In this document: one piece after another, positions 1 to 64,000 of the stretch
How the letters are laid out: every line of letters begins with the position of its first letter
Position numbering within the stretch: position 1 is the first letter of the stretch
Assembly: GCA_030646995.1 (NCBI GenBank)
Contig: JAUSKF010000001.1
Span: 5,700-69,699 of the forward strand
DNA length: 64,000 nucleotides
From: a bacterium
GTDB lineage: Bacteria > Patescibacteriota > Minisyncoccia > UBA6257 > WO2-44-18
Reading direction: 5' to 3'
Notes under the pieces: model-generated
Told to the model about the DNA's origin: nothing
Databases searched by the model: none
What the model saw: only the letters and a program-made list of their open reading frames with translations
Made by a program: the position numbers and the translations under genes

Positions 1-836
1 TAAAATACCAATTGCGGTAAATGGGAGAGCAAATAGGCCGACAACGATAACTCGGGTATAAAAACACTTACATACGGCGAAGCCATCACCACGATCGGTG
101 CCGCTATCGCCAAACTGATTACTCCACCCAGAAATCCATAGATAACTCCGGCAACGATATACGGGCCATTAATAAATTTATTGGAAGCCCCCACCAGACG
201 CATAATCCCCAACTCTTCGCGATTGGAATAAATAGCTAAGCGAATTGTGTTGAAAGTAACCAGAATAGCCATCGCCGCCAAGAAAAAAGTGGCGGCAAAA
301 CCCGTGTTTTGCAGGGTATCTATAATCCTAGCTAAGCGATCAATGGCGGTACGATTCTCTCCGTAAGTCACCTTATCCACCACGCCGGCCAACTTTTCAG
401 ATTCCAAATATTCAGCAATAGTCGGATAATTACTGGCGCTCTTGGCTTTGATATTCAACGATGCGAGTAATGGATTTATTTGAAGCTCATTAAGCGCAGC
501 GGAAATCGTATCGTCGCCTTTATGCCTATCTTTAAATATCGTCAGCGCTTTATCCTGAGAAATATATTCCACCGATTTAACTTCAGTGAGAGATTCTAGG
601 GCCCTCTGCAAAGACAACATCGAGTCCTCGTTAGCCGAAGCAGTAAAATAAACGCTGATGTCTATTTTGTCCTGCAGGGAAGCAATCGCGGAATTAGAGA
701 TAATTCCAAAAGTTATCAAACCATTGAATACCAGCAAGGCCAACACCAGAATTGCCACCGTGGTAGCCGAAAGAAGCCCATTGCGGGAAAAATTCTGCAG
801 ACCGAATTTTATTATCCTGAAAAAAGTTGTAGCCAT
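1..836 (-). CDS. ftsX: Cell division permease FtsX (C-terminus beyond the window edge)
   Basis: Minus-strand ORF translated by hand from the ATG at 836-834, which overlaps the ftsE stop. It encodes a membrane protein with FtsX-like topology and runs past the start of the window. It is not in the ORF track because it is open at the edge. Confidence 0.7.
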   Translation of the reverse strand, partial: MATTFFRIIKFGLQNFSRNGLLSATTVAILVLALLVFNGLITFGIISNSAIASLQDKIDISVYFTASANEDSMLSLQRALESLTEVKSVEYISQDKALTIFKDRHKGDDTISAALNELQINPLLASLNIKAKSASNYPTIAEYLESEKLAGVVDKVTYGENRTAIDRLARIIDTLQNTGFAATFFLAAMAILVTFNTIRLAIYSNREELGIMRLVGASNKFINGPYIVAGVIYGFLGGVISLAIAAPIVVMASPYVSVFIPELSLSAYLLSHLPQLVF

Positions 837-1513
837 TACAAAATATAATTACCGTGCGGGTCGTCTTTTATAATTTTACCATTATCCAGCGTGAGCACCC
901 GTCTTTTAACTTTGTTGATGATATCGCGGCTGTGGGTGGCCAAAATCAGGGTCGTACCCAACTCGTTAATTTTCATAAGTAAGTTGACGATCTCTTCGGC
1001 ATTGCCGTGATCTAAATTGCCCGTCGGCTCGTCGGCAATAATGACCGACGGATTATGAATCATGGCTCGGGCAATCGCGACTCGTTGCTTCATCCCGCCG
1101 GAAAGTTCGTGCGGAAAATGATCCTGCTTGTCGGCTAGGCCAACCAAATCCAACATTTGAGGAACTAATTCATCAATTTCCGCCTGGTCACGCCCTTCAA
1201 CCTCTAGAGCAAAGGCCACATTTTCCCCGGCAGTTTTTGTAGGCAAAAGTTTAAAATCCTGAAAAACAATCCCCACTTTACGGCGTAACGGCGGCAACTC
1301 ACTTGGCTTGAGCTTATTTACCTCATAAGAACCAAAAATTACCCTGCCTTTTGCCGGCCTCTCCTCGCCGATGAGAAGCTTAATAATCGTGGACTTCCCG
1401 GCGCCGGATTTTCCTACAATAGAAACCAGCTCTCCGGGAGAAATTTTAAAGCTAATATCCTCCAAAACCTTTTGGTCGTTGTAGGACATAGAAACATTGT
1501 GAAATGCAATCAT
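836..1513 (-). CDS. ftsE: Cell division ATP-binding protein FtsE (ABC ATPase)
   Basis: Walker A GKSGAGKST, ABC signature LSGGMKQR, Walker B IIADEPT; 225 aa; positioned upstream of ftsX. Confidence 0.9.
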   Translation of the reverse strand: MIAFHNVSMSYNDQKVLEDISFKISPGELVSIVGKSGAGKSTIIKLLIGEERPAKGRVIFGSYEVNKLKPSELPPLRRKVGIVFQDFKLLPTKTAGENVAFALEVEGRDQAEIDELVPQMLDLVGLADKQDHFPHELSGGMKQRVAIARAMIHNPSVIIADEPTGNLDHGNAEEIVNLLMKINELGTTLILATHSRDIINKVKRRVLTLDNGKIIKDDPHGNYIL

Positions 1514-1517
1514 GTGT

Positions 1518-2270
1518 CTACTTCAATTCTAACTCGGCTTCGATAAATTTATCCAGGTCGCCTTCCAGCACTTTATCAGGTTGATGAGATTCAACATCTG
1601 TGCGATGATCTTTTACTTTTTTATAAGGATTGAGAACATATGAGCGAATCTGACTCCCCCACTCCGGTTTCACTTTTACGCGTAAATCCGAAAGTTTTTG
1701 CATCTGCTGGGACACCATTAACGCCATCAATTTAGATTTTAAAAGCGCCATCGCCTTCTCTTTATTTTGCAGCTGGGAGCGTTCCTGCTGGGAGCCGGCA
1801 CTCAAGCCTGTAGGCAAATGAACAATGCGCACCGCAGTTTCTCTTTTATTGACATTCTGCCCACCCGGGCCACTGGAACGCGAAAATTCTACTTTCAAAT
1901 CTTCCGGAGGAATTGTTAAATTTTTATGCTCCAAATCGGGAAAAATCGGCACAATTTCCACTAAAGCGAAAGAGGTGTGGCGTAGTTGCTTTGAAGAAAA
2001 CGGCGAAATGCGCACCAAGCGATGCACGCCCATTTCATTCTTTAAAGTTCCATAAACAAAATCTCCTTTGATTTCAATCGCGTTATCGTCGGTAACAGAA
2101 ACTCTCCACCCGCGCTTGACGGCATATTTGATGTACATTTTCATCAACATATTCGCCCAATCTTTCGCGTCTTCGCCACCCACTCCGGCATGAACGGTTA
2201 GATGTAATGGGCCTTGGTCATATTTTCCCGTTAGAGGTTTAAAAGACATAATATTTACTAATTGAAACAC
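1518..2270 (-). CDS. prfB: Peptide chain release factor 2 homolog, N-terminally truncated (250 aa)
   Basis: SPF tripeptide and GGQ motif (SGPGGQNVNK) are present. GGQ sits at residue about 136 rather than about 250, so domain 1 is absent. Only 57 nt separate this ORF from the next one. Confidence 0.7.
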   Translation of the reverse strand: MFQLVNIMSFKPLTGKYDQGPLHLTVHAGVGGEDAKDWANMLMKMYIKYAVKRGWRVSVTDDNAIEIKGDFVYGTLKNEMGVHRLVRISPFSSKQLRHTSFALVEIVPIFPDLEHKNLTIPPEDLKVEFSRSSGPGGQNVNKRETAVRIVHLPTGLSAGSQQERSQLQNKEKAMALLKSKLMALMVSQQMQKLSDLRVKVKPEWGSQIRSYVLNPYKKVKDHRTDVESHQPDKVLEGDLDKFIEAELELK

Positions 2271-2326
2271 AAATTTTGCGGCACATAAAGACGGGCTAGC
2301 TAAAAAAACAGCTCCATACTGGTCTG

Positions 2327-2599
2327 TTATTCGATGCCTAACTTCTCCAATGTTTTTTTCAATGCTAACCTCATCTGCTTTCTACCAAATCCGCTTTTAA
2401 GAAACTTTTCTCTCGCCTCGGCATCTGCTTTTTCTACAAAGTATTCGTAATGAATAAGTTTAAATGGCCGCCGATTCTTTGTGGATTGAACCTCGCCCCG
2501 AGCGTGTTGCTGTAATCTTTGTTTTAGATTCGTAGTGAAGCCGGTATAAAATTTCTTATCCAACAAAGATAGCAATGTATATACGTAATAACGTTCCAT
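2327..2599 (-). CDS. GIY-YIG nuclease family protein
   Basis: 90 aa; N-terminal YVYTLLS...KFYTGFT pattern matches the GIY-YIG motif. Confidence 0.65.
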   Translation of the reverse strand: MERYYVYTLLSLLDKKFYTGFTTNLKQRLQQHARGEVQSTKNRRPFKLIHYEYFVEKADAEAREKFLKSGFGRKQMRLALKKTLEKLGIE

Positions 2600-2697
2600 G
2601 GTTGTACGAAGTCAAACTTCGTTTTGATTATATTTCTATAGATAAAGGCCAAGTCTGACTTGGCACTCGTCTGTCTCGCAAGCGAGTCAGACTCGTG

Positions 2698-2768
2698 AGC
2701 CGAAGGTGAGAATCGAACTCACGTCTCTACTTTACGAAAGTAGTGTTCTGCCACTGAACTAATTCGGC
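2698..2768 (-). tRNA. tRNA-Thr (anticodon CGU)
   Basis: Hand-folded cloverleaf: acceptor GCCGAA/UUCGGC, D-stem GUUC/GAAC, anticodon stem CUACU/AGUAG with loop UUCGUAA, T-stem GUGAG/CUCAC with loop UUCGAUU. Confidence 0.75.
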
Positions 2769-2895
2769 ATCCCGCTTATTTTAACAGATTTTGGCTTGTT
2801 TTTCAATCGCACTCAAGGTGGGTTCAAACCACTAACGCAATTAAACTCAACAAAGCTGGGTAATAAAAATCCCTTTCAAACAGGACTGCTTATGC

Positions 2896-3540
2896 TTATT
2901 CTTTGTCGGTAAATACGACTAGCCGAGCAGAATAACTTTTCTGGTCCTTATTCCAGTCTCCTTCGCAAGTAATTAAATTAAGATGCGCCTTCCCGTCACT
3001 TGAGTTAAATACACCAGAAGCGTCCGCCTTCGGATCGTATCTTCGGCTTTCACGCACCACAAAAGTAATAATCTCCCCTTTGTCGTCTTCTATGTATAAT
3101 TTATCTCCTTTACGCAATTTATATAACTTATCAAACACCGATGCCTTCCCATTCTTCCATCCATAGTGTCCAGCTAGAACAGCGCTACCAATATCTCCAG
3201 GACGTGGCCCTAAATTAAACCAGCCTGCGTTAGCGAGTTCCTTTGGCACATCCATAGCTCCGTCAGGTGTAACGCCTACGTGCTCAACAAAAGTATCAAT
3301 ATTGATCCTGGGAATCTTGAGGCGCATCGGCAACCCCGCCTGCTCTTGCTCCGAGACAGCGGCGGAATTTTCAATAAGTAATGCCGAGCCTCCCTGATTC
3401 TGCATACCAACCGGCAGGCCGGGGCTCTGTTGGAGAAAATAAAAAATAAGCGCCGGAGAAAGAACGAGCCCGGTAAGAATTCCCACTAAAATCGAACGTC
3501 CTGATAAAATTTCCGATTTCATATATTTCGAAGAATTCAT
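2896..3540 (-). CDS. Sortase family transpeptidase
   Basis: N-terminal TM anchor; catalytic His in VLAGHYGW; TLxTC-like motif NLITCEGDW carrying the catalytic Cys. Confidence 0.65.
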   Translation of the reverse strand: MNSSKYMKSEILSGRSILVGILTGLVLSPALIFYFLQQSPGLPVGMQNQGGSALLIENSAAVSEQEQAGLPMRLKIPRINIDTFVEHVGVTPDGAMDVPKELANAGWFNLGPRPGDIGSAVLAGHYGWKNGKASVFDKLYKLRKGDKLYIEDDKGEIITFVVRESRRYDPKADASGVFNSSDGKAHLNLITCEGDWNKDQKSYSARLVVFTDKE

Positions 3541-3619
3541 ACAGGAAATACCCCGCTAAGCCGGGGTATTTCCTGTATCTAAACCAAACACGTTTCGTTA
3601 ATCCCGAAAAGCACCCTTA

Positions 3620-4681
3620 CTAAATCGCGCGTTTTTTAAGAACTACGACAAGTGATGTCGAAACTAACATTAAGGCTCCCATCAGCATAAAAGTATTCCA
3701 AAGGGCGTCACTCTCTTCAGGGGGAATTCCGGCATTCGGAAGGCTAGGTGTCGGAACTGGAGCTACTACAGGGGCTGGAGCCGGAGCCACCACAGGGGCT
3801 ACCACTGGAGTTGGCGCGGGTGTCGGTGCGGGAGTTGGCGTTGGGGTTGGGGTCGGAGCAGGTGTTGGTGTCGGAGCTGGGGTTGGGGTCGGAGCAGGTG
3901 TCGGAGTTGGGGCCGGGGCTGGCGCTGGGGCAACCGGAACCGAAACAGTATTACCATCCATTGTAACTTGGGTTTGTGCTAACGCCCTACCATTCAATAC
4001 TGCGCCAGTTTGCATAATGACCTGCTTTGCGCTCAATATAGTTCCCTTGAATGTAGAAGTCGTTCCCAGAGTTGCACCAGTAGGACCGCCAACCTGCCAG
4101 AAGACATTCGAAGCTAGGGCACCGCCGGCGAGGACTACCTGCTGAGCAGAGGCGATGGTGAGATCACCGGAGATTTGGAATATCCAAACATCACTCGCGC
4201 TACCGGAAAGAGTAACGTTAGTCGGAATCGTAACATTGGTGCTCCATTTATAGAGTCCTGGGGCGATGGTTAAGCCACCGATATTCCCAGCGCCTAATTC
4301 AGTCGCGGTTGGACCAGTTCTTCCGGCGGCGTTGGTATATGCGGCTTCCATATCACTCACAGCCGTAGTCAAAGAAGTCGGACTGACTACTCTGCACGCA
4401 GGGCCAGCGGCATCAACTGTGTAAATAGTCCCGGTCACTTCCGGGCAGCCTAATCCGGTGATAGATGCGCCAGTAATTGGGCTGGTTCCCAAATTTCCGG
4501 TAATGGCAGATGTGGGGATATTAGTAATCCCTGTTTTTGACAGAATCACGAAATTTCCCGCCGTCAAAAGATCGACTGGCGCAGGGCCTGCCGCAGACGC
4601 CATAAACAATCCAGTAAGACCAAGCAGAGAAGAAACTACTGATGCGGCTATGATTGAACTTTTAGTAAACTTTTGGGTCAT
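3620..4681 (-). CDS. Cell-surface protein with an ice-binding-like DUF3494 domain, a Pro/Thr/Ala-rich linker and a C-terminal LPNAG sorting signal
   Basis: [36 protein letters not shown] matches the DUF3494/IBP N-terminal consensus. A long APAPTPTP linker follows. The C-terminus reads LPNAG, then a hydrophobic stretch, then KKRAI. Confidence 0.6.
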
Positions 4682-4882
4682 GTATTATATTTTTTATGTT
4701 AAGGTTTTTAATTTATTATCTCGTTTGAAAATCAGATATTATATTACTCTATTTACTTTTCCTTGAACTAGTTTAACTAGCTCGACCATAAGAAGTAGTA
4801 AATCAGCCTAATCTCTTCCTTATAGTTTACCCCCCCCCATCGACAAATTACTAATGTAGTCCCCTGTGCATAAGTCTAATCT

Positions 4883-4956
4883 TGGAGCGAGGTACGGGAA
4901 TCGAACCCGCATTTTATCCTTGGGAAGGATATGTACTGCCACTGTACTAACCTCGC
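4883..4956 (-). tRNA. tRNA-Gly (anticodon CCC), CCA encoded
   Basis: Acceptor GCGAGGU/ACCUCGC, anticodon stem UAUCC/GGAUA with loop UUCCCAA, T-loop UUCGAUU, terminal CCA. Confidence 0.75.
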
Positions 4957-4957
4957 G

Positions 4958-5536
4958 CTAATCCCGCAATTTCACGCCCATATCCTGCCAATAAAATTCC
5001 GGCGTAACGATAAAGACTTTAGCGTTTTTCTTAGCTTCCTGCAACCACTTTTCATAATCTTTTTTCTCTAAAAATAACCGTCCCTGCAAAATTTCTTTCT
5101 GCGCTTGAGGCACCAAAACCAAAGATTTGAAATCGGCCAGGCTTAAACCGTAAAGCATTTTGGCAGTTTCCTCAATAGTTTTCAGGTCAATCTTCTGCGC
5201 GGTCATAATTTTATTTTCTACAATTTCCGGAAGATCTTTCCCAACCCGAAACACCAAGTCATTTTTAATTAACGACTGGTCAACCAAGTCTTCTAAGACT
5301 GCCCTCCGTAACTCTCTTTTGAAACCTCGGCTTCGCGGATCAGAGTCTTTATTACTCCCCAATGCCCGCAAATAATAATGATAAGCGACCGCATACTCCG
5401 TCTCAAACCGGTTAGCGGTTACTAATGAGCTATTCACAATAGCCACCGGATAGTAACCAAAATGCACCATGTAATAGGCGCCTAAGCCTACGAAGAGAAT
5501 TAACAAAAAAGTTGTGAAATATTTCTCTAGGCTCAT
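4958..5536 (-). CDS. Hypothetical membrane-anchored protein
   Basis: 192 aa; single N-terminal TM then a charged soluble domain; no catalytic motif recognised. Confidence 0.35.
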   Translation of the reverse strand: MSLEKYFTTFLLILFVGLGAYYMVHFGYYPVAIVNSSLVTANRFETEYAVAYHYYLRALGSNKDSDPRSRGFKRELRRAVLEDLVDQSLIKNDLVFRVGKDLPEIVENKIMTAQKIDLKTIEETAKMLYGLSLADFKSLVLVPQAQKEILQGRLFLEKKDYEKWLQEAKKNAKVFIVTPEFYWQDMGVKLRD

Positions 5537-5793
5537 TATTGGATTTTTATCAGCTTTTCGCCCGGCTTCTTATAATCAAACTTCGCCCGTAGTTCTTTAG
5601 CTAGATTCTCCGGTTCCGAAAAGTATTCCAAATCAGCTTTTAGCTGCATACTCTCTCTGCCTAGCCTGTCCGATTCAGCGACCGCCTCCTCCAACTTTAA
5701 GCTCAAAATAGAGTTTCCTTTGTAGAAATTAAAAAGCTGGATACTCAGAAAAACCGCTATTAATATTGAGGCTAAAAACACGCCTATCTTCAT
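5536..5793 (-). CDS. Septum formation initiator family protein (FtsB/DivIC-like)
   Basis: 85 aa; N-terminal TM followed by a short coiled coil (LKLEEAVAESDRL...LKADLEY), the typical FtsB/DivIC architecture. Confidence 0.45.
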   Translation of the reverse strand: MKIGVFLASILIAVFLSIQLFNFYKGNSILSLKLEEAVAESDRLGRESMQLKADLEYFSEPENLAKELRAKFDYKKPGEKLIKIQ

Positions 5794-5815
5794 CTGACTT
5801 CATTCTACCGCCGAG

Positions 5816-7585
5816 CTACTTTTTCAACAATTCCTTAAAAACGTTGGCGGAGATTTTAATTTGCGAGCTCTCCCCTCTTTCCTTCAGCCTCTCTTTGCCC
5901 CGATCCTGCTTTTTCCAAAGCTTCATTTTGCGGGTTATATCACCTCCGTTTTTTCCAAAATTTCCAAGATCCTTTTTAATTGCAGAAATAGTTTCGCGCG
6001 CGATAATCCGGCCGGCAGAAATCGCCTGCAAGGATTGAGAAAATTGCTGCTTAGGCAAAAGCTCTTTCAGTTTTTCCACTGTCGAGCGGGATTCTTTTTC
6101 CAAATCTTTCTTCGGTAAAATCCTTGTTAATCCCGGCACAACCCGCTCCGCCACGGCAATTTCCAATTTAGCCACTTCCGATTTTTCATAACCCGCCAAT
6201 TCATAATAAAAGGACGCAAAACCATGAGAAACTGACTTCAATTGATCATCTAAATCGCGAATTAAGTCAGACAGCGGCAAACTGGCGCGCACCAACATTT
6301 TATTCTTCAAAGTTTCGGTGGTGATATTGGTAATCCGATAGACCTCTTTTAGTTGCATAACTGCCCCCAAATACTGCGGCGGCGTGACTATCTCTATTTT
6401 AGTCATCGGCTCTTCGGCTGCGCCGTAATCATTGGGGAAATCTTTCGGATTAGTGATTAATCTTCCGTCCACCTTGTAGGCCACCGACGGAAAGCTGTGC
6501 ACGGTGGGAATTTTAAATTCTCTTTCCAGCCGCTCGGATGTAATTTCAAAATGGAGTTTGCCTAAAAATCCGCCCTTGAATCCTCTGCCTAAAAATTCGC
6601 TGGAGTCCGCCTCAAAAGTCAGGGCGGCATCGGTCAGCCTCAACTTTCCAAGTGCCTGCTTCAGTTCATCATATTTATCCCCTTCCTCCGGATAAAATGA
6701 CACGAAAACCACTGGCTTCGGCTCTGTATAGCCGACTAACGGAGAGGCATCGCCGCCAACTAAAGTATCACCAATCTTCAATTTCCCCGGATCCTTGATG
6801 CCGGTTGCGATATAGCCCGTCTCTCCTGTCTCTAAAATACCGGACGGCTTCATTTTTGGAGTGAAATATCCGATTTCTTTGGCTTTAGCAGTAGTATTGG
6901 TGGCGATTAGACGGATATCTTGATTGCCCTGAAAACTGCCGTCAAAAACCCGGATGAAAGCCACTACTCCTTTGTGCTCGTCGTATAGAGAATCAAAAAC
7001 CAAAGCCCGGCCGACCGGAATCTCTGATTTGCGCGGAGGAGGAACTAACCTGACCACGGCTTCCAAAAGTTGCTCTACTCCCTCGCCTGTCTTTCCGGAA
7101 ACCTTCAAAATTTCTTCGGCGCCAACGCCAATCAATTCCGCCAAATCTAAAATCGCATTCTGCACTTGCTCTTGCTCTGCCACGTCCACCTTATTTACCG
7201 CTCCGATAATTTTTAAATTCGCCCGCTTCGCATTCTCATAATTTGCCAGAGTTTGCGCCTGAATCCCCTGTGTTGCGTCAACCAATAGCACCGCTCCCTC
7301 TACTGCAGTCAGAGCACGGGAAACTTCATAGGCAAAATCGGAATGACCGGGAGTGTCGATTAAATTCAAAACATACTGCTTTCCGTCTAATAGATAATTC
7401 ATCCGAACCGGAGCCATTTTAATCGTAATACCACGCTCGCGCTCCAAGTCCATGGAATCCAAATACTGCGCCTGCATCAGCCTTTTTGCTACCGTTCCGG
7501 TCACCTCCAAAAGCCGGTCAGCTAAGGTAGATTTGCCGTGGTCGATGTGAGCGGTAATCACGAAATTTCGGATGTTTTCAGTCAT
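5816..7585 (-). CDS. lepA: Elongation factor 4 (LepA)
   Basis: G-domain motifs AHIDHGKST, DTPGH, NKVD; 589 aa; LepA-type C-terminal domain. Confidence 0.9.
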   Translation of the reverse strand: MTENIRNFVITAHIDHGKSTLADRLLEVTGTVAKRLMQAQYLDSMDLERERGITIKMAPVRMNYLLDGKQYVLNLIDTPGHSDFAYEVSRALTAVEGAVLLVDATQGIQAQTLANYENAKRANLKIIGAVNKVDVAEQEQVQNAILDLAELIGVGAEEILKVSGKTGEGVEQLLEAVVRLVPPPRKSEIPVGRALVFDSLYDEHKGVVAFIRVFDGSFQGNQDIRLIATNTTAKAKEIGYFTPKMKPSGILETGETGYIATGIKDPGKLKIGDTLVGGDASPLVGYTEPKPVVFVSFYPEEGDKYDELKQALGKLRLTDAALTFEADSSEFLGRGFKGGFLGKLHFEITSERLEREFKIPTVHSFPSVAYKVDGRLITNPKDFPNDYGAAEEPMTKIEIVTPPQYLGAVMQLKEVYRITNITTETLKNKMLVRASLPLSDLIRDLDDQLKSVSHGFASFYYELAGYEKSEVAKLEIAVAERVVPGLTRILPKKDLEKESRSTVEKLKELLPKQQFSQSLQAISAGRIIARETISAIKKDLGNFGKNGGDITRKMKLWKKQDRGKERLKERGESSQIKISANVFKELLKK

Positions 7586-7788
7586 TTATAAGTACCCGTA
7601 TAGTATAACTATTTAGCCTAAAACCAAAATCCCGCCATCAGATCCCCGGTTTAAGTATTTAAGTGGGCTGGCTCATCCGTTCTGCCACGGCAGAGGGAAA
7701 TTTGCCTCACCCTTTGTAAACTATTTGATCCGGAATCTAATTGCGGGATACCTTTAGTATACCACACTTTATAAAGCGAACGAAGGTT

Positions 7789-7966
7789 CTACTTCAAGGT
7801 AAATCGTGGGAAATAACCTTTAAGGAACATCTCGGAGGCGGTTGGGCTTGGTTCGTTCGTTATTATTCTACGAACGAACAACCGCCGAGAGAGAAGAAGA
7901 CTTTTCCGCAGGAGAAAAGTCATTCTGTTTCCGAAAAGGTTGCTTCCCGAGATCCTTGAAGTAGAT
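7789..7966 (+). ncRNA. Candidate structured RNA (class unknown) in a 440 nt ORF-free gap
   Basis: Closing helix CTACTTCAAGG(7789)/CCTTGAAGTAG(7956) plus TCTCGG/CCGAGA. Internal about 20 bp hairpin GGCGGTTGGGCTTGGTTCGTTCGT...ACGAACGAACAACCGCC. Second hairpin GACTTTTCCGCAGGAGAAAAGTC. No ORF of 60 aa or more. Confidence 0.3.
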
Positions 7967-8028
7967 AGGCCGAGTGAGCCCTTGACGGGTGCATAACCCG
8001 ACCATACAATATCTTCAGCTCTTCGAGG

Positions 8029-8406
8029 ATGCAACCAATGGACGATGGTATTCCCGCAAATACGAACCCGTTTTTGGTGCTAATAAGCTGGAACTGGGGA
8101 GATGGGGACCCGGAATTTCACAAAATCGTGCCTGAATATTTCGGTTATGATGACGAGGCAACCATGCCTATGGCCAAAGAAGTAATCAAGCCACCCATTA
8201 CTCAAACTGAAGCCGAGGCGCTAGTGCGCAAGGTTGCCGGGAAAAATCAGGCCCTCCCGCTCGCTGTTCATGAAAAGTTCGGCCACATCATTCCATGTGA
8301 CCTCCGAAAAATCGTGCGGGTTGCGAGACCCTTCTCTAATAGCCACAGCAAAAAAGGATTCTACATTCCCCTCTGCACCGACGACGAATCTTATTACTTA
8401 AAATAA
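8029..8406 (+). CDS. Hypothetical protein
   Basis: 125 aa ORF with GAGGA RBS 8 nt upstream, followed by an intrinsic terminator. Confidence 0.45.
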   Translation: MQPMDDGIPANTNPFLVLISWNWGDGDPEFHKIVPEYFGYDDEATMPMAKEVIKPPITQTEAEALVRKVAGKNQALPLAVHEKFGHIIPCDLRKIVRVARPFSNSHSKKGFYIPLCTDDESYYLK

Positions 8407-8408
8407 AA

Positions 8409-8432
8409 CTGCCTCAAGAGGCAGTTTTTTGT
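8409..8432 (+). terminator. Rho-independent terminator
   Basis: CTGCCTCAAGAGGCAG hairpin followed by TTTTTTGTT. Confidence 0.6.
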
Positions 8433-8469
8433 TATAATCTATTCAGCAAATTAAAAAACGGAGAGTCAA

Positions 8470-8847
8470 ATGCCCCGACCGGCCTCGAAGTATGATGAGC
8501 TTTACGCAAAATACCCATTCCTCTCGGAAGTTGCGGTGTTTCAATGTGATGAAGGATGGTTTGGCCTTTTGAGCGCTCTCTGCGAAAAGCTGGCAAATTT
8601 ACAGCTCGGGCCGGACTTCAAAATCTCCCAAGTAAAAGAAAAACTCCGTGGATTGAGATTCTATCCGTTAGACAGCACGATTTCGGAAGAAAAAAAGGAT
8701 GATGTATACGCCCTGATTGGTGACGCTGTAGAAAAAAGTTTTCTGATTTGCGAACGATGCGGCCAATCCGGACATGGAGTCAGCCTCAACCGAGGCTACC
8801 TCATCAAAACCCTCTGCGAAAAGTGTGAGAAAGAAGCCGATAAATAA
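8470..8847 (+). CDS. Hypothetical Cys-rich (CxxC...CxxC) protein
   Basis: 125 aa; GGAGAG RBS; C-terminal CERCGQ...CEKCEK zinc-ribbon-like pairs. Confidence 0.45.
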   Translation: MPRPASKYDELYAKYPFLSEVAVFQCDEGWFGLLSALCEKLANLQLGPDFKISQVKEKLRGLRFYPLDSTISEEKKDDVYALIGDAVEKSFLICERCGQSGHGVSLNRGYLIKTLCEKCEKEADK

Positions 8848-8852
8848 CAAAA

Positions 8853-8876
8853 CCGCCCCGAAGGGCGGATTTTATT
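8853..8876. terminator. Bidirectional intrinsic terminator shared by the convergent genes
   Basis: CCGCCCCGAAGGGCGG hairpin flanked by A-run and T-run. Confidence 0.6.
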
Positions 8877-9477
8877 ACTCTAGGATCCCGTCTAAATTCA
8901 CGTCGTAGATAATCGCCTCTTGAATCAAGCGATAGTTAACCAATTCATCTTTTTTGAACCACAGTTCAATCTCTTTCTCAGCATCGGAAGTGCTTCCGGA
9001 AGCGTGCACCAAGTTGCGAACGGAGCGGCCGTCGGTATCAGAAAGAACATAGGAATCGATAGTAAAATCTCCGCGGATGGTTCCAACGTCAGAAGTCAGC
9101 GGTTCAGTGCCACCGATCAATTTTCTTACAATACCAACGGAATGCACGCCCTCCCAAACCATCGCAATCACCGGACCGGAGGACATATACCTTTTCAGAT
9201 TGCCTAAAATGACCTCGGTAATTTTCAAAGGATCTTCGGAGGGCGGAGTCTTGCCCTGTTTTTTATAAGCCTCAATAGTTTTCTGGCCGGTAACCACGCG
9301 CCAATTCGGGTCAACGGTGTAATGCTTCTCTATCATTTCCGGGGTTGCGAGCGCCATTTTCAGCGCTACTAATTTCAAACCGGCTCGTTCAAACCGGCTG
9401 ATAATCTCCCCCATCAAGCTTCGCTGGATGCCATCCGGCTTGATTGCCACGAAAGTTCTTTCTTTTTTGAGTTCCAT
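8875..9477 (-). CDS. ndk: Nucleoside diphosphate kinase (with an internal insertion)
   Basis: ERTFVAIKPDG N-terminus, NLVHASGS active-site His region; 200 aa, longer than the canonical roughly 140 aa. Confidence 0.8.
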   Translation of the reverse strand: MELKKERTFVAIKPDGIQRSLMGEIISRFERAGLKLVALKMALATPEMIEKHYTVDPNWRVVTGQKTIEAYKKQGKTPPSEDPLKITEVILGNLKRYMSSGPVIAMVWEGVHSVGIVRKLIGGTEPLTSDVGTIRGDFTIDSYVLSDTDGRSVRNLVHASGSTSDAEKEIELWFKKDELVNYRLIQEAIIYDVNLDGILE

Positions 9478-9510
9478 ATCTTTTATTGAACTTATACTAT
9501 CAGAATCTCG

Positions 9511-9540
9511 AGCAAAATAAAACCGCCCTTACGGGCGGGA
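9511..9540 (-). terminator. Intrinsic terminator
   Basis: CCGCCCGTAAGGGCGG hairpin followed by TTTTATTTTG on the minus strand. Confidence 0.55.
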
Positions 9541-9545
9541 AGCTC

Positions 9546-10265
9546 TTATGAGATCACTGTGCCGACGAAGTCCTTGTAATCCAGGTAGGCGTCCAAATTG
9601 GCGAAGTTGTCGCCCTTCATGATCACCACCGTTTTCTTCAACCGCTCGGCCTCCTTGGCGGCAATCGGATCAAACGGGACATTCATCCCGGGAATCCAGA
9701 CACTCCCGACCATCAGCCGGAACTTCTTCCATGAAATCGAGGAGATCGGCTTAGCGTCCGGGAACTTCTTCGGATCCTTGTCGCACAGCTGAACGATGTT
9801 GGAAAGATTGATCACCGATTGGGCGCCGTATTGCCTCGCGGCACGCACCGCGCAGTAATCGGTGGACCAACCCGGCTTCCAACCGGCCGCAATCGCCACC
9901 TGTTTTTCAGTGTCCAAAATAATCTCATAGTGCTTGATCAGGCGTGGCTCGGCGACGTCTTCAAAGATCGCTCGCAGGGCCTGCGCATTCAACCGTGTGG
10001 CGTTGATGCCAAGCCAGTCTTTGTTGTCATTGCTCAAGTTGTGGCCAAGAACCCGGCTCACGACCTCCTGAAAATGTCGGGCGAGAGCGCCGCCACCAGC
10101 AACCAGGACAAGTCGCAGATCCGGGTTCTCGCCGAGTCGTCGACGAACGAACTCATTGAGATTGGAAAGAAATTGCTCGCTTAATCCATTTTTTTGATCA
10201 GGATAGATCAAACTCCCTCCAACGGAGATCACAATCGTGGTGGAATCATCTTTGCCGCGAATCAT
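9546..10265 (-). CDS. pyrH: Amino-acid kinase family protein, probably archaeal-type UMP kinase
   Basis: IVISVGGSL N-terminal nucleotide-binding motif, then VLVAGGG; 239 aa. Confidence 0.5.
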   Translation of the reverse strand: MIRGKDDSTTIVISVGGSLIYPDQKNGLSEQFLSNLNEFVRRRLGENPDLRLVLVAGGGALARHFQEVVSRVLGHNLSNDNKDWLGINATRLNAQALRAIFEDVAEPRLIKHYEIILDTEKQVAIAAGWKPGWSTDYCAVRAARQYGAQSVINLSNIVQLCDKDPKKFPDAKPISSISWKKFRLMVGSVWIPGMNVPFDPIAAKEAERLKKTVVIMKGDNFANLDAYLDYKDFVGTVIS

Positions 10266-10297
10266 TCCGCCCTCCTTTCGAAGAAACTTAAAAGATA

Positions 10298-11713
10298 TTA
10301 CTGCTTCTTTTCTTTCACGTCAACCTTCAAATGCAATTCTTTGAGCTGTTCATCTTCGACATCGCTCGGGGCATCCATCATCAAATCGCGGGCGTCGCCC
10401 GATTTCGGAAAGGCAATTACTTCGCGAATGCTCGGTTCGTTTTCTAAAAGCATAGATACCCTATCCAAACCCAAAGCGATTCCGCCATGTGGCGGAGCGC
10501 CACTGCCCAAAGCGTCAATCATGTGCCCAAAATTGCCGAGAATCCTCTGTTCCTCAAATCCCATCACTTCAAAAACTTTTTTCAACGCTTCCGGACGATG
10601 ATTTCGGATACTCCCGCCGCCGATTTCAAATCCGTTGAGCACGATGTCGTATTGTGTAGTCAAAATCTCACCGAGATTTTCTTTTTTCATCAACGACTCC
10701 ATATACTCCGGCTTCGGCGCGGAAAAAGGATTGTGCGTGAAGGTCCATCCGCCCTTCTCGGTCTTTTCAAAAAATGGAAAGTCTACCACCCAACAAAACG
10801 CGAGCAGATTCGGGTCTCCGCCAGTTGGCGGATTGTCTTTCCGGACATCCGGCCTGTCACTACCGTAATTTTTAATCGCATCGGCATAACTCATCCTCGG
10901 AAACGGAGATTCCTGAATTTTCTTGTGCGGATAGTTTTTTGCCACCATCTCCGTCACCATCTTTTCAATCACATTCATCACATCTTCTCGCTCCACAAAA
11001 CTCATCTCCAAGTCCATTTGAGTAAACTCCGGCTGGCGGTCGCCTCGGGTATCTTCATCTCGGAAACAGCGCGCTATCTGGAAATAACGCTCAAAACCGG
11101 AAACCATCAACAACTGCTTGTATTGCTGGGGCGATTGCGGAAGCGCGTAAAACTTTCCGGGATACAAACGGGATGGCACCAGATAATCACGAGCGCCCTC
11201 GGGAGTAGTTTTCGAAAGAACGGGGGTTTCGATTTCCAAAAAATTCTCATTGGAAAGATAATCACGGAAAAAGCGAATCATCTCATGGCGATTGCGGATA
11301 TTTTTCTGCATCCGGTCTCGGCGCAAATCCACATATCGGTATTTCATTCTCACTTCCTCGCCAATCTCTTTCCCATCGCTAGTCACATCAATCGGCGGCG
11401 TGTTGGCCTCATTGAGAACCTCCAGCTTGGTAGCTAAAATTTCTACTTTTCCTGTGGCGATTGCAGGATTCACCATATTCTCCGGCCGCTTGTTTACCAT
11501 TCCGGTGATTTTCACTACCCACTCCGAGCGCAAAGTCACCGCCACATCGGACAATTCTTTTGGTTTCGGCAAAAACACCACCTGCGCAATACCGGAACGG
11601 TCTCGCAAATCGATAAACATAATTTTCCCATGGTCGCGGCGGATAGCCACCCAACCCATCAACTCCACCTCTTGTCCTTCTTTGTTTACTATGTCGGCAA
11701 TTAGAGTTCGCAT
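10298..11713 (-). CDS. aspS: Aspartate--tRNA ligase (short archaeal/ND-type, 471 aa)
   Basis: Class II aaRS motifs FQIARCFRDED and GGGSIR; N-terminal OB fold. Confidence 0.9.
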   Translation of the reverse strand: MRTLIADIVNKEGQEVELMGWVAIRRDHGKIMFIDLRDRSGIAQVVFLPKPKELSDVAVTLRSEWVVKITGMVNKRPENMVNPAIATGKVEILATKLEVLNEANTPPIDVTSDGKEIGEEVRMKYRYVDLRRDRMQKNIRNRHEMIRFFRDYLSNENFLEIETPVLSKTTPEGARDYLVPSRLYPGKFYALPQSPQQYKQLLMVSGFERYFQIARCFRDEDTRGDRQPEFTQMDLEMSFVEREDVMNVIEKMVTEMVAKNYPHKKIQESPFPRMSYADAIKNYGSDRPDVRKDNPPTGGDPNLLAFCWVVDFPFFEKTEKGGWTFTHNPFSAPKPEYMESLMKKENLGEILTTQYDIVLNGFEIGGGSIRNHRPEALKKVFEVMGFEEQRILGNFGHMIDALGSGAPPHGGIALGLDRVSMLLENEPSIREVIAFPKSGDARDLMMDAPSDVEDEQLKELHLKVDVKEKKQ

Positions 11714-11780
11714 TTGTGCTGTATAAAATGATATTTTCCCTAATTAAAGCATAAATTTTGAGTCAGGTACAAGAAGCGAC

Positions 11781-11927
11781 GACGAAGGCGTAGACTCTAC
11801 GCCTAGGAAGAGCGACAAAGTATATGCTCAATAATTTATGCTCCCGGAGGGTAAGGCAATTTTATTCAACTCCTTTGTTGCTCGGGCTTGAAATAGAGTC
11901 TATTTCTACGCCCTCGCGTCTTGGATT
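11781..11927. repeat. Long imperfect inverted-repeat (MITE-like) hairpin element
   Basis: GACGACGAAGGCGTAGACTCTACGCC pairs with TAGAGTCTATTTCTACGCCCTCGCGTC about 90 nt away; nested AGAGCGACAAAG/CTTTGTTGCTC arms. Confidence 0.35.
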
Positions 11928-12004
11928 TGAAATAAAATTGCTCTTATTAATTTAGAGAAGATATCATCTTATACAGCACCAAAATATTGCCAAGTTTTTC
12001 GGAA

Positions 12005-12036
12005 TTAAAAAAGCCCCAAACTTTAAATCGGGGCTT
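12005..12036 (-). terminator. Intrinsic terminator
   Basis: AGCCCCGATTTAAAGTTTGGGGCT hairpin plus TTTTTTAATT on the minus strand. Confidence 0.55.
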
Positions 12037-12044
12037 TCGTTTCC

Positions 12045-12245
12045 TTATCGGAGCTGTTTCCACTCTTCATACATTCCTCGAAACTGCTTATCGTTCATCG
12101 CCTTGTCATAAAATATCTTTCCAAGCTTACTTCCGGTTCGGATTTCCTTGATCATCACCCAAACTTCCTGCGGTATCTTATCTCCGACCAATGCCTCCAT
12201 TTCATCAAGGAACTCGAGAAATTCCGGCTCGGGCTGCCAAGTCAT
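12045..12245 (-). CDS. Hypothetical small protein
   Basis: 66 aa ORF followed by a terminator. Confidence 0.35.
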   Translation of the reverse strand: MTWQPEPEFLEFLDEMEALVGDKIPQEVWVMIKEIRTGSKLGKIFYDKAMNDKQFRGMYEEWKQLR

Positions 12246-12269
12246 ATGAGCCTCCTGAATTGAACTAAG

Positions 12270-13154
12270 TTAATCGTATATTTTTAATCGGTCGCCGTCA
12301 AAAATCACTTTTACCGTGCCGCTTTGGTCGGTACGAAATATTTGCGAACCCACTGAAGCTAAACGACCCAGAGCCGAGGGCGTAGGGTGGCCATAGCTGT
12401 TCTTGCCGACTTCAATCACCGAAACCGCCGGACTTACCTCTTTCAAAAAATCCGCTTCACTGGAAAATCTGGAACCGTGATGCCCAACTTTCAAAATATG
12501 CGCATCTAAATCATATTTTCTCGCCAATATCTCCTCCGTCTCAAAGCCGATATCTGCGGTATAAAGCGCCCGCAGGCCTGCCCGCCCTGGCGGGCCGTCC
12601 TTTTCCAGCATAAACACTATCCCCGATTCATTCACCTTCTTCCCCTGCGCCGCGATTGCCGTGGGCCAAAGGATTTTAATTACCGCGTCTTCAAATTTTA
12701 TTTCATCTCCGGCAAACACTTTTATCTCCGGAATTTTCTTTTCCACAATCACTCTTTCAAAATCCGAATAAGCATCCGCCACACCTCTCCGCCCCGTAGT
12801 AATTACCGCTCCGACTTCGTAAGTCTTCAGCACATCAATCAGACCCCCAAAATGGTCTAAATCGGGATGGGTGGCTATCACTAAATCAATATAGCGATCG
12901 GTCGGAGTAAGTACCCTGCCCAACTCACTCAAAACCTTCGGATCCTTTCCACCGTCTACTAAAATTTGCACATCGCCGAAATCTATCAGCTCCCCATCCC
13001 CTTGCCCCACATCCAAAAAATACAACGCCAGATTTTTCGGCCTCATTTCCGCGAAAATCCCCCGTGCCACAAAAATATTCCCTGCCACTAATATCAGGAA
13101 TGTCACATACACCACTTTTTTCATAAACAAATTATTCGTTTTATTCATCACCAA
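12270..13154 (-). CDS. ComEC/Rec2-type metallo-beta-lactamase domain protein (standalone)
   Basis: YFLDVGQGD and HxDxDH-like ATHPDLDH motifs of the ComEC C-terminal lactamase domain; own N-terminal TM. Confidence 0.7.
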   Translation of the reverse strand: MVMNKTNNLFMKKVVYVTFLILVAGNIFVARGIFAEMRPKNLALYFLDVGQGDGELIDFGDVQILVDGGKDPKVLSELGRVLTPTDRYIDLVIATHPDLDHFGGLIDVLKTYEVGAVITTGRRGVADAYSDFERVIVEKKIPEIKVFAGDEIKFEDAVIKILWPTAIAAQGKKVNESGIVFMLEKDGPPGRAGLRALYTADIGFETEEILARKYDLDAHILKVGHHGSRFSSEADFLKEVSPAVSVIEVGKNSYGHPTPSALGRLASVGSQIFRTDQSGTVKVIFDGDRLKIYD

Positions 13155-13190
13155 ATTCTTTATCCTCTATTTTTATTCATTTCTAAAGTG

Positions 13191-13210
13191 TGTCCAACGC
13201 GTTAGACATC
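13191..13210. promoter_or_regulatory. 20 bp palindrome TGTCCAACGCGTTAGACATC (copy 1)
   Basis: Near-perfect palindrome overlapping the 3' end of the HTH gene; no flanking T-run. Confidence 0.35.
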
Positions 13211-13654
13211 CGATTGCTTAGTTACCCCAAGACCAGTGGGGCGCGGGGGATTTTTCAACAACTCCAGCAAATCAATGCCATCTAAAAAACCAACCGACCA
13301 TTGAGAAACAAGACTCCTATCCAAAATATTCCCTTTGTTCTTCGCTGGCCTCTTCGAAGACCTTGGACTTCCATAGTCGACGCTCTTGTTAAATAAACTC
13401 TTTCTTAGGGCACCTATTGTAGTACGAGATAACCACAAAGAACGCTCGATCTCCCGGGTCGATGCGCCCTGTCTAATAAGCAACGCGGCGGCCAATCTAT
13501 TTATGATTATTTGTTTTTCGTAAACGCTAAAAAGTGAGTTAACGGCATTTCGGAACTTAAAGTCGGAGAATTGTTCTAAGAAATTTTCCCAAACCACTCC
13601 CTGCCACTCCTTCCTGTATTTATTTTTAAAATCTTCCGGTTTAATGTTTTTCAT
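13202..13654 (-). CDS. Putative HTH DNA-binding protein (TrpR/YerC-like)
   Basis: 150 aa; helix-turn-helix-like segment GASTREIERSLWLSRTTIGAL. Confidence 0.35.
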   Translation of the reverse strand: MKNIKPEDFKNKYRKEWQGVVWENFLEQFSDFKFRNAVNSLFSVYEKQIIINRLAAALLIRQGASTREIERSLWLSRTTIGALRKSLFNKSVDYGSPRSSKRPAKNKGNILDRSLVSQWSVGFLDGIDLLELLKNPPRPTGLGVTKQSDV

Positions 13655-13695
13655 AAACTTTTTTTATCGATTAATTATCTTCCAATCTTTTTTCC

Positions 13696-13715
13696 ATGTC
13701 CAACGCGTTGGACAT
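13696..13715. promoter_or_regulatory. 20 bp perfect palindrome ATGTCCAACGCGTTGGACAT (copy 2)
   Basis: About 42 nt upstream of the HTH gene start; identical core to copy 1. Confidence 0.4.
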
Positions 13716-13729
13716 AGCAAAAATTCAGA

Positions 13730-15181
13730 TTATTGAAAAATGCTGAAGATGTTTGGGATTTTGGAGAATGCAGTGATTATTTTCGCGCAGACATTGATGA
13801 CTCCTAATTCGTAGCCGAGAAGGATACTTGCCGGAAAGCTCAATGCCCAAGCGAGCGGGTAGGCAATCAGCGAGGCGAAACCGATAAAAAATCCTAAGCC
13901 CATTGTGATGGGAATGAATTCCAAAAGCAAAACGTTGGAAATCAAACCAATCGGAGAAAATTGCCCGAAGTGATAGAGCAAAATCGGCAGTACAGCTATC
14001 TGCGCCGAAGTGGTGGTAGTCAGATGCTTCCGCCAATTGAAATATCCCGACTTGTCCTGCCATTTCAGCTTCTTTTCTATCCACGGCTGGAAGTAAGTAA
14101 TACCCAAAAGAGCCGCGAAGGACAATTGAAAGCCGATATCAAAGGCTAAAATGTGGGGATTGACACCAACCATCACCAACGCCGTCGCCGCCACGGCGTT
14201 GCGGAAGTAATAAACCCGATGCAATTTATCTGCGAGCAAAATTAGAAATCCCATCATCGCCGCGCGCACCACCGAAGCCTCCGCGCCCGTCATTACCACG
14301 AAGCCGAGCACCATTCCGGAGCTTATCCAAAATGAAAATCTTTTCGTAAACCACCACAGAGCAAGCAGATTTATCACCGTACTGATAATTACCGAAATGT
14401 TGTATCCCGAAAGCGCCACCAGATGGCTGGTGCCCGTTGCCCGCAATTTTTCTTTCAACTCATCGGAAAATTCCGCCGTCTCTCCCAGAGTTAAGCCGGC
14501 CATAAATACCGCCTGATCAAACGGCAAGACTTTTTTGAAACTGGATTCAAAGAAAGATTTTATTTTCAGCAGCTGCGCCTTCACCGGCGAACCATTCCCG
14601 CTAGATACCAATTCTATTTCCGGAAATCCCACCACGCCCGCTATCCCCTCTTTTTTGTAGTAGCTGGCGAATTCTGCATCCGGCTTTTTAACCACTCCCA
14701 CCACTTTTATCTCGTCGCCATAATCAAACGCGGGATAGCGGCTGGTGTTGATCTGAATATTTTCAATCACCAACTTCTGACTGCTCAATCTCTGCTCCGC
14801 TTCGCGAATCACTCCCGAAAACTGCACTTTTTCACCAAAGATTATCCGATTGTCTTGCTTGGCGTAATCAAAGGCAAAGAAGTACACGGAACCGACGACT
14901 AACGACAAAACGACCAACGACAAGGAAACCAATGACGAACCATCAACGACTAATGACTTACGACGAACAACGATGACCAGGAGGAACAAAAGCAAAATAA
15001 ACAATCCCGCGATTAGATATGCGTGCGTAAACCCGCTGACCACGCTCGCCACCAGCACTCCCGCCAGAAAAAAGCAGGCGAACCAGAAGAAAATGTCGTG
15101 CAGTTTCACCCCGTTAGAAATCCGCCCTTCCGTAGGAACGGCGGCAGCCGCTAGGGGCGGCTTATTTCTAACGGGGTTCAT
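13730..15181 (-). CDS. comEC: ComEC/Rec2 competence channel (membrane domain only)
   Basis: Multi-TM protein with the competence-domain signature HLVALSGYNISVI; contains a low-complexity insert VVRRKSLVVDGSSLVSLSLVVLS. Confidence 0.7.
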   Translation of the reverse strand: MNPVRNKPPLAAAAVPTEGRISNGVKLHDIFFWFACFFLAGVLVASVVSGFTHAYLIAGLFILLLFLLVIVVRRKSLVVDGSSLVSLSLVVLSLVVGSVYFFAFDYAKQDNRIIFGEKVQFSGVIREAEQRLSSQKLVIENIQINTSRYPAFDYGDEIKVVGVVKKPDAEFASYYKKEGIAGVVGFPEIELVSSGNGSPVKAQLLKIKSFFESSFKKVLPFDQAVFMAGLTLGETAEFSDELKEKLRATGTSHLVALSGYNISVIISTVINLLALWWFTKRFSFWISSGMVLGFVVMTGAEASVVRAAMMGFLILLADKLHRVYYFRNAVAATALVMVGVNPHILAFDIGFQLSFAALLGITYFQPWIEKKLKWQDKSGYFNWRKHLTTTTSAQIAVLPILLYHFGQFSPIGLISNVLLLEFIPITMGLGFFIGFASLIAYPLAWALSFPASILLGYELGVINVCAKIITAFSKIPNIFSIFQ

Positions 15182-15198
15182 TGCACGAGAGTATAAAG

Positions 15199-16365
15199 CT
15201 ATTTAGCAGATTTGATAATTCCCCCTCCCAACATTGCACCTTTTTTGTCGTAGAAGACGGCGGATTGGCCAGCGGCTACAAACTTTACCGGCTTGGAGAA
15301 AACTAACTTATAACTAACGACGGACGACTTACGACCAACTTCTAGCTTGGCCGGAAAGACGGGTTGCCTATAACGAACCCGCGCAAAAACCGGAACGGTT
15401 TTGCGAGATTTAAACATTTCAACATTAAAAATATTTAAAGATTCCAATTCAACTTCTTTTTTATAAAGTGCCGGATGATCTTCGCCTTCTGCGACTACGA
15501 CAATATTTTTCTTCACATCTTTATCCGCCACATAAAGCGGCTTGGCTGTGCCGCCAACCCCGATGCCATGCCTTTGCCCAATCGTGTAGAAATGCGCTCC
15601 GTGATGCTCACCCAGCTCATTGCCGTGCACACCTACAATCAATCCCTTCTTTGGCTTAATATATTTCTTCAAAAATTCCGGCAGATCCACCTGCCCCAAG
15701 AAGCAGATGCCCTGCGAATCTTTTTTCAAAGCGTTGTGCAAGCCAAATTTCTCGGCAAATTTACGCACCTGCGGTTTTTTATATTCGCCGATCGGAAACA
15801 GACAACGAGCTAACAGCTCAGGCTTCAAAGCCCACAAGAAGTAGGATTGATCTTTATTTGAATCCTTCGCTATTAGTAGCTGGTAGTCAGTAGAAAGTAG
15901 TAAGCGTTTTGCGGATTTTTCTCCCTTACTACTTACTGCTTGCTTCTTACTACTATTAGTCCGCCGCAGGCGGACGTAGTGCCCCGTCGCCACATAATCA
16001 GCGCCCAACTCCATCGCTTTATCAAAAAATAAGCCGAATTTAATTTCTTTGTTGCACATCACGTCCGGATTCGGCGTAATCCCCTTTTTGTATCCGGCCA
16101 CCATATAATCCACCACACGCTTTTTGTATTCGTCTTCGTAGTCAAAAGTATAGAAAGGAATATCCAAATGCTCCGCGGCTCGGCGCGCATCTTCCGCATC
16201 CCGCTCGGCGCAACCATCCACGTTGAAGCATTTCAGATGAACACCCACCACATCATAGCCCTGCTTTTTCAGCAATGCCGCGGCTACGGAGCTATCGACT
16301 CCACCGGACATACCTACGAATACTTTTCCTTTTTTCTTAGACTTAATCACGGGTATATTTTGCAA
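15199..16365 (-). CDS. mnmA: tRNA-specific 2-thiouridylase MnmA
   Basis: PP-loop VGMSGGVDSS, catalytic Cys region; 388 aa; contains low-complexity inserts. Confidence 0.85.
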   Translation of the reverse strand: MQNIPVIKSKKKGKVFVGMSGGVDSSVAAALLKKQGYDVVGVHLKCFNVDGCAERDAEDARRAAEHLDIPFYTFDYEDEYKKRVVDYMVAGYKKGITPNPDVMCNKEIKFGLFFDKAMELGADYVATGHYVRLRRTNSSKKQAVSSKGEKSAKRLLLSTDYQLLIAKDSNKDQSYFLWALKPELLARCLFPIGEYKKPQVRKFAEKFGLHNALKKDSQGICFLGQVDLPEFLKKYIKPKKGLIVGVHGNELGEHHGAHFYTIGQRHGIGVGGTAKPLYVADKDVKKNIVVVAEGEDHPALYKKEVELESLNIFNVEMFKSRKTVPVFARVRYRQPVFPAKLEVGRKSSVVSYKLVFSKPVKFVAAGQSAVFYDKKGAMLGGGIIKSAK

Positions 16366-16392
16366 TAAAAAAGCCCCGTCGTAAAGGCGGGG

Positions 16393-16713
16393 TTAATTAT
16401 CTTTTCGCTTCCATTTTGCTATCCAGTAACTTATCCAAAACATCAGCTCACCGAATAGGTAATGGACCAGAAGCGGCAGGGTGAAGCAAAAATGATAAAG
16501 AATGAGAACGAGCAGGCAAAGTGGCCAAAAGAAAAATACTGCGGCCACTGCGACTGGTGTCTCAACTTCTGGGCTAATCCCGAACATTCTCTCATAAACG
16601 AACAGCGCCATTCCCCCAATTGACCCGTACGCCACAAGAAACGTAATCCACCAGTACCAAGCCATGATTTTCTCCTCAAAATGAACTGTCGTGATAATAG
16701 AATAAATATTCAA
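16393..16713 (-). CDS. Hypothetical small membrane protein
   Basis: Two or three predicted TM helices; terminator downstream. Confidence 0.35.
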   Translation of the reverse strand: MNIYSIITTVHFEEKIMAWYWWITFLVAYGSIGGMALFVYERMFGISPEVETPVAVAAVFFFWPLCLLVLILYHFCFTLPLLVHYLFGELMFWISYWIAKWKRKDN

Positions 16714-16760
16714 ATATGTAAATGTTGAAAAAATAGCTTCAAAGAGGTAAAATACTAGGA

Positions 16761-17336
16761 ATGTTGGCTTATAACGATTTAAAGAAAGGCGTCATCTTCG
16801 TGATGCAGGGCGAACCGTATGAAGTAATGGAATACGCTTTTTTGCGTATGCAACAGCGTAAACCGGTGGCCAAATGCAAAATCAAGAACCTGATTTCCGG
16901 CAAAGTAACCGAGCAAAATTTCCACTCCAGCGAATCTTTTGATGAAGCGGAAATCACGAAGGTAGAAGTAAAATATCTCTATAACACTAAGGGCCAGTTC
17001 TGGTTCTGCCCGAAAGATAAACCGGCCGAGCGCTTTATGCTTACCGAAGCGCAGGTAGGAATCGCCGGCAAATTCATGCAATCGAATAGCATGGTCAACG
17101 CCATAAAATTCGGCGATTTAATTTTGAGCATCAAGCCGACAATCAAAGTAGATTTGAAAATTACTGAAACTCCACCCGGAGAAAAAGGAAATACCGCGCA
17201 GGGTGGCACTAAAGCCGCGACTCTGGAAACCGGCGCCGTAATTCAAGTTCCCCTATTCGTGAATCAGGGAGATATTGTGCGCATTAATACGGAAACAGGA
17301 GATTACTACGAAAGAGTAGAAAAAGGGAAAGCGTAA
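16761..17336 (+). CDS. efp: Elongation factor P
   Basis: 191 aa; N-terminal KKGVIFVMQGEPYEV KOW-like domain, three-domain EF-P length; good RBS. Confidence 0.9.
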   Translation: MLAYNDLKKGVIFVMQGEPYEVMEYAFLRMQQRKPVAKCKIKNLISGKVTEQNFHSSESFDEAEITKVEVKYLYNTKGQFWFCPKDKPAERFMLTEAQVGIAGKFMQSNSMVNAIKFGDLILSIKPTIKVDLKITETPPGEKGNTAQGGTKAATLETGAVIQVPLFVNQGDIVRINTETGDYYERVEKGKA

Positions 17337-17345
17337 ATAAAAAAA

Positions 17346-17369
17346 CCTCCTCGCTTTGAGGAGGTTTTC
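17346..17369 (+). terminator. Intrinsic terminator
   Basis: CCTCCTCGCTTTGAGGAGG hairpin followed by TTTTC. Confidence 0.6.
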
Positions 17370-17482
17370 AATTGGAACAAGGCGACTCGCCATTTCTTTG
17401 TAAGGAACCATAAGCGCAGGTTAGCCATAAAACAATGAACGGAGGGCGGATTTTTTAGCGAAGAAATCGAATGGCCGGAAAA

Positions 17483-17527
17483 CTCTGATATTTCAATATT
17501 TCGACATTTAAATATTTAATATCAGAG
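17483..17527. promoter_or_regulatory. AT-rich inverted repeat CTCTGATATT...AATATCAGAG
   Basis: 10 bp perfect arms around an AT-rich 25 nt spacer, downstream of the T4SS-like ATPase gene. Confidence 0.3.
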
Positions 17528-17620
17528 GCAAACGGGAGCTGTTCGATTTATCTAAAAAATCAACCGGAGTGAATTGGCTTTATCTAACCAGAGCGGGTTC
17601 CTGAAAGAAATGACGGGGAG

Positions 17621-19423
17621 TTATTCTGGCTTCTTTTTATTCAGTGATTCCCTGAGAGCATCGCGCAGGGCGCCGAGGTCTACCGGCTTTTTTTCACGGA
17701 TAATCTTTTCGGGTTTGGAATCAGCTGCCGCTTCGGAACGAAGCGGTAAATCACCAAGAGACATTGGCTTGGGCTTAGGAACGGCGGCTTGCAACTCCAC
17801 CCTTGGAGGCTCCGGCTTTGGCGCCACAGGCTTAGGCGGCGCGAGGACAGGCTTAACGATTTTAGGGGCTTCGGGCTTAATGAACTTCGGAACCAAGCTG
17901 ACTAACTTTTCCACTAAACTGGGCTTAGGAGTGGGCATAGGATCCCCCGGCCGAGTGAGTTTTACAGGCTGAATATCGGAAAACGCCGGGCGGGGCACGG
18001 GTTTAGCGGTGCGAAAATCTCCACCTCCGGCCGCCGGTTTGGGCCCCGAACCAAATGCATTTGGCACGGGGCGAGGCTTACGAAAGTCCCCTCCTCCGCC
18101 ACCCTCACTGCCAAATCTTTCATCGGATGGCGGTGGCACCGCCAGAAATTCTTTCGCAATCTTATCGGATACCTGCTTCAGAGGCGTGGCGTAAGTGCTA
18201 CGGGTGTGGGCAATAATCAAATCCTTATAAGAAATAGCTGGGGTAGCTACCGGAGGCAAGCCTTGAGCGGAAAAAGGGCGCGAAGAAATACCGTCAATCA
18301 TTAATTTGATATACACATTCGCCTTAGCCAAATTCACAATGTCGGTCGCCATAAAATCAGGCTCGAATTCCTTTTCTAAAAATTCCGCGTCTTCTCCTCC
18401 TACTCTGAAGGTAATAATCGTGCCGACGTTACCGAACACCGCGTCGCGAACTTTAGTATTTAAGTCGTGAGTAAGCTGGCGGATGTATTGGTGCGCCAAA
18501 ATCAGGCAGAGGCGGTATTTTCTGGCTTCAGAAAGAATGTTGGCAAAAGAATCGGTTGCAAAGTTCTGGAACTCGTCTACATATAGATAGAAATCTTTAC
18601 GGTCCGGCTCGGGAATATCCACGCGGGACATAGCCGCCAGCTGAAGCTTGGTGATAATCATTGAACCAAGCAAGGCCGAGTTATCTTCTCCGATTTTTCC
18701 TTTAGATAAATTGAAAATAAGAATCTTCCGCTCGTCTATCGCTTGGCGAAGATTAAGAGCCGATTTATTCTGACCTAAAATATTACGAACCAGCGGATTG
18801 GCTACGAACTGACCGATTTTGTTTTGAATGGCGGCCGTTGCTTCCGTTTCAAATTTTGCTGAATAACGCGCAAATTCATTCACCCAAAAACCTTTAATAA
18901 CCGGGTCTTTCAGCTGGTCTACTTTAGACTTGCGATAATCCTTGTCCGACAAAAGACGCTGAACGCCCAACATATTAGAGTCCGGAAACTCCAACATCGT
19001 GAGCAGAGAGTTGTTCAAAATGTATTCCATCCGAGGAGACCAGACGTCCGGCCATATTTTCTTGAACACACCCATCAGACCTGAAGCCACTAAATAACGG
19101 AACTCATCTTGTACCTGCTCAAGCGGATTAAAAGCAATCGGAAAATTAATATCAGCAGGGTCAAAATAAACCACATCTTTCACGCGGTCCTTGGGAACGA
19201 AGTCCAACATTTTTTCAGCAAAGTCTCCGTGCGGATCCATCACGCCCACGCCGTGGCCGTTGACCATATCGGAGATAACCATGTTTTCGAGTGTGGTCGT
19301 CTTGCCCATACCGGTCTTACCGATGAGGTACATATGCCGACGGCGGTCATCAATTTTGATGCCGAACTTAGTGGTCGCACCGCGGAAGTTAACTTGCCCG
19401 AAAATGTTTATATCTTTAGCCAT
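17621..19423 (-). CDS. P-loop ATPase of the FtsK/HerA/TraG (type IV secretion coupling-protein-like) superfamily with a Pro/Lys-rich C-terminal tail
   Basis: Walker A LIGKTGMGKTT, Walker B LYVDEFQNF, arginine-finger region ARKYRLCLILAHQ; 600 aa; no N-terminal TM. Confidence 0.55.
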   Translation of the reverse strand: MAKDINIFGQVNFRGATTKFGIKIDDRRRHMYLIGKTGMGKTTTLENMVISDMVNGHGVGVMDPHGDFAEKMLDFVPKDRVKDVVYFDPADINFPIAFNPLEQVQDEFRYLVASGLMGVFKKIWPDVWSPRMEYILNNSLLTMLEFPDSNMLGVQRLLSDKDYRKSKVDQLKDPVIKGFWVNEFARYSAKFETEATAAIQNKIGQFVANPLVRNILGQNKSALNLRQAIDERKILIFNLSKGKIGEDNSALLGSMIITKLQLAAMSRVDIPEPDRKDFYLYVDEFQNFATDSFANILSEARKYRLCLILAHQYIRQLTHDLNTKVRDAVFGNVGTIITFRVGGEDAEFLEKEFEPDFMATDIVNLAKANVYIKLMIDGISSRPFSAQGLPPVATPAISYKDLIIAHTRSTYATPLKQVSDKIAKEFLAVPPPSDERFGSEGGGGGDFRKPRPVPNAFGSGPKPAAGGGDFRTAKPVPRPAFSDIQPVKLTRPGDPMPTPKPSLVEKLVSLVPKFIKPEAPKIVKPVLAPPKPVAPKPEPPRVELQAAVPKPKPMSLGDLPLRSEAAADSKPEKIIREKKPVDLGALRDALRESLNKKKPE

Positions 19424-19474
19424 TGTAGGATATTTTACTATTTAAAAATTTAAATATTTAAACATGGGATGAGT

Positions 19475-20734
19475 TCATTCGACAGGAAGACCAGCCGGAG
19501 GCTCGCCCTTCTTAGCGCCAAGCCGACGTAGTAACGGCGCTTCAACCACGATACTCGGGAAGTGATAAATAGTAGCCAACTCTTCGATATTCAAAATCGA
19601 AGTCCGCCTTGGCCAGTACAAACGCTTAAAAGACTCCCACATCTTACGCTTCTTATACCAAAGTCGGGTTTGTTTGAAGAGTTTCACGTTGCCGCGGATT
19701 AAAGTCATTGTATCCACATTCGGCCGAAATCCATTCAGATTTTGAGTGCTGAACTGATGAAAGGTCGCCATCACCGAACCGATATGGGAACGGGTAAACT
19801 TCTCGCGCTTATCAATAAAAACGAACCGAACATTAGTTTCAAATCCGAGCTGGCTAATCTTTTTTTCAATCGCCTCCACCACGTCTTTTTCACCGCCAGT
19901 CATTGCTACTAATTTATTAGATTCTTCTTTTTTCACTTCTTCCGCCCAAACCGGAGGCCGCGCCGGAGCGTGAACGAAATTCATAAAAAATTCATGGACG
20001 ACGCCGGCAAAAGTTTTCGGCGTGGGTTTTTTCCGGCCCACTAGTTTATCTCGAAGCGCCTCCGCTTCTTTTTTCCAGCCGTTGCCGGTCGGACTCACGA
20101 AAATCTGAATAGCAATCATCTCATCGTTTTTCAGCTTAGACATTACTTCGGTAATAGCCGCAATCGGGTCCAACCGCCGCTCGGGCGCTATCTCTTCAAA
20201 ATATTCATAAGTTTTTATCGGGTAGGCATTCTCACGTATCAAATGATAATCAGTGCCCCAGATGTCGTAAGTTTTATTCGGCAGAGTGCGCGGAAAAATA
20301 TCCATATAATCAGGAACTTCGTGCACCTCCGCGTCGGGATATTGAGCGTAAACTGCTGATTCCACAATATTTTTATAACCATTGGGGGTGCGGATATAGA
20401 AATGAACCCCTCCAGCAAATCCAACCAACTCAAAAGATATCCAGTCTTCACGCAAATGCCCTTCCAAATAAATTTGAAACAAACGAAAATCAAAAGAATA
20501 GATTCCATAAACCGCAGAAAAAATCTGCTCCATAGCTTTGGGGGTTTTCTCAATACCGGCCGGGATTTTCACTTCCAGCACCACCCAATTCATTGTCTTC
20601 AGATAACTAACGAAGATGTAGTACATCCAAAGCTTCCAAAAAACGTAAAATAGGGCGACGGGAAGGATTGCCCACCAAGCAACGGCAATAACCGAAAAGA
20701 TACTATTTAAAATTCCTGTAAAAAATTCAGGCAC
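19475..20734 (-). CDS. Hypothetical membrane protein encoded directly upstream of the T4SS-like ATPase gene
   Basis: 419 aa; N-terminal TM helices then a large soluble domain; likely in an operon with the ATPase. Confidence 0.45.
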   Translation of the reverse strand: MPEFFTGILNSIFSVIAVAWWAILPVALFYVFWKLWMYYIFVSYLKTMNWVVLEVKIPAGIEKTPKAMEQIFSAVYGIYSFDFRLFQIYLEGHLREDWISFELVGFAGGVHFYIRTPNGYKNIVESAVYAQYPDAEVHEVPDYMDIFPRTLPNKTYDIWGTDYHLIRENAYPIKTYEYFEEIAPERRLDPIAAITEVMSKLKNDEMIAIQIFVSPTGNGWKKEAEALRDKLVGRKKPTPKTFAGVVHEFFMNFVHAPARPPVWAEEVKKEESNKLVAMTGGEKDVVEAIEKKISQLGFETNVRFVFIDKREKFTRSHIGSVMATFHQFSTQNLNGFRPNVDTMTLIRGNVKLFKQTRLWYKKRKMWESFKRLYWPRRTSILNIEELATIYHFPSIVVEAPLLRRLGAKKGEPPAGLPVE

Positions 20735-20759
20735 AAACTAATTATACCACTCTACTTAG

Positions 20760-20830
20760 TTTCTATATGTCTGGTACACGTACCATCCTACACATGCCCC
20801 TATAAGGGTTATGTGTGGGACACGTCCCGA
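20760..20830 (-). promoter_or_regulatory. Promoter region carrying motif A (TCTATATGTCTGGTACACGTA) and a half-site of palindromic motif B (GGTTATGTGTGGGACACGTCCC)
   Basis: Same motifs recur upstream of other genes at fixed distances (see findings). Confidence 0.4.
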
Positions 20831-20833
20831 CTA

Positions 20834-21841
20834 TTAGGCTAAAATAGAATAACGACCATCATCCAAGCGCTTAAAATTCTTGCGGTTCTGCAAGTTAATC
20901 AAGACGGTATTTTCCTTGAAAAGACGCTCATTCAAAACCTTCTTCACTACCTCTTTGGCGCTCAAAGGACCGTGCTGTTTCAAATAGTGAGCGATGATTT
21001 CGCGGGCGGTTCCCGGAGTAACACCAAACTCTTTCAAGGTATAAGTTCCTTTGCCAACCAGCACAAAGTTCTCGTCTTTAATTAATTCATTGTGAACGGT
21101 CGGAGCGTGGGCCGGTTTATTGCGCAATTTGGTAACTGCAACGGCGATATCATTGAAATGCAACGGCTTCTGCTCTTTCTTCAAAACCAAGTACGCCCAA
21201 TCTCGGGCGGTCTTAGGATTAATTTCCGGCCAGTCAGACAAGCCAAGGTCTCCGTAAATATTCATTGCTACTTTCTTGGAAATAGCAGCGTAATTGCGGG
21301 CAGTCGCTTCATTTAATCCAGAATTCTTAGAGACAGCCGCAAAGCTGGCAGAAAAATCACTTCGGTCGGCGATTTTCACCAAAGAACCGATAAAGCCAAC
21401 GGCTTTCTTCTGATCGGCTTCGGTCAGATACCAATACGGGAAAAAATCCTTGTCATCCTTGGAGAAAGAGAACTTGGCGCAAATCTCCAGCAAGAACTTA
21501 ACGCGGTTTGCCTGTTCCGGAGTAATGTTGGAGGTCTTCACTAAATCCCCAATCAACAAATCTTCACGCTTCAAACCACCGGCGCTTTTTAAAACGACGC
21601 TGACATTTTTTACAAATTCAGAAAATTCGGAATTACCAGTCTTCTGGCGGGAAGCCTTAAGAGCCAAAGCTTCAATCTGACGAACGCGCTCCCGAGTCAA
21701 GCCATACTGGCCGCCCAATTCCGCCAACGTCAAAGAATCAGCTTTTACTAAGCCGTAGCGACCTTCTAAAATTTCTTGCTGCCGATCGTTCAAGCCAGCC
21801 AAACAAACTTTTATTAAACTAGATAATTTGGGAACCTCCAT
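20834..21841 (-). CDS. Hypothetical protein with an N-terminal sigma-70 region-4-like HTH
   Basis: LNDRQQEILEGRYGL...LTLAELGGQYGLTRERVRQIEALALKA resembles sigma-70 region 4; the rest is uncharacterised. Confidence 0.45.
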   Translation of the reverse strand: MEVPKLSSLIKVCLAGLNDRQQEILEGRYGLVKADSLTLAELGGQYGLTRERVRQIEALALKASRQKTGNSEFSEFVKNVSVVLKSAGGLKREDLLIGDLVKTSNITPEQANRVKFLLEICAKFSFSKDDKDFFPYWYLTEADQKKAVGFIGSLVKIADRSDFSASFAAVSKNSGLNEATARNYAAISKKVAMNIYGDLGLSDWPEINPKTARDWAYLVLKKEQKPLHFNDIAVAVTKLRNKPAHAPTVHNELIKDENFVLVGKGTYTLKEFGVTPGTAREIIAHYLKQHGPLSAKEVVKKVLNERLFKENTVLINLQNRKNFKRLDDGRYSILA

Positions 21842-21960
21842 ATTTTTTATTGGTTTGATATTACCACACTCCTACTTGAGGGTCAAGCCACACAAGCTGT
21901 GTAAAAATACCTATTTTAAATTCGAGTGAATTCTATCACACTACCCCTTTAGAGTCAAGC

Positions 21961-22842
21961 CTAGGCCTTTCCCCGCCAAAGAGTCAAAAGTGGGCTGGCA
22001 ACGAAGATAGAAGAATAAGTGCCGAAAGCGGTACCCACGAGGATCATTAATATGAAATATTGAAGAGTGGCCGGACCGAGGAAATAGAGGGCTATTAAGG
22101 TCAAAATGAGCGTTAAGGAAGTATTGATGGAGCGCGCCAAAGTCTGATTTATGCTGGTATTTACTAAACCATTAAAATCAGCCTTATCGCCGCCTGAAAG
22201 TCTCAAATTTTCCCGAATCCGGTCGAAGACCACGATTGTGTCATGAACCGAGAATCCTATTACCACCAAAATTGCGACTACAAAATTAGTATCCACTTCT
22301 AAGTGAAAAAAGTGTCCCAAAACAGCAAACAATCCCGCCGGAATCAAAGCATCATGAAACAAAGTAACTAAGGTGATAATTCCGTACTTCCAAGAACTGA
22401 CGGGCTTGGATACCTTCCGAAAAGCGAAGGCGACGTATAAAGAAATGGCGAGCAGAACCAGCGCGAATGCCCAGATTGCTTTTTGCTTAAGATCCTCCCC
22501 TACCGCTGGACCGATATTTTGGAATTGCAATTCCTCGATGGGACCGTATGATTTTTCTAAGCTGTCAAAACTTTTCTGACGGTCAGCGTCAATTAATTCT
22601 TGCATTCGAATTAAGAACTGGCCTCCGTCTTGAGGGGTAACAATCGAGCTCGGGAAAAGACTGGCCAACTCTTCACGGGTCGGAACTTTTTCCGTGAACT
22701 GTAGCTGCCAAGCAACACCGCCGGAGAAATCAATTCCGGGCTTCAAACCAAAGTAGCCAACTGCCGCAACGCTAGCCACCAGTAAAGTGCCGGAAATTAC
22801 CAAGAAAACAAATTTATATTTTATGATGTTGAGTATTTTCAT
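21961..22842 (-). CDS. secF: Protein translocase subunit SecF
   Basis: 293 aa; six TM helices with the SecDF periplasmic segment; adjacent to secD. Confidence 0.8.
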   Translation of the reverse strand: MKILNIIKYKFVFLVISGTLLVASVAAVGYFGLKPGIDFSGGVAWQLQFTEKVPTREELASLFPSSIVTPQDGGQFLIRMQELIDADRQKSFDSLEKSYGPIEELQFQNIGPAVGEDLKQKAIWAFALVLLAISLYVAFAFRKVSKPVSSWKYGIITLVTLFHDALIPAGLFAVLGHFFHLEVDTNFVVAILVVIGFSVHDTIVVFDRIRENLRLSGGDKADFNGLVNTSINQTLARSINTSLTLILTLIALYFLGPATLQYFILMILVGTAFGTYSSIFVASPLLTLWRGKA

Positions 22843-22847
22843 ATTGT

Positions 22848-24089
22848 TTATTGCCTAGAAAATGCCCGTAAAATTATACGGGTTACAATAATGGCGCTAA
22901 ACATACTAACCACTACGCCCAGCAATAACGTCAAAGCGAAGCCTTTTACGAAGCTGGAAGTGAAATAATAAAGGATAATCGAAGTGAGCATCGTGGAAAT
23001 GTTGGAATCTCTAATAGATGGCCAAGCGCGGCGAAAACCCTCTTCCAAGGCGCCGGACCGCGAAACCCCTCTTGCCGACTCTTCTTTCATACGGGCGAAA
23101 ATTAAAATATTCGCATCCACCGCCATTCCGATAGACAGAATAAATCCCGCGATGCCGGCTAGAGTCATAGTGATTCCAAATAGCTTAAAGACGGCAAGAG
23201 CAAAGGCAATGTAGAATACCAATGCCAAAGAAGCCACGAAGCCCAACGAGCGGTAGTAGAGCAACATAAAGATAATGATTGCCAAAGTGCCAACCAATCC
23301 GGCTTTAATTGCTTTCTCCAAAGAGTCTATGCCCAAAGAGGCCCCGATAGTCTGCTGACTAATTATATGAATGGGGGCCGGTAAAGCGCCGGCATTAAAC
23401 AAGCTCACCAATCGCCTAACCTCCTTATGGTCCATATTTCCGCTAATCTGCGCACTGCCTCCGGAAATCGCCTCCTGCACGGTCGGATTGGAAATCAAAT
23501 CGCCATCGAGAAAAATAGCCAAAGGCTTGCCGATATTCCGCTTCGTTAAGGCCTCAAAGAGCCGGGCGCCTTCCGCATCAAAATCGATAGCGATAATGGA
23601 CTGACCGGTGGTCTGATCAGGAACGATCTGCGCTTTCTTTAAAAATCTGCCAGTCAATCCCGTCGGAATAAATTCGGCCTTCTCCTGCTCTCCTGTTCCG
23701 GTGATTCTCACCTCACGGAAATCCAGCAACGCCACCCGGCCAATCTGCTTCACTGCCTCCTCCAAATCTTTAATTCCGGCCAATTCCACGATTAATTGAT
23801 GGGAGTCTCCACGCTTGGCAGTGGTAACTCTCGGCTCACTCACGCCGAACACATTCACACGGCGCTCCATTACATCCCGCAAGCCAGACAAAACCGAGCC
23901 GCGATCTGCGGAAGCGATACCGTTCATATCCACTTCATATACAAGGTAACTGCCACCCACCAAATCCAAGCCTAAGCGCCACGGCAAAACTTGATTGCCG
24001 AATCCTTGAGGCAAAATAAAAAGCGCCGAAACTCCGGCGAGAAGCGTTACCAATAAAAGCAATAAAAGATTTTTAGTTCGAAATGGCAT
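22848..24089 (-). CDS. secD: Protein translocase subunit SecD
   Basis: 413 aa; SecD topology and conserved C-terminal TM bundle; upstream of secF. Confidence 0.8.
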   Translation of the reverse strand: MPFRTKNLLLLLLVTLLAGVSALFILPQGFGNQVLPWRLGLDLVGGSYLVYEVDMNGIASADRGSVLSGLRDVMERRVNVFGVSEPRVTTAKRGDSHQLIVELAGIKDLEEAVKQIGRVALLDFREVRITGTGEQEKAEFIPTGLTGRFLKKAQIVPDQTTGQSIIAIDFDAEGARLFEALTKRNIGKPLAIFLDGDLISNPTVQEAISGGSAQISGNMDHKEVRRLVSLFNAGALPAPIHIISQQTIGASLGIDSLEKAIKAGLVGTLAIIIFMLLYYRSLGFVASLALVFYIAFALAVFKLFGITMTLAGIAGFILSIGMAVDANILIFARMKEESARGVSRSGALEEGFRRAWPSIRDSNISTMLTSIILYYFTSSFVKGFALTLLLGVVVSMFSAIIVTRIILRAFSRQ

Positions 24090-24197
24090 ATGCGATTAAA
24101 AGTGATTTTAATTATATTATCTGCGGGATAATTTTACAAGGAATTTACTAATTTCGCGAAATGTATTAAAATGTATACTATTAAAAAGTAAGCGGAC

Positions 24198-24268
24198 GCC
24201 TCCATAGCTTAATGGTAAAGCAGCTGCCTTTTAAGCAGTTGACCAAGGTTCGATTCCTTGTGGGGGCA
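24198..24268 (+). tRNA. tRNA-Lys (anticodon UUU)
   Basis: Acceptor GCCUCCA/UGGGGGC, D-stem GCUU/AAGC, anticodon stem GCUGC/GCAGU with loop CUUUUAA, T-stem CAAGG/CCUUG with loop UUCGAUU. Confidence 0.8.
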
Positions 24269-24274
24269 CAAATT

Positions 24275-24305
24275 TTAAGACCGGCCATTAGGCCGGTTTT
24301 AAAAT
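24275..24305 (+). terminator. Intrinsic terminator after tRNA-Lys
   Basis: ACCGGCC-ATTA-GGCCGGT hairpin followed by TTTTAAAATTTTT. Confidence 0.5.
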
Positions 24306-24317
24306 TTTTGTCTTTAT

Positions 24318-24483
24318 GGAATCGAACAGCCGCACCCCGTATTGGAAGGCAGAGCACTACCCCGCGGGGTAGTGCTCGTCGGAAACCAGAAGGTGTCCGC
24401 TCCGCCAGCTGGCGGAGGGGGTCGGGGTGCGGCGAAAGTGTTCGAGCCGAGTACTCGAGGCCCTGTTCCTTGTGGGGGCACAA
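24318..24483 (+). repeat. tRNA-3'-associated structured repeat element, copy 1, ending in an 18 bp direct repeat of the tRNA-Lys 3' end
   Basis: About 85% identical to 46269-46408 and homologous to 38798-38944; direct repeat TTCCTTGTGGGGGCACAA at 24254-24271 and 24466-24483. Confidence 0.55.
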
Positions 24484-24542
24484 CGAAGACGTTAGGGGTT
24501 TTATTTTCTAAACCCCGATTCTGATGTATAATACAGGCAACA

Positions 24543-25748
24543 ATGAAGATCGCTATTATCGGCTCCGGACGCGAAGGCAAATCGGTCCTGAAGTTCTTAA
24601 AAAAAGCTCCGCAATACAGAAAGGCGGAGGTTGTTGTCTTGGACCAACAAGACGGCCCGGATTATCTGAAAGAACTTAATTCTTTCGATTTGATTTTCCG
24701 CTCTCCCGGCGTCCCCTACAACCTTCCGGAAATTCAGGCGGCAATTAAATCAGGGAAGAAAGTTTCCAGCGCGACGAAACTCTTTTTTGAACTCTGCCCG
24801 GCTAAAATCATCGGCGTGACCGGCACAAAAGGGAAAGGCACAACATCAACATTAATCTCTGAAATTTTAAAAAGATCCGGTAAAAAAGTTTTGCTCGCCG
24901 GAAACATCGGACTATCACCTCTGGAAATACTACCGAAAGTGGATGCCAAAACTCTGGTAGTTCTAGAGCTCTCCAGCTTCCAACTTCAAGACTTGGACAA
25001 ATCTCCGGACGTTGCTGTAATCACTGACATCTTCCCCGATCATATGGATGTTCATAAAGATTTGGAGGAATACCTCGCCGCCAAATCCAACATCTGCAAT
25101 CACCAAGTAAATCCTGGAGTGGTGTTTTATTTTTCCGACAACCGGCCCGGCGCAAAAATCGCTTCATTGTGCTTAGGAAAAAAGATTGCCGTGAATGCTC
25201 CGAATAACCTCAACAAGAACCGGATACTCGCCGCCGCCGTAGCCAAGCATCTGGGTTGCCAGGAGAAAGTAATCGCCACTACTCTCGAAAATTTCCGAGG
25301 GTTGGAGCATCGCTTGGAGTTGGTCACAAAAAAAGGAATGGTGAAATTTTACAATGATTCTGCCAGCACTAATCCGAATACCGCCGCTGCTGCAGTATCA
25401 ACCCTGATTGCCGAGACGCCGGTAATTTTAATCGCGGGGGGGAAAGATAAAAATTTGGATTACGCTCCTCTTGCCGATGAACTAAACAATCACCGCGACC
25501 GCATAGAAAGCTTGGTGCTTTACGGAGAGAATAAAGCTAAAATTAGCGGCTCAATGAGAGAAATTCGTTTGCCGATTGAACAGGTGCGGGACTTGAAGGC
25601 AGCAGCAGAAATCGCCTATAAAACCGCCAAGGAAATGGATTCCCCCGTAGCCATCCTACTTTCTCCTGGAGCAGCCAGTTTCGATATGTTTACGGACTAC
25701 GCAGACCGAGGTGAGCAATTTAAAAAAATAGTGCGAAAGTTGAAATAA
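24543..25748 (+). CDS. murD: UDP-N-acetylmuramoylalanine--D-glutamate ligase (Mur ligase family)
   Basis: GVTGTKGKGTTS P-loop, Mur ligase middle and C-terminal domains; 401 aa. Confidence 0.8.
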   Translation: MKIAIIGSGREGKSVLKFLKKAPQYRKAEVVVLDQQDGPDYLKELNSFDLIFRSPGVPYNLPEIQAAIKSGKKVSSATKLFFELCPAKIIGVTGTKGKGTTSTLISEILKRSGKKVLLAGNIGLSPLEILPKVDAKTLVVLELSSFQLQDLDKSPDVAVITDIFPDHMDVHKDLEEYLAAKSNICNHQVNPGVVFYFSDNRPGAKIASLCLGKKIAVNAPNNLNKNRILAAAVAKHLGCQEKVIATTLENFRGLEHRLELVTKKGMVKFYNDSASTNPNTAAAAVSTLIAETPVILIAGGKDKNLDYAPLADELNNHRDRIESLVLYGENKAKISGSMREIRLPIEQVRDLKAAAEIAYKTAKEMDSPVAILLSPGAASFDMFTDYADRGEQFKKIVRKLK

Positions 25749-25790
25749 AAATCCCTGCAGCATTGCAGGGATTTTTGTTGGAATGGGAAA

Positions 25791-26540
25791 CTAGGTCATC
25801 CAGAAACCGACAGCGTTACGACCGGCCTGCTTTCCACTTCGGCAGTTGGAGTGAAAACGAGGAGCCAGAAAATATCCCTTACAACAAGTACATTCCGCGT
25901 CCAGCTCAATCTTAGTGGGCTTAACTCCCTGTGCTACTACTTGCTTATAGATAAGCTGAATCAAATCAATAGATTTCTTTCCGGCTCTGGCTCCACGAGT
26001 GGCCTTACCGATTGGAATATCCACTGACTGATCTTTCATCTCCGGCCAATGCTCGGCGCCGTAACAACATGGCCCGATACCCATTCCAGCCCAGACCTTC
26101 ACATCGGATACATCAAATTTGAAATCCTCGAAAGCAGCTTTGATGATTCCGCGCCCTCGCTTACCCTTCGAATCAACCGCCGGCATCAGGCAGCGGAATC
26201 CGGCATGCAACACGGCAAATCTGCTCTTAGCAGGCTCGAAAATACAAACCACGGGACAATCCGCATTAAAAATTAGGCCCGCAACATAAGTCTTATCAAT
26301 TACAACTCCGTCTGCCGGCCTCTTTGTAGTGACGACTTCTGAAACAATCTTGTTGTCTTCGGCTCCCAAAGCGACTACCCGAGTAGTAAATTGGCAGCTT
26401 GGGAAAAAGATTTTTTGAGGATCATCAGGCCGGCTGCAAAAAGAAACGTCCAACAGATCCAGAAATTGGTGGGTGTCCGGCTGGTTCGGATTAAAGTCCC
26501 CCTCCTGCTTGCCCAAGAACCGATGGTGAATAGTAGCCAT
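25791..26540 (-). CDS. pgeF: Purine nucleoside phosphorylase/laccase-domain protein (YfiH/PgeF family, DUF152)
   Basis: Conserved ADCPVV and HAGFRC motifs. Confidence 0.7.
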   Translation of the reverse strand: MATIHHRFLGKQEGDFNPNQPDTHQFLDLLDVSFCSRPDDPQKIFFPSCQFTTRVVALGAEDNKIVSEVVTTKRPADGVVIDKTYVAGLIFNADCPVVCIFEPAKSRFAVLHAGFRCLMPAVDSKGKRGRGIIKAAFEDFKFDVSDVKVWAGMGIGPCCYGAEHWPEMKDQSVDIPIGKATRGARAGKKSIDLIQLIYKQVVAQGVKPTKIELDAECTCCKGYFLAPRFHSNCRSGKQAGRNAVGFWMT

Positions 26541-26651
26541 GGCTCAATCCTATTTTTAAAAATTCTACTCACAACTTACAAGAAAAAAGTTGAAAAGGCA
26601 ATTGCGCCACATCTTCCCAAAAATCTAAAAATCATTATACTTTCCAAGTAT

Positions 26652-26725
26652 GCGGTGGTAGCTTAGCTGGCCAAAGCGCCTCCCTGTCACGGAGGAGATC
26701 GCGGGTTCGAGTCCCGTCCACCGCG
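26652..26725 (+). tRNA. tRNA-Asp (anticodon GUC)
   Basis: Acceptor GCGGUGG/CCACCGC, anticodon stem CCUCC/GGAGG with loop CUGUCAC, T-loop UUCGAGU. Confidence 0.8.
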
Positions 26726-26732
26726 CATAACT

Positions 26733-26760
26733 AAAAATGACCCAATGGGTCATTTTTAAT
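26733..26760 (+). terminator. Intrinsic terminator
   Basis: AAAATGACCCAATGGGTCATTTTT hairpin with T-run. Confidence 0.6.
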
Positions 26761-26778
26761 TATGCGCTAAACCCAATG

Positions 26779-27318
26779 CTAGTCCAACAAACCAAACTCT
26801 TGGAAAGACTTCTTATAGACACGCAAAACCTTAATTGCTTCTTCTTTCGATAATGCAAAATCCGGTTCTTGCACGCAACGATTGCGAATTTTATGAGCGG
26901 CTTGAATATCTTCAAAGTTAGCCACGAATTCCGGAGGAATCTGTTTATACCTTTCTTCTGTAGTGATTGCGCGATAACCCGCGGCACGAATCATATCATC
27001 AAATATCCGATCGGCTTCCATAATTCCCAACTTCCAATCGGTAGAATTAGGGCTAGCCATCTTCTTCACGATTTGCTTCCAAGCCTTCAACCGCCGCAAC
27101 TTCCCCACGTCACCATAACCTAAGTAATCCATCCACTCCTCGATCCTTTTATTTAAATAATTACTTTGAGTAGCGGTAAAAATTATCCCCCAAAGTAATA
27201 CTCCGGAAATCACCAACGACATAAGTTCAAAAATATACAAATTCGGGCCGATTATATCACCCATAATCGAACGAAAATAAAGCACCCCATCCGCGAACTG
27301 TTGTAAATATTGCTCCAT
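26779..27318 (-). CDS. Hypothetical membrane protein (start trimmed to an internal Met to avoid overlap with gatA)
   Basis: About 180 aa ORF with one TM helix; the track ORF extends 5' into gatA. Confidence 0.4.
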   Translation of the reverse strand: MEQYLQQFADGVLYFRSIMGDIIGPNLYIFELMSLVISGVLLWGIIFTATQSNYLNKRIEEWMDYLGYGDVGKLRRLKAWKQIVKKMASPNSTDWKLGIMEADRIFDDMIRAAGYRAITTEERYKQIPPEFVANFEDIQAAHKIRNRCVQEPDFALSKEEAIKVLRVYKKSFQEFGLLD

Positions 27319-27323
27319 TGATT

Positions 27324-28802
27324 TTAACCGGAAAGTTTTTCGTAAAACTGCCCTATACCCAAAATATCCGCTTCTCGCCAATGCTTACCGATTAATTGAA
27401 AACCTATTGGCAAGCCTGCCTGTCCTTCGGCGTGGCCTAACTTAATCTTAGCAGGAATGGACACCGCCGGCAGTCCGGCCATATTCACAGGGATGGTAAA
27501 GATGTCGGACAGATACATCGCCAGCGGGTCGCTCATTTTCTCGCCGAACTTAAAAGCGGGCGTTGGCGCAACGGGAGTAAAGATTACATCCACCTCTTGG
27601 AATGCCTTATCAAAATCATCTTTAATCAACTGGCGCACTTTTTGCGCCTTGGCGTAGTAGGCATCGTAATATCCCGATGACAGAACGTAGGTTCCTAAAA
27701 TAATTCTCCGCTTAGCCTCCGCGCCAAAACCGTGGCTGCGGTTTTTCTTGTAAAGCTCGGCTAAATCATGATCCCCGCGAGAGACTCCATTAACCGGAGA
27801 ATAACGAACTCCATCAAGGCGCGCCAAATTGGAGCTGACCTCCGCTGGCATGATGATGTAGTAGCAGGAGAGCGCGTATTGCGTGTGCGGTAAAGAAATT
27901 TCTTTGAATTCCAAACCTAGACTTTTCAGTGACTCCATAACCTCCTCCATCGCCTTCACTACCACCGGATCCAAGCCAGGACCAAAATATTCTTTCGGGA
28001 TTCCAATCTTTAATTTTTTAATATCTTCCAGTTTCGGATTCCAGAGCTCTTCGCCATATTTTCCGCCGGCTGGCGGAACAGCGCTCGTAGAATCAAATTT
28101 ATCCTGACCGGAAATAGTCTTGAATAGAATCGCCGCATCCTCTACGGTTTTAGTGATAGGACCAATCTGATCCAAGCTGGACGCCATCGCAATCACGCCA
28201 TGCCGAGAAACCGCTCCATAAGTAGGCTTTAAGCCAACAACACCGCAAAAGCTAGCCGGCTGACGGATAGAGCCGCCGGTATCCGAGCCCAACGCCGCTA
28301 CCGCCATATGCCCGGCGACTGCCGCAGCCGAACCACCAGAAGAACCGCCTGGCACCCGATCCAAATCGTGCGGATTCCGCGTTTTTTGAAAAGCAGAATT
28401 TTCCGTGGAAGAACCCATCGCGAATTCATCCATATTAGTTTTTCCTAAAAATACGGCCCCTTCAGATTTTAATTTACTGATAACCGTCGCATCATAAGCG
28501 GCTTTATAATTTTCCAACATCTTGGAGGCCGCCGTCGCCGGCAAACCAGTAATAAGTAAATTATCTTTTATCGCCATCGGCACACCCGCAAGCCAAGAAA
28601 CCGACTCATTCTTCGCAACTTTCAAATCAACTAACTCCGCCTGTTTATAAGCCTCGTCTTTATGAATACTCAAGTAAGCGCCTACTTCCTTGTCTCTGGT
28701 TTCAATATATTCAAAAAAAGTTTTAGTAACGTCAAAAGCCGAGAATTCTTTTTTCTCAAGTCCTTCATGAAACTTTTTAATTGTTAGATCGTGTAAATGC
28801 AT
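27324..28802 (-). CDS. gatA: Glutamyl-tRNA(Gln)/Aspartyl-tRNA(Asn) amidotransferase subunit A
   Basis: Amidase signature GGSSGGSAAAVA with the Ser-cisSer-Lys triad context; 492 aa. Confidence 0.9.
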   Translation of the reverse strand: MHLHDLTIKKFHEGLEKKEFSAFDVTKTFFEYIETRDKEVGAYLSIHKDEAYKQAELVDLKVAKNESVSWLAGVPMAIKDNLLITGLPATAASKMLENYKAAYDATVISKLKSEGAVFLGKTNMDEFAMGSSTENSAFQKTRNPHDLDRVPGGSSGGSAAAVAGHMAVAALGSDTGGSIRQPASFCGVVGLKPTYGAVSRHGVIAMASSLDQIGPITKTVEDAAILFKTISGQDKFDSTSAVPPAGGKYGEELWNPKLEDIKKLKIGIPKEYFGPGLDPVVVKAMEEVMESLKSLGLEFKEISLPHTQYALSCYYIIMPAEVSSNLARLDGVRYSPVNGVSRGDHDLAELYKKNRSHGFGAEAKRRIILGTYVLSSGYYDAYYAKAQKVRQLIKDDFDKAFQEVDVIFTPVAPTPAFKFGEKMSDPLAMYLSDIFTIPVNMAGLPAVSIPAKIKLGHAEGQAGLPIGFQLIGKHWREADILGIGQFYEKLSG

Positions 28803-28826
28803 GGAGTAATCGCGAATAATGCTGAT

Positions 28827-29156
28827 TTAAGATTTAATATTGCGAATAATATTGGCATCGGGTGATTCGAAAACAGCCGGGACTTTTAAATAACCCCTTT
28901 CTTTATCCGGAAAAGCATCCACTACCGGAGCGGCGGCTAGACTGGACTTTCGCTCGCCGTCTTCCCGAAAAACATTCGTCAGGCTCGTGCCGCCGGTCAT
29001 CGGCAGAATATTTGAAGTGTCCAAGGCTTCCAGCTCTTTAAAATGGCCCAGGATACTCTCCAGGTCTTTCAGAAATTTTTCCTCTTCCTTTTCGGAAAGC
29101 TCTAGACGAGATAAATCGGCTAAGTGCTCCAAAGAATGTTTAGTAATATCGCTCAT
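28827..29156 (-). CDS. gatC: Amidotransferase subunit C
   Basis: 109 aa; GatC-like N-terminus HLADLSRLELSEKEEEKF; directly upstream of gatA. Confidence 0.8.
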   Translation of the reverse strand: MSDITKHSLEHLADLSRLELSEKEEEKFLKDLESILGHFKELEALDTSNILPMTGGTSLTNVFREDGERKSSLAAAPVVDAFPDKERGYLKVPAVFESPDANIIRNIKS

Positions 29157-29220
29157 AAGTATTTTGTATATAGTATCAAGTATAAAGTATGGCGAATGAA
29201 CAAAAAAGCCCCTTTAAGGG

Positions 29221-29415
29221 CTAGAACTGAATCATCTTCCACAAGGCGAGTCCCATAAAAAATATCCCAGAAACTGCCATTATCAGTCCAATGGCAATGT
29301 AGACTATACGAGCGTCTTTACGCTTCTCTTCCAAATATGCGTCCCAAACCCCATAACAACCGGTCAACGTCAATATGAATCCTAATCCAAAGCAACAAAT
29401 CAGCTGCCAACTCAT
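29221..29415 (-). CDS. Small membrane protein (hypothetical)
   Basis: 64 aa, two hydrophobic helices. Confidence 0.3.
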   Translation of the reverse strand: MSWQLICCFGLGFILTLTGCYGVWDAYLEEKRKDARIVYIAIGLIMAVSGIFFMGLALWKMIQF

Positions 29416-29461
29416 ATCATGCCTCCGCTTTTAGAACTAGGAAGAGAATACAATAAAAATC

Positions 29462-31546
<2,085 letters not shown>

Positions 31547-32296
31547 TTACAGGTATAGGCGAATTATCACGTCTCCGAAAATAATCGTCAGCAAGGAAGC
31601 TAGCGCTAAAAATGGGCCGAACGGAATAGCATCTTTTAGTTTCTTTATTCTCAAGAGCAAAATAACCGCTCCGGCAACTCCACCCGCTACAAATGCCAGC
31701 GCCAATAAAATCAAGATTTTCGGCCAACCAAACAACAAACCCAAGGCTGCAACAAACTTCCAATCACCTATACCCATTCCCCTTCCTCTGCTCCCCAATA
31801 CCAACAATCCGATAATCAGGAATCCCACCACCGCTCCAAGCAAATGATTTATTAAAATAGGCCCCGAAAAGTCTTTAATAAATAACCCGATTGCCAGCAG
31901 CGCCAGCAAAACATTCAGTTGATCGGGAATTACCAAAAGGCGTAGATCGACCAGGGTGATTAGTAATAAGGTAAGCAAAATCGCGATCCAAATTGGCGCG
32001 TTTGGAAGATATAGCGGCGTCAGGGCGAAAATTAAACCTCCGGCAATCTCCACAATCGGATACTGCCAACCCAAAGCCTTGCCACACCGCCGACAACGTC
32101 CTAATTGAAACAAAAAACTCAAAAGCGGAATTAATTCATACCAACGGAGAATTTTCTTACAATAAGGACATCGGGAGCGGCCGGTTAAAATATCTTGCCG
32201 GAATATTTTTCCGCCGTCCTCATACCGCAAAGCCAAAACATTCAAAAAACTGCCTATGGCAGTACCTCCCAAAAATAAAATAACTGAAGCCAACAT
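31547..32296 (-). CDS. Prepilin peptidase (A24 family, PilD-like)
   Basis: N-terminal CPYC...CRRC zinc-binding region, followed by the polytopic peptidase domain that carries the conserved catalytic Asp residues. Confidence 0.75.
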   Translation of the reverse strand: MLASVILFLGGTAIGSFLNVLALRYEDGGKIFRQDILTGRSRCPYCKKILRWYELIPLLSFLFQLGRCRRCGKALGWQYPIVEIAGGLIFALTPLYLPNAPIWIAILLTLLLITLVDLRLLVIPDQLNVLLALLAIGLFIKDFSGPILINHLLGAVVGFLIIGLLVLGSRGRGMGIGDWKFVAALGLLFGWPKILILLALAFVAGGVAGAVILLLRIKKLKDAIPFGPFLALASLLTIIFGDVIIRLYL

Positions 32297-33366
32297 TAAA
32301 TCTTATCAACCAACAATTTCAACTCTCCGGGATTGAGCGAGTTTAATTCCGCGCTTTCCAAGGTGATTTTTTTCGCCTTCACAAGTTGCGCGAGCGAACG
32401 ATTCAAGGTGACCATTCCACTCTTGAGATTAGTTTCAATCACCAAATCGATCTGATGAGTTTTCTTCTCACGGATTAGATTACGGACTGCGGAATTTACC
32501 AACATCACCTCACAAGCGGGCACGCGTCCGCCGCCAATCTTCGGAATTAATCGCTTGGAAACTACGGCTACCAAGGTTGCCGCCAATTGTGATGCCGCCT
32601 GCGATTGCTTCTCCGGAGGGAAGGTGTCAATAATACGGTCAATCGTTTGCGCGGCGGAGTTGGTGTGCAAAGTAGAAAGCACTAAATGGCCCGTTTCTGC
32701 CGCAGTCATAGCAGTAGAGATAGATTCTACATCACGCATTTCGCCAATCATCACTACGTCTGGATCTTGCCGCAAAACCGATTTTAGAGCGCGGTGAAAC
32801 CCAACGGTATCGGTATTCACCTCACGCTGAGAGATAACTGCTTTATCGGGATCAAATAAATATTCAATAGGGTCTTCAATGGTAACGATGTGCTCCGCCC
32901 GAGTGCGATTTATTTCATCCAAAATGGCGGCTAGAGTAGTTGATTTCCCGTGACCGGCCGGACCGACGATCAGCACGAAGCCTTGAGTCAATTTAGCAAA
33001 ATCATGCAAGATGGGCGGCAATTCCAAGGCATCAATGCTGTCCACTTTCGCCGGAATTAAACGAGCGGCCATGGAAACATGCCCTTTTTGGAAATAAGTA
33101 TTGATACGGAAACGCACCCCAGCCTCATGGCTATAGCTAAAATCCAGCTCCTTTTGCCCATAAAATTTTTCTTTTTGTTCTTCGCTGAATAAAGCCTCCG
33201 CAATCCCGCTGGCGGTTTCCGCGTTAACTTCCGCCTCGTCTTTTATGGCGGCAAGCTCTCCGTCCACGCGCACATGGGGCTTGATTCCGACGTTAATATG
33301 CAAATCGGATGCCCCCGCGTTAACTGTGTCCGTTAAAAGCTTGTGAAGATATTTTTTGTAGTCCAT
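32296..33366 (-). CDS. pilT: Type IV pilus retraction ATPase PilT-like (start set at the internal Met)
   Basis: N-terminal ASDLHINVG, Walker A GPAGHGKSTT, Asp box, Walker B and His box of PilT/GspE secretion ATPases; about 356 aa. Confidence 0.75.
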   Translation of the reverse strand: MDYKKYLHKLLTDTVNAGASDLHINVGIKPHVRVDGELAAIKDEAEVNAETASGIAEALFSEEQKEKFYGQKELDFSYSHEAGVRFRINTYFQKGHVSMAARLIPAKVDSIDALELPPILHDFAKLTQGFVLIVGPAGHGKSTTLAAILDEINRTRAEHIVTIEDPIEYLFDPDKAVISQREVNTDTVGFHRALKSVLRQDPDVVMIGEMRDVESISTAMTAAETGHLVLSTLHTNSAAQTIDRIIDTFPPEKQSQAASQLAATLVAVVSKRLIPKIGGGRVPACEVMLVNSAVRNLIREKKTHQIDLVIETNLKSGMVTLNRSLAQLVKAKKITLESAELNSLNPGELKLLVDKI

Positions 33367-34060
33367 TGGCAATATTGAAAACGGAATTTGAAAAAAGCGC
33401 TTGCTCAATCTTCTGTTTTTCAGCAATCTCCCGCGTTTTATTCATTATAACATCCCACACATAACTCTTTATGTATGGGACGCCGTCTAAAGCCTGCGAA
33501 GCGCCGCCAAAATCACTGTGGAAAACATATTCTACTGAACCATTGCGAACGACAGAGAAAGTGGTGGACCGGCTTCCAATATCAACCACCAACTTACGCC
33601 CTAAGTCATTTTGAAAACGATGCGCAATTGCCGAACTTTCCAATTCCAACCGGACTAAACGCAGGGCGCACAAATCGGCGATAGCTTCATATTTTTCCGA
33701 AACCTCTTTAGGAATCGCCACAATAAAGTAACGCCCGTCATCCAACTGCGTAGCTTCCAGCCTATAAGTTGCGGGATTAGCGGGTATAAATTTCGGGTCA
33801 ACCACATCGGCAATGACGGTAAAAACATAAAAGGAAGGCAGGGACATTACCGCCGATTGCGTGCTTACGCCCATGCAAGACAAAAGATTGGTTAGCGCTC
33901 CGGCTGCATCTTCGGCATCAATTGGCCGAATGCTGGAGTGAAATGACTTAGAGGGACGCTCCAATATTCCCCAACTCAACACTTTTCCAAAGGCATTTTT
34001 TTCCAGCACCTTGATTGAACTGGTGCCGATGTCTATGCAAAGATATGACTCATCCAACAT
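33320..34060 (-). CDS. PilM-like actin-fold protein (type IV pilus assembly)
   Basis: N-terminal LCIDIGTSSIKVL phosphate-1 motif of the actin/HSP70 fold; 246 aa. The C-terminal tail overlaps the pilT upstream region, so the 3' boundary is uncertain. Confidence 0.45.
   Translation of the reverse strand: MLDESYLCIDIGTSSIKVLEKNAFGKVLSWGILERPSKSFHSSIRPIDAEDAAGALTNLLSCMGVSTQSAVMSLPSFYVFTVIADVVDPKFIPANPATYRLEATQLDDGRYFIVAIPKEVSEKYEAIADLCALRLVRLELESSAIAHRFQNDLGRKLVVDIGSRSTTFSVVRNGSVEYVFHSDFGGASQALDGVPYIKSYVWDVIMNKTREIAEKQKIEQALFSNSVFNIANGLQKISSQAFNGHS
33452..33484. promoter_or_regulatory. Palindromic motif B (ATCCCACACATAA-N4-TTATGTATGGGAC), 86-118 nt upstream of pilT
   Basis: 11 bp inverted arms; same motif at 51507-51539 and 53719-53751. 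Confidence 0.45.
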
Positions 34061-34733
34061 GGTGACATCTTATATTAACTGGCTCGCGAAAATCAAAGAT
34101 ATTTTACTGGATAGTATTTTTCCCAATCCGGTAATTTCCAACCGGCTTCCTATATACAAGACTTTATTCTGCGCAATCTGCCGCGCCCGCCTTCCGAACA
34201 ATAAAAAAATCTGCCACAAGGGAGCTCAATACTTATTGGGCGCCGCGACTAACTATGACCAGCAAGCAGTCCGCCAGACTATTTGGCGCCTTAAGTACCG
34301 AAACCGCACCGGCTTAGCCAAGCCCTTGGCCGACATTTTAATAAAATATGCCGCTAAGCTGGATTTGGATTGGGGAAGGTTCATCGTTATTCCGGTCCCG
34401 CTCTCCCAAGCCCGCCTGCGCAATCGCGGGTACAATCAGTCAGAATTGATTGCCAGAATTTTTTCGGAAAGTTTTCAAATAGAACTGAATAAAACAGCGC
34501 TGGTCCGAACAAAAAACACACCACCACAAATGGAAATACGGGACTGGGAAGCCAGAAAGAAAAATATCATCGGGGCGTTCGGAGTGGCGAAACCGGAATT
34601 AATCAAAGGAAAAAATATAATTCTGATAGACGACGTCTTCACCTCCGGCGCCACTATGAATGAGGCCGCTCATCAACTTAAGGATTCCGGCGCAAAGCAG
34701 ATTATCGGGTTAGTCGTTGCCAAGGCCGGATAG
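34059..34733 (+). CDS. comF: ComF-family competence protein (phosphoribosyltransferase domain)
   Basis: N-terminal Cys pairs (CAICRARLP...C), C-terminal PRTase motif IILIDDVFTSGATM. Confidence 0.7.
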   Translation: MVTSYINWLAKIKDILLDSIFPNPVISNRLPIYKTLFCAICRARLPNNKKICHKGAQYLLGAATNYDQQAVRQTIWRLKYRNRTGLAKPLADILIKYAAKLDLDWGRFIVIPVPLSQARLRNRGYNQSELIARIFSESFQIELNKTALVRTKNTPPQMEIRDWEARKKNIIGAFGVAKPELIKGKNIILIDDVFTSGATMNEAAHQLKDSGAKQIIGLVVAKAG

Positions 34734-34745
34734 GGACTCGGGCGT

Positions 34746-34863
34746 ATTACCTCTCGGAAACGGCATAGCCAAACTCCTGCGGTTTGACTTGCCTCTCCCT
34801 CGCTTCGCCACTATTAAGGCCAAGCTGGCGAAGCTCCGGCATGTTCCTCGAAGCAATACGCCC
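34746..34863. repeat. Imperfect inverted-repeat hairpin element
   Basis: GGGCGTATTACCTCTCGGAAACGGCAT pairs with GGCATGTTCCTCGAAGCAATACGCCC; nested CGCTTCGCCA/TGGCGAAGC. Confidence 0.3.
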
Positions 34864-34902
34864 TCGTTGTTGCTATAAAATCAGTAAAAATAAAAGCCGC
34901 GC

Positions 34903-35253
34903 TTAGCGCGGCTTAGGCTTGTCATCCGGATTATCTTTGAAAAGTCCGAATTGGTCATCAGGGTCAATCTCATCATCCGACTCCTCCTCTTTCTTTCTGT
35001 GCGATTCCCCTTGGTTGGGCTCTCCAATATCATCAGGCTCGCCACCTTTGTGAGAAAGCGTCATCCTTAAGTCCAGCGGAATGGGATTGATTAAATACAC
35101 AGGGAACGGAGCCATTATGAATGGCAGAGAGAAAAGTAGCGTTCCGATTCCGGCAACTGACACCAAAATTCCCAGCAAATGATCTCCGGAAATTAAACCA
35201 AGCGCCAAGCCGCCAAGTATTCCGGCAAATCCGGTAAAGAACAGGAATTTCAT
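34903..35253 (-). CDS. Hypothetical membrane protein with an acidic C-terminal tail
   Basis: 116 aa, two or three TM helices; terminator GCCGCGCTAAGCGCGGC downstream. Confidence 0.35.
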   Translation of the reverse strand: MKFLFFTGFAGILGGLALGLISGDHLLGILVSVAGIGTLLFSLPFIMAPFPVYLINPIPLDLRMTLSHKGGEPDDIGEPNQGESHRKKEEESDDEIDPDDQFGLFKDNPDDKPKPR

Positions 35254-35289
35254 CAGTTCGCCCTCTCAAACTTCTAACAACACTTTAAC

Positions 35290-37923
35290 TCAATCCCCAT
35301 TCAACTTCCAGCGACGGGAGATTAGCTTTCCGATTTCGATTGCGAAAATATTTAATATGCCCACACCCACCACTCCCGCCAGCCAGATCGGCGGAAGAGC
35401 TACCGTGCCCATAATTCCCTGTAATGGCGCCCAATAAATAGCGGCGAGTACTAAAGTGAAACCGACGGCAACTCCCAGGATCAACAATGGATTAGATAGC
35501 GGGTTATAAGAAAAAATTGGCCCGCGCAAACTACGGACGGAAAAGATCACAAACAAAGAGGAGGTGGTGAAAGAGGCGAAAAGCGCCGTCTTCACAATTT
35601 CCAAATCGAAACCATGAGTGGCCAGATAGTAATAAAAAATAAAGAACAATGCGCTAGTGGGCACGCCAATAAGCAAAGTCAGCAGGGCCATTTCTTTATC
35701 AAACAAATTAATAGATGTTTTACGCCGCTTCGTCATTACCTGATCAATCCGATCCTCAAAAGCCAATGCTAATGCCGGGAAAGTATCGGCGATGAAATTC
35801 ACGAAAAGAATCTGAATAGCGGTCAGGGGTAAAGACAAACCGAACAATAATGCGCCTCCGATTAAGATCAACTCACCGAACAAAGCAGTCGAAAGATAAA
35901 CGATTACTTTCCGGATATTCTCCAGAATTCTCCTACCCTCCTCGATAGCTGACACAATTGTGGAAAAGTTATCATCAAGCAACACCAAATCGGAAACATC
36001 CTTTGCTACATCCGTGCCGGAACCCATCGCCACCCCAATATCGGCTTCTTTCAATGAGGCGGCGTCGTTAATACCGTCCCCCGTCATCGCCACCACTTCA
36101 CCTGCTTCCTTAAAAGCCTTTACGACGCGTAGCTTACCCTCCGGACTGACCCGAGCCACGATCTTCAAAATTGCCAGCTTATTTTTCAACTCCACATCCG
36201 ACATCGCATCCAACTCCGCGCCGTCGATTACCTCATCTTCATCAACGTGAAAGCCCAGCTCTTCAGCAATCGCCTCCGCCGTACCGCGGTGATCTCCGGT
36301 AATAATAACGGTGCGCACGCCCGCCTGCCGGACTTTCTGAATCGCCTCCTTCGCTCCCAATCTCAACGGATCTCGGAAAGAAACCGTTCCCAGAAAATGC
36401 AGACCCTGCATATTGGATTTTTCCCGCAAAGAATATTCCTTCTGACCTTTTATTTCCTTGATTGCCAACCCAAGGACCCGCTCTCCGCTATACGCCATCT
36501 GGTCTACCTCCTTAATCATCCTTTTCTTTTCTTCTTCCGGCAGATCTGAATTGCGGATTAATATCTCCGGCGCGCCGAAAACATTCAACCGAAAAGGGAA
36601 TTCATCGCCGTCTTTCATTAAAGAAGCGGAGTATTTATTTTTGGAAGTGAATGGCAAATAATCCAGCAATTCAACTTTCTTTTTTACATCATGCAGCAAA
36701 ATTCCCACTCGCGCGGCCGCCTTCACTAATGCCGCCTCCAAGGGGCGGCCGATTATTCGCCATTTGGAGTAATGCTCGCGGAAATTTTCCACCACTACAT
36801 CTGTATTTAAAAGGGCCAGACGCAGAATCTCGTCTTCATTGTAGCTCTTAGAAAAAACCACAATCTTAGCCAACTCCATTTTGGCTTGCGTTAACGTGCC
36901 GGTTTTATCGGTCAAAATAATTGAAGTATTGCCCAGAGTTTCCGCGGCAAGCAGTTTACGAACTACCCCGTTCTTTTTTGCTAATCTCTGCACGCCAATC
37001 GCCAAGATAACCGTCAGCGCTACCGGTAAACCTTCCGGCACAGCCGCAACCGCAATAGCAACCGAGATTAAAAACATTTCCAAAATCGGCCGGCCGGAAT
37101 ATAGCCCAATAAAGAAAACAATCAACGTCAGCGACATCAATACCGCACTAGTCTTCATACTAAAGCGGAAAATTGCCCGTTGAAGCGGTGTGGTTTCTTT
37201 TTCTGAAGCGGCCACCAAGCCGGCAATGCGGCCAAGCTCCGTATCATGACCGGTAGCGCAGACTACGGCATTGGCAAAGCCCTGCACCACCAGGGTGCCG
37301 CTGAAAACCATTGATTTTCGGTCGGCCAAGACGGCCTTAAAGCTTAAGGGCTCGGTGGTTTTATTCACCGGCAAAGATTCTCCGGTTAAAATCGCTTCAT
37401 CTACTACGAAATCATTCAGATAAACCAGCCGGCAATCAGCGGGTACTCGATCGCCTTGAGTAAGATGAATAATGTCTCCCGGCACCAGACCAATCGCATC
37501 AATTTCTAACTCTTGACCATCCCGAAAAGCCCGGGTACGTTCTATTATATAAGTTTTCAAATGTGATAAAGCCGCTTCCGCCTTATTCTCCTGATAAAAT
37601 CCTAAAATAATATTGGCCGCCACTGCCGCAAGAATTACGCCGGCGTCTTTCCAGTCTTTTAAAAACAACGTCACACCGCTAGCGGTCATCAACAAAATCA
37701 ACATCGGGCTCTTGAATTGCGAAAAGAATATCTTCAGGGCTGAAAGTCGCAGCTTCCTCGGCAGCTCATTGACACCGAATAAATTCCGGCGCTCTTTTAC
37801 TTCGGCCTCTGACAAACCGCTGCGAGTAGTCTCTAAAATATCCAAAGCCTCCCCAATAGGCAGGGCCCAAAATGATCTCTGCAATATGTCCCGCATTACT
37901 GGCATACTTAATGATTTTATCAT
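35290..37923 (-). CDS. P-type cation-transporting ATPase (P2-type, Ca2+/Mg2+-like)
   Basis: DKTGTLT phosphorylation motif, TGDGINDA hinge motif, 10 TM helices; 877 aa. Confidence 0.85.
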   Translation of the reverse strand: MIKSLSMPVMRDILQRSFWALPIGEALDILETTRSGLSEAEVKERRNLFGVNELPRKLRLSALKIFFSQFKSPMLILLMTASGVTLFLKDWKDAGVILAAVAANIILGFYQENKAEAALSHLKTYIIERTRAFRDGQELEIDAIGLVPGDIIHLTQGDRVPADCRLVYLNDFVVDEAILTGESLPVNKTTEPLSFKAVLADRKSMVFSGTLVVQGFANAVVCATGHDTELGRIAGLVAASEKETTPLQRAIFRFSMKTSAVLMSLTLIVFFIGLYSGRPILEMFLISVAIAVAAVPEGLPVALTVILAIGVQRLAKKNGVVRKLLAAETLGNTSIILTDKTGTLTQAKMELAKIVVFSKSYNEDEILRLALLNTDVVVENFREHYSKWRIIGRPLEAALVKAAARVGILLHDVKKKVELLDYLPFTSKNKYSASLMKDGDEFPFRLNVFGAPEILIRNSDLPEEEKKRMIKEVDQMAYSGERVLGLAIKEIKGQKEYSLREKSNMQGLHFLGTVSFRDPLRLGAKEAIQKVRQAGVRTVIITGDHRGTAEAIAEELGFHVDEDEVIDGAELDAMSDVELKNKLAILKIVARVSPEGKLRVVKAFKEAGEVVAMTGDGINDAASLKEADIGVAMGSGTDVAKDVSDLVLLDDNFSTIVSAIEEGRRILENIRKVIVYLSTALFGELILIGGALLFGLSLPLTAIQILFVNFIADTFPALALAFEDRIDQVMTKRRKTSINLFDKEMALLTLLIGVPTSALFFIFYYYLATHGFDLEIVKTALFASFTTSSLFVIFSVRSLRGPIFSYNPLSNPLLILGVAVGFTLVLAAIYWAPLQGIMGTVALPPIWLAGVVGVGILNIFAIEIGKLISRRWKLNGD

Positions 37924-37957
37924 AGAATGACGCCAGTTCTTATTAAGGGGAAATTGG

Positions 37958-38383
37958 ATGGTCGAAGTTCCCGAAAACGTACAGAAATTCTACTACCCGT
38001 GGGAACAATTTGACGCGGACGTGGAAAAGATCGCGCGAGCAGTCGAAGCGAGCGGAAGAAATTTCAAATATGTATATGGGATTCCGCGTGGCGGCTGGCC
38101 GCTGGCTGTCTGCCTGTCGCACAGAATGGAAATTCCCATCAGAGCCGAAGATCCATTCGATCCGATCATCAATTGGGGCTCTCGCAAACAAGAGCATCTC
38201 GAAACAACTTTCATCGTCGACGATATTGCCGATACCGGCAAACAGCTCAAGCCTCTCAAAGACAGAGGATACTTTATAGCCACACTTTTTTATCACCGCC
38301 AGAGTACGTTCATTCCGGACATCTGGATCCACGAAAAGAAAAAGGAGTGGATCGTCTATCCTTGGGAAAAGGAACCGCGATGA
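37958..38383 (+). CDS. Phosphoribosyltransferase, xanthine-guanine PRT (Gpt)-like
   Basis: PRPP-binding motif TFIVDDIADTG; 141 aa; the C-terminal WIVYPWE resembles the Gpt WIEQPW motif. Confidence 0.6.
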   Translation: MVEVPENVQKFYYPWEQFDADVEKIARAVEASGRNFKYVYGIPRGGWPLAVCLSHRMEIPIRAEDPFDPIINWGSRKQEHLETTFIVDDIADTGKQLKPLKDRGYFIATLFYHRQSTFIPDIWIHEKKKEWIVYPWEKEPR

Positions 38384-38574
38384 GTCAAGACCAGAATCCG
38401 AGTATTGAACGCCACTGCACGAAAGAGAATCCTTGGGACCACGCCCCATTCGATCCCACCAAGGAAACCATCATTCATAACGACGCCGAAGAGACCTGCC
38501 CTGAATACGACGGAAATCTGGTTCCCTATAGATGCCCGCATTGCGGACATGAATTCACGGTAGATATGAGCTAG
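38380..38574 (+). CDS. Small zinc-ribbon protein (hypothetical)
   Basis: 64 aa starting at an ATG overlapping the gpt stop (ATGA); CPEYDGNLVPYRCPHCGHEF Cys pairs. Confidence 0.4.
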   Translation: MSQDQNPSIERHCTKENPWDHAPFDPTKETIIHNDAEETCPEYDGNLVPYRCPHCGHEFTVDMS

Positions 38575-38575
38575 T

Positions 38576-38626
38576 CCCCTATTTCCACATATTCTCCGCA
38601 GCGATGCGGGGATTTTTTATTTGAAA
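38576..38626 (+). terminator. Repeated terminator module (CCCCTATTTCCACAT + CTCCGCAGCGATGCGGGG hairpin + T-run)
   Basis: Near-identical 50 nt copy at 54033-54084, immediately after another plus-strand gene. Confidence 0.55.
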
Positions 38627-38663
38627 TAATCACTAAAAAAACTTATAATGTCTTTAGTCAAAT

Positions 38664-38753
38664 GGAAGCGTGGCAGAGTGGTCTAACGCGCCGCACTTGA
38701 AATGCGGTAAGCCCGCAAGGGCTTCGAAGGTTCGAATCCTTCCGCTTCCGCCA
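38664..38753 (+). tRNA. tRNA-Ser (anticodon UGA), CCA encoded
   Basis: Type II tRNA: acceptor GGAAGCG/CGCUUCC, anticodon stem CCGCA/UGCGG with loop CUUGAAA, long variable arm, T-loop UUCGAAU. Confidence 0.8.
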
Positions 38754-38797
38754 AAATTGAGAACATCCCAACCGGGGTGTTTTTAATTTTGCTGAAG

Positions 38798-38944
38798 GAT
38801 TCGAACCGAGCGTCACCCCGTCCAGGAAGGATTCGGAAACCGAAGGTGTCCGAATGGGGGTCGGGGTGACGCGAATGGTTCGGCGAGGTTTGGGGCCGTC
38901 CGGCACAAACCGAAGCGTAAATCCAATTTCCGCTTCCGCCAAAA
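38798..38944 (+). repeat. tRNA-3'-associated structured repeat element, copy 3, ending in a 17 bp direct repeat of the tRNA-Ser 3' end
   Basis: Shares GGATTCGAAC...CACCCCG...GGAAGGATTCGGAAACC-GAAGGTGTCCGA...GGGGTCGGGGTG with the other two copies; direct repeat TTCCGCTTCCGCCAAAA at 38740-38756 and 38928-38944. Confidence 0.5.
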
Positions 38945-38967
38945 CAAAAAACTGCCCTAGGGCAGTT

Positions 38968-39468
38968 TTATAGTTTCTTGCGAAAAAGAGTACTGTCGCG
39001 CTTTTCAAAACCCAACTTCAAATAAAGCTTGTGGGCCGCGGCTCTGTCCGGACCATTACCGGAAGACAAGTTAACACTCTTCAGATGCAACGCTTGAGCA
39101 ACTTCAAGTAATTTCTCCATTAGCTTAACGGCGATTCCTTGACGCTGATAATTTTCGTCAACTACTACATCTTCAATATAGCCATTGATAACAGAGAACT
39201 TCTGATGAATAAACATCATCGCCATCCCCGCCACTTTCATTTCGAGAGGATTTCCATAATCGATAGCCAGCGCGGTAATCGTACGCTCCTGCCGGCACGC
39301 TGACCAAAATTCATCGGTGTTCAGCAAAGGAGCTGATTTAGACTTAGAAAGCTGTTTGAGTAGATTACAGATGCCGACTTTAAACTCCGACCGGCAGCTA
39401 TCCAAATAATTCCAAGTCTGAACGTGTGGAGGAAGATTAAACCCACTCCGTGCCTCGATCTCAATCAT
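38968..39468 (-). CDS. GNAT family N-acetyltransferase
   Basis: Acetyl-CoA motif A QRQGIAVKLM; 166 aa; terminator downstream. Confidence 0.65.
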   Translation of the reverse strand: MIEIEARSGFNLPPHVQTWNYLDSCRSEFKVGICNLLKQLSKSKSAPLLNTDEFWSACRQERTITALAIDYGNPLEMKVAGMAMMFIHQKFSVINGYIEDVVVDENYQRQGIAVKLMEKLLEVAQALHLKSVNLSSGNGPDRAAAHKLYLKLGFEKRDSTLFRKKL

Positions 39469-39595
39469 TCCAGTCTCCCTTTCGCCGCCTCAAAGTTCCG
39501 AGGAATAGTATGCCGTTCCTTGCCTATCCAGTCAACTTGTTCATATACTATTTGCGTACCTTGAAACTAGAGATTGCGTAAATCGAGGAGGCTTC

Positions 39596-40417
39596 ATGAA
39601 CGGAGCGCAGACCGGCGCCAGTGCCGCAAGCGCCTCCAGAATCATGGGGCGCGCCTGCATTACTATTGAGGAAGTGCTGGAACTTTTTCCGGAAGCCAAG
39701 GCTTGGGTGAATCCTGCCGATTATCAGCGAGTGCCCTTCAGCACAAGAACTCTCTATCATCTCGCCAAACGCCACTGGGAATATATTCTTTTCCCGGCAA
39801 TCCCCTGCCGGCTACAAAATGTTTACCCGCCAAATCCGGAAGGGCGGGGATTCCTTTCCGTGCAGATGATCGAACAGCTCTTTCAAAATAAATTCCAAAA
39901 GATCATGGTTTCCACTATCCGCAGCGAGCCAATCCTTAATGCTTGGTCGATTGCCAATGCTACGGCTGACCATAAGCAACTCTACCGGGTATCTCCCCAC
40001 GCCCTGAATCTTGAAGCGAACACCAATCAGCCGACCAATTACAAACAGCTCTACCGAGTACTCGCCCACAAACTCAACAACCACTACCAGCCGAACAAAT
40101 GGTACTTGCTGTCGAGCCAAGTGCTTAAGCTTAGCAGTATTCCCGGCACAAAAAGGCTTGGAAATCTGCCCTCTAAAATTGAGCACTCGATAACTTATAT
40201 TTACGCCTGGCTGCTCTATTGGAAGCTGCGAGAGAAATCTCTTTTCAGTACCCGGCCTTTCCGTTGTGCCGACTACTACGCCCCCAACAAAAGCAAAGCG
40301 GAGGTCGTACTCCGATTCGGTGATGCCGAAATTATGATCGGTCAGATGGAGGAAAGATTGAAGCCAAAATTGGGCATCGTCCGTTCCCTGCTCTGCTTCG
40401 ATAAAAAATCAGAATAA
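39596..40417 (+). CDS. Hypothetical protein
   Basis: 273 aa; no recognised motifs; bidirectional terminator at 40420-40446. Confidence 0.35.
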   Translation: MNGAQTGASAASASRIMGRACITIEEVLELFPEAKAWVNPADYQRVPFSTRTLYHLAKRHWEYILFPAIPCRLQNVYPPNPEGRGFLSVQMIEQLFQNKFQKIMVSTIRSEPILNAWSIANATADHKQLYRVSPHALNLEANTNQPTNYKQLYRVLAHKLNNHYQPNKWYLLSSQVLKLSSIPGTKRLGNLPSKIEHSITYIYAWLLYWKLREKSLFSTRPFRCADYYAPNKSKAEVVLRFGDAEIMIGQMEERLKPKLGIVRSLLCFDKKSE

Positions 40418-40449
40418 AAACCCCGTAAAGCGCGAAGTGCGCCACGGGG

Positions 40450-40983
40450 TTATTTTTTTCTTTCCAATACGGCGAAATGATAAGTATAAGGATTACCTTT
40501 GCTGGGCTGATGCATTTCTTGCTCAACCCAATTCCATTCTTCCCAAACTATTTCCGGAAAGTAAGCATCTCCCTCAAAGCCCTCATCGATACAAGTCAGA
40601 TACAGCTTGTCTACCAGATGTAGCACCGCACTGAAAACTTGCGCGCCGCCGATGAAAAACAATTCTGTTTCGCCGGTCATTTCAATAGATGCCACAACTT
40701 CGTGTAAAGATTTCACTTTGTGAAATCCGGCTCCGCCTCCGCCAGAAAGGGCGGATAGCGGATTGAAGTCGGAGCTGCGCGTGAGCACGTAATTAACCCG
40801 TCCGGGTAATGGCCCGCCAAGCAATCCGACGATTGATTCAGCGGTTTTTCTGCCCATTACTACCGCATGGCCAGAAGTAATCTTCTTGAATCTCTTCAAA
40901 TCAGCAGGCAGACGCCAAGGCAACTGACCATCTTTACCGATAACTCTTCCCTGTGAGCAGGCCGCGATGATTGAGAGTTTCAT
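40450..40983 (-). CDS. folA: Dihydrofolate reductase
   Basis: N-terminal LSIIAA...GVIGKDGQLPW; 177 aa; directly downstream of thyA. Confidence 0.8.
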   Translation of the reverse strand: MKLSIIAACSQGRVIGKDGQLPWRLPADLKRFKKITSGHAVVMGRKTAESIVGLLGGPLPGRVNYVLTRSSDFNPLSALSGGGGAGFHKVKSLHEVVASIEMTGETELFFIGGAQVFSAVLHLVDKLYLTCIDEGFEGDAYFPEIVWEEWNWVEQEMHQPSKGNPYTYHFAVLERKK

Positions 40984-41870
40984 ACTGCCATCGGCGCGTA
41001 AATATGGGGATGCGCTTTATAATCAACCAGCTTAATGTCGTTCATGGTAAACCTGTCGATGTCATCAATGTCCGGATTAAGCCACAATTTCGGCAAAGGA
41101 TATGGCTCCCGCTGAAGCATCAATTCAGTTGCATTTTTATGATCGAGGTCAGTGTAAATATGAACGTCGCTCAAAGTCATGATTAATTCGTGCGCAACAG
41201 TATCAGTGGCTTGCGCAATCATATTGAGAAGTAATGCGTAAGACGGAATGTTGAACGGGACGCCGAGAACCATATCGCAGCTCCTTTGGAAAAGATGCAG
41301 AGAAAGTTTGTGGTCGCTATTAACATAGCAATGAAATAACGTATGACAAGGAGGCAAACACATTTCATTCAATTCGCCAGGATTCCAAGCGGTAACCATA
41401 TGTCGCCGCCCGAAAGGATCCTTTTTGATTCCTTCAATTAGGTTGCGTATTTGATCAATTTCTACACCACCATAGGTTCGCCATTTACGCCACTGAACTC
41501 CATAAATTCTCCCGACATCCCCGTCAAATTTCGCTTTTGGTTTCCAATAATCTGAATTAGCGTTATCGTCCCAAATATGACAACCCATTTTCTGCAATTC
41601 TTTATTGTCTTGGCTACCAGTCAAAAACCACAAGAGTTCTGCTTTAACCAATTTGAATGGCTCCTGCTTGGTCGTAACGATTGGAAAACCGTCGGTCATT
41701 TTGAAGCGCATCTCTCTAACAAATACCGAACGATTATGCCCAATACTAGTACGATCGGGTCGGCCATCACCATTTTCCCAAACATCCTTCAAGACAGCTA
41801 GATACTGTTTCACTATTTTCCCTTTCAAAAAAACTAAAATGATTCTAACAAAAATCAGGGATTCCGGCAA
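40980..41870 (-). CDS. thyA: Thymidylate synthase (ThyA). The true start is probably downstream of the track start, perhaps a GTG at VKQYL.
   Basis: Active-site CHTLFHCYV region, RPDRTS...FPIVTTK fold motifs. Confidence 0.8.
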   Translation of the reverse strand: MPESLIFVRIILVFLKGKIVKQYLAVLKDVWENGDGRPDRTSIGHNRSVFVREMRFKMTDGFPIVTTKQEPFKLVKAELLWFLTGSQDNKELQKMGCHIWDDNANSDYWKPKAKFDGDVGRIYGVQWRKWRTYGGVEIDQIRNLIEGIKKDPFGRRHMVTAWNPGELNEMCLPPCHTLFHCYVNSDHKLSLHLFQRSCDMVLGVPFNIPSYALLLNMIAQATDTVAHELIMTLSDVHIYTDLDHKNATELMLQREPYPLPKLWLNPDIDDIDRFTMNDIKLVDYKAHPHIYAPMAV

Positions 41871-41881
41871 AAACTTTTTCG

Positions 41882-41952
41882 TGGACCTACGGGGAGTCGA
41901 ACCCCGGCCTCGCCCATGCCATGGGAGCGTAATACCGTTTTACTATAGGCCC
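41882..41952 (-). tRNA. tRNA-Ala (anticodon GGC)
   Basis: Acceptor GGGCCUA/UAGGUCC with the G3:U70 Ala identity pair, loop AUGGCAU, T-loop UUCGACU; one mismatch in the anticodon stem. Confidence 0.6.
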
Positions 41953-42017
41953 TCGTTGAAAGTATTGTATATTTTGCCTTGATTTTCGTCAAAGCCTTAT
42001 TTAACAGGATCCCAGAG

Positions 42018-42089
42018 TGCCCTCGCGAGGAATCGAACCTCAATTTACTCGTTAGGAGTGAGTCGTTCTAACCATTGAACTACGAGGGC
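42018..42089 (-). tRNA. tRNA-Arg (anticodon CCU)
   Basis: Acceptor GCCCUCG/CGAGGGC, D-loop AGUUCAAUGGUUAGAAC, loop CUCCUAA, T-loop UUCGAUU. Confidence 0.7.
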
Positions 42090-42221
42090 ATGAATTATAG
42101 GAGCTTTACCCTTAATCTAGCTTAAACGGAGTAAATATGCTACAATTACCCCATAAGCTTAAATAGGCTCGCCGAAGGCGGCTAAAGCTTAAAAGGTCTA
42201 AATTTAAAAAATCAAAACAAA

Positions 42222-42394
42222 ATGGCAGACGTTACAACAGGCTATTGCGTTAAATGTAAGGCCAAAGACCGAAAGATGGTCAATGCTACGGAAGTAGCAA
42301 TGCAGGGAAAAGGAGGAAAGCCTCGCCGGGCTATGACTGGCACGTGCGAAGTTTGCGGCACAAAGATGTTCCGCATCATGGGCAATAAAGTCTA
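42222..42394 (+). CDS. Small zinc-ribbon protein (57 aa; below the ORF-track length cutoff)
   Basis: Hand-translated MADVTTGYCVKCKAKDRKMVNATEVAMQGKGGKPRRAMTGTCEVCGTKMFRIMGNKV; two CxxC pairs; a strong terminator follows. Confidence 0.45.
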
Positions 42395-42427
42395 GTATTT
42401 GTTTAGGCCTAAACAAATTGAGTGAAA

Positions 42428-42460
42428 CGCCCGTCCGCCAGTTGGCGGATGGGCGTTTTG
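42428..42460 (+). terminator. Intrinsic terminator
   Basis: CGCCCGTCCGCCAGTTGGCGGATGGGCG hairpin plus TTTTG. Confidence 0.6.
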
Positions 42461-42494
42461 CTAGGCCTTTGCTAATATTTTGGCAGGGGTCCAT

Positions 42495-42584
42495 GGAGGG
42501 TTGGCAGAGTGGTCTAACGCGCCGCACTCGAAATGCGGTTGGGAAGAAATTCCCTCGGAGGTTCGAATCCTCCACCCTCCGCCA
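42495..42584 (+). tRNA. tRNA-Ser (anticodon CGA), CCA encoded
   Basis: Type II tRNA: acceptor GGAGGGU/ACCCUCC, loop CUCGAAA, long variable arm, T-loop UUCGAAU. Confidence 0.8.
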
Positions 42585-42657
42585 GGGCCTATAGTTCAGT
42601 GGTAGAACGCCTCGTTTGCAACGAGGAGGGGGGAGTTCGATTCTCCCTAGGTCCACC
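42585..42657 (+). tRNA. tRNA-Ala (anticodon UGC)
   Basis: Acceptor GGGCCUA/UAGGUCC (G3:U70), anticodon stem CCUCG/CGAGG with loop UUUGCAA, T-loop UUCGAUU. Confidence 0.8.
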
Positions 42658-42663
42658 GATCAA

Positions 42664-42690
42664 AAAACCAGACTAAAGTCTGGTTTTTTG
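42664..42690 (+). terminator. Intrinsic terminator after the tRNA pair
   Basis: AACCAGACTAAAGTCTGGTT hairpin plus TTTTTG. Confidence 0.6.
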
Positions 42691-42736
42691 ATAACTTAAT
42701 TGCTAAACTTCAGCCGGAACATTAAAGGAGTAATGG

Positions 42737-43240
42737 ATGAGCCTGGAACCGAAGACCGCGAAAGAGTCAGCGATTAACGACTACCCCTACATTCTCTTTG
42801 AAACCGATATCAATCCGCGTGGCACCGCATTCGGCGGACGAGTCATGGAAGTTGCCGACAAGGTAGCCGCAATTGTTTCCCGCCGACACAGCAGAGTGGA
42901 TTGCGTCACCCTGCAAGTGGACTCTCTCAAATTTATCGGCCCAGCCGTAAAGGGCGAGGTGTTGGTCTACAAAGCCGCAGTAAACCGGGTTTGGAGAACC
43001 TCAATGGAAATTGGGGTGAAGGTCTACGCTGAAAGCCCGCGAACCGGAGAACGGCGCCACGTTGTCAGCGCCTACTTCACCTTCGTGGGAATCGGAGATG
43101 ATAGCCGGCCGATTACTTTGCCTCAAGCCATTCCGGAAACTGATGAGGAAAAGCGCCGCTATGAAAAAGCTGATTTGCGCCGCCAGCGCCGCCTGAAAGA
43201 AGACAGGGAAGATTCAGAGAATAAAAAAATAACCCCGTGA
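42737..43240 (+). CDS. Acyl-CoA thioesterase (hotdog fold, YciA-like)
   Basis: 167 aa; NPRGTAFGGRVMEVADKVAAIV hotdog-fold thioesterase signature. Confidence 0.65.
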   Translation: MSLEPKTAKESAINDYPYILFETDINPRGTAFGGRVMEVADKVAAIVSRRHSRVDCVTLQVDSLKFIGPAVKGEVLVYKAAVNRVWRTSMEIGVKVYAESPRTGERRHVVSAYFTFVGIGDDSRPITLPQAIPETDEEKRRYEKADLRRQRRLKEDREDSENKKITP

Positions 43241-43250
43241 GGGGTTATTT

Positions 43251-45077
43251 TTATGCCTGCTTTTTATCCTTCGCTGCCCGGTCGAATTTATTGCGTTCAT
43301 GCGTGGTAAGAAACGCTTTGCGGAGACGGATATTTTTCGGAGTAACCTCCACTAATTCATCATCGGAAATATAATCCAGGGCATCTTCCAGGCCCATCGT
43401 GTGAGGAACCTCTAATCCCTCCTGCACACCGAAGTTTTTGGTACGGAAGTTAGTCAATTCTTTTGTTTTGCAGATATTTACCAAGATATCACCGGCCTTA
43501 GCATTCTCACCAACAACCATGCCTTCATATACATCCACCTGCGGACCTATGAAAAGATGACCGCGATCCTGTGAATTCAACAAACCATAGCTATTGGAGA
43601 TTCCGTTATCAGTAGAAACCAAAGAACCGTGTTGTCCGTCATCCAAATCTCCCTTAATCGGCTCGTAGCCCAAAAAGATACTATTCATAATTCCATTGCC
43701 TTTCGTGGCGGTCAAAAAAGGATTACGGATACCGATTAAACCGCGAGTAGGAATAGCGAAATCAATAAAAACTTGGCCTCGATCCACTTTCATATCTTTC
43801 ATTTCACCTAAACGCTTGCCGAGCATTTCAATAACCGTTCCGGAAAAGGCCTCCGGCGCTTCAATGGAAACTAACTCCATCGGCTCCTGCTTCTTGCCGT
43901 CAATATCTTTGAAAATAACTTGAGGCTTAGAAACCTCCAGTTCAAATCCTTCGCGACGCATTTTTTCAATAAGAATCGCTAAATGTAACTCGCCGCGGCC
44001 GGCGACTACCCAACGATCCGGTGAGCCGGTCGAAGCTACCGACAAAGCAACGTCAGTTTCTAATTCTTGCTTAAGACGTTCATCTAAATTACGGGAAGTG
44101 GTGTGCTTACCGTCTTTTCCGGCGAATGGAGAAGTATTCACGCCAAAAGTCATCTTGATAGTCGGCTCATCGATTTTAATAATCGGCAAAGCTTCCGGAT
44201 GATCAATGTCAGCAAGAGTCTCTCCGATAGAAACATCAGCAATTCCGGCGATTGCCACAATGTCTCCCGCTCCGGCAGACTCCACTTCAACCCGATTCAA
44301 ACCGTCAAAAAGCATCACCGAAGTAAGTGAAATCTTTTTCATAACACCGGCGCGATTGATATGCATTACCGGAACTCCCTTTTTCAAAACTCCGGCATAA
44401 ATTCGGCCGACAGCAATCTTGCCTTTGTAGTTGTCGTAGGAAAGATTCACAGTAAGTACCTGCAACGGTTTACCTTCATTCACTTGCGGCGCAGGAATAT
44501 ATTTCACTACCGCGTCAAAGACCGGCTCAATGTCTTTCATTGCATCTAAATTTGCCTCCAAGCCTGCCTTGCCTTGTACTCCGGAAGCATAGATGACCGG
44601 AAAGTTAGCCTGATCATCATTAGCACCCAATTCAACGAATAAATCGAAGGTAGCGTTCAAGGTCCACTCTGGGCGAGCGCCCGGCTTATCAATTTTGTTA
44701 ATTACCACAATTGCCTTATGGCCGGCCTGGATAGCTTTACGTAATACGAATTTCGTCTGTGGCATCGGACCTTCTTTGGCATCTACTACCAAAAGCACAC
44801 CGTCCACCATACGCATAATGCGCTCCACCTCTCCTCCGAAATCAGCGTGACCTGGGGTGTCCACGATATTAATTTTATAGTCGTGATATTTTACCGCGAC
44901 GTTTTTTGCAAAAATAGTAATTCCCCGCTCTCGTTCAAGATCGTTGGAATCCATAATCAAATCTTTATTTCCGTCGCTTTTGATTTTAAAATTTTCCGAC
45001 TGCTTCAAAAGCGCATCCACTAAAGTGGTTTTGCCGTGGTCAACGTGAGCGATAATTGCGATGTTACGTAAATTCAT
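43251..45077 (-). CDS. typA: Translational GTPase TypA/BipA
   Basis: AHVDHGKTT, DTPGHADF, NKID G-motifs; 608 aa with a BipA-type C-terminal domain. Confidence 0.9.
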   Translation of the reverse strand: MNLRNIAIIAHVDHGKTTLVDALLKQSENFKIKSDGNKDLIMDSNDLERERGITIFAKNVAVKYHDYKINIVDTPGHADFGGEVERIMRMVDGVLLVVDAKEGPMPQTKFVLRKAIQAGHKAIVVINKIDKPGARPEWTLNATFDLFVELGANDDQANFPVIYASGVQGKAGLEANLDAMKDIEPVFDAVVKYIPAPQVNEGKPLQVLTVNLSYDNYKGKIAVGRIYAGVLKKGVPVMHINRAGVMKKISLTSVMLFDGLNRVEVESAGAGDIVAIAGIADVSIGETLADIDHPEALPIIKIDEPTIKMTFGVNTSPFAGKDGKHTTSRNLDERLKQELETDVALSVASTGSPDRWVVAGRGELHLAILIEKMRREGFELEVSKPQVIFKDIDGKKQEPMELVSIEAPEAFSGTVIEMLGKRLGEMKDMKVDRGQVFIDFAIPTRGLIGIRNPFLTATKGNGIMNSIFLGYEPIKGDLDDGQHGSLVSTDNGISNSYGLLNSQDRGHLFIGPQVDVYEGMVVGENAKAGDILVNICKTKELTNFRTKNFGVQEGLEVPHTMGLEDALDYISDDELVEVTPKNIRLRKAFLTTHERNKFDRAAKDKKQA

Positions 45078-45174
45078 AATAAAAAAGCCTTGCGGCTCTA
45101 AGTTTATAGATTGTACTACACTTGACTTTAAAAGTCAAATGTTGGACTATCTCTGAGCGGGCAGGGGGGGGCTG

Positions 45175-45245
45175 AGCGGGTAAGGGGAATCGAACCCCTG
45201 TCTTTAGCTTGGAAAGCTAAGGTAATGCCATTATACGATACCCGC
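45175..45245 (-). tRNA. tRNA-Gly (anticodon UCC)
   Basis: Acceptor GCGGGUA/UACCCGC, anticodon stem UUAGC/GCUAA with loop UUUCCAA, T-loop UUCGAUU. A 9 nt duplicate of the 3' end (CTGAGCGGG) lies at 45153-45161. Confidence 0.75.
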
Positions 45246-45351
45246 AGTCGTCAAATCCTGTTTTCTACAATATCATACCAGCGTCTTGATTAAAGTAAAG
45301 AAATAGATAAAGTTATAGTAGCTTGCCCCTCATAGGAGGCGGGTCTGTCTT

Positions 45352-45954
45352 ATGGATAAGATTAAAACCAAGCATATTGTGACTGTAATCATGGCCACGG
45401 CACTGGTCTTAGTTTTGCGTTATGTGGTTTTTCCGGCTAAGTTTCTGCCTGGAGAATTTTCGGAGGCTCGCATCAAAGGATCCAACGTGGCGCAAAAAAT
45501 TGTGGAAATTTCCCGCGCCAATCTTGCCCTGCTGGACACAGTCGCGAAATATGACCGGGCCAGTGACCACACCGAAGCTTTGATTGCCATCTCTGCAGCG
45601 ATTATTCAAAACCAAGACAATCAAGTGGAAGCAATTCGGCTCTCCGAGCAATTAACTACAATGGCGGAGCAGATGCAAAGGATTAGACCATTGAGGGCCA
45701 AAGAAATTGCCACCGAAGCAGTGGCTTCAGAGGTTGCTTTGGTAAGCAGGCTTATCTACTACAATAGTTATTTAGCGCAACTTTTTGAAACCTTGAAAGT
45801 AAAGTTTGAAAAGCCCTGGGTTGTCTATTTAGATGGCCAGGTTAATGACTTAATCAACAAAATTAACGATGAAGCTCAAGCCATCAATGAATTGAATAAA
45901 AAATTCGTTTCTTCGATGGGCGAGTTAGACGTAATTTTTAATATCGGGGAGTAG
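45352..45954 (+). CDS. Hypothetical membrane-anchored protein
   Basis: 200 aa; AGGAGG RBS; one N-terminal TM helix. Confidence 0.4.
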   Translation: MDKIKTKHIVTVIMATALVLVLRYVVFPAKFLPGEFSEARIKGSNVAQKIVEISRANLALLDTVAKYDRASDHTEALIAISAAIIQNQDNQVEAIRLSEQLTTMAEQMQRIRPLRAKEIATEAVASEVALVSRLIYYNSYLAQLFETLKVKFEKPWVVYLDGQVNDLINKINDEAQAINELNKKFVSSMGELDVIFNIGE

Positions 45955-46051
45955 TACCTGCCTGCCCTCCATGGGCGGGTGAACCGGCAGGCAGGTACCG
46001 GCCCGATTCGCCGAAGCTTGAACGAAGCGAGTAGTGCACGTGTTTTGAAAA

Positions 46052-46122
46052 CGGGGCGTAGTATAACGGTAGTACTCAGACTTTGGGAGTCTGTAGCCTG
46101 GGTTCAATTCCCAGCGCCCCGA
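46052..46122 (+). tRNA. tRNA-Pro (anticodon UGG)
   Basis: C1:G72 acceptor (CGGGGCG/CGCCCCG), anticodon stem CAGAC/GUCUG with loop UUUGGGA, T-loop UUCAAUU. Confidence 0.75.
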
Positions 46123-46147
46123 TAAATATCGAAGTAATTTTCAAATT

Positions 46148-46219
46148 GCCCCCGTAGCTCAATGGTCAGAGCGCACGGTTTCTACCCGTTAGATGTGGGT
46201 TCGATTCCTACCGGGGGCA
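46148..46219 (+). tRNA. tRNA-Arg (anticodon UCU)
   Basis: Acceptor GCCCCCG/CGGGGGC, loop UUUCUAC, T-stem GUGGG/CCUAC with loop UUCGAUU. Confidence 0.75.
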
Positions 46220-46225
46220 CAATTT

Positions 46226-46252
46226 AAAACCAGGACTTAAGTCCTGGTTTTA
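46226..46252 (+). terminator. Intrinsic terminator
   Basis: AACCAGGACTTAAGTCCTGGTT hairpin plus TTTAAATT. Confidence 0.5.
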
Positions 46253-46268
46253 AATTCATGCTTTCCGT

Positions 46269-46408
46269 AGGAATCGAACAGCCGCACCCCGTGTTGGAAG
46301 GATTCGGAAACCAGAAGGTGTCCGATCCGCCAACTGGCGGAGGGGGTCGGGGTGCGGCGAAGGTGTTCGAGGTTGAGCAAAGCGAAACCCCTGTTCCTAC
46401 CGGGGGCA
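46269..46408 (+). repeat. tRNA-3'-associated structured repeat element, copy 2, ending in a 15 bp direct repeat of the tRNA-Arg 3' end. A third degenerate repeat lies at 46598-46613.
   Basis: Direct repeat TTCCTACCGGGGGCA at 46205-46219, 46394-46408 and 46598-46612. Internal CCGCACCCCG...CGGGGTGCGG long-range pairing and a TCCGCCAACTGGCGGA hairpin. Confidence 0.55.
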
Positions 46409-46701
46409 TATTGCTCAAACAGTTCTCTCGCATCACCAGAGCTCTTTTTGGCCAGCGCCAAAAAGGCTCTTTTCTCTCGGCAGTTCAATTTTGGTTAAAG
46501 AGATATTATAACCAAAAACCCGCTTGAACTGCCTCCGAGATATGCTGCTCAAAAACTATTTTCGCGGTTGGACGAAAGCGGGGCGACTTGTAGCCGATTC
46601 CTACCGGGGGCACTAATAAAAAACTGCGGCCTAGGCCGCAGTTTTTTACATAACCTAAGTGAATTCTTCCTCGGCATTCGCCTCGGACATTTCCGCTAGA
46701 G

Positions 46702-47463
46702 TTACTTACTCGGAAGTGAAATGGCGTTGGACTGTAACGTAACAGCCGTTTGCGCCAATGCTCTTCCGTTTAACGTTGCGCCGGTTATCATAGCAACGTT
46801 TGTTTTAGCCAGAAGATTTCCCTCAAAGTGCGAACCCGCTCCAAGGGTCACAGCACCGGCAACCTGCCAAAAAATATTCTTGGTCTGGGCGCCACCGCTT
46901 AAGAGCATCCGCTTGCCAGCGGCCATATCAAGAGTTCCCGCTATCTGGAAGATCCAGACCGCATTCGCGTCGCCTTGGGCGTCGAGCATAAGATCTGTCG
47001 GTATCGTCACAGCGGAATCCCATGTGTAAGTACCAGGGAGAAGGGTTTGACCGGTGACAGTTCCGGCCCCTACATTCAAGAAAGAACCAACTCCTGCTGG
47101 TCGCCCAGCAACATCAAGGTATACGGCTTCCATGTCGCTTACGGCCTGAGTCAGCAGTGTTGCATCTGTTGTTCTGCATGCAGGGCCAGTAGCGTCAACT
47201 GTGTATATCATCCCAGTCACTTCTACACAATCTAATCCGGTAATAGCCGCGCCCGTAATCGGACTTGTTCCGATATTGCCAGTAATCGCAGACGTAGGAA
47301 CATCAGTAATTCCGGTTTTTGATAGAATCACGAAATTACCCGCCGACAAAAGGTCAACTGAAGTCGCCGGGACAGCTGCAAACAGAGTGGTTACCCCAGC
47401 TAGACCGAGTGCCAAGGAGAAGACAGCCAAAGTTACTATTGAATTCTTATTAAACTTTTTCAT
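46702..47463 (-). CDS. DUF3494 (ice-binding-like) secreted protein, paralog of 3620..4681 without linker or sorting signal
   Basis: N-terminal signal/TM then [37 protein letters not shown], almost identical to the other copy. Confidence 0.6.
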   Translation of the reverse strand: MKKFNKNSIVTLAVFSLALGLAGVTTLFAAVPATSVDLLSAGNFVILSKTGITDVPTSAITGNIGTSPITGAAITGLDCVEVTGMIYTVDATGPACRTTDATLLTQAVSDMEAVYLDVAGRPAGVGSFLNVGAGTVTGQTLLPGTYTWDSAVTIPTDLMLDAQGDANAVWIFQIAGTLDMAAGKRMLLSGGAQTKNIFWQVAGAVTLGAGSHFEGNLLAKTNVAMITGATLNGRALAQTAVTLQSNAISLPSK

Positions 47464-47609
47464 GTATTTATTATTTATTTATTATTACTTGTTTATTACT
47501 ACCTACTCTCTAGTATCGACCTTCTTATAAGGTACACCCGGGCTATATTAAAAGCAAGTTAAATTTTAATATACCAACTGTGGATAACTTTAATCTAAAC
47601 TTAACCATC

Positions 47610-49136
47610 CTATCGTGCCCTCTTTATTGGCAAAGAGACGCTGAAAATACAGCCCTTACTTTTATTTTTTACACTGACACTACCGCCATGGGCCTCGGCG
47701 ACCCATTTTACAATTGATAATCCTAGCCCGATGCTGTTTCCGTCAGAATTATGAGACTTATCTGCTCTATAAAATCGTTCAAACACATGAGGTAGGTCTT
47801 CTTTGGATATGCCGATTCCATCATCAGCCACGCTTATTGTAACGAATCCCTTGGACTGCTCAGCGAGAATTTCTGTATGACCGTTCTTGTTGCCATAGAG
47901 GATAGAATTTTTTATAAGATTGGTGAGCATTTTTTCCAGATACACCTTATCCCCTAAAATAATAAGGCTCGGTATCTTCCTGGCAATTATGGAGATATTT
48001 TTTTTATAAGTAATCGCCTTACATCTTCCTATGATGACCGCGATAAGAGACCTAAGATTTACTTTGTCATATACAATTCTATTTTCTAACTCCCCCTTTC
48101 TGGAAGTTATCAGGGTGAGATCCGAAAGAATACCGGAGAGATGCTTTATTTCATAGTTTATAGCCAAAAAAGCGCTCCTCAATGACTTTGGGTTTTTTGA
48201 CTTATCTAGCATAGCCAAATCCACATTGCCTTGGATTATTGCCAAAGGGGTACGGAGTTCATGGGTGGCATCCGCAATTGATGCTACTTTCAATCTTTCT
48301 TCTTCGAGGAGTCTGGCTGTCTCTTTCACCAGTTCCAGTTTCTTGCGTTCAGTTATGTCCCGTACGTTACATTGAATAACGCGCGTCTCACCGGCCATGT
48401 AAGAATTGCTCACAAACTCAACCTCAATAGACTGTCCGGATTTTGTTTCTAGTGGTAAATCCTCATAACGCAAATGACCTTCTTTTTGTAAAACTTTAAA
48501 AGCCGTCCGAGATGCTTTTGTATTTTTAAACGCCCCAACTTCCCATAATTTTTTATTTAAGAATTCACTTTTAGAATAGCCGAGTAATTTCTCTAAAAAA
48601 GGGTTTACGTCTGTTATTTGACCGGTTTGAGAATTAAGGATAAGCACTCCATCGTGGGCGGTCTCAAAAAGTCGCCGGTATCTGATTTCCGACTCTTTTA
48701 ACTTAGTTTTTATTTTATTTTGTTGCTTGGCTTTAAGCCGGAGTGTTTCTGCTGTCACAGCCAGCTTTTGTCTGACACTTTCCTTTTCCTTGGCAGTTAC
48801 CGCAAGCTGCTTGGCGGTCACCGCCAGCTTACGCCTGATACTTTCCTTTTCTGCGGCCGTCGCAGCAAGTTTACTCCTGATACTTTCCTTTTCTCGAGCA
48901 ATCGCGGCAAGCTGTTTGGCGGTTACGGCCAATTTGTCTCTGATACTTTCCTTCTCTTTAGCGATTAGGGCAAGCTGTTTGGCTTTGAGTCGGAGTGTTT
49001 CTGCTGTCACAGCCAGCTTTTGTCTGACACTTTCCTTTTCCTTGGCAGTTACCGCAAGCTGCTTGGCGGTCACCGCCAGCTTACGCCGAACATCTTCCTT
49101 TTCCTTAGCGGTTATGGCGAGTTGTTTTTTTTTCAT
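47610..49136 (-). CDS. Sensor histidine kinase (cytoplasmic; N-terminal tandem coiled-coil repeats, PAS, HisKA, HATPase)
   Basis: H-box ATHELRTPL, then N, G1 (DDGIGI) and G2 (GLGLSIV) boxes; N-terminal repeats of KLAVTAKQLAVTAKEKESVRQ. Confidence 0.8.
   Translation of the reverse strand: MKKKQLAITAKEKEDVRRKLAVTAKQLAVTAKEKESVRQKLAVTAETLRLKAKQLALIAKEKESIRDKLAVTAKQLAAIAREKESIRSKLAATAAEKESIRRKLAVTAKQLAVTAKEKESVRQKLAVTAETLRLKAKQQNKIKTKLKESEIRYRRLFETAHDGVLILNSQTGQITDVNPFLEKLLGYSKSEFLNKKLWEVGAFKNTKASRTAFKVLQKEGHLRYEDLPLETKSGQSIEVEFVSNSYMAGETRVIQCNVRDITERKKLELVKETARLLEEERLKVASIADATHELRTPLAIIQGNVDLAMLDKSKNPKSLRSAFLAINYEIKHLSGILSDLTLITSRKGELENRIVYDKVNLRSLIAVIIGRCKAITYKKNISIIARKIPSLIILGDKVYLEKMLTNLIKNSILYGNKNGHTEILAEQSKGFVTISVADDGIGISKEDLPHVFERFYRADKSHNSDGNSIGLGLSIVKWVAEAHGGSVSVKNKSKGCIFSVSLPIKRAR
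48727..49085. repeat. Intragenic direct DNA repeat (two copies of about 105 bp, near identical) in the histidine-kinase coiled-coil region
   Basis: GGCTTTAAGCCGGAGTGTTTCTGCTGTCACAGCCAGCTTTTGTCTGACACTTTCC...CACCGCCAGCTTACGCC occurs at 48727-48833 and 48979-49085. Confidence 0.65.
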
Positions 49137-49158
49137 TATATTTTCAAGACGTACCGAG

Positions 49159-49827
49159 CTACTCTTTTAGAACAAAGCCCGTGCCGCGTATTGTTTGTAT
49201 TAAAGGTTTCTTTCTATTTCCATCAATCTTCCTACGTAGGTATCTTATATGAACACTCAACTCATTATTTGTCTCCTCAAATTCAGGTCCCCAGGCATTA
49301 TCAATAAGCTTTCGTCTATTTACTGCTTCTCCATGATTAGAAAGTAGTACGTCCAAAAGCTTATACTCTTTCGGCGTAAGCGAAATAACTTTACCGGCAC
49401 GGGTAACTTCGTGCTTCTTCTTGTCCATTTCTAAATCAGCAATCTTTGTTATATCCGGATCAGTTGTTTTTCTACGACGCAACACAGCACGAATGCGAGC
49501 GAATAGTTCATTGAGGCCAAAGGGCTTTATTAGATAGTCATCAGCGCCAACATCAAGGCCGGCGACCCGTTCTTCTGTGCTACCCATCGCGGTGAGCATA
49601 ATAATGGGTGTATGAATCTGATGCTCTCTCAACTCCTTGCAGACAGCAAGGCCGTCTTTCTTCGGAAGCATGATGTCCAAAAGAATCAAAGAATAATTAT
49701 TTTTCATTGCCTTATCCAAACCTTCTTTGCCGTCATAAGCCACCTCAACGGAATAGCGTTCACTTTTTAGCGCTCTTTTCAATATACTCACCAACTTCTT
49801 TTCGTCTTCAATGATTAAAATCGACAT
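49159..49827 (-). CDS. Response regulator, OmpR/PhoB family (receiver plus winged helix)
   Basis: Receiver Asp in LILLDIMLP, conserved T (LTAMG) and K; winged-helix C-terminus LTPKEYKLL...RGTGFVL. Confidence 0.8.
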   Translation of the reverse strand: MSILIIEDEKKLVSILKRALKSERYSVEVAYDGKEGLDKAMKNNYSLILLDIMLPKKDGLAVCKELREHQIHTPIIMLTAMGSTEERVAGLDVGADDYLIKPFGLNELFARIRAVLRRRKTTDPDITKIADLEMDKKKHEVTRAGKVISLTPKEYKLLDVLLSNHGEAVNRRKLIDNAWGPEFEETNNELSVHIRYLRRKIDGNRKKPLIQTIRGTGFVLKE

Positions 49828-49942
49828 ATATTTATATATAACGCCTATCATTAAAACTTGCAAGACATATTGTTAAATTTTAATGATATATACAGCTAAG
49901 ACACACAAATAAAAAATCCCTTAGAGGTTGATCTCTAAGGGA

Positions 49943-51427
49943 TTAGGCTGCGGTTTCCAAACTGTCGAAAACCATTTTTTTGCTGTCTTCCAGAACAACC
50001 GACACGGTGTCTCCCGACTTCAGCTGCTTAGTAATCAACAGCCTGACTACCTTCAGGCGGACGTATTTCCGCACCCGCTGCTTCAACAACCGAGCCCCCC
50101 ATTCCATCCGCTTCATCGCCCGCTGAACCAAATAGTCCTTCACGGCGGGATCAATCTCGATAGTAATCTTAATTCCCTTTTCGGCAATATCCGATTTCAG
50201 CAAATTGAGCTGCAATTCAAAAATCTTGCCCATATCGGTCGTGTCCAACGGCCGGAAAACTTCGATACTGTCGAATCGGCCCAACAACGGAATCGGTAAA
50301 TCTTCATTCGCCTTTTCAAGGGCAAGCTCGTAAATATCTTCGCCGAGCTCGTTCTTGGTTTTGGGATTATTCATCTTAAATCCCAAGGCTTTGTTATTGA
50401 TGACATCGGCAATCTCTGCGCTGGCTACGTTTCCAGTGGCGATAATGATGCAGTTCTCAAAATTAACCAAAACACCATTACTCTGCTTCAGCTTCCCCTT
50501 ATCAATAATCTGATAAAGAAGATGGTGCATGTTGCGATGAGCTTTTTCCAACTCATCGAAGAGCACAATTCCTATTAAATTTTTCGGAACGTCTCCGCTG
50601 CCATCCCAATCCAATCCGTTCTCATAGTATTCCTTGTCAGTTTTTTCCAGCTTGGCTTCCAATTCTTTCAGTTCACCCTGCATCACGATTAGTTCTTGGA
50701 GAATTCTGTTGGCTTCGGCGGCTTCAGCCAAATTCTGATCACCTAGCTTTTTCCACTCGCGGTATACCTGATTCAAACCAATAAACATTTCAGCTGCTGC
50801 AGTCTTGTCTTCTTGAATCTGCTTTATAGCAACAAAAATGTCACCAAGCTGTTCTCCCAATTCATAAACCTGTTCCGTGAGCTCATTTGAAGAATTCTGC
50901 AAATCCCGATGTCGCGACATCAGGTACAAACGCTTCTTTTTAATCTCACTGATTCTATTGCTGAATACAGACCTTTCAGAAAGCATGCCGTCGTATTTTT
51001 CCTGCAACATCTCGAAATGATGCTTATAGATGTTCCAGTTAGTCAGCAACGGATGCTCGCCGGTAGGATCTTCGGGATCTTGAAAGCCTACGTACCCCGG
51101 AGGAGAACCGATTAAAGCCGCGGTTTGATGTTCTTGCGCCATCGATTCGCACTCAACCTTCAACAGCGCGTCGGGATTGTTAAAAAAGTATTTAGCCAGC
51201 TGTTCGGCGGTTTCCGTTTTTCCGGTACCCGAAGGTCCCAAAAGAAAAAAGGTTCCCATCGGCCGGCGAGGCTCCCGAAAATCCGAAAAGGCAATTTCCA
51301 AAGCGTCAGCAACCTGCTGAAGCGCGTGCTCCTGCCCAACGACATTTCCCGTCAAATGCTTCAGAATTTTTTCTGCCTCGGGACCCATTTTTGAGTCATC
51401 AAGGCGAACTCTCTTCCGCTCGCTCAT
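49943..51427 (-). CDS. AAA+ ATPase, ClpA/ClpB D2-like module with a coiled-coil domain inserted between Walker A and Walker B (HslU-like layout)
   Basis: Walker A LLGPSGTGKTE, Walker B IVLFDELEKAH, sensor-1 IIIATGN, a C-terminal small domain, and a roughly 150 aa coiled-coil insert. Confidence 0.6.
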   Translation of the reverse strand: MSERKRVRLDDSKMGPEAEKILKHLTGNVVGQEHALQQVADALEIAFSDFREPRRPMGTFFLLGPSGTGKTETAEQLAKYFFNNPDALLKVECESMAQEHQTAALIGSPPGYVGFQDPEDPTGEHPLLTNWNIYKHHFEMLQEKYDGMLSERSVFSNRISEIKKKRLYLMSRHRDLQNSSNELTEQVYELGEQLGDIFVAIKQIQEDKTAAAEMFIGLNQVYREWKKLGDQNLAEAAEANRILQELIVMQGELKELEAKLEKTDKEYYENGLDWDGSGDVPKNLIGIVLFDELEKAHRNMHHLLYQIIDKGKLKQSNGVLVNFENCIIIATGNVASAEIADVINNKALGFKMNNPKTKNELGEDIYELALEKANEDLPIPLLGRFDSIEVFRPLDTTDMGKIFELQLNLLKSDIAEKGIKITIEIDPAVKDYLVQRAMKRMEWGARLLKQRVRKYVRLKVVRLLITKQLKSGDTVSVVLEDSKKMVFDSLETAA

Positions 51428-51506
51428 GGCGCACCTCGATGATGTTTGATTTCAACGTTCTGCCTAAAGATTAGCCTAAAATATACGGGAATTGCAAGAA
51501 TAAAAA

Positions 51507-51539
51507 ATCCCACACATAATTTATGTGTGGGACGCGTCC
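51507..51539. promoter_or_regulatory. Palindromic motif B (ATCCCACACATAA-T-TTATGTGTGGGAC), 80-112 nt upstream of the AAA+ gene; also acts as a terminator hairpin for the upstream gene
   Basis: Perfect 11 bp arms, followed on the coding strand by ATTTTTTATTC. Confidence 0.45.
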
Positions 51540-51550
51540 CCGAATAACAT

Positions 51551-53641
51551 TTATTTCTTACGTTTGGCCAAAGACGCTTCCAAATTCCTCTTTCGCAGTT
51601 CGACGTCCTTGCTAATCAAGGCCAGAGCTTCGGTGCCACGATCGAAATACTCAATCGTAAAGCGCGTCAGCAAACCGCACTCGCTGTGAGTAATCGAGTA
51701 AACGATGAATCCGACATCAGAAAGCTTTCCTAGACCGGTGATGAAGTTAGTCTTTCCCTGCAAACAAGGCATCATAATAAAAATGATTCCCTTGTAAAGC
51801 ATAGAGCAGTACACGTGACCGCCACCGGAAAGCAGGGAGAAAATTTTACCGCGATACTGCGAGGCCTTCTTTCTGGAGGCCGTCTTCTCGATCTCTTTCA
51901 GCATGCCCTCGGCAACCTGTTGCGGCTTATAGGATTTAGCGTAACCGGTTCCCCAATTGAAGTGCCGAAGCCAGGTGATGATCCGGCCGTTGCACTCCTC
52001 GCCCTGCTGAACACCAAGATATTTGATGTCCGCGCGAATCTTCGCAAGCGGGTCCAAAAGGTCATAACCGTTGCGATCCTGGAACCATCGGTCGTGATCA
52101 CCGCTAATCATCAACGTCACAATGCCCTTACGATAGGGGTACAAAGAGATGGCGTCGTTCGTCAGCGGAGTGGCGCGATATTCACGCACTTCCCGATTAT
52201 GGTGCTCTTCATGTTTATCAGGACCGTTGGTGATGTCACCGCAATGAAACACGGTATCAATTTTCTGCTCCTCAAAATAGTCGTAAGCGGCATGGCAAAT
52301 CTCCAAAAGTTCGGAGTTGTGCCCGATGTGAGTATCCGAAACCCCACCACGCGTGATAGTGGTATGAAAATAGTCCTTGAAATCAATCTTGCAAGCCTTG
52401 AAACGGACTCGCGAGTTGATCTGAAGTTGATAGTTCTTCGACGGGTTTTCCGGATTGTCCGGCTCGCAGATATCGAATCCGACGCTCTGCAATTTAGAGA
52501 TCAAGGACTTAACCGAAGCATCGCTACGATCCATTGCCTGCGTCAGCTCACCGAGTGTCTTTGGGGATTTCTCCAACAGCGCCAAAATCTTCTTACCATC
52601 AACAGTCAGACCCTCCGTAATGGACTTATCGTCAGAAAATTTTTCACGATAATCATCTTTGATTGCCGGGAGCGGGTAAACCGCTTTTTGGACGGAGAAC
52701 TCGCCTTCTTTGGTGAACCGGATGGTGAGAATCACCAGTCCGATAGTCGGCACCACCGAGCGACGCTGCTTCCTCATCAATGACTTCGGGGCCGTGCGCA
52801 GACCGGGAATAGAAATCAACGTCGGGATAATGCCACCCGAGAGGTCACAGAAGATACCCTGTCCGGCGACTGCCACAATGTCAGGCAAATCTTCGGAGTA
52901 AATATCTTTTACATCTTGAACAAGGTTTTCGGCAAATCCCTGAACGGGATAAGACTTGGAATAAGGCGAGGAATCGCCTCCATGGTAAGCAACCTTCAAA
53001 ACCGGCCAACGCACGCCCTTTTCAGGACCACGCCGCAACGGGAAATCAGCCTGCGAATCACCGCGATAAACAAGATCATCGCGCTCCGTGCAAACTTCCG
53101 CCAAGATATTCCGGCTGTCTTTCCGCCACAACATATCATGGTGTCCGGAAATGAAACGGGTCTTGAACTTCTTCGAGCGAGGGTAGTTTTGAACAATATA
53201 CTGCACCTGATCATCCACCGTCGTCTTATGAAATTCATCACTGTTCATGCGCGTAGGCTTACCAGCCGAAACACCGGCATGAATCATAAAATCCACTCCT
53301 TCGTTTTCTGCAATCTGAAAAGCATGGCAGAGATTCGTCGGCTGTTCGGATTTGCTACCCAATAGCGTGTCAGAAATCAGACCAACTTTCACTTCAAAAT
53401 CCTTGATTACCATATCCTCGGGAGACGCCTCAATCGGCGTTTTGCCAAGATAAAAAGTGTCCTCATGCTTCACCACAAAGACTCCCTTGTCGTGAAGTTT
53501 CTGAGCCATTTCGACGATACCATTCGCCGATTTGTCCAAAGCAGAGGACATTTTCTTGATGTGGCAGGGGCCGGCTTTCAACATATCCAGCATTTTCTGC
53601 TCTACGGTATTCAACTCGGGAACAGTCTTCTTCGACGCCAT
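51551..53641 (-). CDS. Tandem calcineurin-like metallophosphoesterase protein (two phosphoesterase domains; start set at the internal Met)
   Basis: Two GDxHG/GDxxDRG-type motif sets (GLISDTLLG...MIHAGV and GVSDTHIGHN...FHCGDITNGPD); about 696 aa. Confidence 0.5.
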   Translation of the reverse strand: MASKKTVPELNTVEQKMLDMLKAGPCHIKKMSSALDKSANGIVEMAQKLHDKGVFVVKHEDTFYLGKTPIEASPEDMVIKDFEVKVGLISDTLLGSKSEQPTNLCHAFQIAENEGVDFMIHAGVSAGKPTRMNSDEFHKTTVDDQVQYIVQNYPRSKKFKTRFISGHHDMLWRKDSRNILAEVCTERDDLVYRGDSQADFPLRRGPEKGVRWPVLKVAYHGGDSSPYSKSYPVQGFAENLVQDVKDIYSEDLPDIVAVAGQGIFCDLSGGIIPTLISIPGLRTAPKSLMRKQRRSVVPTIGLVILTIRFTKEGEFSVQKAVYPLPAIKDDYREKFSDDKSITEGLTVDGKKILALLEKSPKTLGELTQAMDRSDASVKSLISKLQSVGFDICEPDNPENPSKNYQLQINSRVRFKACKIDFKDYFHTTITRGGVSDTHIGHNSELLEICHAAYDYFEEQKIDTVFHCGDITNGPDKHEEHHNREVREYRATPLTNDAISLYPYRKGIVTLMISGDHDRWFQDRNGYDLLDPLAKIRADIKYLGVQQGEECNGRIITWLRHFNWGTGYAKSYKPQQVAEGMLKEIEKTASRKKASQYRGKIFSLLSGGGHVYCSMLYKGIIFIMMPCLQGKTNFITGLGKLSDVGFIVYSITHSECGLLTRFTIEYFDRGTEALALISKDVELRKRNLEASLAKRKK

Positions 53642-53718
53642 CAGCTTTCTCCTTAAGAAATTAAGTTGTAAATGAACACAATCACTATATGGCAATGCCC
53701 TGAAAATATCAATCATCA

Positions 53719-53751
53719 AATCCCACACATAATTTCTTATGTATGGGACAC
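53719..53751. promoter_or_regulatory. Palindromic motif B (ATCCCACACATAA-TTTC-TTATGTATGGGAC) between divergent genes
   Basis: 78-110 nt upstream of the phosphoesterase gene and 83 nt upstream of the small winged-helix gene. Confidence 0.45.
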
Positions 53752-53833
53752 GAATTTGATTATTTCCCCTCGAAAGAATTATGCTTAAGTTAGTCTGGTT
53801 TCCGAGGGATTACAAGAAAAGAGGAGGCCAGTA

Positions 53834-54028
53834 TTGAACAAGAAATACCTCCGGCAGAAGATACTTCGCCTCGTGATGAGTTGGCCGGAAAGAAATGAGT
53901 TCCTGACAGTATCAGAGATAGCAAAAAGGCTGAAAATTCCCAAAGAAGGCGCGGCTAAAATTATCTTTGAGTTATTCGGCAAAAAGAAGCTGGAAATCTA
54001 CGGGCAGCTAGTTATAAAACCTCGCTAA
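53834..54028 (+). CDS. Small winged-helix DNA-binding protein (putative regulator; TTG start)
   Basis: 64 aa; GAGGAGG RBS; LTVSEIAKRLKIPKEGAAKIIFEL HTH-like. Confidence 0.4.
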   Translation: MNKKYLRQKILRLVMSWPERNEFLTVSEIAKRLKIPKEGAAKIIFELFGKKKLEIYGQLVIKPR

Positions 54029-54030
54029 GC

Positions 54031-54300
54031 CCCCTATTCCCACATGATCTCCGCAGCGATGCGGAGATTTTTTATTTAGTACGAGGCTTTGAGGACGCAG
54101 ATGTAGACTCTACTTCCAGTCCGAGAAACGAAGTAATAAATAATAAAATCCCGCATCCCAGAGGGTTGTGGTTAAAATTCTTTATTTCTATGTCGTCGAA
54201 CAATAGGCATAGAGTCTATGCCTCATTATTCTCCTCCTCGAAATAAAGAATTTTTCCTCACAACGCTGCTGAAGCTTATGTGGGAATAGGGGGCAACACG
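54031..54300. repeat. About 270 bp long-hairpin MITE-like element with perfect 17 bp terminal inverted repeats
   Basis: GCCCCCTATTCCCACAT pairs with ATGTGGGAATAGGGGGC; inner arms GGTTGTGGTTAAAATTCTTTATTTC/GAAATAAAGAATTTTTCCTCACAAC. The left end contains the repeated terminator module. Confidence 0.5.
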
Positions 54301-54328
54301 GGGCTTTTTATATAGTGAGCTTGCCGAA

Positions 54329-54700
54329 CTATTTCTTCTCCAAATCCAAACAAACCGAATTAATGCAATAACGCTTCCCTCCTTTTTCGCTCGGGCCATC
54401 ATCGAAAACATGCCCCAAATGGGCGCCGCAATTCTTGCAGACGACTTCCGTGCGCAACATTCCGCCGCTCTCATCTTCCCGCAACTCGATATTCTTTAAA
54501 TTCGCCGGCTCGGTGAAGCTCGGCCAGCCGGTGCCGGAATCAAATTTCGTATCGGAAGAAAACAACTCATTGCCACAAATGGCGCATTTATACATACCAG
54601 CCGAATGCTCATCCGCGTATTTTCCGGTAAACGGCGCCTCCGTCCCCTTTTCCCGCGCTACTCTCCTTAATTCAGGTGATAATTCTTCGTCTTTTTTCAT
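54329..54700 (-). CDS. msrB: Peptide methionine sulfoxide reductase MsrB
   Basis: SelR domain with CxxC...CxxC zinc site (CAICGN...[12 protein letters not shown]) and catalytic region RYCINS. Confidence 0.8.
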
Positions 54701-54804
54701 ATATTTATATTGATAATTCTAAGTTATCCACCATTACCCTATTCTATCAGAAGGTAATCGCGTGCTAAAATCAGAAAAGTTCTTCGCGTAAAAAGGAGGC
54801 TCTT

Positions 54805-55083
54805 ATGTCCGACGATAGATTTGAAGTCGGCGACCGAGTTGATTGGTCGGATGAACTAGATTTGGAACGAAGAAAACAACTTGTTGAAGATTTTGGCCCC
54901 GGACCATTCGAAATCTACAAAACGGAAATCCGTGATTCCAAGCAATTCGTCGTTCTCTCCTGTAGAACAAAAAAGGAAGTTTTGGTTCTGGAGGATCGCG
55001 ACCAACTCCTGTTTCCTATCAATGATCCGGCGGTCGCCAAAATTCCCGCTCGTATTTCTGCCTTTCTCTTGAAAAAAGTCTAA
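54805..55083 (+). CDS. Hypothetical protein
   Basis: 92 aa; AGGAGG RBS; terminator at 55086-55111. Confidence 0.4.
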   Translation: MSDDRFEVGDRVDWSDELDLERRKQLVEDFGPGPFEIYKTEIRDSKQFVVLSCRTKKEVLVLEDRDQLLFPINDPAVAKIPARISAFLLKKV

Positions 55084-55085
55084 CT

Positions 55086-55111
55086 GCCCCGTATTTCGGG
55101 GCGGTTTTTTT
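55086..55111 (+). terminator. Intrinsic terminator
   Basis: GCCCCGTATTTCGGGGC hairpin plus TTTTTTTTATT. Confidence 0.6.
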
Positions 55112-55114
55112 ATT

Positions 55115-55813
55115 CTATTTTGACGAAAGATGCTTCGGTACAATTTTAAATGCCAATATCAACGCAAAAATAATCGCAAAGCCACACATAATGGAGGCAA
55201 GGGCGTTTCGCGCATCAGGAGAAATCACGAAAATTACCCCCATCGGCAAAATGAAAGAAAGATAGCCGGCTATAAACCAAAAAAGTATCTTCCTAGTTAT
55301 GGTGGGTTTGTGAATGGCGGATATTTTTTCTAGAGCTTCCCAAATTCCCAGAATTAGAAAACCAAAATAATAAAAGCCGTAAAAGCCATATAGGGCCTGC
55401 GATGAATTAAAGATTACGTAATTACCACCACAAAAAGCGCCCGTGATTGCCTTGGGCACAAACAGAAAATAAGCGGCATACAAAATCGCAGCCACGTATC
55501 CCAATTTCAGGAAATGAGTCTTGTGGCTTAATTGTGATACCAGATAAAGACCGACTAGCGGCAATAAGGTGATCGCCACAAACCCTACACGTGACCACAT
55601 CAGAGCATGCGGACTGCCGACGCAAATCAGATATTCCGCCAGCTGAAATGTGGCCAGAAGCGCTAAAAGCAAAGCGGCCGTCCTGCCGAATTTCGTCATT
55701 CTGTATCTCGCAAAAATATAAAGCGCAAGAATAATCTCAATAGCAAAAGTGGCCACCATCACAAAAGGCGAGAAGCAGAAGAAAGTAGATTTTTGCCTGA
55801 AAAACCTGAACAT
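55115..55813 (-). CDS. Hypothetical polytopic membrane protein
   Basis: Seven or eight TM helices; motif A directly upstream. Confidence 0.4.
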   Translation of the reverse strand: MFRFFRQKSTFFCFSPFVMVATFAIEIILALYIFARYRMTKFGRTAALLLALLATFQLAEYLICVGSPHALMWSRVGFVAITLLPLVGLYLVSQLSHKTHFLKLGYVAAILYAAYFLFVPKAITGAFCGGNYVIFNSSQALYGFYGFYYFGFLILGIWEALEKISAIHKPTITRKILFWFIAGYLSFILPMGVIFVISPDARNALASIMCGFAIIFALILAFKIVPKHLSSK

Positions 55814-55841
55814 TAATTTAATATATACCATTCTACTTAAT

Positions 55842-55865
55842 TTCTATATGTCTGGTACACATAAC
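55842..55865 (-). promoter_or_regulatory. Promoter-proximal motif A (TTCTATATGTCTGGTACACATAAC)
   Basis: Also at 20763-20782 and 57551-57574, each 30-50 nt upstream of a minus-strand start codon. Confidence 0.4.
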
Positions 55866-56067
55866 AAAGCGAATCGACATTTCTTCGTAAGGAACCCTAC
55901 CGGCAGGCAGGTATTTTTTCTAAAGCGCAGGGAGTAGTTTCGAGGAACATGCCGGAGGCGATTTTGATTGGTTCGTTTGTTAATACAAACGAAAAATCGC
56001 CAAGGGAGAGGCGAAATTTTTCGCTGGAAAAAATTTACGCCGTTTCCGAGGGGCTATTCCCGGAGCC

Positions 56068-56931
56068 CTACCACCTACTACTAGATCCTCCTCCACCCGA
56101 ACCGCCACCACCAAAGCCGCCAAAACCTCCGCCCCCACCAGAACCGCCACCTCCACCAATCCACCAAGGATAATGGCCGGAGAGTTTTCCTTTTTGGTAT
56201 CCACGCGAAACAAAGAAATCAAACAGAAGACCGATAGGAACTAGAAGAGCCATCGAAAGAACGCCTGTATATAAAAATCCATAAAACGACCCAACGATTA
56301 GGCCGCCCACCCCGCCAAGAACTCCGCCGAGCCACCAAGACTTTGACCGCCCTAGTATCCGCGCCAACCAGAGCGGAACTACGAGAATCAACCAGCCGAA
56401 AAACTGGCCGTCAAAAGGCGAAGCTGCATTATCAGCCGGATTTTCACTCGGTATAATTTCTTCTTGATTTACCGCCGCAATAATTTTCTCTGTTACTCCG
56501 GATATTCCGGAATAAAAATCATCATTTCGAAAAGCCGGAACAGCCACATTCTGCTGAATCCAGTAAGATTGGGCGTCAGTAAGTAGGCCTTCTAATCCAT
56601 AACCGACTTCAATCCGCATTTCATGGTCCTCAACTGCCACTAAAAATAAAACGCCATTGTCTTTCCCCTTCTCGCCGATTCCCCATTCCCGGAAAAGCTC
56701 GGAGGCGTAATTTTCAACCGTATCACCCTCCAGGCTTTCAATAGTAACGACAGCAATCTCAACGCCGGTACTCTTTTTAAATTCTACAAGCCGGTTCTCA
56801 ATTTGAAGCCGCTGCTCGCCAGTCAAAACTCCCGCAAAGTCGCTAACGAAACCCGCCGGTTTGCCGGGATTGGAATATGCCAAAACAAAAGAGGGCAAAA
56901 ATGCGAGGGCTAGAATAAATCCTATTCGCAT
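56068..56931 (-). CDS. TPM-domain protein (TLP18.3/Psb32/MOLO-1 family) with a Gly-rich C-terminal tail
   Basis: Signal peptide, FVSDFAGVL...VEIAVVTI TPM signature, a C-terminal TM, then a GGGGSGGGGG tail; paired with lemA. Confidence 0.65.
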   Translation of the reverse strand: MRIGFILALAFLPSFVLAYSNPGKPAGFVSDFAGVLTGEQRLQIENRLVEFKKSTGVEIAVVTIESLEGDTVENYASELFREWGIGEKGKDNGVLFLVAVEDHEMRIEVGYGLEGLLTDAQSYWIQQNVAVPAFRNDDFYSGISGVTEKIIAAVNQEEIIPSENPADNAASPFDGQFFGWLILVVPLWLARILGRSKSWWLGGVLGGVGGLIVGSFYGFLYTGVLSMALLVPIGLLFDFFVSRGYQKGKLSGHYPWWIGGGGGSGGGGGFGGFGGGGSGGGGSSSRW

Positions 56932-56969
56932 TATTAAATTAAATTCGCATTATTCGCGATTACTAAGAA

Positions 56970-57524
56970 CTAAAGCTTTACCGCTGGAGCGTTCTCGGCG
57001 CCGGCTGCAGCCTCAAAATAATTCCTTTGAGAAAATCCGAAAATGCCCGCCACTAAACTGCTGGGAAAAGTTTTAATGGAAACATTCAAAACGCGCACGC
57101 CATCGTTAAACCTTTTCCTTTCAACGCTGACCCTATTTTCTGTTCCTTCAAGTTGAACCATCAAAGTCTGCACATTAGCCGAAGATTGGAGTTGAGGATA
57201 ATTTTCCATAATAGCGAGCAGTCTGCCGAAAGCGCTCTCCACTCCGGTAGCGGCGGCGGCTTTGTCGTTGATAGTAGCGGCGCCGGCATAACGAGTTCTG
57301 GCATCAGCCAATGCAGTAAAAATAGTCTGCTCCTGCTTCATCACCCCTTTCACCGACTCAACGAGGTTAGGAATCAAATCAAGTCTCCGCTGATATTGTG
57401 TTTCAACTTGCGCCCACTGGTTATCTACCGCCTCCCCTTTCGCCACCAAACCGTTGTAGGTAGACATTACGTAAACCGCCACAACCAATACTACGCCTGC
57501 GACTATCAATAGTGTTTTTTTCAT
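56970..57524 (-). CDS. lemA: LemA family protein
   Basis: N-terminal TM; LemA signature YNGLVAKGEAVDNQWAQVETQYQRR. Confidence 0.7.
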   Translation of the reverse strand: MKKTLLIVAGVVLVVAVYVMSTYNGLVAKGEAVDNQWAQVETQYQRRLDLIPNLVESVKGVMKQEQTIFTALADARTRYAGAATINDKAAAATGVESAFGRLLAIMENYPQLQSSANVQTLMVQLEGTENRVSVERKRFNDGVRVLNVSIKTFPSSLVAGIFGFSQRNYFEAAAGAENAPAVKL

Positions 57525-57550
57525 AAAGTTAGTATACCATCCCATTTTAG

Positions 57551-57574
57551 TTATATAAGTCTGGTACACGTAAC
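57551..57574 (-). promoter_or_regulatory. Promoter-proximal motif A (TTATATAAGTCTGGTACACGTAAC)
   Basis: 30-53 nt upstream of the lemA start codon. Confidence 0.4.
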
Positions 57575-57744
57575 AAACTTTTCTGCTTACACTGAGCTTG
57601 CCGAAGTGCGGGCGGTGTCGGTCTAGAACCGACCCGATGTGAGCATTATAGGGCTTTCTTGGGGTTCATTCCAGTAGGCCGTTTGAGGTGTCTCGGTCGG
57701 GGGTCTTTATTCGGGAAATGAGACAAATGGGACACTGTAGGAGG

Positions 57745-58851
57745 TTACCGTTCGCTAATCACAACGCCAACCCTCTCAACCGCCTGGACTGTATTACCAG
57801 ATTGGTCATACCAACTCAATCCTCTAGGCGCTGGTATTAAAATTAGAGTCCTCGGACGAGCTGTGAGTGCCTTCAGGACGACGCATAAAATAAACTTATC
57901 TCGATTCTTCTTTGAGTATGCATATTCGTTCGGAGTAAGTTCAATATTGATGCGGTCGCCCTTCGAACCTTTGACCTCGATATGAAGCTGGCGGCCACTC
58001 ACCGATGTAGCTCGAACATCATAGCCAATCTTTTTTAGACTCACGTCCTCAACTAAATAGCCTCTATGCCTATAGGCCTCCATAACGCACTCCATTGCCC
58101 GCTTTTCAATTTCCATTCTCTCTTTGGTGTCCTGAATCCAACCGCCACGCCCCGCACTAAAGGCTCCTTTGCGCGACTTCGCCTGGCGGCTTGAGAATTC
58201 CCCGGCCTTAATAACCTTTAGAACACGCTCGTTGGTTAATTCGTTGCCGTACCAAAAGGGGCTTTGGCCGGGTTTTCCTTGTCGAGTGTTACCACTAATC
58301 GGTAACGCCGGGCGCTCGCCGGGCGCCAGCAACTTCGAGGAAGCCACTAGAGACTCGACGGTAAATTCACAAACATCGCCGCTATTTGTCGTCCGGTTCT
58401 TTGCCGGGGATCCTTCAGGTTTCTGCCGCTTGGCCCATACGCGAGCCCCATTAGACCATCCGACGATGACTCTCCCGCCCAAATATCGATGAGTAGCAAA
58501 CCATATAACGGTCACCCCGTCCAAATACATAGCGTCTAAACCGGCGCCAAGCCTACTCAGGTCGGGGTTCTTGCCGCCTGGCGCGTGACCGAAATATTTT
58601 GTGCCATAAGGTTTAAAATTAAACTGAGTATGATCGTTGAGAGGCTCATCTCTCGTGTACTTAAATTTTCCATACGGCATGTCATCATCCGAAGCACCTT
58701 GGTAACGCTCCATCCAGGGTATATTAATATATAAAATAGGAGCTTCTTTCATTAGTACATTGTAACGTATAATAGTGCCCACCTCATGCCACTTAGTCAC
58801 CTCGATATCTCCTAACTGGCGGGGCGGTATCAGCTTAGACCAATGGGACAC
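57745..58851 (-). CDS. Hypothetical protein with a C-terminal PD-(D/E)xK (restriction-endonuclease-like, DUF3883-like) domain
   Basis: C-terminal GYDV...(D)...IEVKGSKG fits the D-x(n)-E-x-K nuclease motif; N-terminal 230 aa unknown; GTG start. Confidence 0.35.
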   Translation of the reverse strand: MSHWSKLIPPRQLGDIEVTKWHEVGTIIRYNVLMKEAPILYINIPWMERYQGASDDDMPYGKFKYTRDEPLNDHTQFNFKPYGTKYFGHAPGGKNPDLSRLGAGLDAMYLDGVTVIWFATHRYLGGRVIVGWSNGARVWAKRQKPEGSPAKNRTTNSGDVCEFTVESLVASSKLLAPGERPALPISGNTRQGKPGQSPFWYGNELTNERVLKVIKAGEFSSRQAKSRKGAFSAGRGGWIQDTKERMEIEKRAMECVMEAYRHRGYLVEDVSLKKIGYDVRATSVSGRQLHIEVKGSKGDRINIELTPNEYAYSKKNRDKFILCVVLKALTARPRTLILIPAPRGLSWYDQSGNTVQAVERVGVVISER

Positions 58852-58920
58852 AGCTTAGGAGAACGACTCGCGTCTCACTCCTCCAGCTTCTTGGGACGTT
58901 AATTTAAGTTTATACTGTAG

Positions 58921-59670
58921 GTGTTATTTAGTAAATTTATGCGTAAAAAAACACAAAGTGAAAAATTTGCTGACTTGCTATATAGCAATCCGGAATTCCA
59001 AAAGGCGGTCATAATCATACGCCGCCGCTTCGGCATACCCGACCCTGGATTTATTAAAAAAGATGATCGGGCAGAGTTTATAAAAAAATTCAGCAAGGAG
59101 TCCCTAAGTAAGGCATCGGATCCCTTGCTTATCAGTAGGGTTCGCAAATTACGCCAGGACTACGAAGCCGGAAAAATTTCTCGCCAGAAATATCTTTTCA
59201 CTGTCAGAGAGCTTGAGTGGGTAGTGCCGCAATTTCGTATAGATCGAGAAATAAAAAATCTCAGAGCGGAATTTAAGATATCGAACCATTGGGATTTTGT
59301 GCTACTCAGCCACATCATTTCCGGTGAGAAACATTGGTCGCAAAGCTGCGTCCCAGGAATTTTTCTTATCGGAGATGGACCTGAGGCGGAAATTAAAATC
59401 ACAATTGATGCTAACGCAACACAGAAGGAATTATTGGATATCTGGCCGACGATACAAGAATTCCAAAAAAGACTGCCGAACTATCGCGGCGGGAAATTGA
59501 GAAAGTTAAAAAATTTAGAACGGGACTCTAGAATAGTTGAAATGCGCGCCAAGGGTATGAAGGATAGAGAAATCACCGAAGAAATAAACCGATTGTATAA
59601 AGGCACGCCTGTAAGCTATGAATATGTACCGAAAATATTGAAACGCTATAAGGTCCGTACCGGACACTAA
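58921..59670 (+). CDS. Hypothetical protein (phage-like block)
   Basis: 249 aa; the basic C-terminus may be a HTH; no catalytic motif. Confidence 0.3.
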   Translation: MLFSKFMRKKTQSEKFADLLYSNPEFQKAVIIIRRRFGIPDPGFIKKDDRAEFIKKFSKESLSKASDPLLISRVRKLRQDYEAGKISRQKYLFTVRELEWVVPQFRIDREIKNLRAEFKISNHWDFVLLSHIISGEKHWSQSCVPGIFLIGDGPEAEIKITIDANATQKELLDIWPTIQEFQKRLPNYRGGKLRKLKNLERDSRIVEMRAKGMKDREITEEINRLYKGTPVSYEYVPKILKRYKVRTGH

Positions 59671-59821
59671 GGGATTCTTCCTAGCGCCTTATACGAAATA
59701 ATTCCCCGCCCCCAAGCTGTAGTTATGAGACTACGGTTTTATTTTGTCGTCTCTGGTCGAGGTCGACGACCGAATTTACAAGAAGATCGAATGAAAACTT
59801 AAAATAAAAAATAATAAAAAC

Positions 59822-61153
59822 ATGGATAAACCAATAAAACAAAAATTAAACATTCAATACGTTCCGGTGAGTGATTTGCGGCCGGCGTCGTACAATCCGC
59901 GCAAGCATTCCCAAGAACAGGCAGGTCAGCTAAAAGAAAGCATTAAGAAATTTGGACTAGTGGACCCATTACTGGTTAATTCTGCGCCCAGCCGAAAAGG
60001 AATTGTAATCGGCGGCCACTTCCGACTCGAGGTCGTTAAAGAAATGGGCTTCAAAGAAGTGCCGGTCGTCTACATCAATGTCCCCGACATCGAAAAGGAA
60101 AAAGAACTTTGCATCCGGTTAAATTTGAACACCGGCGAGTTCGACTGGGATCTATTGGCCGACTTCGAGGAGGTATTTCTGAAAGACGTTGGCTTCTCCA
60201 GCGAAGACTTGGACGATATCTTCGGCATAGACGATAATCCGGAAATATTTGATCTCCAAAAGGAGTTAAAGAAACTCGATATCACTAAGATTCTGATTAA
60301 GAAAGGAGATGTCTGGCAGTTGGGCACACACCGCCTTATGTGCGGCGACTCAACCACTGCCTCCGACTTCTCGAAGCTCATGGGCGGCGATAAGGCGTCG
60401 CTCTGCCTGACAGACCCACCGTATCGCCTGGACTACCTCAAAGGTAAGAAGAAAAACGGCAAAGCGACTGAAGGATTCGGGTACAAGCGTGACCGTAAAT
60501 ATTTAGAAACCGATTCAATTCCGGAGGACTTCACAGAAAAATGGATGGCGAATATCGCCAAAGCAGCCAAAGAGGATTTCCATATCATTGTATACGAAAA
60601 TTGGAAAAATATCCGACTTATTTGGGGCGAGATGGAGAAATATTGGAAAGTTCGCAATATGATTGTCTGGCATTTACCAAACCGGATGCAAGGTTTTGCG
60701 GCGAAGTATAGGTTCTTCAATAAGCACGACATTGCGATGGTTGGATCCTCGGGCAAATCCGAAATTCGCTTGAACTCCGAAGGCGAACTATTGGATAACG
60801 AATATCAGACGGCGCTTTATGCCACTGCCGGCAAGCCGCATTGGGAAGGCTACGAGAAAGGAAAGAAAATCTGCCCGACGGATTTTATTGAGTACAAATC
60901 GGCGGACGCAAAAAGTTCCGGACAGGGAATAATTTTCGGAACAAAGCCAGTAGAGATCCTGATTCCGTACATGAAAGTTTTAACCAAGCGCGGAGATCTG
61001 GTAGTTGAGCCGTTTGGAGGTAGTGGATCAACCTTGATCACGGCTGAGAAAATGAAGCGCCGTTGTTTCTTGATGGAAAAATCGCCAGTCTACGCCGAAG
61101 TGATAAAACATCGCTGGGAGAAATTAACTGGCCTTAAAGCCAAAAAATTATGA
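59822..61153 (+). CDS. ParB-like nuclease domain fused to a beta-class N6-adenine/N4-cytosine DNA methyltransferase
   Basis: N-terminal ParB box (VPVSDLRPASYNPRK...GGHFRLE); methyltransferase motif IV DPPY (LCLTDPPYRLDY) precedes motif I FGGSGST. Confidence 0.7.
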   Translation: MDKPIKQKLNIQYVPVSDLRPASYNPRKHSQEQAGQLKESIKKFGLVDPLLVNSAPSRKGIVIGGHFRLEVVKEMGFKEVPVVYINVPDIEKEKELCIRLNLNTGEFDWDLLADFEEVFLKDVGFSSEDLDDIFGIDDNPEIFDLQKELKKLDITKILIKKGDVWQLGTHRLMCGDSTTASDFSKLMGGDKASLCLTDPPYRLDYLKGKKKNGKATEGFGYKRDRKYLETDSIPEDFTEKWMANIAKAAKEDFHIIVYENWKNIRLIWGEMEKYWKVRNMIVWHLPNRMQGFAAKYRFFNKHDIAMVGSSGKSEIRLNSEGELLDNEYQTALYATAGKPHWEGYEKGKKICPTDFIEYKSADAKSSGQGIIFGTKPVEILIPYMKVLTKRGDLVVEPFGGSGSTLITAEKMKRRCFLMEKSPVYAEVIKHRWEKLTGLKAKKL

Positions 61154-61566
61154 AACGGGCAACTAAGGCGCTGCTTCTAGAGCAGCTGAAGAAAACTCCG
61201 ATTGTTCAGATCGCTTGCGAGAAGGCTGGCGTGGGTCGGGCAACGTACTATCGCTGGCGCAAGGAAGATCCAGAATTCTCTAAGATGGCGGACGAAGCCA
61301 TCTTAGAGGGCAGCTTTCTCGTTAATGATATGGCCGAGACCCAGCTCATGTCCGCCATTAGAGACCGGAACCTAACTGCGATTATCTTTTGGCTTAAGCA
61401 CCATCACTCCCAATACACCAACCGCTTGGAAATTAGCGGCCAGATTACTCATTTACGTAAAGAGCTCACCGAAGAAGAAAAACAGATGGTCGAAAAGGCA
61501 TTACGCTTGGCAATGCCGCAGGAAAACGAAGAGCTAAATCAAAACAATGGAGAACCAACTACCTAA
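61150..61566 (+). CDS. Phage terminase small subunit (HTH)
   Basis: 138 aa; HTH IACEKAGVGRATYYRWRKEDPEF; overlaps and directly precedes the terminase large subunit. Confidence 0.5.
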   Translation: MKRATKALLLEQLKKTPIVQIACEKAGVGRATYYRWRKEDPEFSKMADEAILEGSFLVNDMAETQLMSAIRDRNLTAIIFWLKHHHSQYTNRLEISGQITHLRKELTEEEKQMVEKALRLAMPQENEELNQNNGEPTT

Positions 61567-63019
61567 TAAACCCGAGGAAATCATCCAGAGAATGATTAAC
61601 GATCCGAATTTCCGGCTAGAACTAGTTCGGGATAGCCATTACTGGTTTATGCACTTTTATTTTCCTCATTATGTCACCTATCCGACCGCAGATTTCCAAA
61701 AGGAAATATTCCAGCTTACTGAATCCTCAGATAGAACGGTGGTGATCACGGCCTTCCGTGGCTCGGCGAAATCAACAATCTGTACCCTCTCATATGCTAT
61801 TTGGGCAATTCTCGGAAAGCAGGGAAAGAAGTTCGTAATAATGACCAGCCAAACTCAGCGCCAAGCTCGTCAGCATCTGATGAACTTGAAACGGGAGCTA
61901 GAGAGCAACCCCTTACTTTTGCGAGATTTAGGCCCCTTTCATGAGGAGCAAGATGAGTGGGGTGGATACTCTTTGGTGATCACTAAATATGGGGCAAGGA
62001 TTACCGCGGCATCCTCCGAGCAAAGTATAAGAGGACTGCGCCACATGAACTATCGGCCAGATCTGATAATTGCCGACGATATCGAGGACTTACAATCAAC
62101 GAGAACTAAAGAAGCGCGCGACAAGACTTACGACTGGCTGTTGGGCGACGTAATCCCAGCCGGTGATCAAAATACCAAGTTGATTATCGTGGGAAATCTT
62201 CTTCACGAGGATTCAGTAATGATGCGGCTGAAGTCGAGTATTGAGGAAGGGAAAATCGATGGAGTTTTCCGGGCGTACCCGATAATCGGTGAGGGCAATA
62301 AAATCCTTTGGCCTGGAAAATACCCGACGCTGGAAGCAGTGGAAAATGAAAAACGCAAAACAGGAAACGAGTCGGCTTGGAATCGGGAATACTTGTTACG
62401 GATCGTCAGCGATTCAGAACGAGTCGTTCATCCCGAATGGATTCAGCATTATAAAGAGCTGCCCGATAAAGATCATTTGCGCTATACCGCAACAGGAGTT
62501 GATCTGGCTATATCGCTAAAAGAAACCGCTGACCGCACAGCAATGGTTTCGGCAAATATTTATGGCTATGGCGAGGATCTTAAAATCTACATCCTTCCCA
62601 ATCCCATCAATGAGCGGCTGACATTTCCGCAGACGGTCGACCGGATAAAACTTTTGTCCAAGGTTCTTGGAGAGGGAGCGCAATCGCATATGTATATAGA
62701 AGAGGTTAGCTACCAGCGCTCGTTGATCGAACAACTTAACCGCGAGGGATACCACGCAGAAGGAGTTAAACTGCACGGCCAAGACAAACGCTCTCGGCTG
62801 GCTTTGACGACCGCCATGATTCAAAACGGTCAGATTGTTTTTCCCGAAAAAGGAGCCGAGGATTTAATTCAACAGCTGACTGGTTTTGGGGTGGAAAGAT
62901 TCGATGATCTTGCCGACGCTTTTTCTTTGCTCGTTCTAAAAACCACAACAGAAACTCATGCAGAGCCAAACATAACTTGGATAGACCTCGGGCCGCCGCG
63001 CGGGTGGCAGAGTTTTTAG
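61547..63019 (+). CDS. Phage terminase large subunit (Terminase_6/PBSX XtmB-like)
   Basis: N-terminal ATPase with Walker A AFRGSAKST and Walker B LIIADDIED; C-terminal RNase H-like nuclease domain (ATGVDLAIS...D...D); 490 aa. Confidence 0.75.
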   Translation: MENQLPNKPEEIIQRMINDPNFRLELVRDSHYWFMHFYFPHYVTYPTADFQKEIFQLTESSDRTVVITAFRGSAKSTICTLSYAIWAILGKQGKKFVIMTSQTQRQARQHLMNLKRELESNPLLLRDLGPFHEEQDEWGGYSLVITKYGARITAASSEQSIRGLRHMNYRPDLIIADDIEDLQSTRTKEARDKTYDWLLGDVIPAGDQNTKLIIVGNLLHEDSVMMRLKSSIEEGKIDGVFRAYPIIGEGNKILWPGKYPTLEAVENEKRKTGNESAWNREYLLRIVSDSERVVHPEWIQHYKELPDKDHLRYTATGVDLAISLKETADRTAMVSANIYGYGEDLKIYILPNPINERLTFPQTVDRIKLLSKVLGEGAQSHMYIEEVSYQRSLIEQLNREGYHAEGVKLHGQDKRSRLALTTAMIQNGQIVFPEKGAEDLIQQLTGFGVERFDDLADAFSLLVLKTTTETHAEPNITWIDLGPPRGWQSF

Positions 63020-63023
63020 ACTA

Positions 63024-63854
63024 TTAACAGTTCTTAGCTTTCCGCCAGCCAGCACTCACGGCATCTGCTTCACTGCAGAACCATTGTTCACCACGAGCTT
63101 CGTCAATTTGAGTTTTGGAGTACGATCCGCAACCCTCTACATGGAAAATTTTCTCTCCGGTCGAACTAATATTGCCCTTAATAGTGCACGAGGATCCGCT
63201 TGGCGCTACCGGGGTTGGAGTGGTTGGTTGTGACGCTGGAGGCGTAGTTTGAATTGGGCAGGAACCCCATAAACCAAGATTATTATCTCTCGCGACGCGC
63301 TGTGCTTCGATAAACTGACTTTGGTGTTTAACGTCTGGCGGGTATGTATAAGAAGAAGCAAAGCCACCACTTACCAATTTAAGATTGATGAAATCGTCGC
63401 CCACATAAACATAGCGAAGAAGACGGCCATATCTATCGGTGTCGGTAATATCTTTTTCTAGGCGTATTCTTTTGCCTTCAACGAGCTCTTTATTCCTAAC
63501 GCTGGCTTCTTTGCCAAAGCATTGGACGGGCTTTCGTGGATCAACCGTTTCCGGGGTGTCGATACCGATATACCGGACTCGCTGGCCGCCTTCGATTTCA
63601 ATTGTGTCGCCATCAATGACGCGAGTTACTAAAAATGTTCCGTTTGTATCTGCGGGGGGCCTTTTCACAATCGGGAGCGATTCTTCGCGATTGTCGTTTT
63701 GTGGAGCTGGCTGATCGGTGAGTTGCTGATTGTCTTTTAACTGAGCCACCGGATTCAGTGCCACTATAGTAACGGCTGAGAGTAAGCCAATGATTCCAAT
63801 GACAACCAATATTTCAACAAGCGTAAATCCTAAATCTTTCCTCACTTTTTTCAT
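63024..63854 (-). CDS. Type IV pilin-like N-terminus fused to a staphylococcal (micrococcal) nuclease-like domain
   Basis: Class III signal GFTLVEILVVIGIIGLL (prepilin peptidase site), then a thermonuclease core IDGDTIEIEGGQRVRYIGIDTPE...RYGRLLRYV; a Cys-rich C-terminal domain follows. Confidence 0.65.
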   Translation of the reverse strand: MKKVRKDLGFTLVEILVVIGIIGLLSAVTIVALNPVAQLKDNQQLTDQPAPQNDNREESLPIVKRPPADTNGTFLVTRVIDGDTIEIEGGQRVRYIGIDTPETVDPRKPVQCFGKEASVRNKELVEGKRIRLEKDITDTDRYGRLLRYVYVGDDFINLKLVSGGFASSYTYPPDVKHQSQFIEAQRVARDNNLGLWGSCPIQTTPPASQPTTPTPVAPSGSSCTIKGNISSTGEKIFHVEGCGSYSKTQIDEARGEQWFCSEADAVSAGWRKAKNC

Positions 63855-64000
63855 TAATCGTGGTTAATTTAATTTCTAGAGAGCCAAGGTATTAACAATA
63901 ATTTTACCGCCTTTGCATTGTAAGAGAATTGTGTCGTCAACTTTGACAGCTTCTGTTTTTGATGGGAATGGAATAACGCCTGTTTTTGTTGAGATTATGC

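Follow-up and report, generated by a model that had tools for sequence, protein, structure and literature searches.

A CPR/Patescibacteria family of small structured elements tied to tRNA and tmRNA 3′ ends, with a possible role as a non-autonomous mobile element

A GC-rich segment that occurs three times in the window, the 64-kb stretch of bacterial DNA analysed here, proved to belong to a family of elements that is specific to the CPR/Patescibacteria lineage and strictly tied to the 3′ ends of tRNA and tmRNA genes. Our best explanation, to which we give roughly even credence, is that these elements are lineage-specific non-autonomous mobile elements that home to tRNA/tmRNA 3′ ends and specify a structured RNA in the sense of the tRNA. 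In line with the first impression that the segment belonged to no described class, no Rfam, phage or plasmid match was obtained, and we could not find the family in the literature searched.

The three copies lie where the initial annotation had placed them, 40-50 nt 3′ of tRNA-Lys, tRNA-Arg and tRNA-Ser (Table 1). Over aligned positions the Lys and Arg copies are 89% identical (about 85% in the first estimate), and identity is 83% for Arg/Ser and 79% for Lys/Ser. Their GC content is 60-66% versus 46% for the window, and the 20-mer CGGAAACCNGAAGGTGTCCG occurs twice where 0.01 occurrences were expected. A covariance-model search of the 64 kb returned exactly three matches (Ser 105, Arg 67.6, Lys 50.7 bits), and single-sequence folding gave z values of -5.2 (Lys), -3.4 (Arg) and -4.8 (Ser). 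As had been claimed, each copy is closed by an exact 15-18-nt repeat of the 3′ end of its own tRNA, and the 5′ sequence (GGAATCGAAC / GGATTCGAACC) matches the reverse complement of the T-loop of the adjacent tRNA exactly. A 13-nt tRNA-end repeat (at most one mismatch, within 1.5 kb downstream) was detected behind all three element-bearing tRNAs and behind none of the other nine window tRNAs, which are also without a GC-rich copy. The copies carry no genuine ORF, again as first stated: the overlapping 83-116-aa ORFs are spurious and unconserved between copies. A protein-coding reading of them was rejected because indels between copies are not multiples of three (the second variable hairpin, for instance, has 17 nt in one copy and 3 nt in another) and because substitutions in the helices are compensatory.

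Table 1. Positions of the elements, host tRNA genes and repeats in the window
Feature	Position	Strand	Details
tRNA-Lys(UUU), intact host gene	24198..24269	+	ARAGORN; Rfam tRNA 75.7 bits; sequence
Lys direct-repeat copy 1	24254-24271	+	last 18 nt; starts at T-loop position 59 and extends 3 nt beyond the discriminator
Lys palindromic terminator-like hairpin AAATTTTAAGACCGGCC ATTA GGCCGGTTTTAAAATTT	24270..24307	+	between tRNA and element; terminator scan
Lys element body	24318..24465	+	
Lys antisense T-loop GGAATCGAAC	24318-24327		
Lys P1	24329-24339 with 24423-24433		
Lys GGAAGG	24344-24349		
Lys optional hairpins	24350-24379 and 24400-24416		
Lys P3 hairpin	24380-24399		
Lys GGGGGT	24417-24422		
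Lys T-loop 5′ half GTTCGA	24440-24445		
Lys GA-motif hairpin	24446-24465		
Lys direct-repeat copy 2 (tail) TTCCTTGTGGGGGCACAA	24466..24483	+	identical to 24254-24271 in tRNA-Lys
tRNA-Ser(UGA)	38664..38753	+	ARAGORN; own promoter TTGAAA-17-TATAAT at 38621-38649
Ser direct-repeat copy 1	38740-38756	+	
Ser element body, compact form	38794..38927	+	covariance model 105 bits
Ser antisense T-arm GAAGGATTCGAACC	38794-38807		
Ser P1	38810-38820 with 38862-38872		
Ser GGAAGG	38825-38830		
Ser P3	38834-38852		
Ser GGGGGT	38856-38861		
Ser T-loop 5′ half GGTTCG	38877-38882		
Ser long GA-motif hairpin	38883-38919		
Ser AATCC	38920-38924		pairs with GGATT of the antisense segment
Ser AAT	38925-38927		
Ser direct-repeat copy 2 TTCCGCTTCCGCCAAAA	38928..38944	+	identical to 38740-38756; includes encoded CCA and trailer A's
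Ser bidirectional terminator	38948-38969		follows the tail
tRNA-Arg(UCU)	46148..46220	+	ARAGORN
Arg direct-repeat copy 1	46205-46219		
Arg palindromic hairpin AATTTAAAACCAGGAC TTAA GTCCTGGTTTTAAATT	46222..46257	+	arrived with the element; sequence and alignment to the Lys locus
Arg element body	46265/46270-46393	+	covariance model 67.6 bits
Arg antisense T-arm CCGTAGGAATCGAAC	46265-46279		13 nt complementary to T-loop and T-stem 3′ strand of tRNA-Arg
Arg P1	46281-46291 with 46348-46358		
Arg GGAAGG	46296-46301		
Arg P3	46305-46324		
Arg optional hairpin	46325-46341		
Arg GGGGGT	46342-46347		
Arg GTTCGA	46365-46370		
Arg GA-motif hairpin	46371-46393		
Arg direct-repeat copy 2 TTCCTACCGGGGGCA	46394..46408	+	identical to 46205-46219
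Second insert at Arg (family 2)	46409..46595	+	unrelated to the first element; AT-richer
Arg direct-repeat copy 3 GATTCCTACCGGGGGCAC	46596..46613	+	18/18
Terminator after Arg copy 3	~46616-46648		
Scar GCCCCCCCC + TGCCCGCTCA behind tRNA-Gly(UCC) (45174-45245, minus)	45154..45172	-	9/10 identical to the tRNA 3′ end

The initial annotation had described a conserved foldable core common to different tRNA targets and had proposed alignment, covariation and folding as a check. The family does align, and covariation and fold both uphold the core. In the consensus fold 96.6% of cells are paired, double changes occur in 15 of 24 pairs, and none of 500 shuffles was as good; slid controls reached at most 51% paired. 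RNAalifold independently recovered P0a, P0b, P1, P3 and the 3′ hairpin, with compensatory changes in 17 of 43 pairs. With compensatory changes beyond both shuffles and slid controls, the elements behave as generic structured non-coding RNAs do, and P3 covaries in a divergent subfamily as well. A mutual-information scan showed no convincing pairs beyond P1; an extra helix (J1/segment after P3) and other tertiary pairs were dropped on the same scan. The core measures about 75 nt and combines invariant unpaired purine-rich motifs with modular optional hairpins. Between the orthologous L030 and L064, about 7 of 135 nt have changed in the core, about 10 of 26 in the terminator stem and about 5 of 17 in the tail; this slow core suggests purifying selection in situ, that is, a function at the level of the host, or else concerted evolution, and it weighs against our best explanation.

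The tRNA-sense strand is indicated as the structured one, probably as RNA, because G.U cells outnumber A.C cells (30:14) and the GA-tandem, GNRA and UUCG hairpins are correct on the plus strand only; covariance-model matches on the reverse strand were ≤19 bits. A minus-strand RNA, prompted by three core-only copies that are placed between a convergent tRNA and a terminator, was set aside on the G.U:A.C ratio, the GA/GNRA/UUCG motifs and the weak reverse scores. At the three window loci a consensus scan detected no sigma-70-like promoter between the tRNA hairpin and the element, a negative that weighs against our best explanation, and it did not support the idea that the A/T arms of the upstream hairpin hold a promoter for the element.

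The search for copies elsewhere, which had been recommended, yielded about 55 further distinct ones by pattern scans and the covariance model, all of them in CPR/Patescibacteria contigs; 24 copies lie in 23 CPR genome contigs, 32 are metagenome loci, L044-L074 come from Hainich groundwater samples, and all the sequences are MAGs and metagenome contigs. The hosts comprise at least 17 tRNA specificities plus tmRNA, among them Lys, Arg, Ser, Asn, Met, Trp, Leu, His, Ala, Asp, Val, Ile, Tyr, Gly and Phe. As regards the expectation that each copy would abut a tRNA end with a matching repeat, nearly all full copies lie downstream of a tRNA or tmRNA on the same strand, and core-only copies and copies with decayed or non-cognate tails also occur. 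A tRNA-end repeat was present 147-197 nt behind 36 of the 84 tRNA/tmRNA genes in the fetched loci. The elements are 150-200 nt long and the direct repeats 14-23 nt, starting at T-loop position 58/59, which confirms the att-like duplication of the tRNA 3′ end reported at the outset. Near-identical elements stand behind Lys(UUU), Arg(UCU), Arg(UCG), Arg(GCG) and Ala(UGC), every tRNA being intact and every tail cognate, and a simple attL/attR crossover in the T-loop would not easily account for them. The invariant loops are kept across Saccharibacteria, Parcubacteria and Harrisonbacteria. At L033 the terminator is absent and the element lies within a tRNA operon, and at L040 the tRNA and the core are separated by 1.3 kb of cargo. 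Core-only copies, with neither antisense segment nor tail, occur at L017, L018, L029, L048 and L070; they could be a stand-alone RNA gene, which would count against our best explanation.

Comparison with relatives, as had been proposed, revealed orthologous sites in different states. The tRNA-Arg(UCU) site is empty in the syntenic L082 and L083, where the terminator lies directly 3′ of the orthologous tRNA. For tRNA-Gly(UCC), a full element is found in L081 (identical tRNA), a scar in the window, and an empty site in L082-L084; the syntenic empty site of L082/L083 lacks the scar. Different subtypes occupy tRNA-Arg(GCG) in L016 and L054. Tandem or truncated copies were seen at L061, L016, L055 and L071 and a chimera at L047, and in tandem arrays the intact copy is next to the tRNA. 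The empty, filled and scarred sites, together with the tandem, truncated and chimeric copies, favour the first of the explanations originally offered, a non-autonomous miniature element, and it is from presence/absence, arrays and scars in sequence that we infer mobility. No comparable site was found for Lys: MurD relatives (82-89% identical) keep SecD...murD without a tRNA-Lys between, and the neighbours differ.

The Arg locus contains a second insert, of a different type (family 2). This insert brings a hairpin-terminator of its own, a stem of 10 bp (GGCAGTTCAA/TTGAACTGCC) and a split T-loop that has become degenerate (GGTTGGA ... GCC|GATTCC). The same type is also present at tRNA-Arg in L012 and L033, and the insert is probably older than the first Arg element. 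A third repeat of the tRNA-Arg end exists as noted earlier, but it is a perfect 18-mer and not the degenerate copy then described. By analogy with the empty site in L082, this repeat and the terminator behind it are most likely the original tRNA-Arg 3′ end and terminator, displaced downstream by two successive insertions. At the Lys locus, the palindromic hairpin can be counted as part of the inserted unit because a homologous hairpin and spacer accompany copies behind other tRNAs (compared with L012, L039, L016 and L074).

Within the element, a three-way junction arises beside the tRNA-derived tail through pairing of the antisense segment with the split T-loop copy. The longest exact match of the antisense segment averaged 10.75 nt for the cognate tRNA versus 7.17 nt for non-cognate tRNAs, which was reached in none of 5000 permutations and shows that the segment is specific for the cognate tRNA. 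The third explanation first offered, a co-transcribed RNA that pairs with the tRNA T-arm, may apply, but the demonstrable partner is the element's own split T-loop copy plus the tail: P0a and P0b flank the hairpin|tail junction, and the 5′ partner is the internal copy, not an exon. The segment is carried along when an element moves, as at L071, where a Gly-type segment is found at tRNA-Val, and at L039a, where it is not matched to the present tRNA. At L038 it is perfectly complementary to the unusual TCCGATT loop of the tRNA, while on the strand of the element itself GGTTCG is retained and forms a G.U pair. Antisense GGATT in the Ser-type subfamily pairs only with the constant, element-internal AATCC, so the structure does not require the segment to read the target, a point against our best explanation. 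The repeats include genomic trailer bases (in L025, AAAT behind the encoded CCA; at tRNA-Lys, a following CAA) and so were copied from DNA or from a precursor. Tails have decayed beside intact cores at L012, L030 and L038; thus an exact tail is dispensable.

Pfam searches detected no integrase, transposase or reverse transcriptase in the 53 window ORFs, and of 150 families matched by the 144 ORFs flanking copies the 25 most frequent were all housekeeping and included none of these enzymes; the three GIY-YIG matches were UvrC. The search for an integrase that had been advised led, within this range, to no linked enzyme. No parent IS was found in about 60 loci, nor was a larger parent element seen. 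That neither an enzyme nor an autonomous relative was detected around the copies examined weighs against our best explanation. The second explanation first offered, an arm of decayed integrative islands, found no support, with no integrase among the window ORFs or the frequent neighbour families and a core far better conserved than its flanks. Rfam 15 returned only the 12 tRNAs over the whole window at the gathering threshold, only tRNA and terminator-like noise at the Lys and Ser loci at E≤10, and tRNA, tmRNA and, elsewhere, LOOT at ten related loci, with nothing for the element. A pattern scan of IMG/VR for a phage or plasmid origin produced eight chance matches only, and blastn ('distant') against phages and plasmids gave no match. 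SRP RNA, RNase P RNA, 6S, tmRNA pieces, Y RNA, T-box, C/D and H/ACA guides, and hammerhead, HDV, twister, pistol, hatchet and hairpin ribozymes were all discarded for want of their defining motifs, the formal comparison being with Rfam only.

Several known systems resemble the elements in part. Tyrosine integrases reportedly put islands and prophages at the T-loop sublocation of tRNA/tmRNA genes. Such islands share with our elements the tRNA/tmRNA 3′ end, the direct repeat from T-loop to gene end, the intact tRNA and tandem accretion, and integrase-less derivatives of them are known. In contrast, our elements measure only 150-200 bp, no integrase was detected in or near the copies examined, and one related family, with a covarying RNA-like core and an internal antisense T-arm, stands behind at least 17 tRNA specificities with cognate tails. 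An integrase island lineage is tied to one tRNA target, since attP carries the 3′ end of that tRNA; the elements, with Lys, Arg and Ala hosts, do not follow this rule. Casposons are said to depend on a Cas1-family casposase and to include Methanosarcina mazei elements at tRNA-Leu. Insertion at the tRNA 3′ end, repeated insertion at the same site and a long duplication of the tRNA end (14-15 bp in casposons) are common to both, which makes casposons a precedent for a tRNA-end duplication that the element itself does not carry. Casposons, however, are 8-20 kb long and have terminal inverted repeats, Cas1 and PolB, none of which was found in our elements, whose ends (AAATTTTAAG... / ...GAGGCCCTG) are not inverted repeats and whose duplication varies from 14 to 23 bp.

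Integron attC sites and the CTX-phage attP(+) are reported to be folded single-stranded recombination sites. Like them, the elements contain an imperfect inverted repeat that folds into a target-mimicking duplex and whose sequence is free to covary as long as the structure persists, and they accumulate in arrays and carry no recombinase; unlike them, they have conserved unpaired motifs, RNA-type loops and a tRNA T-arm as target. TCGAAC...GTTCGA fits the attC boxes RYYYAAC...GTTRRRY only in part, the copies are dispersed behind tRNAs rather than arrayed as attC sites are, and no IntI was seen. The PATEs of IS200/IS605 and the omega/re-RNAs of TnpB/IscB, as reported, likewise include short ORF-less derivatives, a structured scaffold of about 100-150 nt whose 3′ end abuts sequence derived from the flank, and an internal guide that pairs with a target motif. 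Insertion of IS200/IS605 occurs 3′ of a 4-5-nt motif without duplication, whereas a duplication is present here; the Rfam scaffolds of these RNAs fail to match, and no TnpA or TnpB (OrfB/TnpB families) was detected in the window or among the frequent neighbour families. MITEs/Correia, RPE and REP/BIME repeats are also small, non-coding, repeated, foldable and dependent on functions in trans. MITEs differ in having inverted repeats at their termini, duplications of 2-10 bp and a parent IS that can be recognised. Nothing of the kind was seen here: in the elements the inverted repeat, a copy of the T-arm, lies subterminally, duplications span 14-23 bp and a parent IS was not found, and targeting to tRNA 3′ ends is far stricter. 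Group I introns likewise lack an ORF and are abundant in the same phylum, where they are common in tRNA genes (PMC13011429), and their guide pairing with both sides of the junction (P1/P10 logic) may have a counterpart in the 5′-proximal antisense segment of the elements. The T-loop is a known intron site in tmRNA, and the methods of that study locate tmRNA intron boundaries at the T loop (PMC13011429). The elements differ in that they leave the gene uninterrupted and that the partner of the 3′ half of the guide is the internal copy of a T-loop half; the host tRNAs are complete, and Intron_gpI gave no match at E≤10 at the Lys and Ser loci, so that no group I core was recognised.

Under our best explanation, the inserted unit opens with the terminator-like hairpin; a short spacer leads on to the antisense T-arm copy, 10-14 nt long, and to a core closed by P1. 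P1, of 11-12 bp, encloses GGAAGG, the P3 hairpin CGGAAACC-GAA-GGUGUCCG and GGGGGU, and the core is followed by the 5′ half of a T-loop (GGUUCG or GUUCGA) and a hairpin with tandem G.A pairs. Directly 3′ of this last hairpin stands the duplicated end of the host tRNA, which starts at T-loop position 58/59 and stops at the discriminator or a little past it. The antisense segment pairs with the T-loop half inside the element and also with the first part of the duplicate. The 3′ junction of the element is thereby clamped in a three-way junction that mimics, as an internal guide sequence would, the T-arm region of the tRNA gene. Insertion would duplicate the 3′ end of the target, much as a target-site duplication, and leave the tRNA intact; the antisense segment may take part in target choice or joining, an enzyme would act in trans or the RNA itself might contribute, and the RNA would be made by read-through from the tRNA promoter. 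A bolder proposal, tentative and rather improbable, is a new class of RNA-directed mobile element: the antisense T-arm guide of the transcript would dock on the near-universal T-loop of any tRNA or tRNA gene, the core would be a ribozyme or the scaffold of an unlinked effector, and the 3′ end of the element would be joined to position 58/59, giving the tRNA-derived tail.

The elements might instead be resident functional non-coding RNAs, partnered with their tRNAs and not primarily mobile, that act on tRNA metabolism; we regard this as unlikely. Such an RNA would be co-transcribed with the tRNA or processed from it and could pair with the T-arm of the (pre-)tRNA through the antisense segment, its tail, a spare T-loop/T-stem/acceptor 3′ strand, could serve quality control, sequestration or repair of tRNAs damaged in their 3′ half, and copies would have spread by duplication and recombination alongside tRNA genes. 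The orthologous core, much better conserved than its flanks, the loops invariant across three groups, the cognate-specific antisense segment (perfect even to the unusual loop at L038), the terminator-less copy in the operon of L033, the core-only genes, and a co-variation of GGAAGG with P3 that hints at a conformational switch would all suit a resident RNA. It is harder to square with the patchy distribution (3 of 12 window tRNAs, orthologous sites empty in relatives), tail decay beside intact cores, the non-cognate antisense segments or tails at L039a, L071 and L047, the tandem and truncated copies and imprecise scar that are typical of selfish DNA, and the same architecture around the unrelated core of family 2. 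A further alternative is classical site-specific recombination of miniature integrative cassettes by a recombinase encoded elsewhere, which we consider improbable as well: the T-loop crossover would be made by a tyrosine recombinase of the T-loop class or by an Xer- or integron-like enzyme of the host, and the core would be either a small RNA gene carried as cargo or a fold of single-stranded DNA with P0 mimicking double-stranded attB, as in integron attC or CTX-phage attP. A repeat from the T-loop to the gene end, tmRNA included, is a hallmark of T-loop-class integrases, and it is what the elements show; arrays keep the intact copy next to the tRNA, two unrelated cores use the same site and the same antisense/T-loop inverted repeat as if under one recombination system, P0 reproduces the duplex of the T-arm gene, L040 carries cargo, and the window contains ComEC and type IV pilus (DNA-uptake) genes, so that single-stranded DNA enters these cells. 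However, a T-loop crossover would transfer the element-borne tail to the host tRNA, and with intact tRNAs and cognate tails for Lys, Arg(UCU), Arg(UCG), Arg(GCG) and Ala it would need a matching attP for each target. No recombinase appeared among the 25 most frequent of the 150 Pfam families near copies; GNRA/UUCG loops, tandem G.A pairs and the excess of G.U fit RNA better than DNA, and a pure att fold leaves the invariant single-stranded motifs unexplained.

Self-insertion that is RNA-catalysed or RNA-guided, with the antisense T-arm as an internal guide that aligns the 3′ end of the element to position 57/58 of the tRNA or its gene, as in group I intron P1/P10 pairing, seems to us very doubtful. 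The core would then be a small ribozyme or a guide-RNA scaffold for an unlinked effector. That the antisense segment spans exactly the junction of last hairpin and tail, which shifts with the subtype, and travels with the element to targets of near-complementary T-loop (L071, L039a) speaks for it, as do the unpaired invariant purine-rich motifs and optional hairpins, reminiscent of ribozymes and riboswitches, and the frequency of group I introns in Patescibacteria tRNA genes (PMC13011429). Yet the core of about 75 nt matches no ribozyme or intron model in Rfam, a reaction at the RNA level needs reverse transcription to be fixed in DNA and no reverse transcriptase was detected in the window ORFs or the frequent flanking families, no group II introns were detected in Patescibacteria (PMC13011429), the trailer bases point to copying from DNA or precursor, and the host tRNA requires no splicing. 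Finally, some copies are truncated, chimeric or tail-decayed, as would be expected of inert debris that is no longer active or functional, whether decayed remnants of larger islands or repeats that arose by chance. This reading is already disfavoured by the covariation and scarcely credible: about 55 copies in several CPR classes keep the invariant motifs and compensatory pairs, conservation of the core far exceeds that of the non-coding DNA beside it, and no larger parent element was seen.

If our best explanation is true, a repeat family that is widespread and active resides in CPR/Patescibacteria, whose genomes are some of the smallest and are supposed to be some of the poorest in mobile DNA, and it escaped annotation because it has neither a gene nor an Rfam model. 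The element would also break assemblies at tRNA loci and mediate rearrangements, as the chimeric copy and the loss of synteny at element-bearing tRNAs suggest. How one element reaches many tRNAs, leaving each intact with a cognate tail and encoding no recombinase, is a puzzle that, once solved, could bring to light a novel chemistry of insertion or a host enzyme put to new use; the RNA-guided reading, if correct, would make it a minimal, programmable homing system free of protein genes in the most reduced bacterial genomes. On the same condition, the structured RNA motif with its invariant purine-rich loops is new and well supported, and is a candidate ribozyme, protein scaffold or switch. The covariance model from this analysis, which returned 62 matches of which 54 were distinct, is an immediate annotation tool for the family.

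The initial annotation had reported one GC-rich segment behind three different tRNA genes, and ARAGORN, Rfam and our alignment agreed with it: among the 12 tRNA genes of the window, those for Lys, Ser and Arg carry the segment on their 3′ side and in their own orientation. Identity in the aligned part amounts to 89% between Lys and Arg, 83% between Arg and Ser and 79% between Lys and Ser, and the copies have a GC content of 60-66% versus 46% for the whole window. All three begin 40-50 nt past the tRNA and, as had also been claimed, end in an exact repeat of the last 15-18 nt of their own tRNA. When the last 13 nt of each of the 12 tRNAs was searched up to 1.5 kb downstream, repeats were found for the Lys, Ser and Arg tRNAs (3/3) and for none of the other nine. 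Exactly three matches to the covariance model were obtained in the 64-kb window, at these copies. The third repeat behind tRNA-Arg, previously described as degenerate, proved to be a perfect 18-mer. Between repeats 2 and 3 lies a second insert (family 2), AT-richer and unrelated to the main family, with its own hairpin and a 10-bp stem (GGCAGTTCAA/TTGAACTGCC), and ending in ...GACTTGTAGCC/GATTCC. Family 2 is also present downstream of tRNA-Arg in two of the fetched contig stretches (L033 and L012), and the L033 copy has an antisense T-loop segment of its own (TAGGAATCGAAG). Because family 2 shares the site and the antisense/T-loop inverted repeat, at least two sequence families have one architecture and site. 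Elsewhere in the window, tRNA-Ser(CGA) and tRNA-Ala(UGC) are contiguous with zero spacer; elements stand behind each of these tRNA types in L028/L068.

Positions of the features, in the window unless a fetched stretch is named
Feature	Position	Basis or remark
Host tRNA-Lys(UUU)	24198-24269	ARAGORN, Rfam
Host tRNA-Ser(UGA)	38664-38753	ARAGORN, Rfam
Host tRNA-Arg(UCU)	46148-46220	ARAGORN, Rfam
tRNA-Lys end repeat	24466-24483 = 24254-24271	exact sequence match
tRNA-Ser end repeat	38928-38944 = 38740-38756	exact sequence match
tRNA-Arg end repeat	46394-46408 = 46205-46219	exact sequence match
Third tRNA-Arg end repeat	46596-46613	
Family 2 insert	46409-46595	
tRNA-Ser(CGA) and tRNA-Ala(UGC)	42495-42657	
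tRNA-Gly(UCC)	45174-45245	
tRNA-Gly scar	45154-45172	minus strand
SecD...murD	22851-25745	
ComEC, prepilin peptidase, PilB-type ATPase, TrwB/TraG-like ATPase	13733-15181, 31550-33426, 17624-19423	jointly
Phage-like patch	59822-63854	
NOV_C-domain protein	57748-58851	listed with phage-like patch
Ice_binding-like (PF11999) proteins	3623-4681; 46705-47463	
Divergent subfamily	L012 4413-4570; L077 3823-3990	
Core-only copies	L017 5990-6060; L018 6186-6278	
Rearranged relative '1b'	L046 3642-3790	
Conserved ~110-nt stretch	L013 ~980-1100; L040 3040-3180	minus strand in L013

More copies were found in related CPR genomes by two exact-pattern scans, of genomes and of metagenomes, with patterns taken from blocks invariant in the three window copies. 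The genome scan returned 35 stretches, comprising 23 true members (24 copies) and 12 chance matches within high-GC coding regions; two labels apart, all true members are in Saccharibacteria, Parcubacteria, Harrisonbacteria or 'Patescibacteria' MAGs. The 32 metagenome stretches were essentially all genuine, and covariance model R1 gave 62 matches, 54 of them distinct and some missed by the patterns. No element was found in the viral collection (pattern scan) or in GenBank phages and plasmids. All sequences are MAGs and metagenomic contigs; for several genomes, the small number of contigs sampled already contained three or four copies. The two exceptional labels, 'uncultured Gammaproteobacteria' for L010 and L017, are likely binning errors, since copies and context are CPR-type; in L010 the element adjoins a gene for a ResIII helicase of 823 aa that has six HNH_repeat units. 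The contigs of L081, L084 and L085 end at or just past tRNA-Pro, where tRNA-Arg and a repeat element would be expected next, and the family probably breaks short-read assemblies.

Nearly all full copies lie 3′ of a tRNA and on its strand. The hosts are tRNAs for Lys, Arg (three anticodons), Ser (four), Asn, Met, Trp, Leu, His, Ala, Asp, Val, Ile, Tyr, Gly and Phe, and tmRNA for two copies. Typically the tRNA is followed by a palindromic terminator-like hairpin, a short spacer, the element, the tRNA-end repeat and a second terminator; L033 lacks the hairpin, and its element sits between two tRNAs of one operon. Among the 84 tRNA/tmRNA genes of the fetched loci with enough downstream sequence, 36 have an end repeat, mostly at a distance of 147-197 nt. 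Repeat length is 14-23 nt, with the 5′ edge in the T-loop directly past GGTTCG or GTTCGA and the 3′ edge at the discriminator or a few bases further. Because they extend into the genomic trailer, taking in CAA behind tRNA-Lys and, in L025, AAAT behind the encoded CCA, they were copied from DNA or precursor and not from mature tRNA.

Syntenic relatives revealed sites with and without the element. The window and its relatives share a block of BipA, tRNA-Gly(UCC), a hypothetical protein (79-87% identical), tRNA-Pro and tRNA-Arg(UCU). In L082 and L083, whose tRNA-Arg(UCU) differs from that of the window at two positions, this tRNA is followed directly by the terminator, an empty site, whereas in the window it is followed by element, repeat, second insert, third repeat and terminator. 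At the sequence-identical tRNA-Gly(UCC), L081 carries a full element, L082-L084 carry nothing, and the window has a scar of 19 nt, GCCCCCCCC TGCCCGCTCA (= GCCCCCCCCTGCCCGCTCA); this scar corresponds to the L081 element's 3′ edge together with a degenerate repeat and is absent from syntenic L082/L083. Because downstream genes differ between empty and filled sites, the precise limits of the insertions are deduced from the repeats themselves. Other loci likewise indicate turnover: different element subtypes stand behind the same tRNA-Arg(GCG) in L016 and L054, L061 has two copies in tandem, the distal one truncated, and L016 and L055 carry the element 3′ end in duplicate. The L047 copy is chimeric, with mismatched P1 strands and a tail from another tRNA, as expected if two copies had recombined. 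In L040, 1.3 kb with two small ORFs separates tRNA-Ser from the core; 3′ of these ORFs, and also in L013, a conserved ~110-nt stretch (..GACCGAGACACCT..CCCAAGAAAGCC..GGGTTGGT.CTAGACCGA.ACTGCCCG) with no Rfam match precedes the element. The SecD...murD linkage is kept in L077 and L079 (MurD 82-83% identical), with an M50 peptidase and an epimerase in place of the tRNA-Lys and element of the window, a rearrangement at an element-bearing tRNA.

The element starts with an antisense copy of the T-arm (GGAATCGAAC, GGATTCGAACC or tRNA-specific variants), followed by the 5′ strand of helix P1, a 4-5-nt joiner and GGAAGG; an optional hairpin and the P3 hairpin (CGGAAACC-(N)GAA-GGUGUCCG); a short joiner or second optional hairpin, GGGGGU and the P1 3′ strand; and finally a copy of the T-loop 5′ half, a hairpin with GAGC...GCGA (tandem G.A pairs) and the tRNA-derived tail. 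In the model-based alignment 96.6% of cells were paired, with double-sided changes in 15 of 24 pairs, and the seed alignment gave the same pairing result. None of 500 shuffles, which were not phylogeny-corrected, reached the observed values, and slid controls gave at most 51%; an artefact is nevertheless unlikely, given these slid controls and how many pair types are independent. RNAalifold, supplied with 14 full-length copies and no structure, recovered P0a, in which the 5′ half of the antisense segment pairs with AATCC in the tail, P0b, in which the 3′ half pairs with GGTTCG, as well as P1, P3 and the 3′ hairpin, with 17 compensatory pairs out of 43. Because the antisense segment pairs with a T-loop that the last hairpin splits, exactly at the boundary between element and tRNA-derived sequence, the closing part is a three-way junction.

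P3 is invariant across the main family and is confirmed by a divergent subfamily (L012, L077), where CGGA/UCCG changes to GGAG/CUCC while pairing is kept. In exactly those copies GGAAGG becomes GGAGAG, which could form 6 bp with the P3 3′ strand; the joint change hints at an alternative pairing (switch) or a duplicated protein/binding site. The inner part of P1 (CCCCG/CGGGG) never varies in the main family, so that its pairing is putative. Core-only copies (L017, L018, L029, L048, L070) consist of P1 and core with A/U-rich closing stems, have neither antisense T-arm nor tail, and adjoin tRNAs in either orientation, each with a hairpin in front; they may represent an independent RNA gene or else elements that have been stripped. 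In rearranged relatives ('1b'; two copies in L018, one in L046) a GGGGUCGGGG motif lies 5′, not 3′, of the GGAAGG/P3 module.

The longest exact match of the antisense segment averaged 10.75 nt to the adjacent tRNA versus 7.17 nt to other tRNAs of the data set, a value reached by none of 5000 permutations; this specificity arises partly because the segment pairs with the tail, itself a tRNA copy. The segment mirrors T-loop variants (GAGTC, GATCC, TCCGATT, TTCAAAT) and often reaches into the T-stem 3′ strand, as in the 13 nt of the window Arg copy. Adaptation to the host is not universal: a copy within L039 (L039a) keeps AGAATCGAAC although its host tRNA reads ...TTCC, and L071 has a Gly-type segment behind tRNA-Val; thus, the antisense moves with the element and the tail comes from the target.

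The modelled helices contain 30 G.U and 14 A.C cells, optional hairpins are capped by GAA, GAAA, GUAA or UUCG and accompanied by tandem G.A mismatches that would become pyrimidine mismatches on the opposite strand, and the covariance model scored at most 19 bits on the reverse strand. These results point to the tRNA-sense strand. Such loops and pairs are typical of RNA, a folded single-stranded DNA form being a possible alternative. A consensus scan found no promoter between hairpin and element, so transcription would need read-through; tRNA-Ser itself has a good promoter.

No integrase, transposase, reverse transcriptase or Cas1 was found in the 53 largest ORFs of the window or among the frequent families of the 144 ORFs closest to copies outside it, which are housekeeping genes (FtsH, Ddl, ParB, ClpP, MetK, SmpB, UvrC and others). 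The window encodes a ComEC competence channel, a prepilin peptidase, a PilB-type ATPase and a TrwB/TraG-like coupling ATPase, an apparatus for DNA uptake and transfer through which single-stranded DNA would enter the cell. A phage-like patch holds a ParB-N6/N4 DNA methylase fusion, a terminase large subunit and a staphylococcal-nuclease-like protein; no integrase was found in it. A survey of 95 complete Patescibacteria genomes described many group I introns in tRNA anticodon loops and no group II introns, put the boundaries of group I introns in tmRNA at the T loop in its methods, and contains nothing resembling the element (PMC13011429).

The best explanation, which we hold with about even confidence, is a mobile element, non-autonomous and homing to tRNA 3′ ends, that encodes a structured RNA, because of its strict tRNA/tmRNA position, the tRNA-end repeat, the empty, filled and scarred alleles, and also the arrays, fragments, chimeras and lack of a gene. 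Any particular insertion chemistry is held much less firmly. A plain Campbell-type crossover in the T-loop would hand the element's tail to the host tRNA, which conflicts with the near-identical elements behind Lys, three Arg and Ala tRNAs, where all tRNAs are intact and each tail is cognate. The simplest way out would be an insertion that duplicates the target's 3′ end, after which the antisense segment might clamp the new junction, or help to choose it. Casposons duplicate the target 3′ end on insertion at tRNA genes. That the element represents something categorically new, namely RNA-directed self-insertion, we consider unlikely.

A resident functional RNA tied to its tRNA would agree with a core that, between the orthologous copies L030 and L064, changes much more slowly than the terminator stem and tail of the same element, with the core-only copies and with L038, but appears doubtful given the patchy distribution, dispensable tails and selfish-DNA signatures. 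The unrelated second core at the same site with the same inverted repeat (window, L033, L012) would suit recombinase-driven cassettes, possibly recombined as folded single strands with the P0 helix mimicking attB, a reading that the cognate tails and RNA-type motifs render rather unlikely. Guide-like geometry would fit a self-inserting ribozyme or guide RNA, which seems improbable, and inert debris, contradicted by the covariation, is barely credible. The favoured mobile element is most alike, in the genomic traces left, to T-loop-class tRNA/tmRNA integrative elements and to casposons, but has neither the integrase and one-target attP of the former nor the Cas1 and terminal inverted repeats of the latter. 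In its use of an internal complementary segment it recalls group I introns, attC sites of integrons and the guides of IS200/IS605, but it has no intron core, attC boxes or TnpA/TnpB. Rfam holds no model for it and full-text literature searches found no published description. Since it lacks what defines each known family, we place it among the tRNA-targeting mobile elements, as one that carries a new structured RNA motif. The window also encodes two paralogous Ice_binding-like proteins, one directly downstream of the Arg insertion site.

Follow-up and report, generated by a model that had tools for sequence, protein, structure and literature searches.

The genomes of CPR/Patescibacteria are tiny and leave scant space for repeats. 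How does the 3' end of a single tRNA gene come to stand three times in succession in such a genome, and what are the sequences that separate the copies? These questions are raised by a locus in a 64-kb stretch of cellular CPR/Patescibacteria DNA (hereafter the window, to which all coordinates refer unless a contig is named), which has ~46% GC, contains 12 tRNAs and encodes TypA, LepA, RF, ThyA/DHFR, ComEC, a sortase and an AsnS/LysS-type aaRS. The proteins nearest to its TypA are annotated as Patescibacteria, and the TypA proteins of its close relatives are 88–92% identical. In the window and in these relatives, the neighbourhood consists of tRNA-Gly, an ORF, tRNA-Pro and tRNA-Arg(UCU). A sequence-only reading had described the locus as a tandem att-like array, in which three copies of the tRNA 3' end bracket two different inserts, and had proposed repeated, independent integration or excision events at this one tRNA. 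The phenomenon exceeds the scale of that reading, since it extends across the genome and concerns many tRNAs: a conserved structured module of ~150 nt occurs on up to a quarter of the tRNA genes examined, with turnover between near-identical strains. If mobile, the module would be a very compact site-specific element without a gene of its own, and a natural system for recombination at tRNA 3' ends; as a functional RNA, it would point to a new step of tRNA biology in a huge, mostly uncultured bacterial branch. The modules are usable as strain-level markers, and breakage of assemblies is a practical consequence of their presence.

Two structured modules behind tRNA-Arg(UCU)

The sequence TTCCTACCGGGGGCA occurs exactly three times in the window, at 46205–46219, 46394–46408 and 46598–46612 (+), as had been read from the sequence, with no extra match at ≤2 mismatches and a chance expectation of 0.04; three matches were reached in none of 100 shuffles. 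The first copy lies within an intact tRNA-Arg(UCU) gene (46148–46220, +; called by ARAGORN, and 69.7 bits with the Rfam tRNA model), whose last 15 nt it represents, and comprises the end of the T-loop, the 3' strand of the T-stem, the 3' strand of the acceptor and the discriminator. The second and third copies were located by pattern search, the second also by folding. Copies 1 and 3 have 18 nt in common (CGATTCCTACCGGGGGCA) and are 89% identical over 28 nt. Between the copies lie two inserts of 174 and 189 nt, each a structured module that is closed by a copy of the last 15 bases of tRNA-Arg. Inspection of ORFs in both inserts gave only spurious, overlapping frames, and a protein product was therefore rejected.

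The first insert, module 1, opens with a perfect 18-bp palindrome with AT-rich arms (46221–46256, +; inverted repeat I2), a terminator-like left hairpin whose orthologue in contig L065 carries a compensatory change. At sites without the module, such as an abutting Ser/Ala tRNA pair, this hairpin is missing too, and thus it belongs to the module. It is followed by the 5' strand of helix P1 (46259–46279, +; identified by sequence reading and folding), which consists of TGCTTTCCGTAGGAA and then the T-loop complement TCGAAC. Compared with a perfect complement of the tRNA-Arg 3' end, this strand carries three C-to-U changes and one G-to-C transversion, the latter producing a mismatch or bulge, and its cognate duplex of −14.2 kcal/mol ranks first of 17 and is the strongest among the 18 units tested. 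The conserved core (46281–46358, +), supported by a covariance model (CM) match at 46267–46369 and by covariation, contains helix P3 (46281–46291 paired with 46348–46358), hairpin P5 (46304–46325) and a genome-specific extra hairpin, TCCGCCAACTGGCGGA (46326–46341), which is common only to the copy behind tRNA-Lys in the same window. The tail (46359–46393, +; from the fold) contains the T-loop-like GTTCGA (46365–46370), a small hairpin, P6, and CCCCTG, and its type is kept across the copies of the family. Repeat copy 2 provides the 3' strand of P1 and forms the border to the second insert. Promoter prediction on module 1 gave no promoter. As a separate observation, the small hairpin TCCGCCARCYGGCGGA is present inside the Arg and Lys elements of the window (46326–46341 and 24401–24416), within P6 of an Ala element of contig L060 (about 5925–5945), and as the terminator after a 57-aa zinc-ribbon ORF at 42430–42453; judged by its sequence contexts, it appears to be another insertable mini-hairpin.

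The second insert, module 2 (46409–46597, +), is another conserved structured sequence, recognised by alignment with homologues that follow tRNA-Arg in L003, L056–L058 and L060. The inverted repeats that had been described in this interval are present (46479–46488 with 46524–46533, and 46444–46452 with 46457–46465), and a hairpin at 46439–46471 and a long hairpin at 46474–46539 are predicted; in an alignment of four sequences, 11 of the 57 predicted pairs show a compensatory change. Like module 1, module 2 has an opening hairpin and a closing copy of the tRNA 3' end, and the T-arm-like GTAGCCGATTCCTAC (46590–46604) spans its end and the start of copy 3. In relatives, the sequence that precedes the tRNA-end copy of module 2 resembles the module 1 tail (...GCGAAACCCTTG followed by TTCC). 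The possibility that module 2 is a diverged module 1 was rejected, as nhmmer and the covariance model find only three cores in the window and the tail motif alone, in relatives, is alike. Beyond copy 3, a perfect 16-bp palindrome with A- and T-runs (46617–46648, +; inverted repeat I3) matches the strong terminator that had been placed at the end of the array. In relatives, the last repeat copy is likewise followed by a hairpin at this position, and the palindrome is probably the original terminator of tRNA-Arg. A GC-rich palindrome, CCTGCCTGCCGGCAGGCAGG, was also observed at 45954–45998 of the window, at 4716–4740 and 4812–4832 of L003, where it splits repeat copy 3 and sits within module 2, and at 1228–1250 of L060; from these positions it would be a recurrent small insertion that behaves like a REP-like mini-element.

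The module 1 family: distribution and structure

The conserved structured element that had been assigned to the first interval has homologous cores at 24315–24444 and 38794–38883 of the same window. The former lies in a family member behind tRNA-Lys(UUU) (tRNA at 24198–24269, member at 24270–24481, +), which comprises a hairpin, the element and the tRNA-end copy TTCCTTGTGGGGGCAC at 24466–24481; the latter lies in a member behind tRNA-Ser(UGA) (tRNA at 38664–38753, member at 38754–38944, +), with the copy TTCCGCTTCCGCCAAAA at 38928–38944. According to nhmmer and the covariance model, the window thus holds three family copies, behind tRNA-Lys, tRNA-Ser and tRNA-Arg, so that 3 of its 12 tRNAs carry module 1. 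The same searches over fetched loci gave ~40 copies on CPR/Patescibacteria contigs, nearly all of them placed immediately past the 3' end of a same-strand tRNA. The core pattern was scanned over 185,579 species genomes, and a metagenome scan added 16 loci. True matches are almost solely in MAGs labelled CPR, with one exception (L008); other matches outside CPR were rejected, being mostly gyrB or chance matches in GC-rich genomes. A same-strand tRNA ends 81–119 nt upstream in 28 of 32 core matches, and at least 22 of these 28 tRNA-linked cores have an exact 15–23 nt copy of the 3' end of their own tRNA 31–94 nt past the core. The linked tRNAs are those for Arg, Lys, Leu, His, Ser, Ala, Val, Asp, Ile, Met and Gly (at least 11 amino-acid specificities), and the family stands behind at least 17 different anticodons in units of 166–249 nt. 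The distal copy is 13–23 nt long, runs from the T-loop past the discriminator by at least one base, and in most copies is exactly identical to the adjacent tRNA.

The family is previously undescribed. At gathering thresholds, a search of Rfam 15 passes only tRNAs, and at E≤10 only spurious matches of hairpin or miRNA type are added; for L043, Rfam at E≤0.1 gave nothing useful, and a search of the full-text literature found no description of the family. The element has no match in IMG/VR, INPHARED or PLSDB, and a phage or plasmid origin was rejected on this ground. The exceptional L008, a contig binned as Gammaproteobacteria, carries at 5972–6074 a stand-alone core composed of P3–P5 only, with neither P1/P2 nor a tRNA copy, which abuts a convergent tRNA-Met at its 3' end. 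The core may also occur independently, as an RNA module in its own right, or the binning of the contig may be wrong.

Read 5' to 3' on the tRNA strand, the unit begins directly past the tRNA with an AT-armed GC hairpin, followed by a strand complementary, with many G–U pairs, to the 3' strands of the tRNA acceptor and T-stem, and by a near-invariant T-loop complement, GGAATCGAAC(C). In the core, P3 surrounds junctions rich in purines, P4 is an optional hairpin, and P5 is a hairpin whose loop is GAA or AGAA; past it come a T-loop-like GTTCGA(G), or GGTTCGG in some copies, then P6 and a short tail, and the tRNA-end copy closes the unit. The strands GGAATCGAAC and GTTCGA are both conserved and inverted relative to each other, and the outer parts vary with the tRNA. 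Helices were scored with an anchor-based parser and a CM alignment of 34 copies, in which 98.9% of cells are paired and 10 of 19 pairs show double changes; this level of core pairing was reached in 0 of 500 shuffles, and slid controls gave 31–49%. In P2, P3 and P5, G–U pairs number 28 against 4 A–C pairs, and this excess places the structure on the tRNA-sense strand, as RNA or single-stranded DNA. Compensatory, strand-specific changes of the kind that mark a structured RNA are thus found in module 1, and in module 2 on four sequences only. The 5' strand is shown to be specific for its own tRNA, cognate duplexes having a mean of −6.6 kcal/mol and non-cognate ones of −3.6 kcal/mol (permutation p = 5e-5). 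Two other identities for the element were rejected. A minus-strand tRNA, tmRNA or intron-bearing tRNA is contradicted by an unpaired T-stem on that strand, by ARAGORN, which calls nothing there, and by the G–U bias towards the plus strand; a T-loop intron of tRNA-Arg is contradicted by the upstream tRNA, which is complete without splicing.

Occupied sites, empty sites and mosaic copies

The comparison of syntenic loci that the sequence-only reading had suggested was carried out, and the array does vary among relatives. Behind tRNA-Arg(UCU) there is nothing in L061, L063 and L064, module 1 only in L065, module 2 only in L056, L057, L058 and L060, and both modules in the window; L003 has both modules behind tRNA-Arg(UCG). 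The difference is always a single module together with a single tRNA-end copy. Since all four occur in close relatives, modules 1 and 2 have been gained or lost independently, which upholds the proposal of repeated events at one tRNA. The term att-like fares less well: the direct repeats of the tRNA 3' end are as described, but the likeness is one of analogy only, as no integrase is associated and the units are ~190 nt long without an ORF.

A second comparison is offered by tRNA-Ser(CGA) and tRNA-Ala(UGC), which abut at 42584/42585 (pair at 42495–42657, +) and in the window serve as unoccupied reference sites. Both are occupied in L050, only the Ser site is occupied in L059, and only the Ala site in L060. 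The Ser junctions are clean, reading ...TTCCTCCTCCGCA/CC/Ala when empty and ...TTCCTCCTCCGCA/module/TTCCTCCTCCGCA/TC/Ala when filled, and what separates the two forms is exactly one unit and a repeat of 13 nt. At tRNA-Gly(UCC), an element is present in L056 and L061 and missing in L057. The contigs L056 and L057 are 96–98% identical, yet polymorphic for this element; as the entire intergenic region differs between them, the difference may reflect import of an allele rather than insertion.

Unusual copies indicate what travels with the module. An orphan element in L004, behind an unrelated tRNA-like end, retains a Ser-type 3' copy, and in L022 the distal copy has diverged from the tRNA and still pairs perfectly with the 5' strand of its own unit; the distal tRNA-end copy is therefore part of the module. 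Remnants of a further unit, consisting of a tail and a degenerate copy, lie past the element in L044, L047 and L056, so that stacking at one tRNA is recurrent. The Arg module of the window has a mosaic composition: hairpin and 5' strand share 86% identity with the L065 orthologue, and the core shares ~96% with the Lys core of the window, along with a 16-nt derived hairpin found in no other copy. Thus, the ends follow the tRNA, and cores are exchanged among copies within a genome. Clustering of cores gives one Ser-only lineage, which is tRNA-specific across genomes and Ser isoacceptors, and two promiscuous lineages that are 91–99% identical across many tRNAs. Core identity is 99% between Met and Asp copies and 93% between Lys and Gly copies, with ends that are fully cognate.

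Exact-protein look-ups for strain variants of the Arg locus returned a 1-kb contig in one case and no record in the other. The contig L001 (Logan SRR13727527) is the sole public contig carrying the ORF that neighbours the array; it corresponds to 45173–46250 and stops inside the left hairpin of the Arg module 1. Its end is an example which suggests that tRNA-linked repeats break short-read assemblies.

Possible origins of the array

We lean, though not strongly, towards the reading that the array is a stack of two different small, non-autonomous, ORF-less modules that recombine at the 3' ends of tRNA genes by Campbell-type exchange, module 1 being read through. In module 1, the internal strand and the distal copy form P1, a helix resembling the stack of acceptor and T-stem, and we infer that gain would be a Campbell-type exchange between the module-borne copy of a tRNA end and the tRNA gene. 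The exchange could be catalysed by a recombinase acting in trans, or could proceed from a donor allele after DNA uptake and homologous recombination (the competence gene comEC is encoded in the window). Gain would leave the tRNA intact, put the newest module beside it and regenerate the target, and hence permit stacking; loss would occur by the reverse exchange or by replication slippage between the direct repeats. Transcription of module 1 would probably start at the tRNA promoter and continue past the tRNA, the product being trimmed at the tRNA-like end of the module, though the left hairpin, being terminator-like, would restrict such transcription; the core would be under selection and exchanged among the copies of one genome. 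This model accounts for the intact tRNA, the hairpin that travels with the module, the position of the newest unit by the tRNA, the stacking, and the foreign copy in orphans. Near-identical cores on many tRNA types count against it, because Campbell exchange needs the right tRNA end beforehand. Gene conversion of cores reconciles the two only by assumption, and the model alone leaves unexplained the new tRNA specificities and the near-exclusive C-to-U changes of the 5' strand. In addition, none of the copies has a recombinase, transposase or reverse transcriptase gene beside it, the scan of 20 window ORFs found none either, no circular or free module was observed, and no autonomous, transposase-bearing relative was seen in loci of 8–20 kb.

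The cognate P1 strands raise another thought, about which we are doubtful: module 1 may be a tRNA-targeting RNA element that inserts in an RNA-directed manner or, alternatively, a functional tRNA-trailer RNA family of CPR. For such an element, the 5' strand would bind one particular tRNA at its 3' end, either as a guide or as a primer-binding site, the tRNA-mimicking terminus would bring about processing by RNase P, RNase Z and the CCA-adding enzyme, and insertion would be tRNA-primed or guide-defined. RNA-directed insertion would leave both P1 strands cognate to the new tRNA and the core nearly identical. True transposition, with the target duplication made anew, would likewise place hairpin, 5' strand, core and tail as a unit behind a tRNA and duplicate the last 13–23 nt of that tRNA, either through staggered cuts or through target- or tRNA-primed copying, in the manner of a SINE or of a retrovirus whose primer-binding site is recopied from the tRNA; a trans-acting casposase or Cas1-like DNA integrase, making long target duplications, is a further route. 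This is unlikely in our view, despite repeats that vary from 13 to 23 nt and mostly match the adjacent tRNA exactly, cores 92–99% identical on different tRNAs with both strands' ends cognate, a 5' strand whose complementarity to the tRNA runs from the 3' end into the T-loop, as in a primer-binding site, and an RNA-like structure folding on the tRNA-sense strand. The L004 orphan keeps a foreign, Ser-type copy and its new flank is not duplicated, and the L022 copy is unlike its tRNA and matches its own 5' strand. As for a SINE-like element, the repeat length is variable, while the orphan and diverged copies indicate a copy borne by the element. Mosaicism means that cores are exchanged apart from ends, so that fresh insertion is unneeded to explain similar cores, and a scan of 20 window ORFs found no reverse transcriptase, casposase or transposase nearby.

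The modules may also be immobile. They would then be ancient, functional 3'-trailer RNAs of CPR tRNA genes, for example tRNA-like minihelices that RNase P and RNase Z process, and would be inherited vertically, lost time and again by slippage between the direct repeats and homogenised within a genome by gene conversion. This too we judge improbable: patchy occupancy at 96–98% identity and four states at one tRNA would demand very many parallel losses, even if direct repeats ease precise loss, and only 3 of 12 window tRNAs carry a module. Strong purifying selection with covariation across distant CPR lineages, the Ser-linked lineage that is tRNA-specific across genomes and isoacceptors, a tail type that tracks the T-loop type, and the orthology of the left portions of the Arg modules in the window and L065 all speak for trailer RNAs, and have to be set against orphan copies that lie apart from tRNAs, traces of a second unit in tandem, and two unrelated modules stacked at one tRNA. 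It is highly improbable, finally, that the inserts are decayed integrase-borne islands or prophages at tRNA-Arg, whose attL and attR were left behind by internal deletion, and of the rivals this is the only one effectively excluded. Direct repeats from the T-loop to the tRNA 3' end are as in att sites of the T-loop class, and the window does hold a prophage-like island (terminase, ParB-methylase and NOV_C nuclease, next to a tRNA-like 3' fragment at 57612–57740), but independent deletions would not converge on ~40 copies with the same 166–249 nt architecture, a covarying core and at least 17 anticodons. The inserts contain neither an integrase fragment nor an ORF, and IMG/VR, INPHARED and PLSDB hold no matches.

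Small site-specific insertion elements at tRNA genes are the kind of system closest to the array, and it belongs to none of the known families. Integrative elements and prophages at tRNA genes (attL/attR, T-loop class) resemble it in their direct repeats of a tRNA segment, intact tRNA, tandem accretion and strain variation; tRNA-3'-segment repeats occur here in at least 22 other units, and presence and absence both leave the tRNA intact. The array differs from them in its units of 166–249 nt, its occurrence on at least 17 anticodons, its covarying body, and the lack of cargo genes and of an integrase or other recombinase beside the repeats (inserts and 20 window ORFs scanned). Integron attC cassettes, and CTXphi or IMEX at dif, also have imperfect inverted strands that fold into a stem mimicking the target duplex, a feature present in module 1 according to its fold and duplex energies; they are non-autonomous, use a host or trans recombinase, regenerate the target and place the newest unit by the attachment site, as is proposed for the array. 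Unlike them, the modules have neither GTTRRRY core sites nor a dif-like sequence (ATCGAAC and GTTCGAG break the R/L box consensus RYYYAAC ... GTTRRRY at the fourth position), their repeats are tRNA-specific and 13–23 nt long, and their 'cargo' is an RNA-like core.

MITEs, REP/REPIN, Rickettsia palindromic elements and IS200/IS605-derived PATEs are similarly multi-copy, 100–250 nt long, hairpin-rich, ORF-less and variable among strains, but the modules are strictly specific for tRNA 3' ends, fixed in orientation, flanked by long target-derived repeats and marked by the compensatory pattern of a functional RNA. Instead of the short fixed-length target duplication of a MITE, they have repeats of 13–23 nt that are always a tRNA 3' end; they share hairpins with IS200/IS605-type PATEs and REPs, but every unit is flanked by long direct repeats. 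The mascRNA-type 3' ends, tRNA punctuation and RNase P minihelix/EGS substrates share with module 1 a helix of acceptor, T-stem 3' strand and discriminator downstream of a strongly transcribed tRNA; module 1 differs in having no T-loop hairpin and in a G–U-rich 5' strand that is not the tRNA's own. The omega-RNAs of TnpB/IscB, in turn, have a conserved scaffold of ~130 nt and then ~16 nt equal to the adjacent target, as module 1 does, but here there is no TnpB/IscB gene and no HEARO or omega match in Rfam, the putative guide is paired internally, and the target is intact.

Several further features of the window were observed. A non-coding stretch of ~130 nt at 57612–57740 (−), with a homologue at 990–1130 of L004, ends in a T-arm and acceptor 3' strand (GGGTCGGTTCTAGACCGACACCGCCCGCA); no tRNA or tmRNA was called in it, and Rfam at E≤1 gave nothing useful. 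It adjoins genes at 57745–63019 that encode a NOV_C nuclease, a ParB-methylase and the large subunit of a terminase, and in L004 the homologue is followed by an orphan structured element; from its sequence and position it looks like the attR-type scar left by a prophage-like island. An AT-rich repeat of 54 nt, TATACCA..TCTGGTACAC, is found upstream of genes at 20732–20785, 55813–55866 and 57522–57575, and may be a common promoter or operator motif. A further small repeat family, at 38573–38622, 54028–54077 and 54273–54315, consists of a 50-nt repeat (90% identical) with a terminator-like hairpin at its end and an inverted partner 220 nt off. Secreted Ice_binding-like (PF11999) paralogues are encoded at 3620–4681 and 46702–47463 (DNA 80% identical over 188 nt), the latter directly flanking the tRNA-Arg array; this gene and the two-component operon of the histidine kinase at 47610–49136 (−) are missing at the matching position of L057. 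The kinase has an N-terminal coiled-coil repeat array, KLAVTAKQLAVTAKEKESVRQ, visible in the DNA as repeats whose starts are 105 and 147 nt apart.

Follow-up and report, generated by a model that had tools for sequence, protein, structure and literature searches.

Five neighbouring genes of a patescibacterial genome, which encode a histidine kinase (HK), a response regulator (RR), an AAA+ ATPase, a metallophosphoesterase (MPE) and a small winged helix-turn-helix (wHTH) protein, raise the question of which of them belong together and what such a unit might do. They lie in a 64-kb stretch of DNA (the window; Table 1), where all five open reading frames and their domain types were found as an earlier annotation made from the letters alone (the sequence-only reading) had listed them. 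That reading had also described the genes as lacking housekeeping analogues, which holds, as none has a named housekeeping equivalog and every NCBIfam match falls far under its cut-off. An Rfam scan of the DNA returned tRNAs only. We find that the functional unit consists of three genes and not five, namely the divergently oriented small wHTH gene, the duplicated wHTH–MPE gene and the Clp D2-type AAA+ gene, and that these three form an uncharacterised module that recurs in CPR/Patescibacteria.

Table 1 Features of the locus, in positions of the window
Feature	Position	Strand	Basis or remark
PAS histidine kinase (HK)	47610..49136	-	PAS + HisKA + HATPase_c; N-terminal 21-aa repeat array; outside the conserved module
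OmpR/PhoB-type response regulator (RR)	49159..49827	-	REC + Trans_reg_C; outside the conserved module
Intrinsic terminator of the AAA+ gene	49915..49944	-	12-bp stem, then T-run
Single-ring Clp/Hsp100 D2-type AAA+ ATPase, 494 aa	49943..51427	-	Pfam, PDB, Foldseek, NCBIfam
L348-G349-F350, predicted ClpP-docking tripeptide of AAA+, flexible loop	50378..50386	-	Alignment to ClpC
Coiled-coil hairpin insertion of AAA+, residues 118-284	50576..51076	-	Unaligned to ClpB NBD2; AF2 helices
Terminator of the MPE gene, a perfect palindrome and T-run	about 51507..51533	-	12-bp stem, then TTTTTTATT
Pseudo-dimeric metallophosphoesterase (MPE), 696 aa	51551..53641	-	Domain search, AF2, self-alignment
Second MPE domain (MPE2), intact dinuclear-metal site	51641..52363	-	Invariant ligands; Pfam Metallophos
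First MPE domain (MPE1), catalytically degenerate	52673..53395	-	Alignment to domain 2; family consensus
Palindrome TCCCACACATAA-N4-TTATGTATGGGA, divergent wHTH/MPE promoter region	53721..53748	.	Abuts -35-like box
Small HTH protein, 64 aa, divergent from the MPE gene	53834..54028	+	Sub-threshold HTH matches; conserved position
Intrinsic terminator of the wHTH gene	54046..54069	+	10-bp stem, then T-run

The kinase and the regulator, which had been read as partners, have the layout of an OmpR/PhoB-type two-component system encoded in one operon, with a HisKA and HATPase_c kinase, a REC and Trans_reg_C regulator and an intergenic gap of 22 nt. Neither reaches the NCBIfam cut-off of a named equivalog, and the RR probably starts at the ATG at position 49827. 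The kinase had been called cytoplasmic with a recently expanded array of 21-residue repeats, and both parts of this description stand: there is no transmembrane segment (the maximum Kyte–Doolittle value of a 19-mer is 1.08), and the repeats, which make up the N-terminal roughly 145 residues, include two 128-nt DNA copies that lie 252 nt apart and are 94% identical, so that their expansion is recent.

What comparison with relatives does not support is the grouping of all five genes as one system. HK and RR are missing beside the MPE and AAA+ genes in every related locus, where only generic matches (26–40%), 7–10 kb away, were found in a single case (L016). Syntenic relatives are also devoid of an ice-binding-like gene and two tRNAs that accompany the pair here, and in them the MPE and AAA+ genes adjoin p200 and BipA. 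The two-component genes sit between anchors that are adjacent elsewhere, in a stretch of roughly 3.9 kb that is unique to this genome among the compared loci and has tRNA genes at its bounds. A single unit for signalling or defence, with the ATPase and the phosphoesterase under the control of the PAS kinase and OmpR-type regulator, would fit the adjacency and co-orientation of the genes in the window and a palindrome (I11) upstream of the RR gene; but the consistent absence of the pair from related loci, the direct abutment of AAA+ on p200–BipA in L006, L007 and L218, and the confinement of HK and RR to this tRNA-bounded stretch make it highly improbable. The pair would instead represent an independent two-component system, inserted together with the ice-binding-like gene and the tRNAs in this lineage.

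Clp/Hsp100 unfoldases are textbook machines that come in few architectures. ClpB, ClpC and ClpA proper have two AAA+ rings (D1 and D2) and an N-domain, with an M-domain in D1 in ClpB and ClpC, whereas HslU carries an additional I-domain that follows the GYVG pore loop and precedes Walker B. The AAA+ protein of the module matches Pfam AAA_2, split in two, followed by ClpB_D2-small; its best match in the PDB is ClpB NBD2 (E = 9e-47, with query residues 118–284 unaligned), and Foldseek retrieves ClpC–ClpP complexes (E = 1e-22). Walker A (G64–T71), the pore loop GSPPGYVGF (Y112), Walker B (D291/E292), N333, the arginine finger R384 and sensor 2 (G444-A445-R446) are all invariant among 14 family members, and the protein thus carries the full set of Clp/Hsp100 D2-type features (Walker A/B, GYVG, arginine finger, GAR and D2-small). 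Because every motor motif is intact, we predict that it forms a hexamer that translocates polypeptides.

These features are shared with the D2 rings of ClpB and ClpC, and an LGF loop is shared with ClpC. Unlike both, the protein forms a single ring that is devoid of N-domain, D1 and D1 M-domain, and it has a coiled-coil hairpin inside its D2 large subdomain. It falls far under the Clp equivalog cut-offs of NCBIfam (for example, 184 versus 1232 bits for ClpB), and we rejected its assignment to ClpB, ClpC or ClpA proper since it is a single module of 494 residues in which the N-domain, D1 and M-domain are missing when aligned to ClpC. The hairpin itself, which had been proposed as an HslU-like coiled-coil insertion between Walker A and Walker B, was recovered both as the unaligned segment and in the AF2 model (pLDDT 85.7), where helices 146–203 and 208–269 pack antiparallel at the position of the HslU I-domain, between GYVGF and Walker B; across the family it is 73–169 residues long. 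The protein resembles HslU as a single-ring unfoldase with a domain inserted at this place, but the insertion is a simple two-helix hairpin and the protein bears a ClpP-type LGF loop, which HslU does not. It was not assigned to HslU, with no HslU match in the PDB or NCBIfam and no HslV found by tblastn in the window and loci. Our literature searches found no description of a single D2 ring that joins an HslU-like coiled coil to a ClpC-like ClpP loop.

This surface loop carries, after sensor 1, the tripeptide of the form [LIV]-G-[FL] that characterises the unfoldases that partner ClpP, namely ClpX, ClpA, ClpC and ClpE. L348-G349-F350 occupies the same alignment columns as the LGF of three ClpC proteins, a position at which Thermus thermophilus ClpB has a gap, and [LIMV]-G-[FI] is kept in 16 of the 18 family members with sequence over the loop; residues 347–351 are disordered in the AF2 model (pLDDT < 50). 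It had been remarked that no partner protease is encoded nearby. This is correct, as tblastn found neither ClpP nor HslV in the 64-kb window or in 10 AAA+ loci, but it matters less than it seemed because the protein bears a ClpC-type ClpP-docking loop. Most likely, its LGF loops would dock onto a ClpP whose gene is located elsewhere in the genome.

The MPE starts at the ATG at position 53641, behind AAGGAG, and has 696 residues, not 725. Its N- and C-terminal halves are 25% identical (E = 6e-12), which marks an internal duplication, and each half consists of a wHTH followed by an MPE domain (wHTH1, 12–65; MPE1, 83–323; wHTH2, 347–406; MPE2, 427–667), with a helix at the C terminus (AF2 model, pLDDT 88, pTM 0.87). 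The two calcineurin-like domains of the sequence-only reading are therefore present, but the first is degenerate, and the wHTH ahead of each had gone unmentioned. In MPE2, D436, H438, D469, H516 (in GDHD), H560 and H609 are invariant among 33 homologues, and this is the only half that Pfam Metallophos matches. Aligned to it, MPE1 has DTL in place of DTH in motif I and GV in place of GD in motif II (family consensus IADTxLGS and HLGVSAG), so that the two-metal-binding motifs of the calcineurin-like superfamily, DxH, GDxxD, GNH[DE], H and GHxH, are complete in MPE2, and MPE1 has lost the His of motif I and the Asp of motif II. The protein is an intramolecular pseudo-dimer with one intact two-metal site and one degenerate one.

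No PDB sequence matches the MPE. At the structure level, Foldseek places PolD DP1 first among PDB entries (E = 1e-8), followed by purple acid phosphatase, Mre11 and SbcD; the best phage protein in BFVD has an E value of 1e-19, and the MPE also matches PHROG 7339, annotated as ‘DNA repair exonuclease’. The fold matches are generic for the superfamily (TM-score of only about 0.4 to DP1) and fall short of establishing that the substrate is a nucleic acid. DP1 and phage ‘DNA polymerase II small subunit’-like proteins are the best PDB and annotated-phage structural matches, but the MPE differs from DP1 in having a wHTH in place of the OB domain; with no OB fold in the model and no DP2-like gene in the neighbourhood, we did not assign it to PolD DP1. 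The (wHTH–MPE)x2 protein is a member of a large family that lacks annotation and comprises roughly 3000 clusters at 50% identity, in which double-MPE proteins are 50–80% identical across candidate phyla and single-unit wHTH–MPE relatives are common on phage contigs. In relatives the wHTH domains match HTH_11 (BirA-like), and their JGI name is ‘biotin operon repressor/predicted phosphodiesterase’. We infer that the MPE is a phosphodiesterase or nuclease directed at DNA or another nucleic acid, and that its wHTH domains hold the substrate. Metabolite-sensing regulators, too, can be built as fusions of an HTH domain to an enzyme.

The AAA+ family is small, and its members lie nearly always directly downstream of an MPE or MPE-like gene. 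An MPE or MPE-like gene sits immediately ahead of AAA+ in the window, in L006/L011, in L009 and in L154. The arrangement is also found in the Harrisonbacteria loci L010/L139, whose AAA+ is only 29% identical, and in L020/L156, with an MPE of 30% identity and an AAA+ that bears a fused N-terminal extension of about 318 residues. The gene upstream of AAA+ in L007/L008/L218/L219 encodes 662–670 residues and is MPE-like by profile only (hhalign 96.6%, 521 columns), and BipA there is 92% identical despite this replacement of the MPE by a very distant homologue. An MPE-like gene (hhalign 91%) is likewise found upstream in L023, which has tandem AAA+ genes. There are two exceptions or undetected cases, L024 and L025, where the upstream proteins (648 and 893 residues, respectively) match neither the MPE profile nor Pfam Metallophos. 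The expectation of a conserved neighbourhood thus stands for the ATPase–phosphoesterase pairing, which is real and recurrent, and falls for HK and RR, which are not linked to it.

The reverse dependence is not seen, as no AAA+ gene was found within 2–10 kb of the double-MPE gene at L001–L005, L012–L014, L016, L018, L140–L148, L151, L155, L157, L160 and L161. Because this applies to most double-MPE genes, the MPE works without the AAA+. No viral contig carries the two together, and the PHROG annotation of the phage neighbours of MPE is mostly uninformative. Within the window a strong terminator separates the MPE gene from the AAA+ gene, so the two are not strictly co-transcribed. Could they be neighbours by coincidence, with AAA+ a general Clp chaperone or protease subunit and the MPE a BirA- or NrtR-like bifunctional protein, both small-molecule phosphodiesterase and transcription factor, kept side by side by inherited synteny? 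Separate terminators and promoters, the solitary MPE of most genomes, the HTH_11 matches and JGI name of the relatives, and the synteny of the whole region in the closest relatives anyway would all agree with this. We nonetheless consider it unlikely, since the adjacency is found in deep branches (those with 29% identity in AAA+ or 30% in MPE, a fused N-domain or the tandem AAA+ of L023), outlasts the replacement of the MPE by a distant homologue, and characterises a small AAA+ family whose members are almost always beside an MPE-like gene. That the ATPase gene almost always has a nuclease-like phosphoesterase gene next to it points towards a dedicated client or co-worker.

The third gene had been read as a 64-residue winged-helix protein. 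Pfam returns sub-threshold HTH matches only (DnaD_N and PF0610-like_N), yet the protein is conserved, with homologues of 48–56% identity in the same divergent position in L006/L011, L007/L008 and L009. Its family comprises only three clusters, all beside MPE-like and AAA+ genes, and it is probably a local transcriptional regulator of the module. We rejected an origin of the protein as a copy split off from the wHTH of the MPE (hhalign 3%). A promoter-like site, TTGATA-17-TATAGT, lies at 53712–53684 on the reverse strand, near the palindrome at 53721–53748. The palindromes reported earlier exist both there and at 51508–51532, where the palindrome proved to be the MPE terminator. The motif also occurs at 20809 and 33453–33480 and is thus a dispersed repeat in this genome; with none found in any of the related loci, it was discarded as a conserved operator of the module.

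The sequence-only reading had been reminded of defence and suggested looking for phage-defence islands. Instead, the module neighbours are BipA, LemA, MsrB, LigA, iPGM, YceG, PCMT, the dnaK operon and L10/L12, and every neighbourhood examined is a housekeeping one with no recognised defence gene adjacent. As in Dodola (DolA/DolB) and the PADLOC candidate PDC-M37, the gene for a short ClpB-D2-like ATPase has a single partner gene, but the partner here is a wHTH–MPE and not DolA, and the genomic setting is housekeeping. Membership in Dodola was rejected, as the DolB match (E = 8e-21) covers the ATPase core only and DolA matches none of the five proteins in PADLOC.

An anti-phage or conflict module comparable to Dodola, with a ClpB-like ATPase, a nuclease effector and the wHTH as repressor, would nevertheless explain several observations. 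Besides DolB, the AAA+ matches PDC-M37B of PADLOC (E = 1.5e-25), viral contigs abound in single-unit MPE relatives, and the MPE gene has been swapped in place for a very distant homologue in near relatives. AAA+ (46–54% identity) and wHTH (48–56%) evolve much faster than the flanking BipA, LemA, TPM and p200 (77–92%), the slot between LemA–TPM and p200–BipA holds variable cargo, and L218 has genes for a type ISP restriction enzyme and a HEPN protein at a distance of a few kilobases. However, the PADLOC matches span the generic Clp ATPase core and never the MPE, the AAA+ is on no viral MPE locus, and the double MPE is 50–80% identical across candidate phyla, where it is mostly alone; together with the absence of DolA and the housekeeping surroundings, this leaves a conflict role improbable.

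We tentatively prefer, at somewhat less than even confidence, to see the three genes as a module for a DNA-directed phosphodiesterase with an optional and probably ClpP-coupled unfoldase partner. Gene content, domain anatomy, motif conservation and the linkage pattern are what we observe, and from them we infer the substrate, the coupling to ClpP and a physical or functional interaction between AAA+ and MPE. In this proposal, the AAA+ would be an optional partner of the MPE, with six coiled-coil hairpins projecting above the pore entrance of its ring like the I-domains of HslU. This crown may recognise the MPE itself, or protein–DNA complexes where the MPE works, and the AAA+ would unfold the recognised targets and probably hand them to ClpP. 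As a result, a potentially dangerous nuclease could be kept in check, or protein blocks ahead of the MPE could be cleared. Our literature searches found nothing relevant on a combination of wHTH–MPE with a Clp-type AAA+.

A bolder version joins the two proteins into a physical machine, either an AAA+-based functional analogue of Mre11–Rad50/SbcCD or a new branch of Clp proteases whose coiled-coil crown is dedicated to a nuclease. The parallels are that the gene for a nuclease-fold (pseudo-)dimer lies beside an ATPase gene, that in the AAA+, as in Rad50 and SbcC, an antiparallel coiled coil separates Walker A from Walker B, and that Mre11 and SbcD are both among the top fold matches of the MPE (E of about 4e-6). 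But the ATPase here is of the AAA+ type, in contrast to the ABC/SMC type, its coiled coil measures about 60 residues per arm, and, because the hairpin apex (residues 203–208) has no cysteines, it lacks a zinc hook. On the nuclease side, motif III of the MPE is GDHD, a wHTH precedes the MPE domain whereas Mre11 and SbcD have a capping domain after it, and the MPE is mostly found without the ATPase. As the similarity is one of fold only and the partner is not a Rad50/SbcC ABC ATPase, we did not classify the MPE as Mre11/SbcD. The physical machine is a long shot; if it were true, ATP-driven unfolding would strip proteins from DNA ends or blocked DNA before the MPE cuts, and some Patescibacteria and their phages would use MPE–AAA+ in place of canonical end-processing complexes.

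The two-component neighbour, a lineage-specific insertion and not the regulator of the module, cautions against calling ‘systems’ from single genomes. For the Clp/Hsp100 unfoldases, the AAA+ would add an architecture, a single D2-type ring with both an HslU-like coiled-coil insertion and a ClpP loop like that of ClpC, and a defined activity for (wHTH–MPE)x2 would annotate its whole family, including the single-unit members of phages.

An ORF check recovered all five adjacent genes that the sequence-only reading had proposed as one cluster, with a histidine kinase, its response regulator, an AAA+ ATPase, a metallophosphoesterase (MPE) and a 64-residue winged-helix (wHTH) protein at exactly the positions proposed for them (see the table below). 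Their conservation is divided: the order wHTH (divergent), MPE, AAA+, p200 (reverse) and BipA recurs at L006/L011, L007/L008, L009 and L218/L219 (L-numbers denote loci on other contigs that carry MPE and/or AAA+ homologues), whereas kinase and regulator are found near the module at none of the related loci. This marks the two-component system as a neighbour specific to the lineage, and a single five-gene system, contradicted by this comparison, is highly improbable. Nor do the three conserved genes form an operon: a strong intrinsic terminator follows each, which makes them separate transcription units lying side by side.

Coordinates of the genes and sequence features discussed (window coordinates unless a locus is named)
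Feature	Locus	Coordinates	Strand
Genome-specific insertion adjoining AAA+	window	45174-47463	
Kinase	window	47610-49136	-
Kinase repeat DNA	window	48724-49103	
Response regulator	window	49159-49827	-
14-nt inverted repeat	window	49846-49888	
AAA+	window	49943-51427	-
Palindrome, MPE terminator	window	51507-51533 (also listed as 51508-51532)	
MPE	window	51551-53641	-
Palindrome abutting -35-like box of MPE promoter	window	53721-53748	
Further copies of the same palindrome	window	20809-20830; 33453-33480	
Small wHTH	window	53834-54028	+
Two long imperfect inverted repeats	window	54008-54315	
368-aa protein by LemA	window	57745-58851	-
AAA+ with N-terminal extension	L020	6046-8220	
AAA+ with N-terminal extension	L156	8171-10366	
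Tandem AAA+ paralogues	L023	8001-10496	
Slot corresponding to 368-aa protein	L218	15114-18742	

In close relatives AAA+ abuts the p200 gene, and in the window the two are separated by roughly 3.9 kb holding tRNA-Pro, tRNA-Arg, an ice-binding-like gene, the kinase and the regulator. The insertion adjoining AAA+ has tRNA-Gly, tRNA-Pro and tRNA-Arg at its bounds, and its ice-binding-like protein (253 aa; PF11999, E 1.7e-64) has a hydrophobic N-terminus. Domain searches assigned PAS, HisKA and HATPase_c to the kinase and REC and Trans_reg_C to the regulator; no NCBIfam model reached its equivalog cut-off for either. The kinase lacks a hydrophobic segment (highest Kyte-Doolittle 19-mer, 1.08) and begins with 21-residue repeats over roughly 145 residues; a 128-nt segment of the repeat DNA occurs in two copies, 94% identical and 252 nt apart, so the array has expanded recently, as had been proposed. 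The repeat is a heptad-like coiled-coil unit, expanded in frame and very recently. Immediately upstream of the regulator start, the inverted repeat TATCATTAAAACTT/AAATTTTAATGATA may be an autoregulatory site.

Adjacency of MPE and AAA+ extends to branches far beyond close relatives, including the Harrisonbacteria loci L010/L139 (AAA+ 29% identical), L020/L156 (MPE 30% identical, AAA+ with a fused N-terminal extension) and L154. That the two genes are coincidental neighbours without functional coupling is unlikely, weakened as it is by this recurrence in deep branches. At L007/L218, where BipA and LemA are each 92% identical to those of the window, the gene between wHTH and AAA+ cannot be aligned by BLASTP but belongs to the MPE family by profile comparison (hhalign 96.6%, 521 columns), as does the gene upstream of AAA+ at L023 (91%); the slot has thus been retained although its occupant was replaced. 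The small wHTH family comprises only three clusters, all within wHTH/MPE-like/AAA+ triads. Most double-MPE genes have no AAA+ inside the flanks available and are surrounded by housekeeping genes (positions following hrcA-grpE-dnaK-dnaJ; close to L10/L12, LigA, iPGM, IMPDH and PCMT-YceG), and no MPE-like neighbour was detected at the AAA+ loci L024 and L025. Overall, the dependence runs one way: AAA+ requires an MPE-like gene beside it, and MPE does without AAA+. L005, L020 and L156, from MPE clades only about 30% identical, share the gene order MPE, then AAA+ or a 198-aa gene, then PCMT and YceG, which suggests an old chromosomal position of the MPE gene.

We placed the MPE start at ATG 53641, preceded by AAGGAG, which gives 696 aa, matching in length the NCBI protein and every homologue. 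Its AF2 model (pLDDT 88, pTM 0.87) reads wHTH, MPE, wHTH, MPE and C-terminal helix, and the halves align with each other (25% identity, E 6e-12). Thus the double phosphoesterase of about 700 aa stood as to size and domains, but only the second domain keeps its catalytic residues (D436, H438, D469, H516, H560 and H609 invariant); the first has lost the histidine of motif I and the bridging aspartate of motif II, which makes the protein a pseudo-dimer with a single active site. Searched with a profile, 1.84 billion representatives yielded 2980 relatives (971 at E <= 1e-30), full-length double proteins being a minority among mostly single wHTH-MPE units of 280-430 aa. Such units often occur on viral contigs in IMG/VR, and one heads a phage replication module that also encodes DnaB, primase, HNH and QueD/QueE. 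The family matches PHROG 7339 'DNA repair exonuclease', the best solved folds are PolD DP1, followed by purple acid phosphatase, Mre11 and SbcD, and some of the top viral models carry the annotation 'DNA polymerase II small subunit'. Because these fold matches are generic for the superfamily (TM ~0.4), we infer a nucleic-acid substrate from their ranking together with the wHTH domains and the phage replication context.

By sequence and fold, AAA+ is a ClpB/ClpC D2 module, matching AAA_2 in two pieces and ClpB_D2-small, with best hits to ClpB NBD2 (E 9e-47) and, by Foldseek, ClpC-ClpP complexes (E ~1e-22). The family shows no variation in Walker A, the GSPPGYVGF pore loop, Walker B, N333, R384 or the GAR sensor-2. 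Residues 118-284, between pore loop and Walker B, lack an equivalent in ClpB and form, in the AF2 model (pLDDT 85.7), a two-helix antiparallel hairpin with arms of about 60 residues; in relatives the insertion spans 73-169 aa. The I-domain of HslU occupies this same position, and the proposal of a standalone D2 module with an HslU-like coiled-coil insertion is borne out. The sequence-only reading had overlooked a loop, missing from ClpB and disordered in the AF2 model, in which L348-G349-F350 falls precisely in register with the LGF of ClpC proteins; of the 18 family members with sequence over this loop, 16 retain [LIMV]-G-[FI]. ClpX, ClpA and ClpC are known to dock onto ClpP through an [LIV]-G-[FL] loop, and the sequence therefore predicts that AAA+ is probably an unfoldase coupled to ClpP, whose gene would lie elsewhere; as had been noted of the neighbourhood, neither the 64-kb window nor the AAA+ loci examined contain clpP. 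At L020 and L156, the AAA+ N-terminal extension (~318 aa, no Pfam match) accompanies a short coiled-coil insert (~73 aa) and may take over its role. At L023, two tandem paralogues follow the MPE-like gene, the second, without pore loop and with a degenerate Walker B (FDHIED), probably being an inactive partner subunit.

The palindromes previously called 'motif B' are real. The compound palindrome GGGACGYGTCCCAYACATAA...TTATGTGTGGGA recurs intergenically between co-directional genes; at <=2 mismatches it has 12 matches against 4.6 expected. As the motif is absent from all related loci and genomes compared, we rejected a module-specific operator in favour of a genome-specific dispersed repeat, which may represent a REP- or MITE-like element or serve as a terminator or insulator particular to this genome. 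Between wHTH and MsrB, two further inverted repeats (43-nt arms, 74% complementarity; 40-nt arms, 73%) may be what is left of a small mobile element.

An anti-phage role for the module would fit the PADLOC matches of AAA+ to PDC-M37B and to DolB, a ClpB-like part of Dodola (PMC11514479), the fast evolution of AAA+ and wHTH (46-56% identity vs 77-92% for the flanks), the in-place replacement of MPE, the phage relatives of its family and the variable cargo of the slot. We nevertheless consider defence doubtful, as the partner DolA is absent, MPE has no PADLOC match, double-MPE genes are well conserved and mostly solitary, and genomic contexts are uniformly housekeeping, so that the suggested co-occurrence with defence islands did not hold. 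Just outside the module, the slot by LemA looks like a defence hotspot: its 368-aa protein matches C-terminal domains of PADLOC HmaA and TmtA (E down to 5.5e-16), and the syntenic slot at L218 holds a faint HEPN_AbiU2 match and a 1039-aa type ISP restriction enzyme.

Every domain of the module falls in a known superfamily. A literature search returned no description of a single-ring D2 unfoldase with inserted coiled coil and ClpP loop, of a (wHTH-MPE)x2 pseudo-dimer, or of a linkage between them. An AAA+-based analogue of Mre11-Rad50 is a rather improbable reading of the pair. We tentatively propose that the pseudo-dimeric MPE would act as a DNA-directed phosphodiesterase, with AAA+ as an optional, probably ClpP-coupled, unfoldase whose coiled-coil crown would recognise MPE, or the protein-DNA complexes where MPE acts, and with the divergent promoters regulated by the small wHTH.
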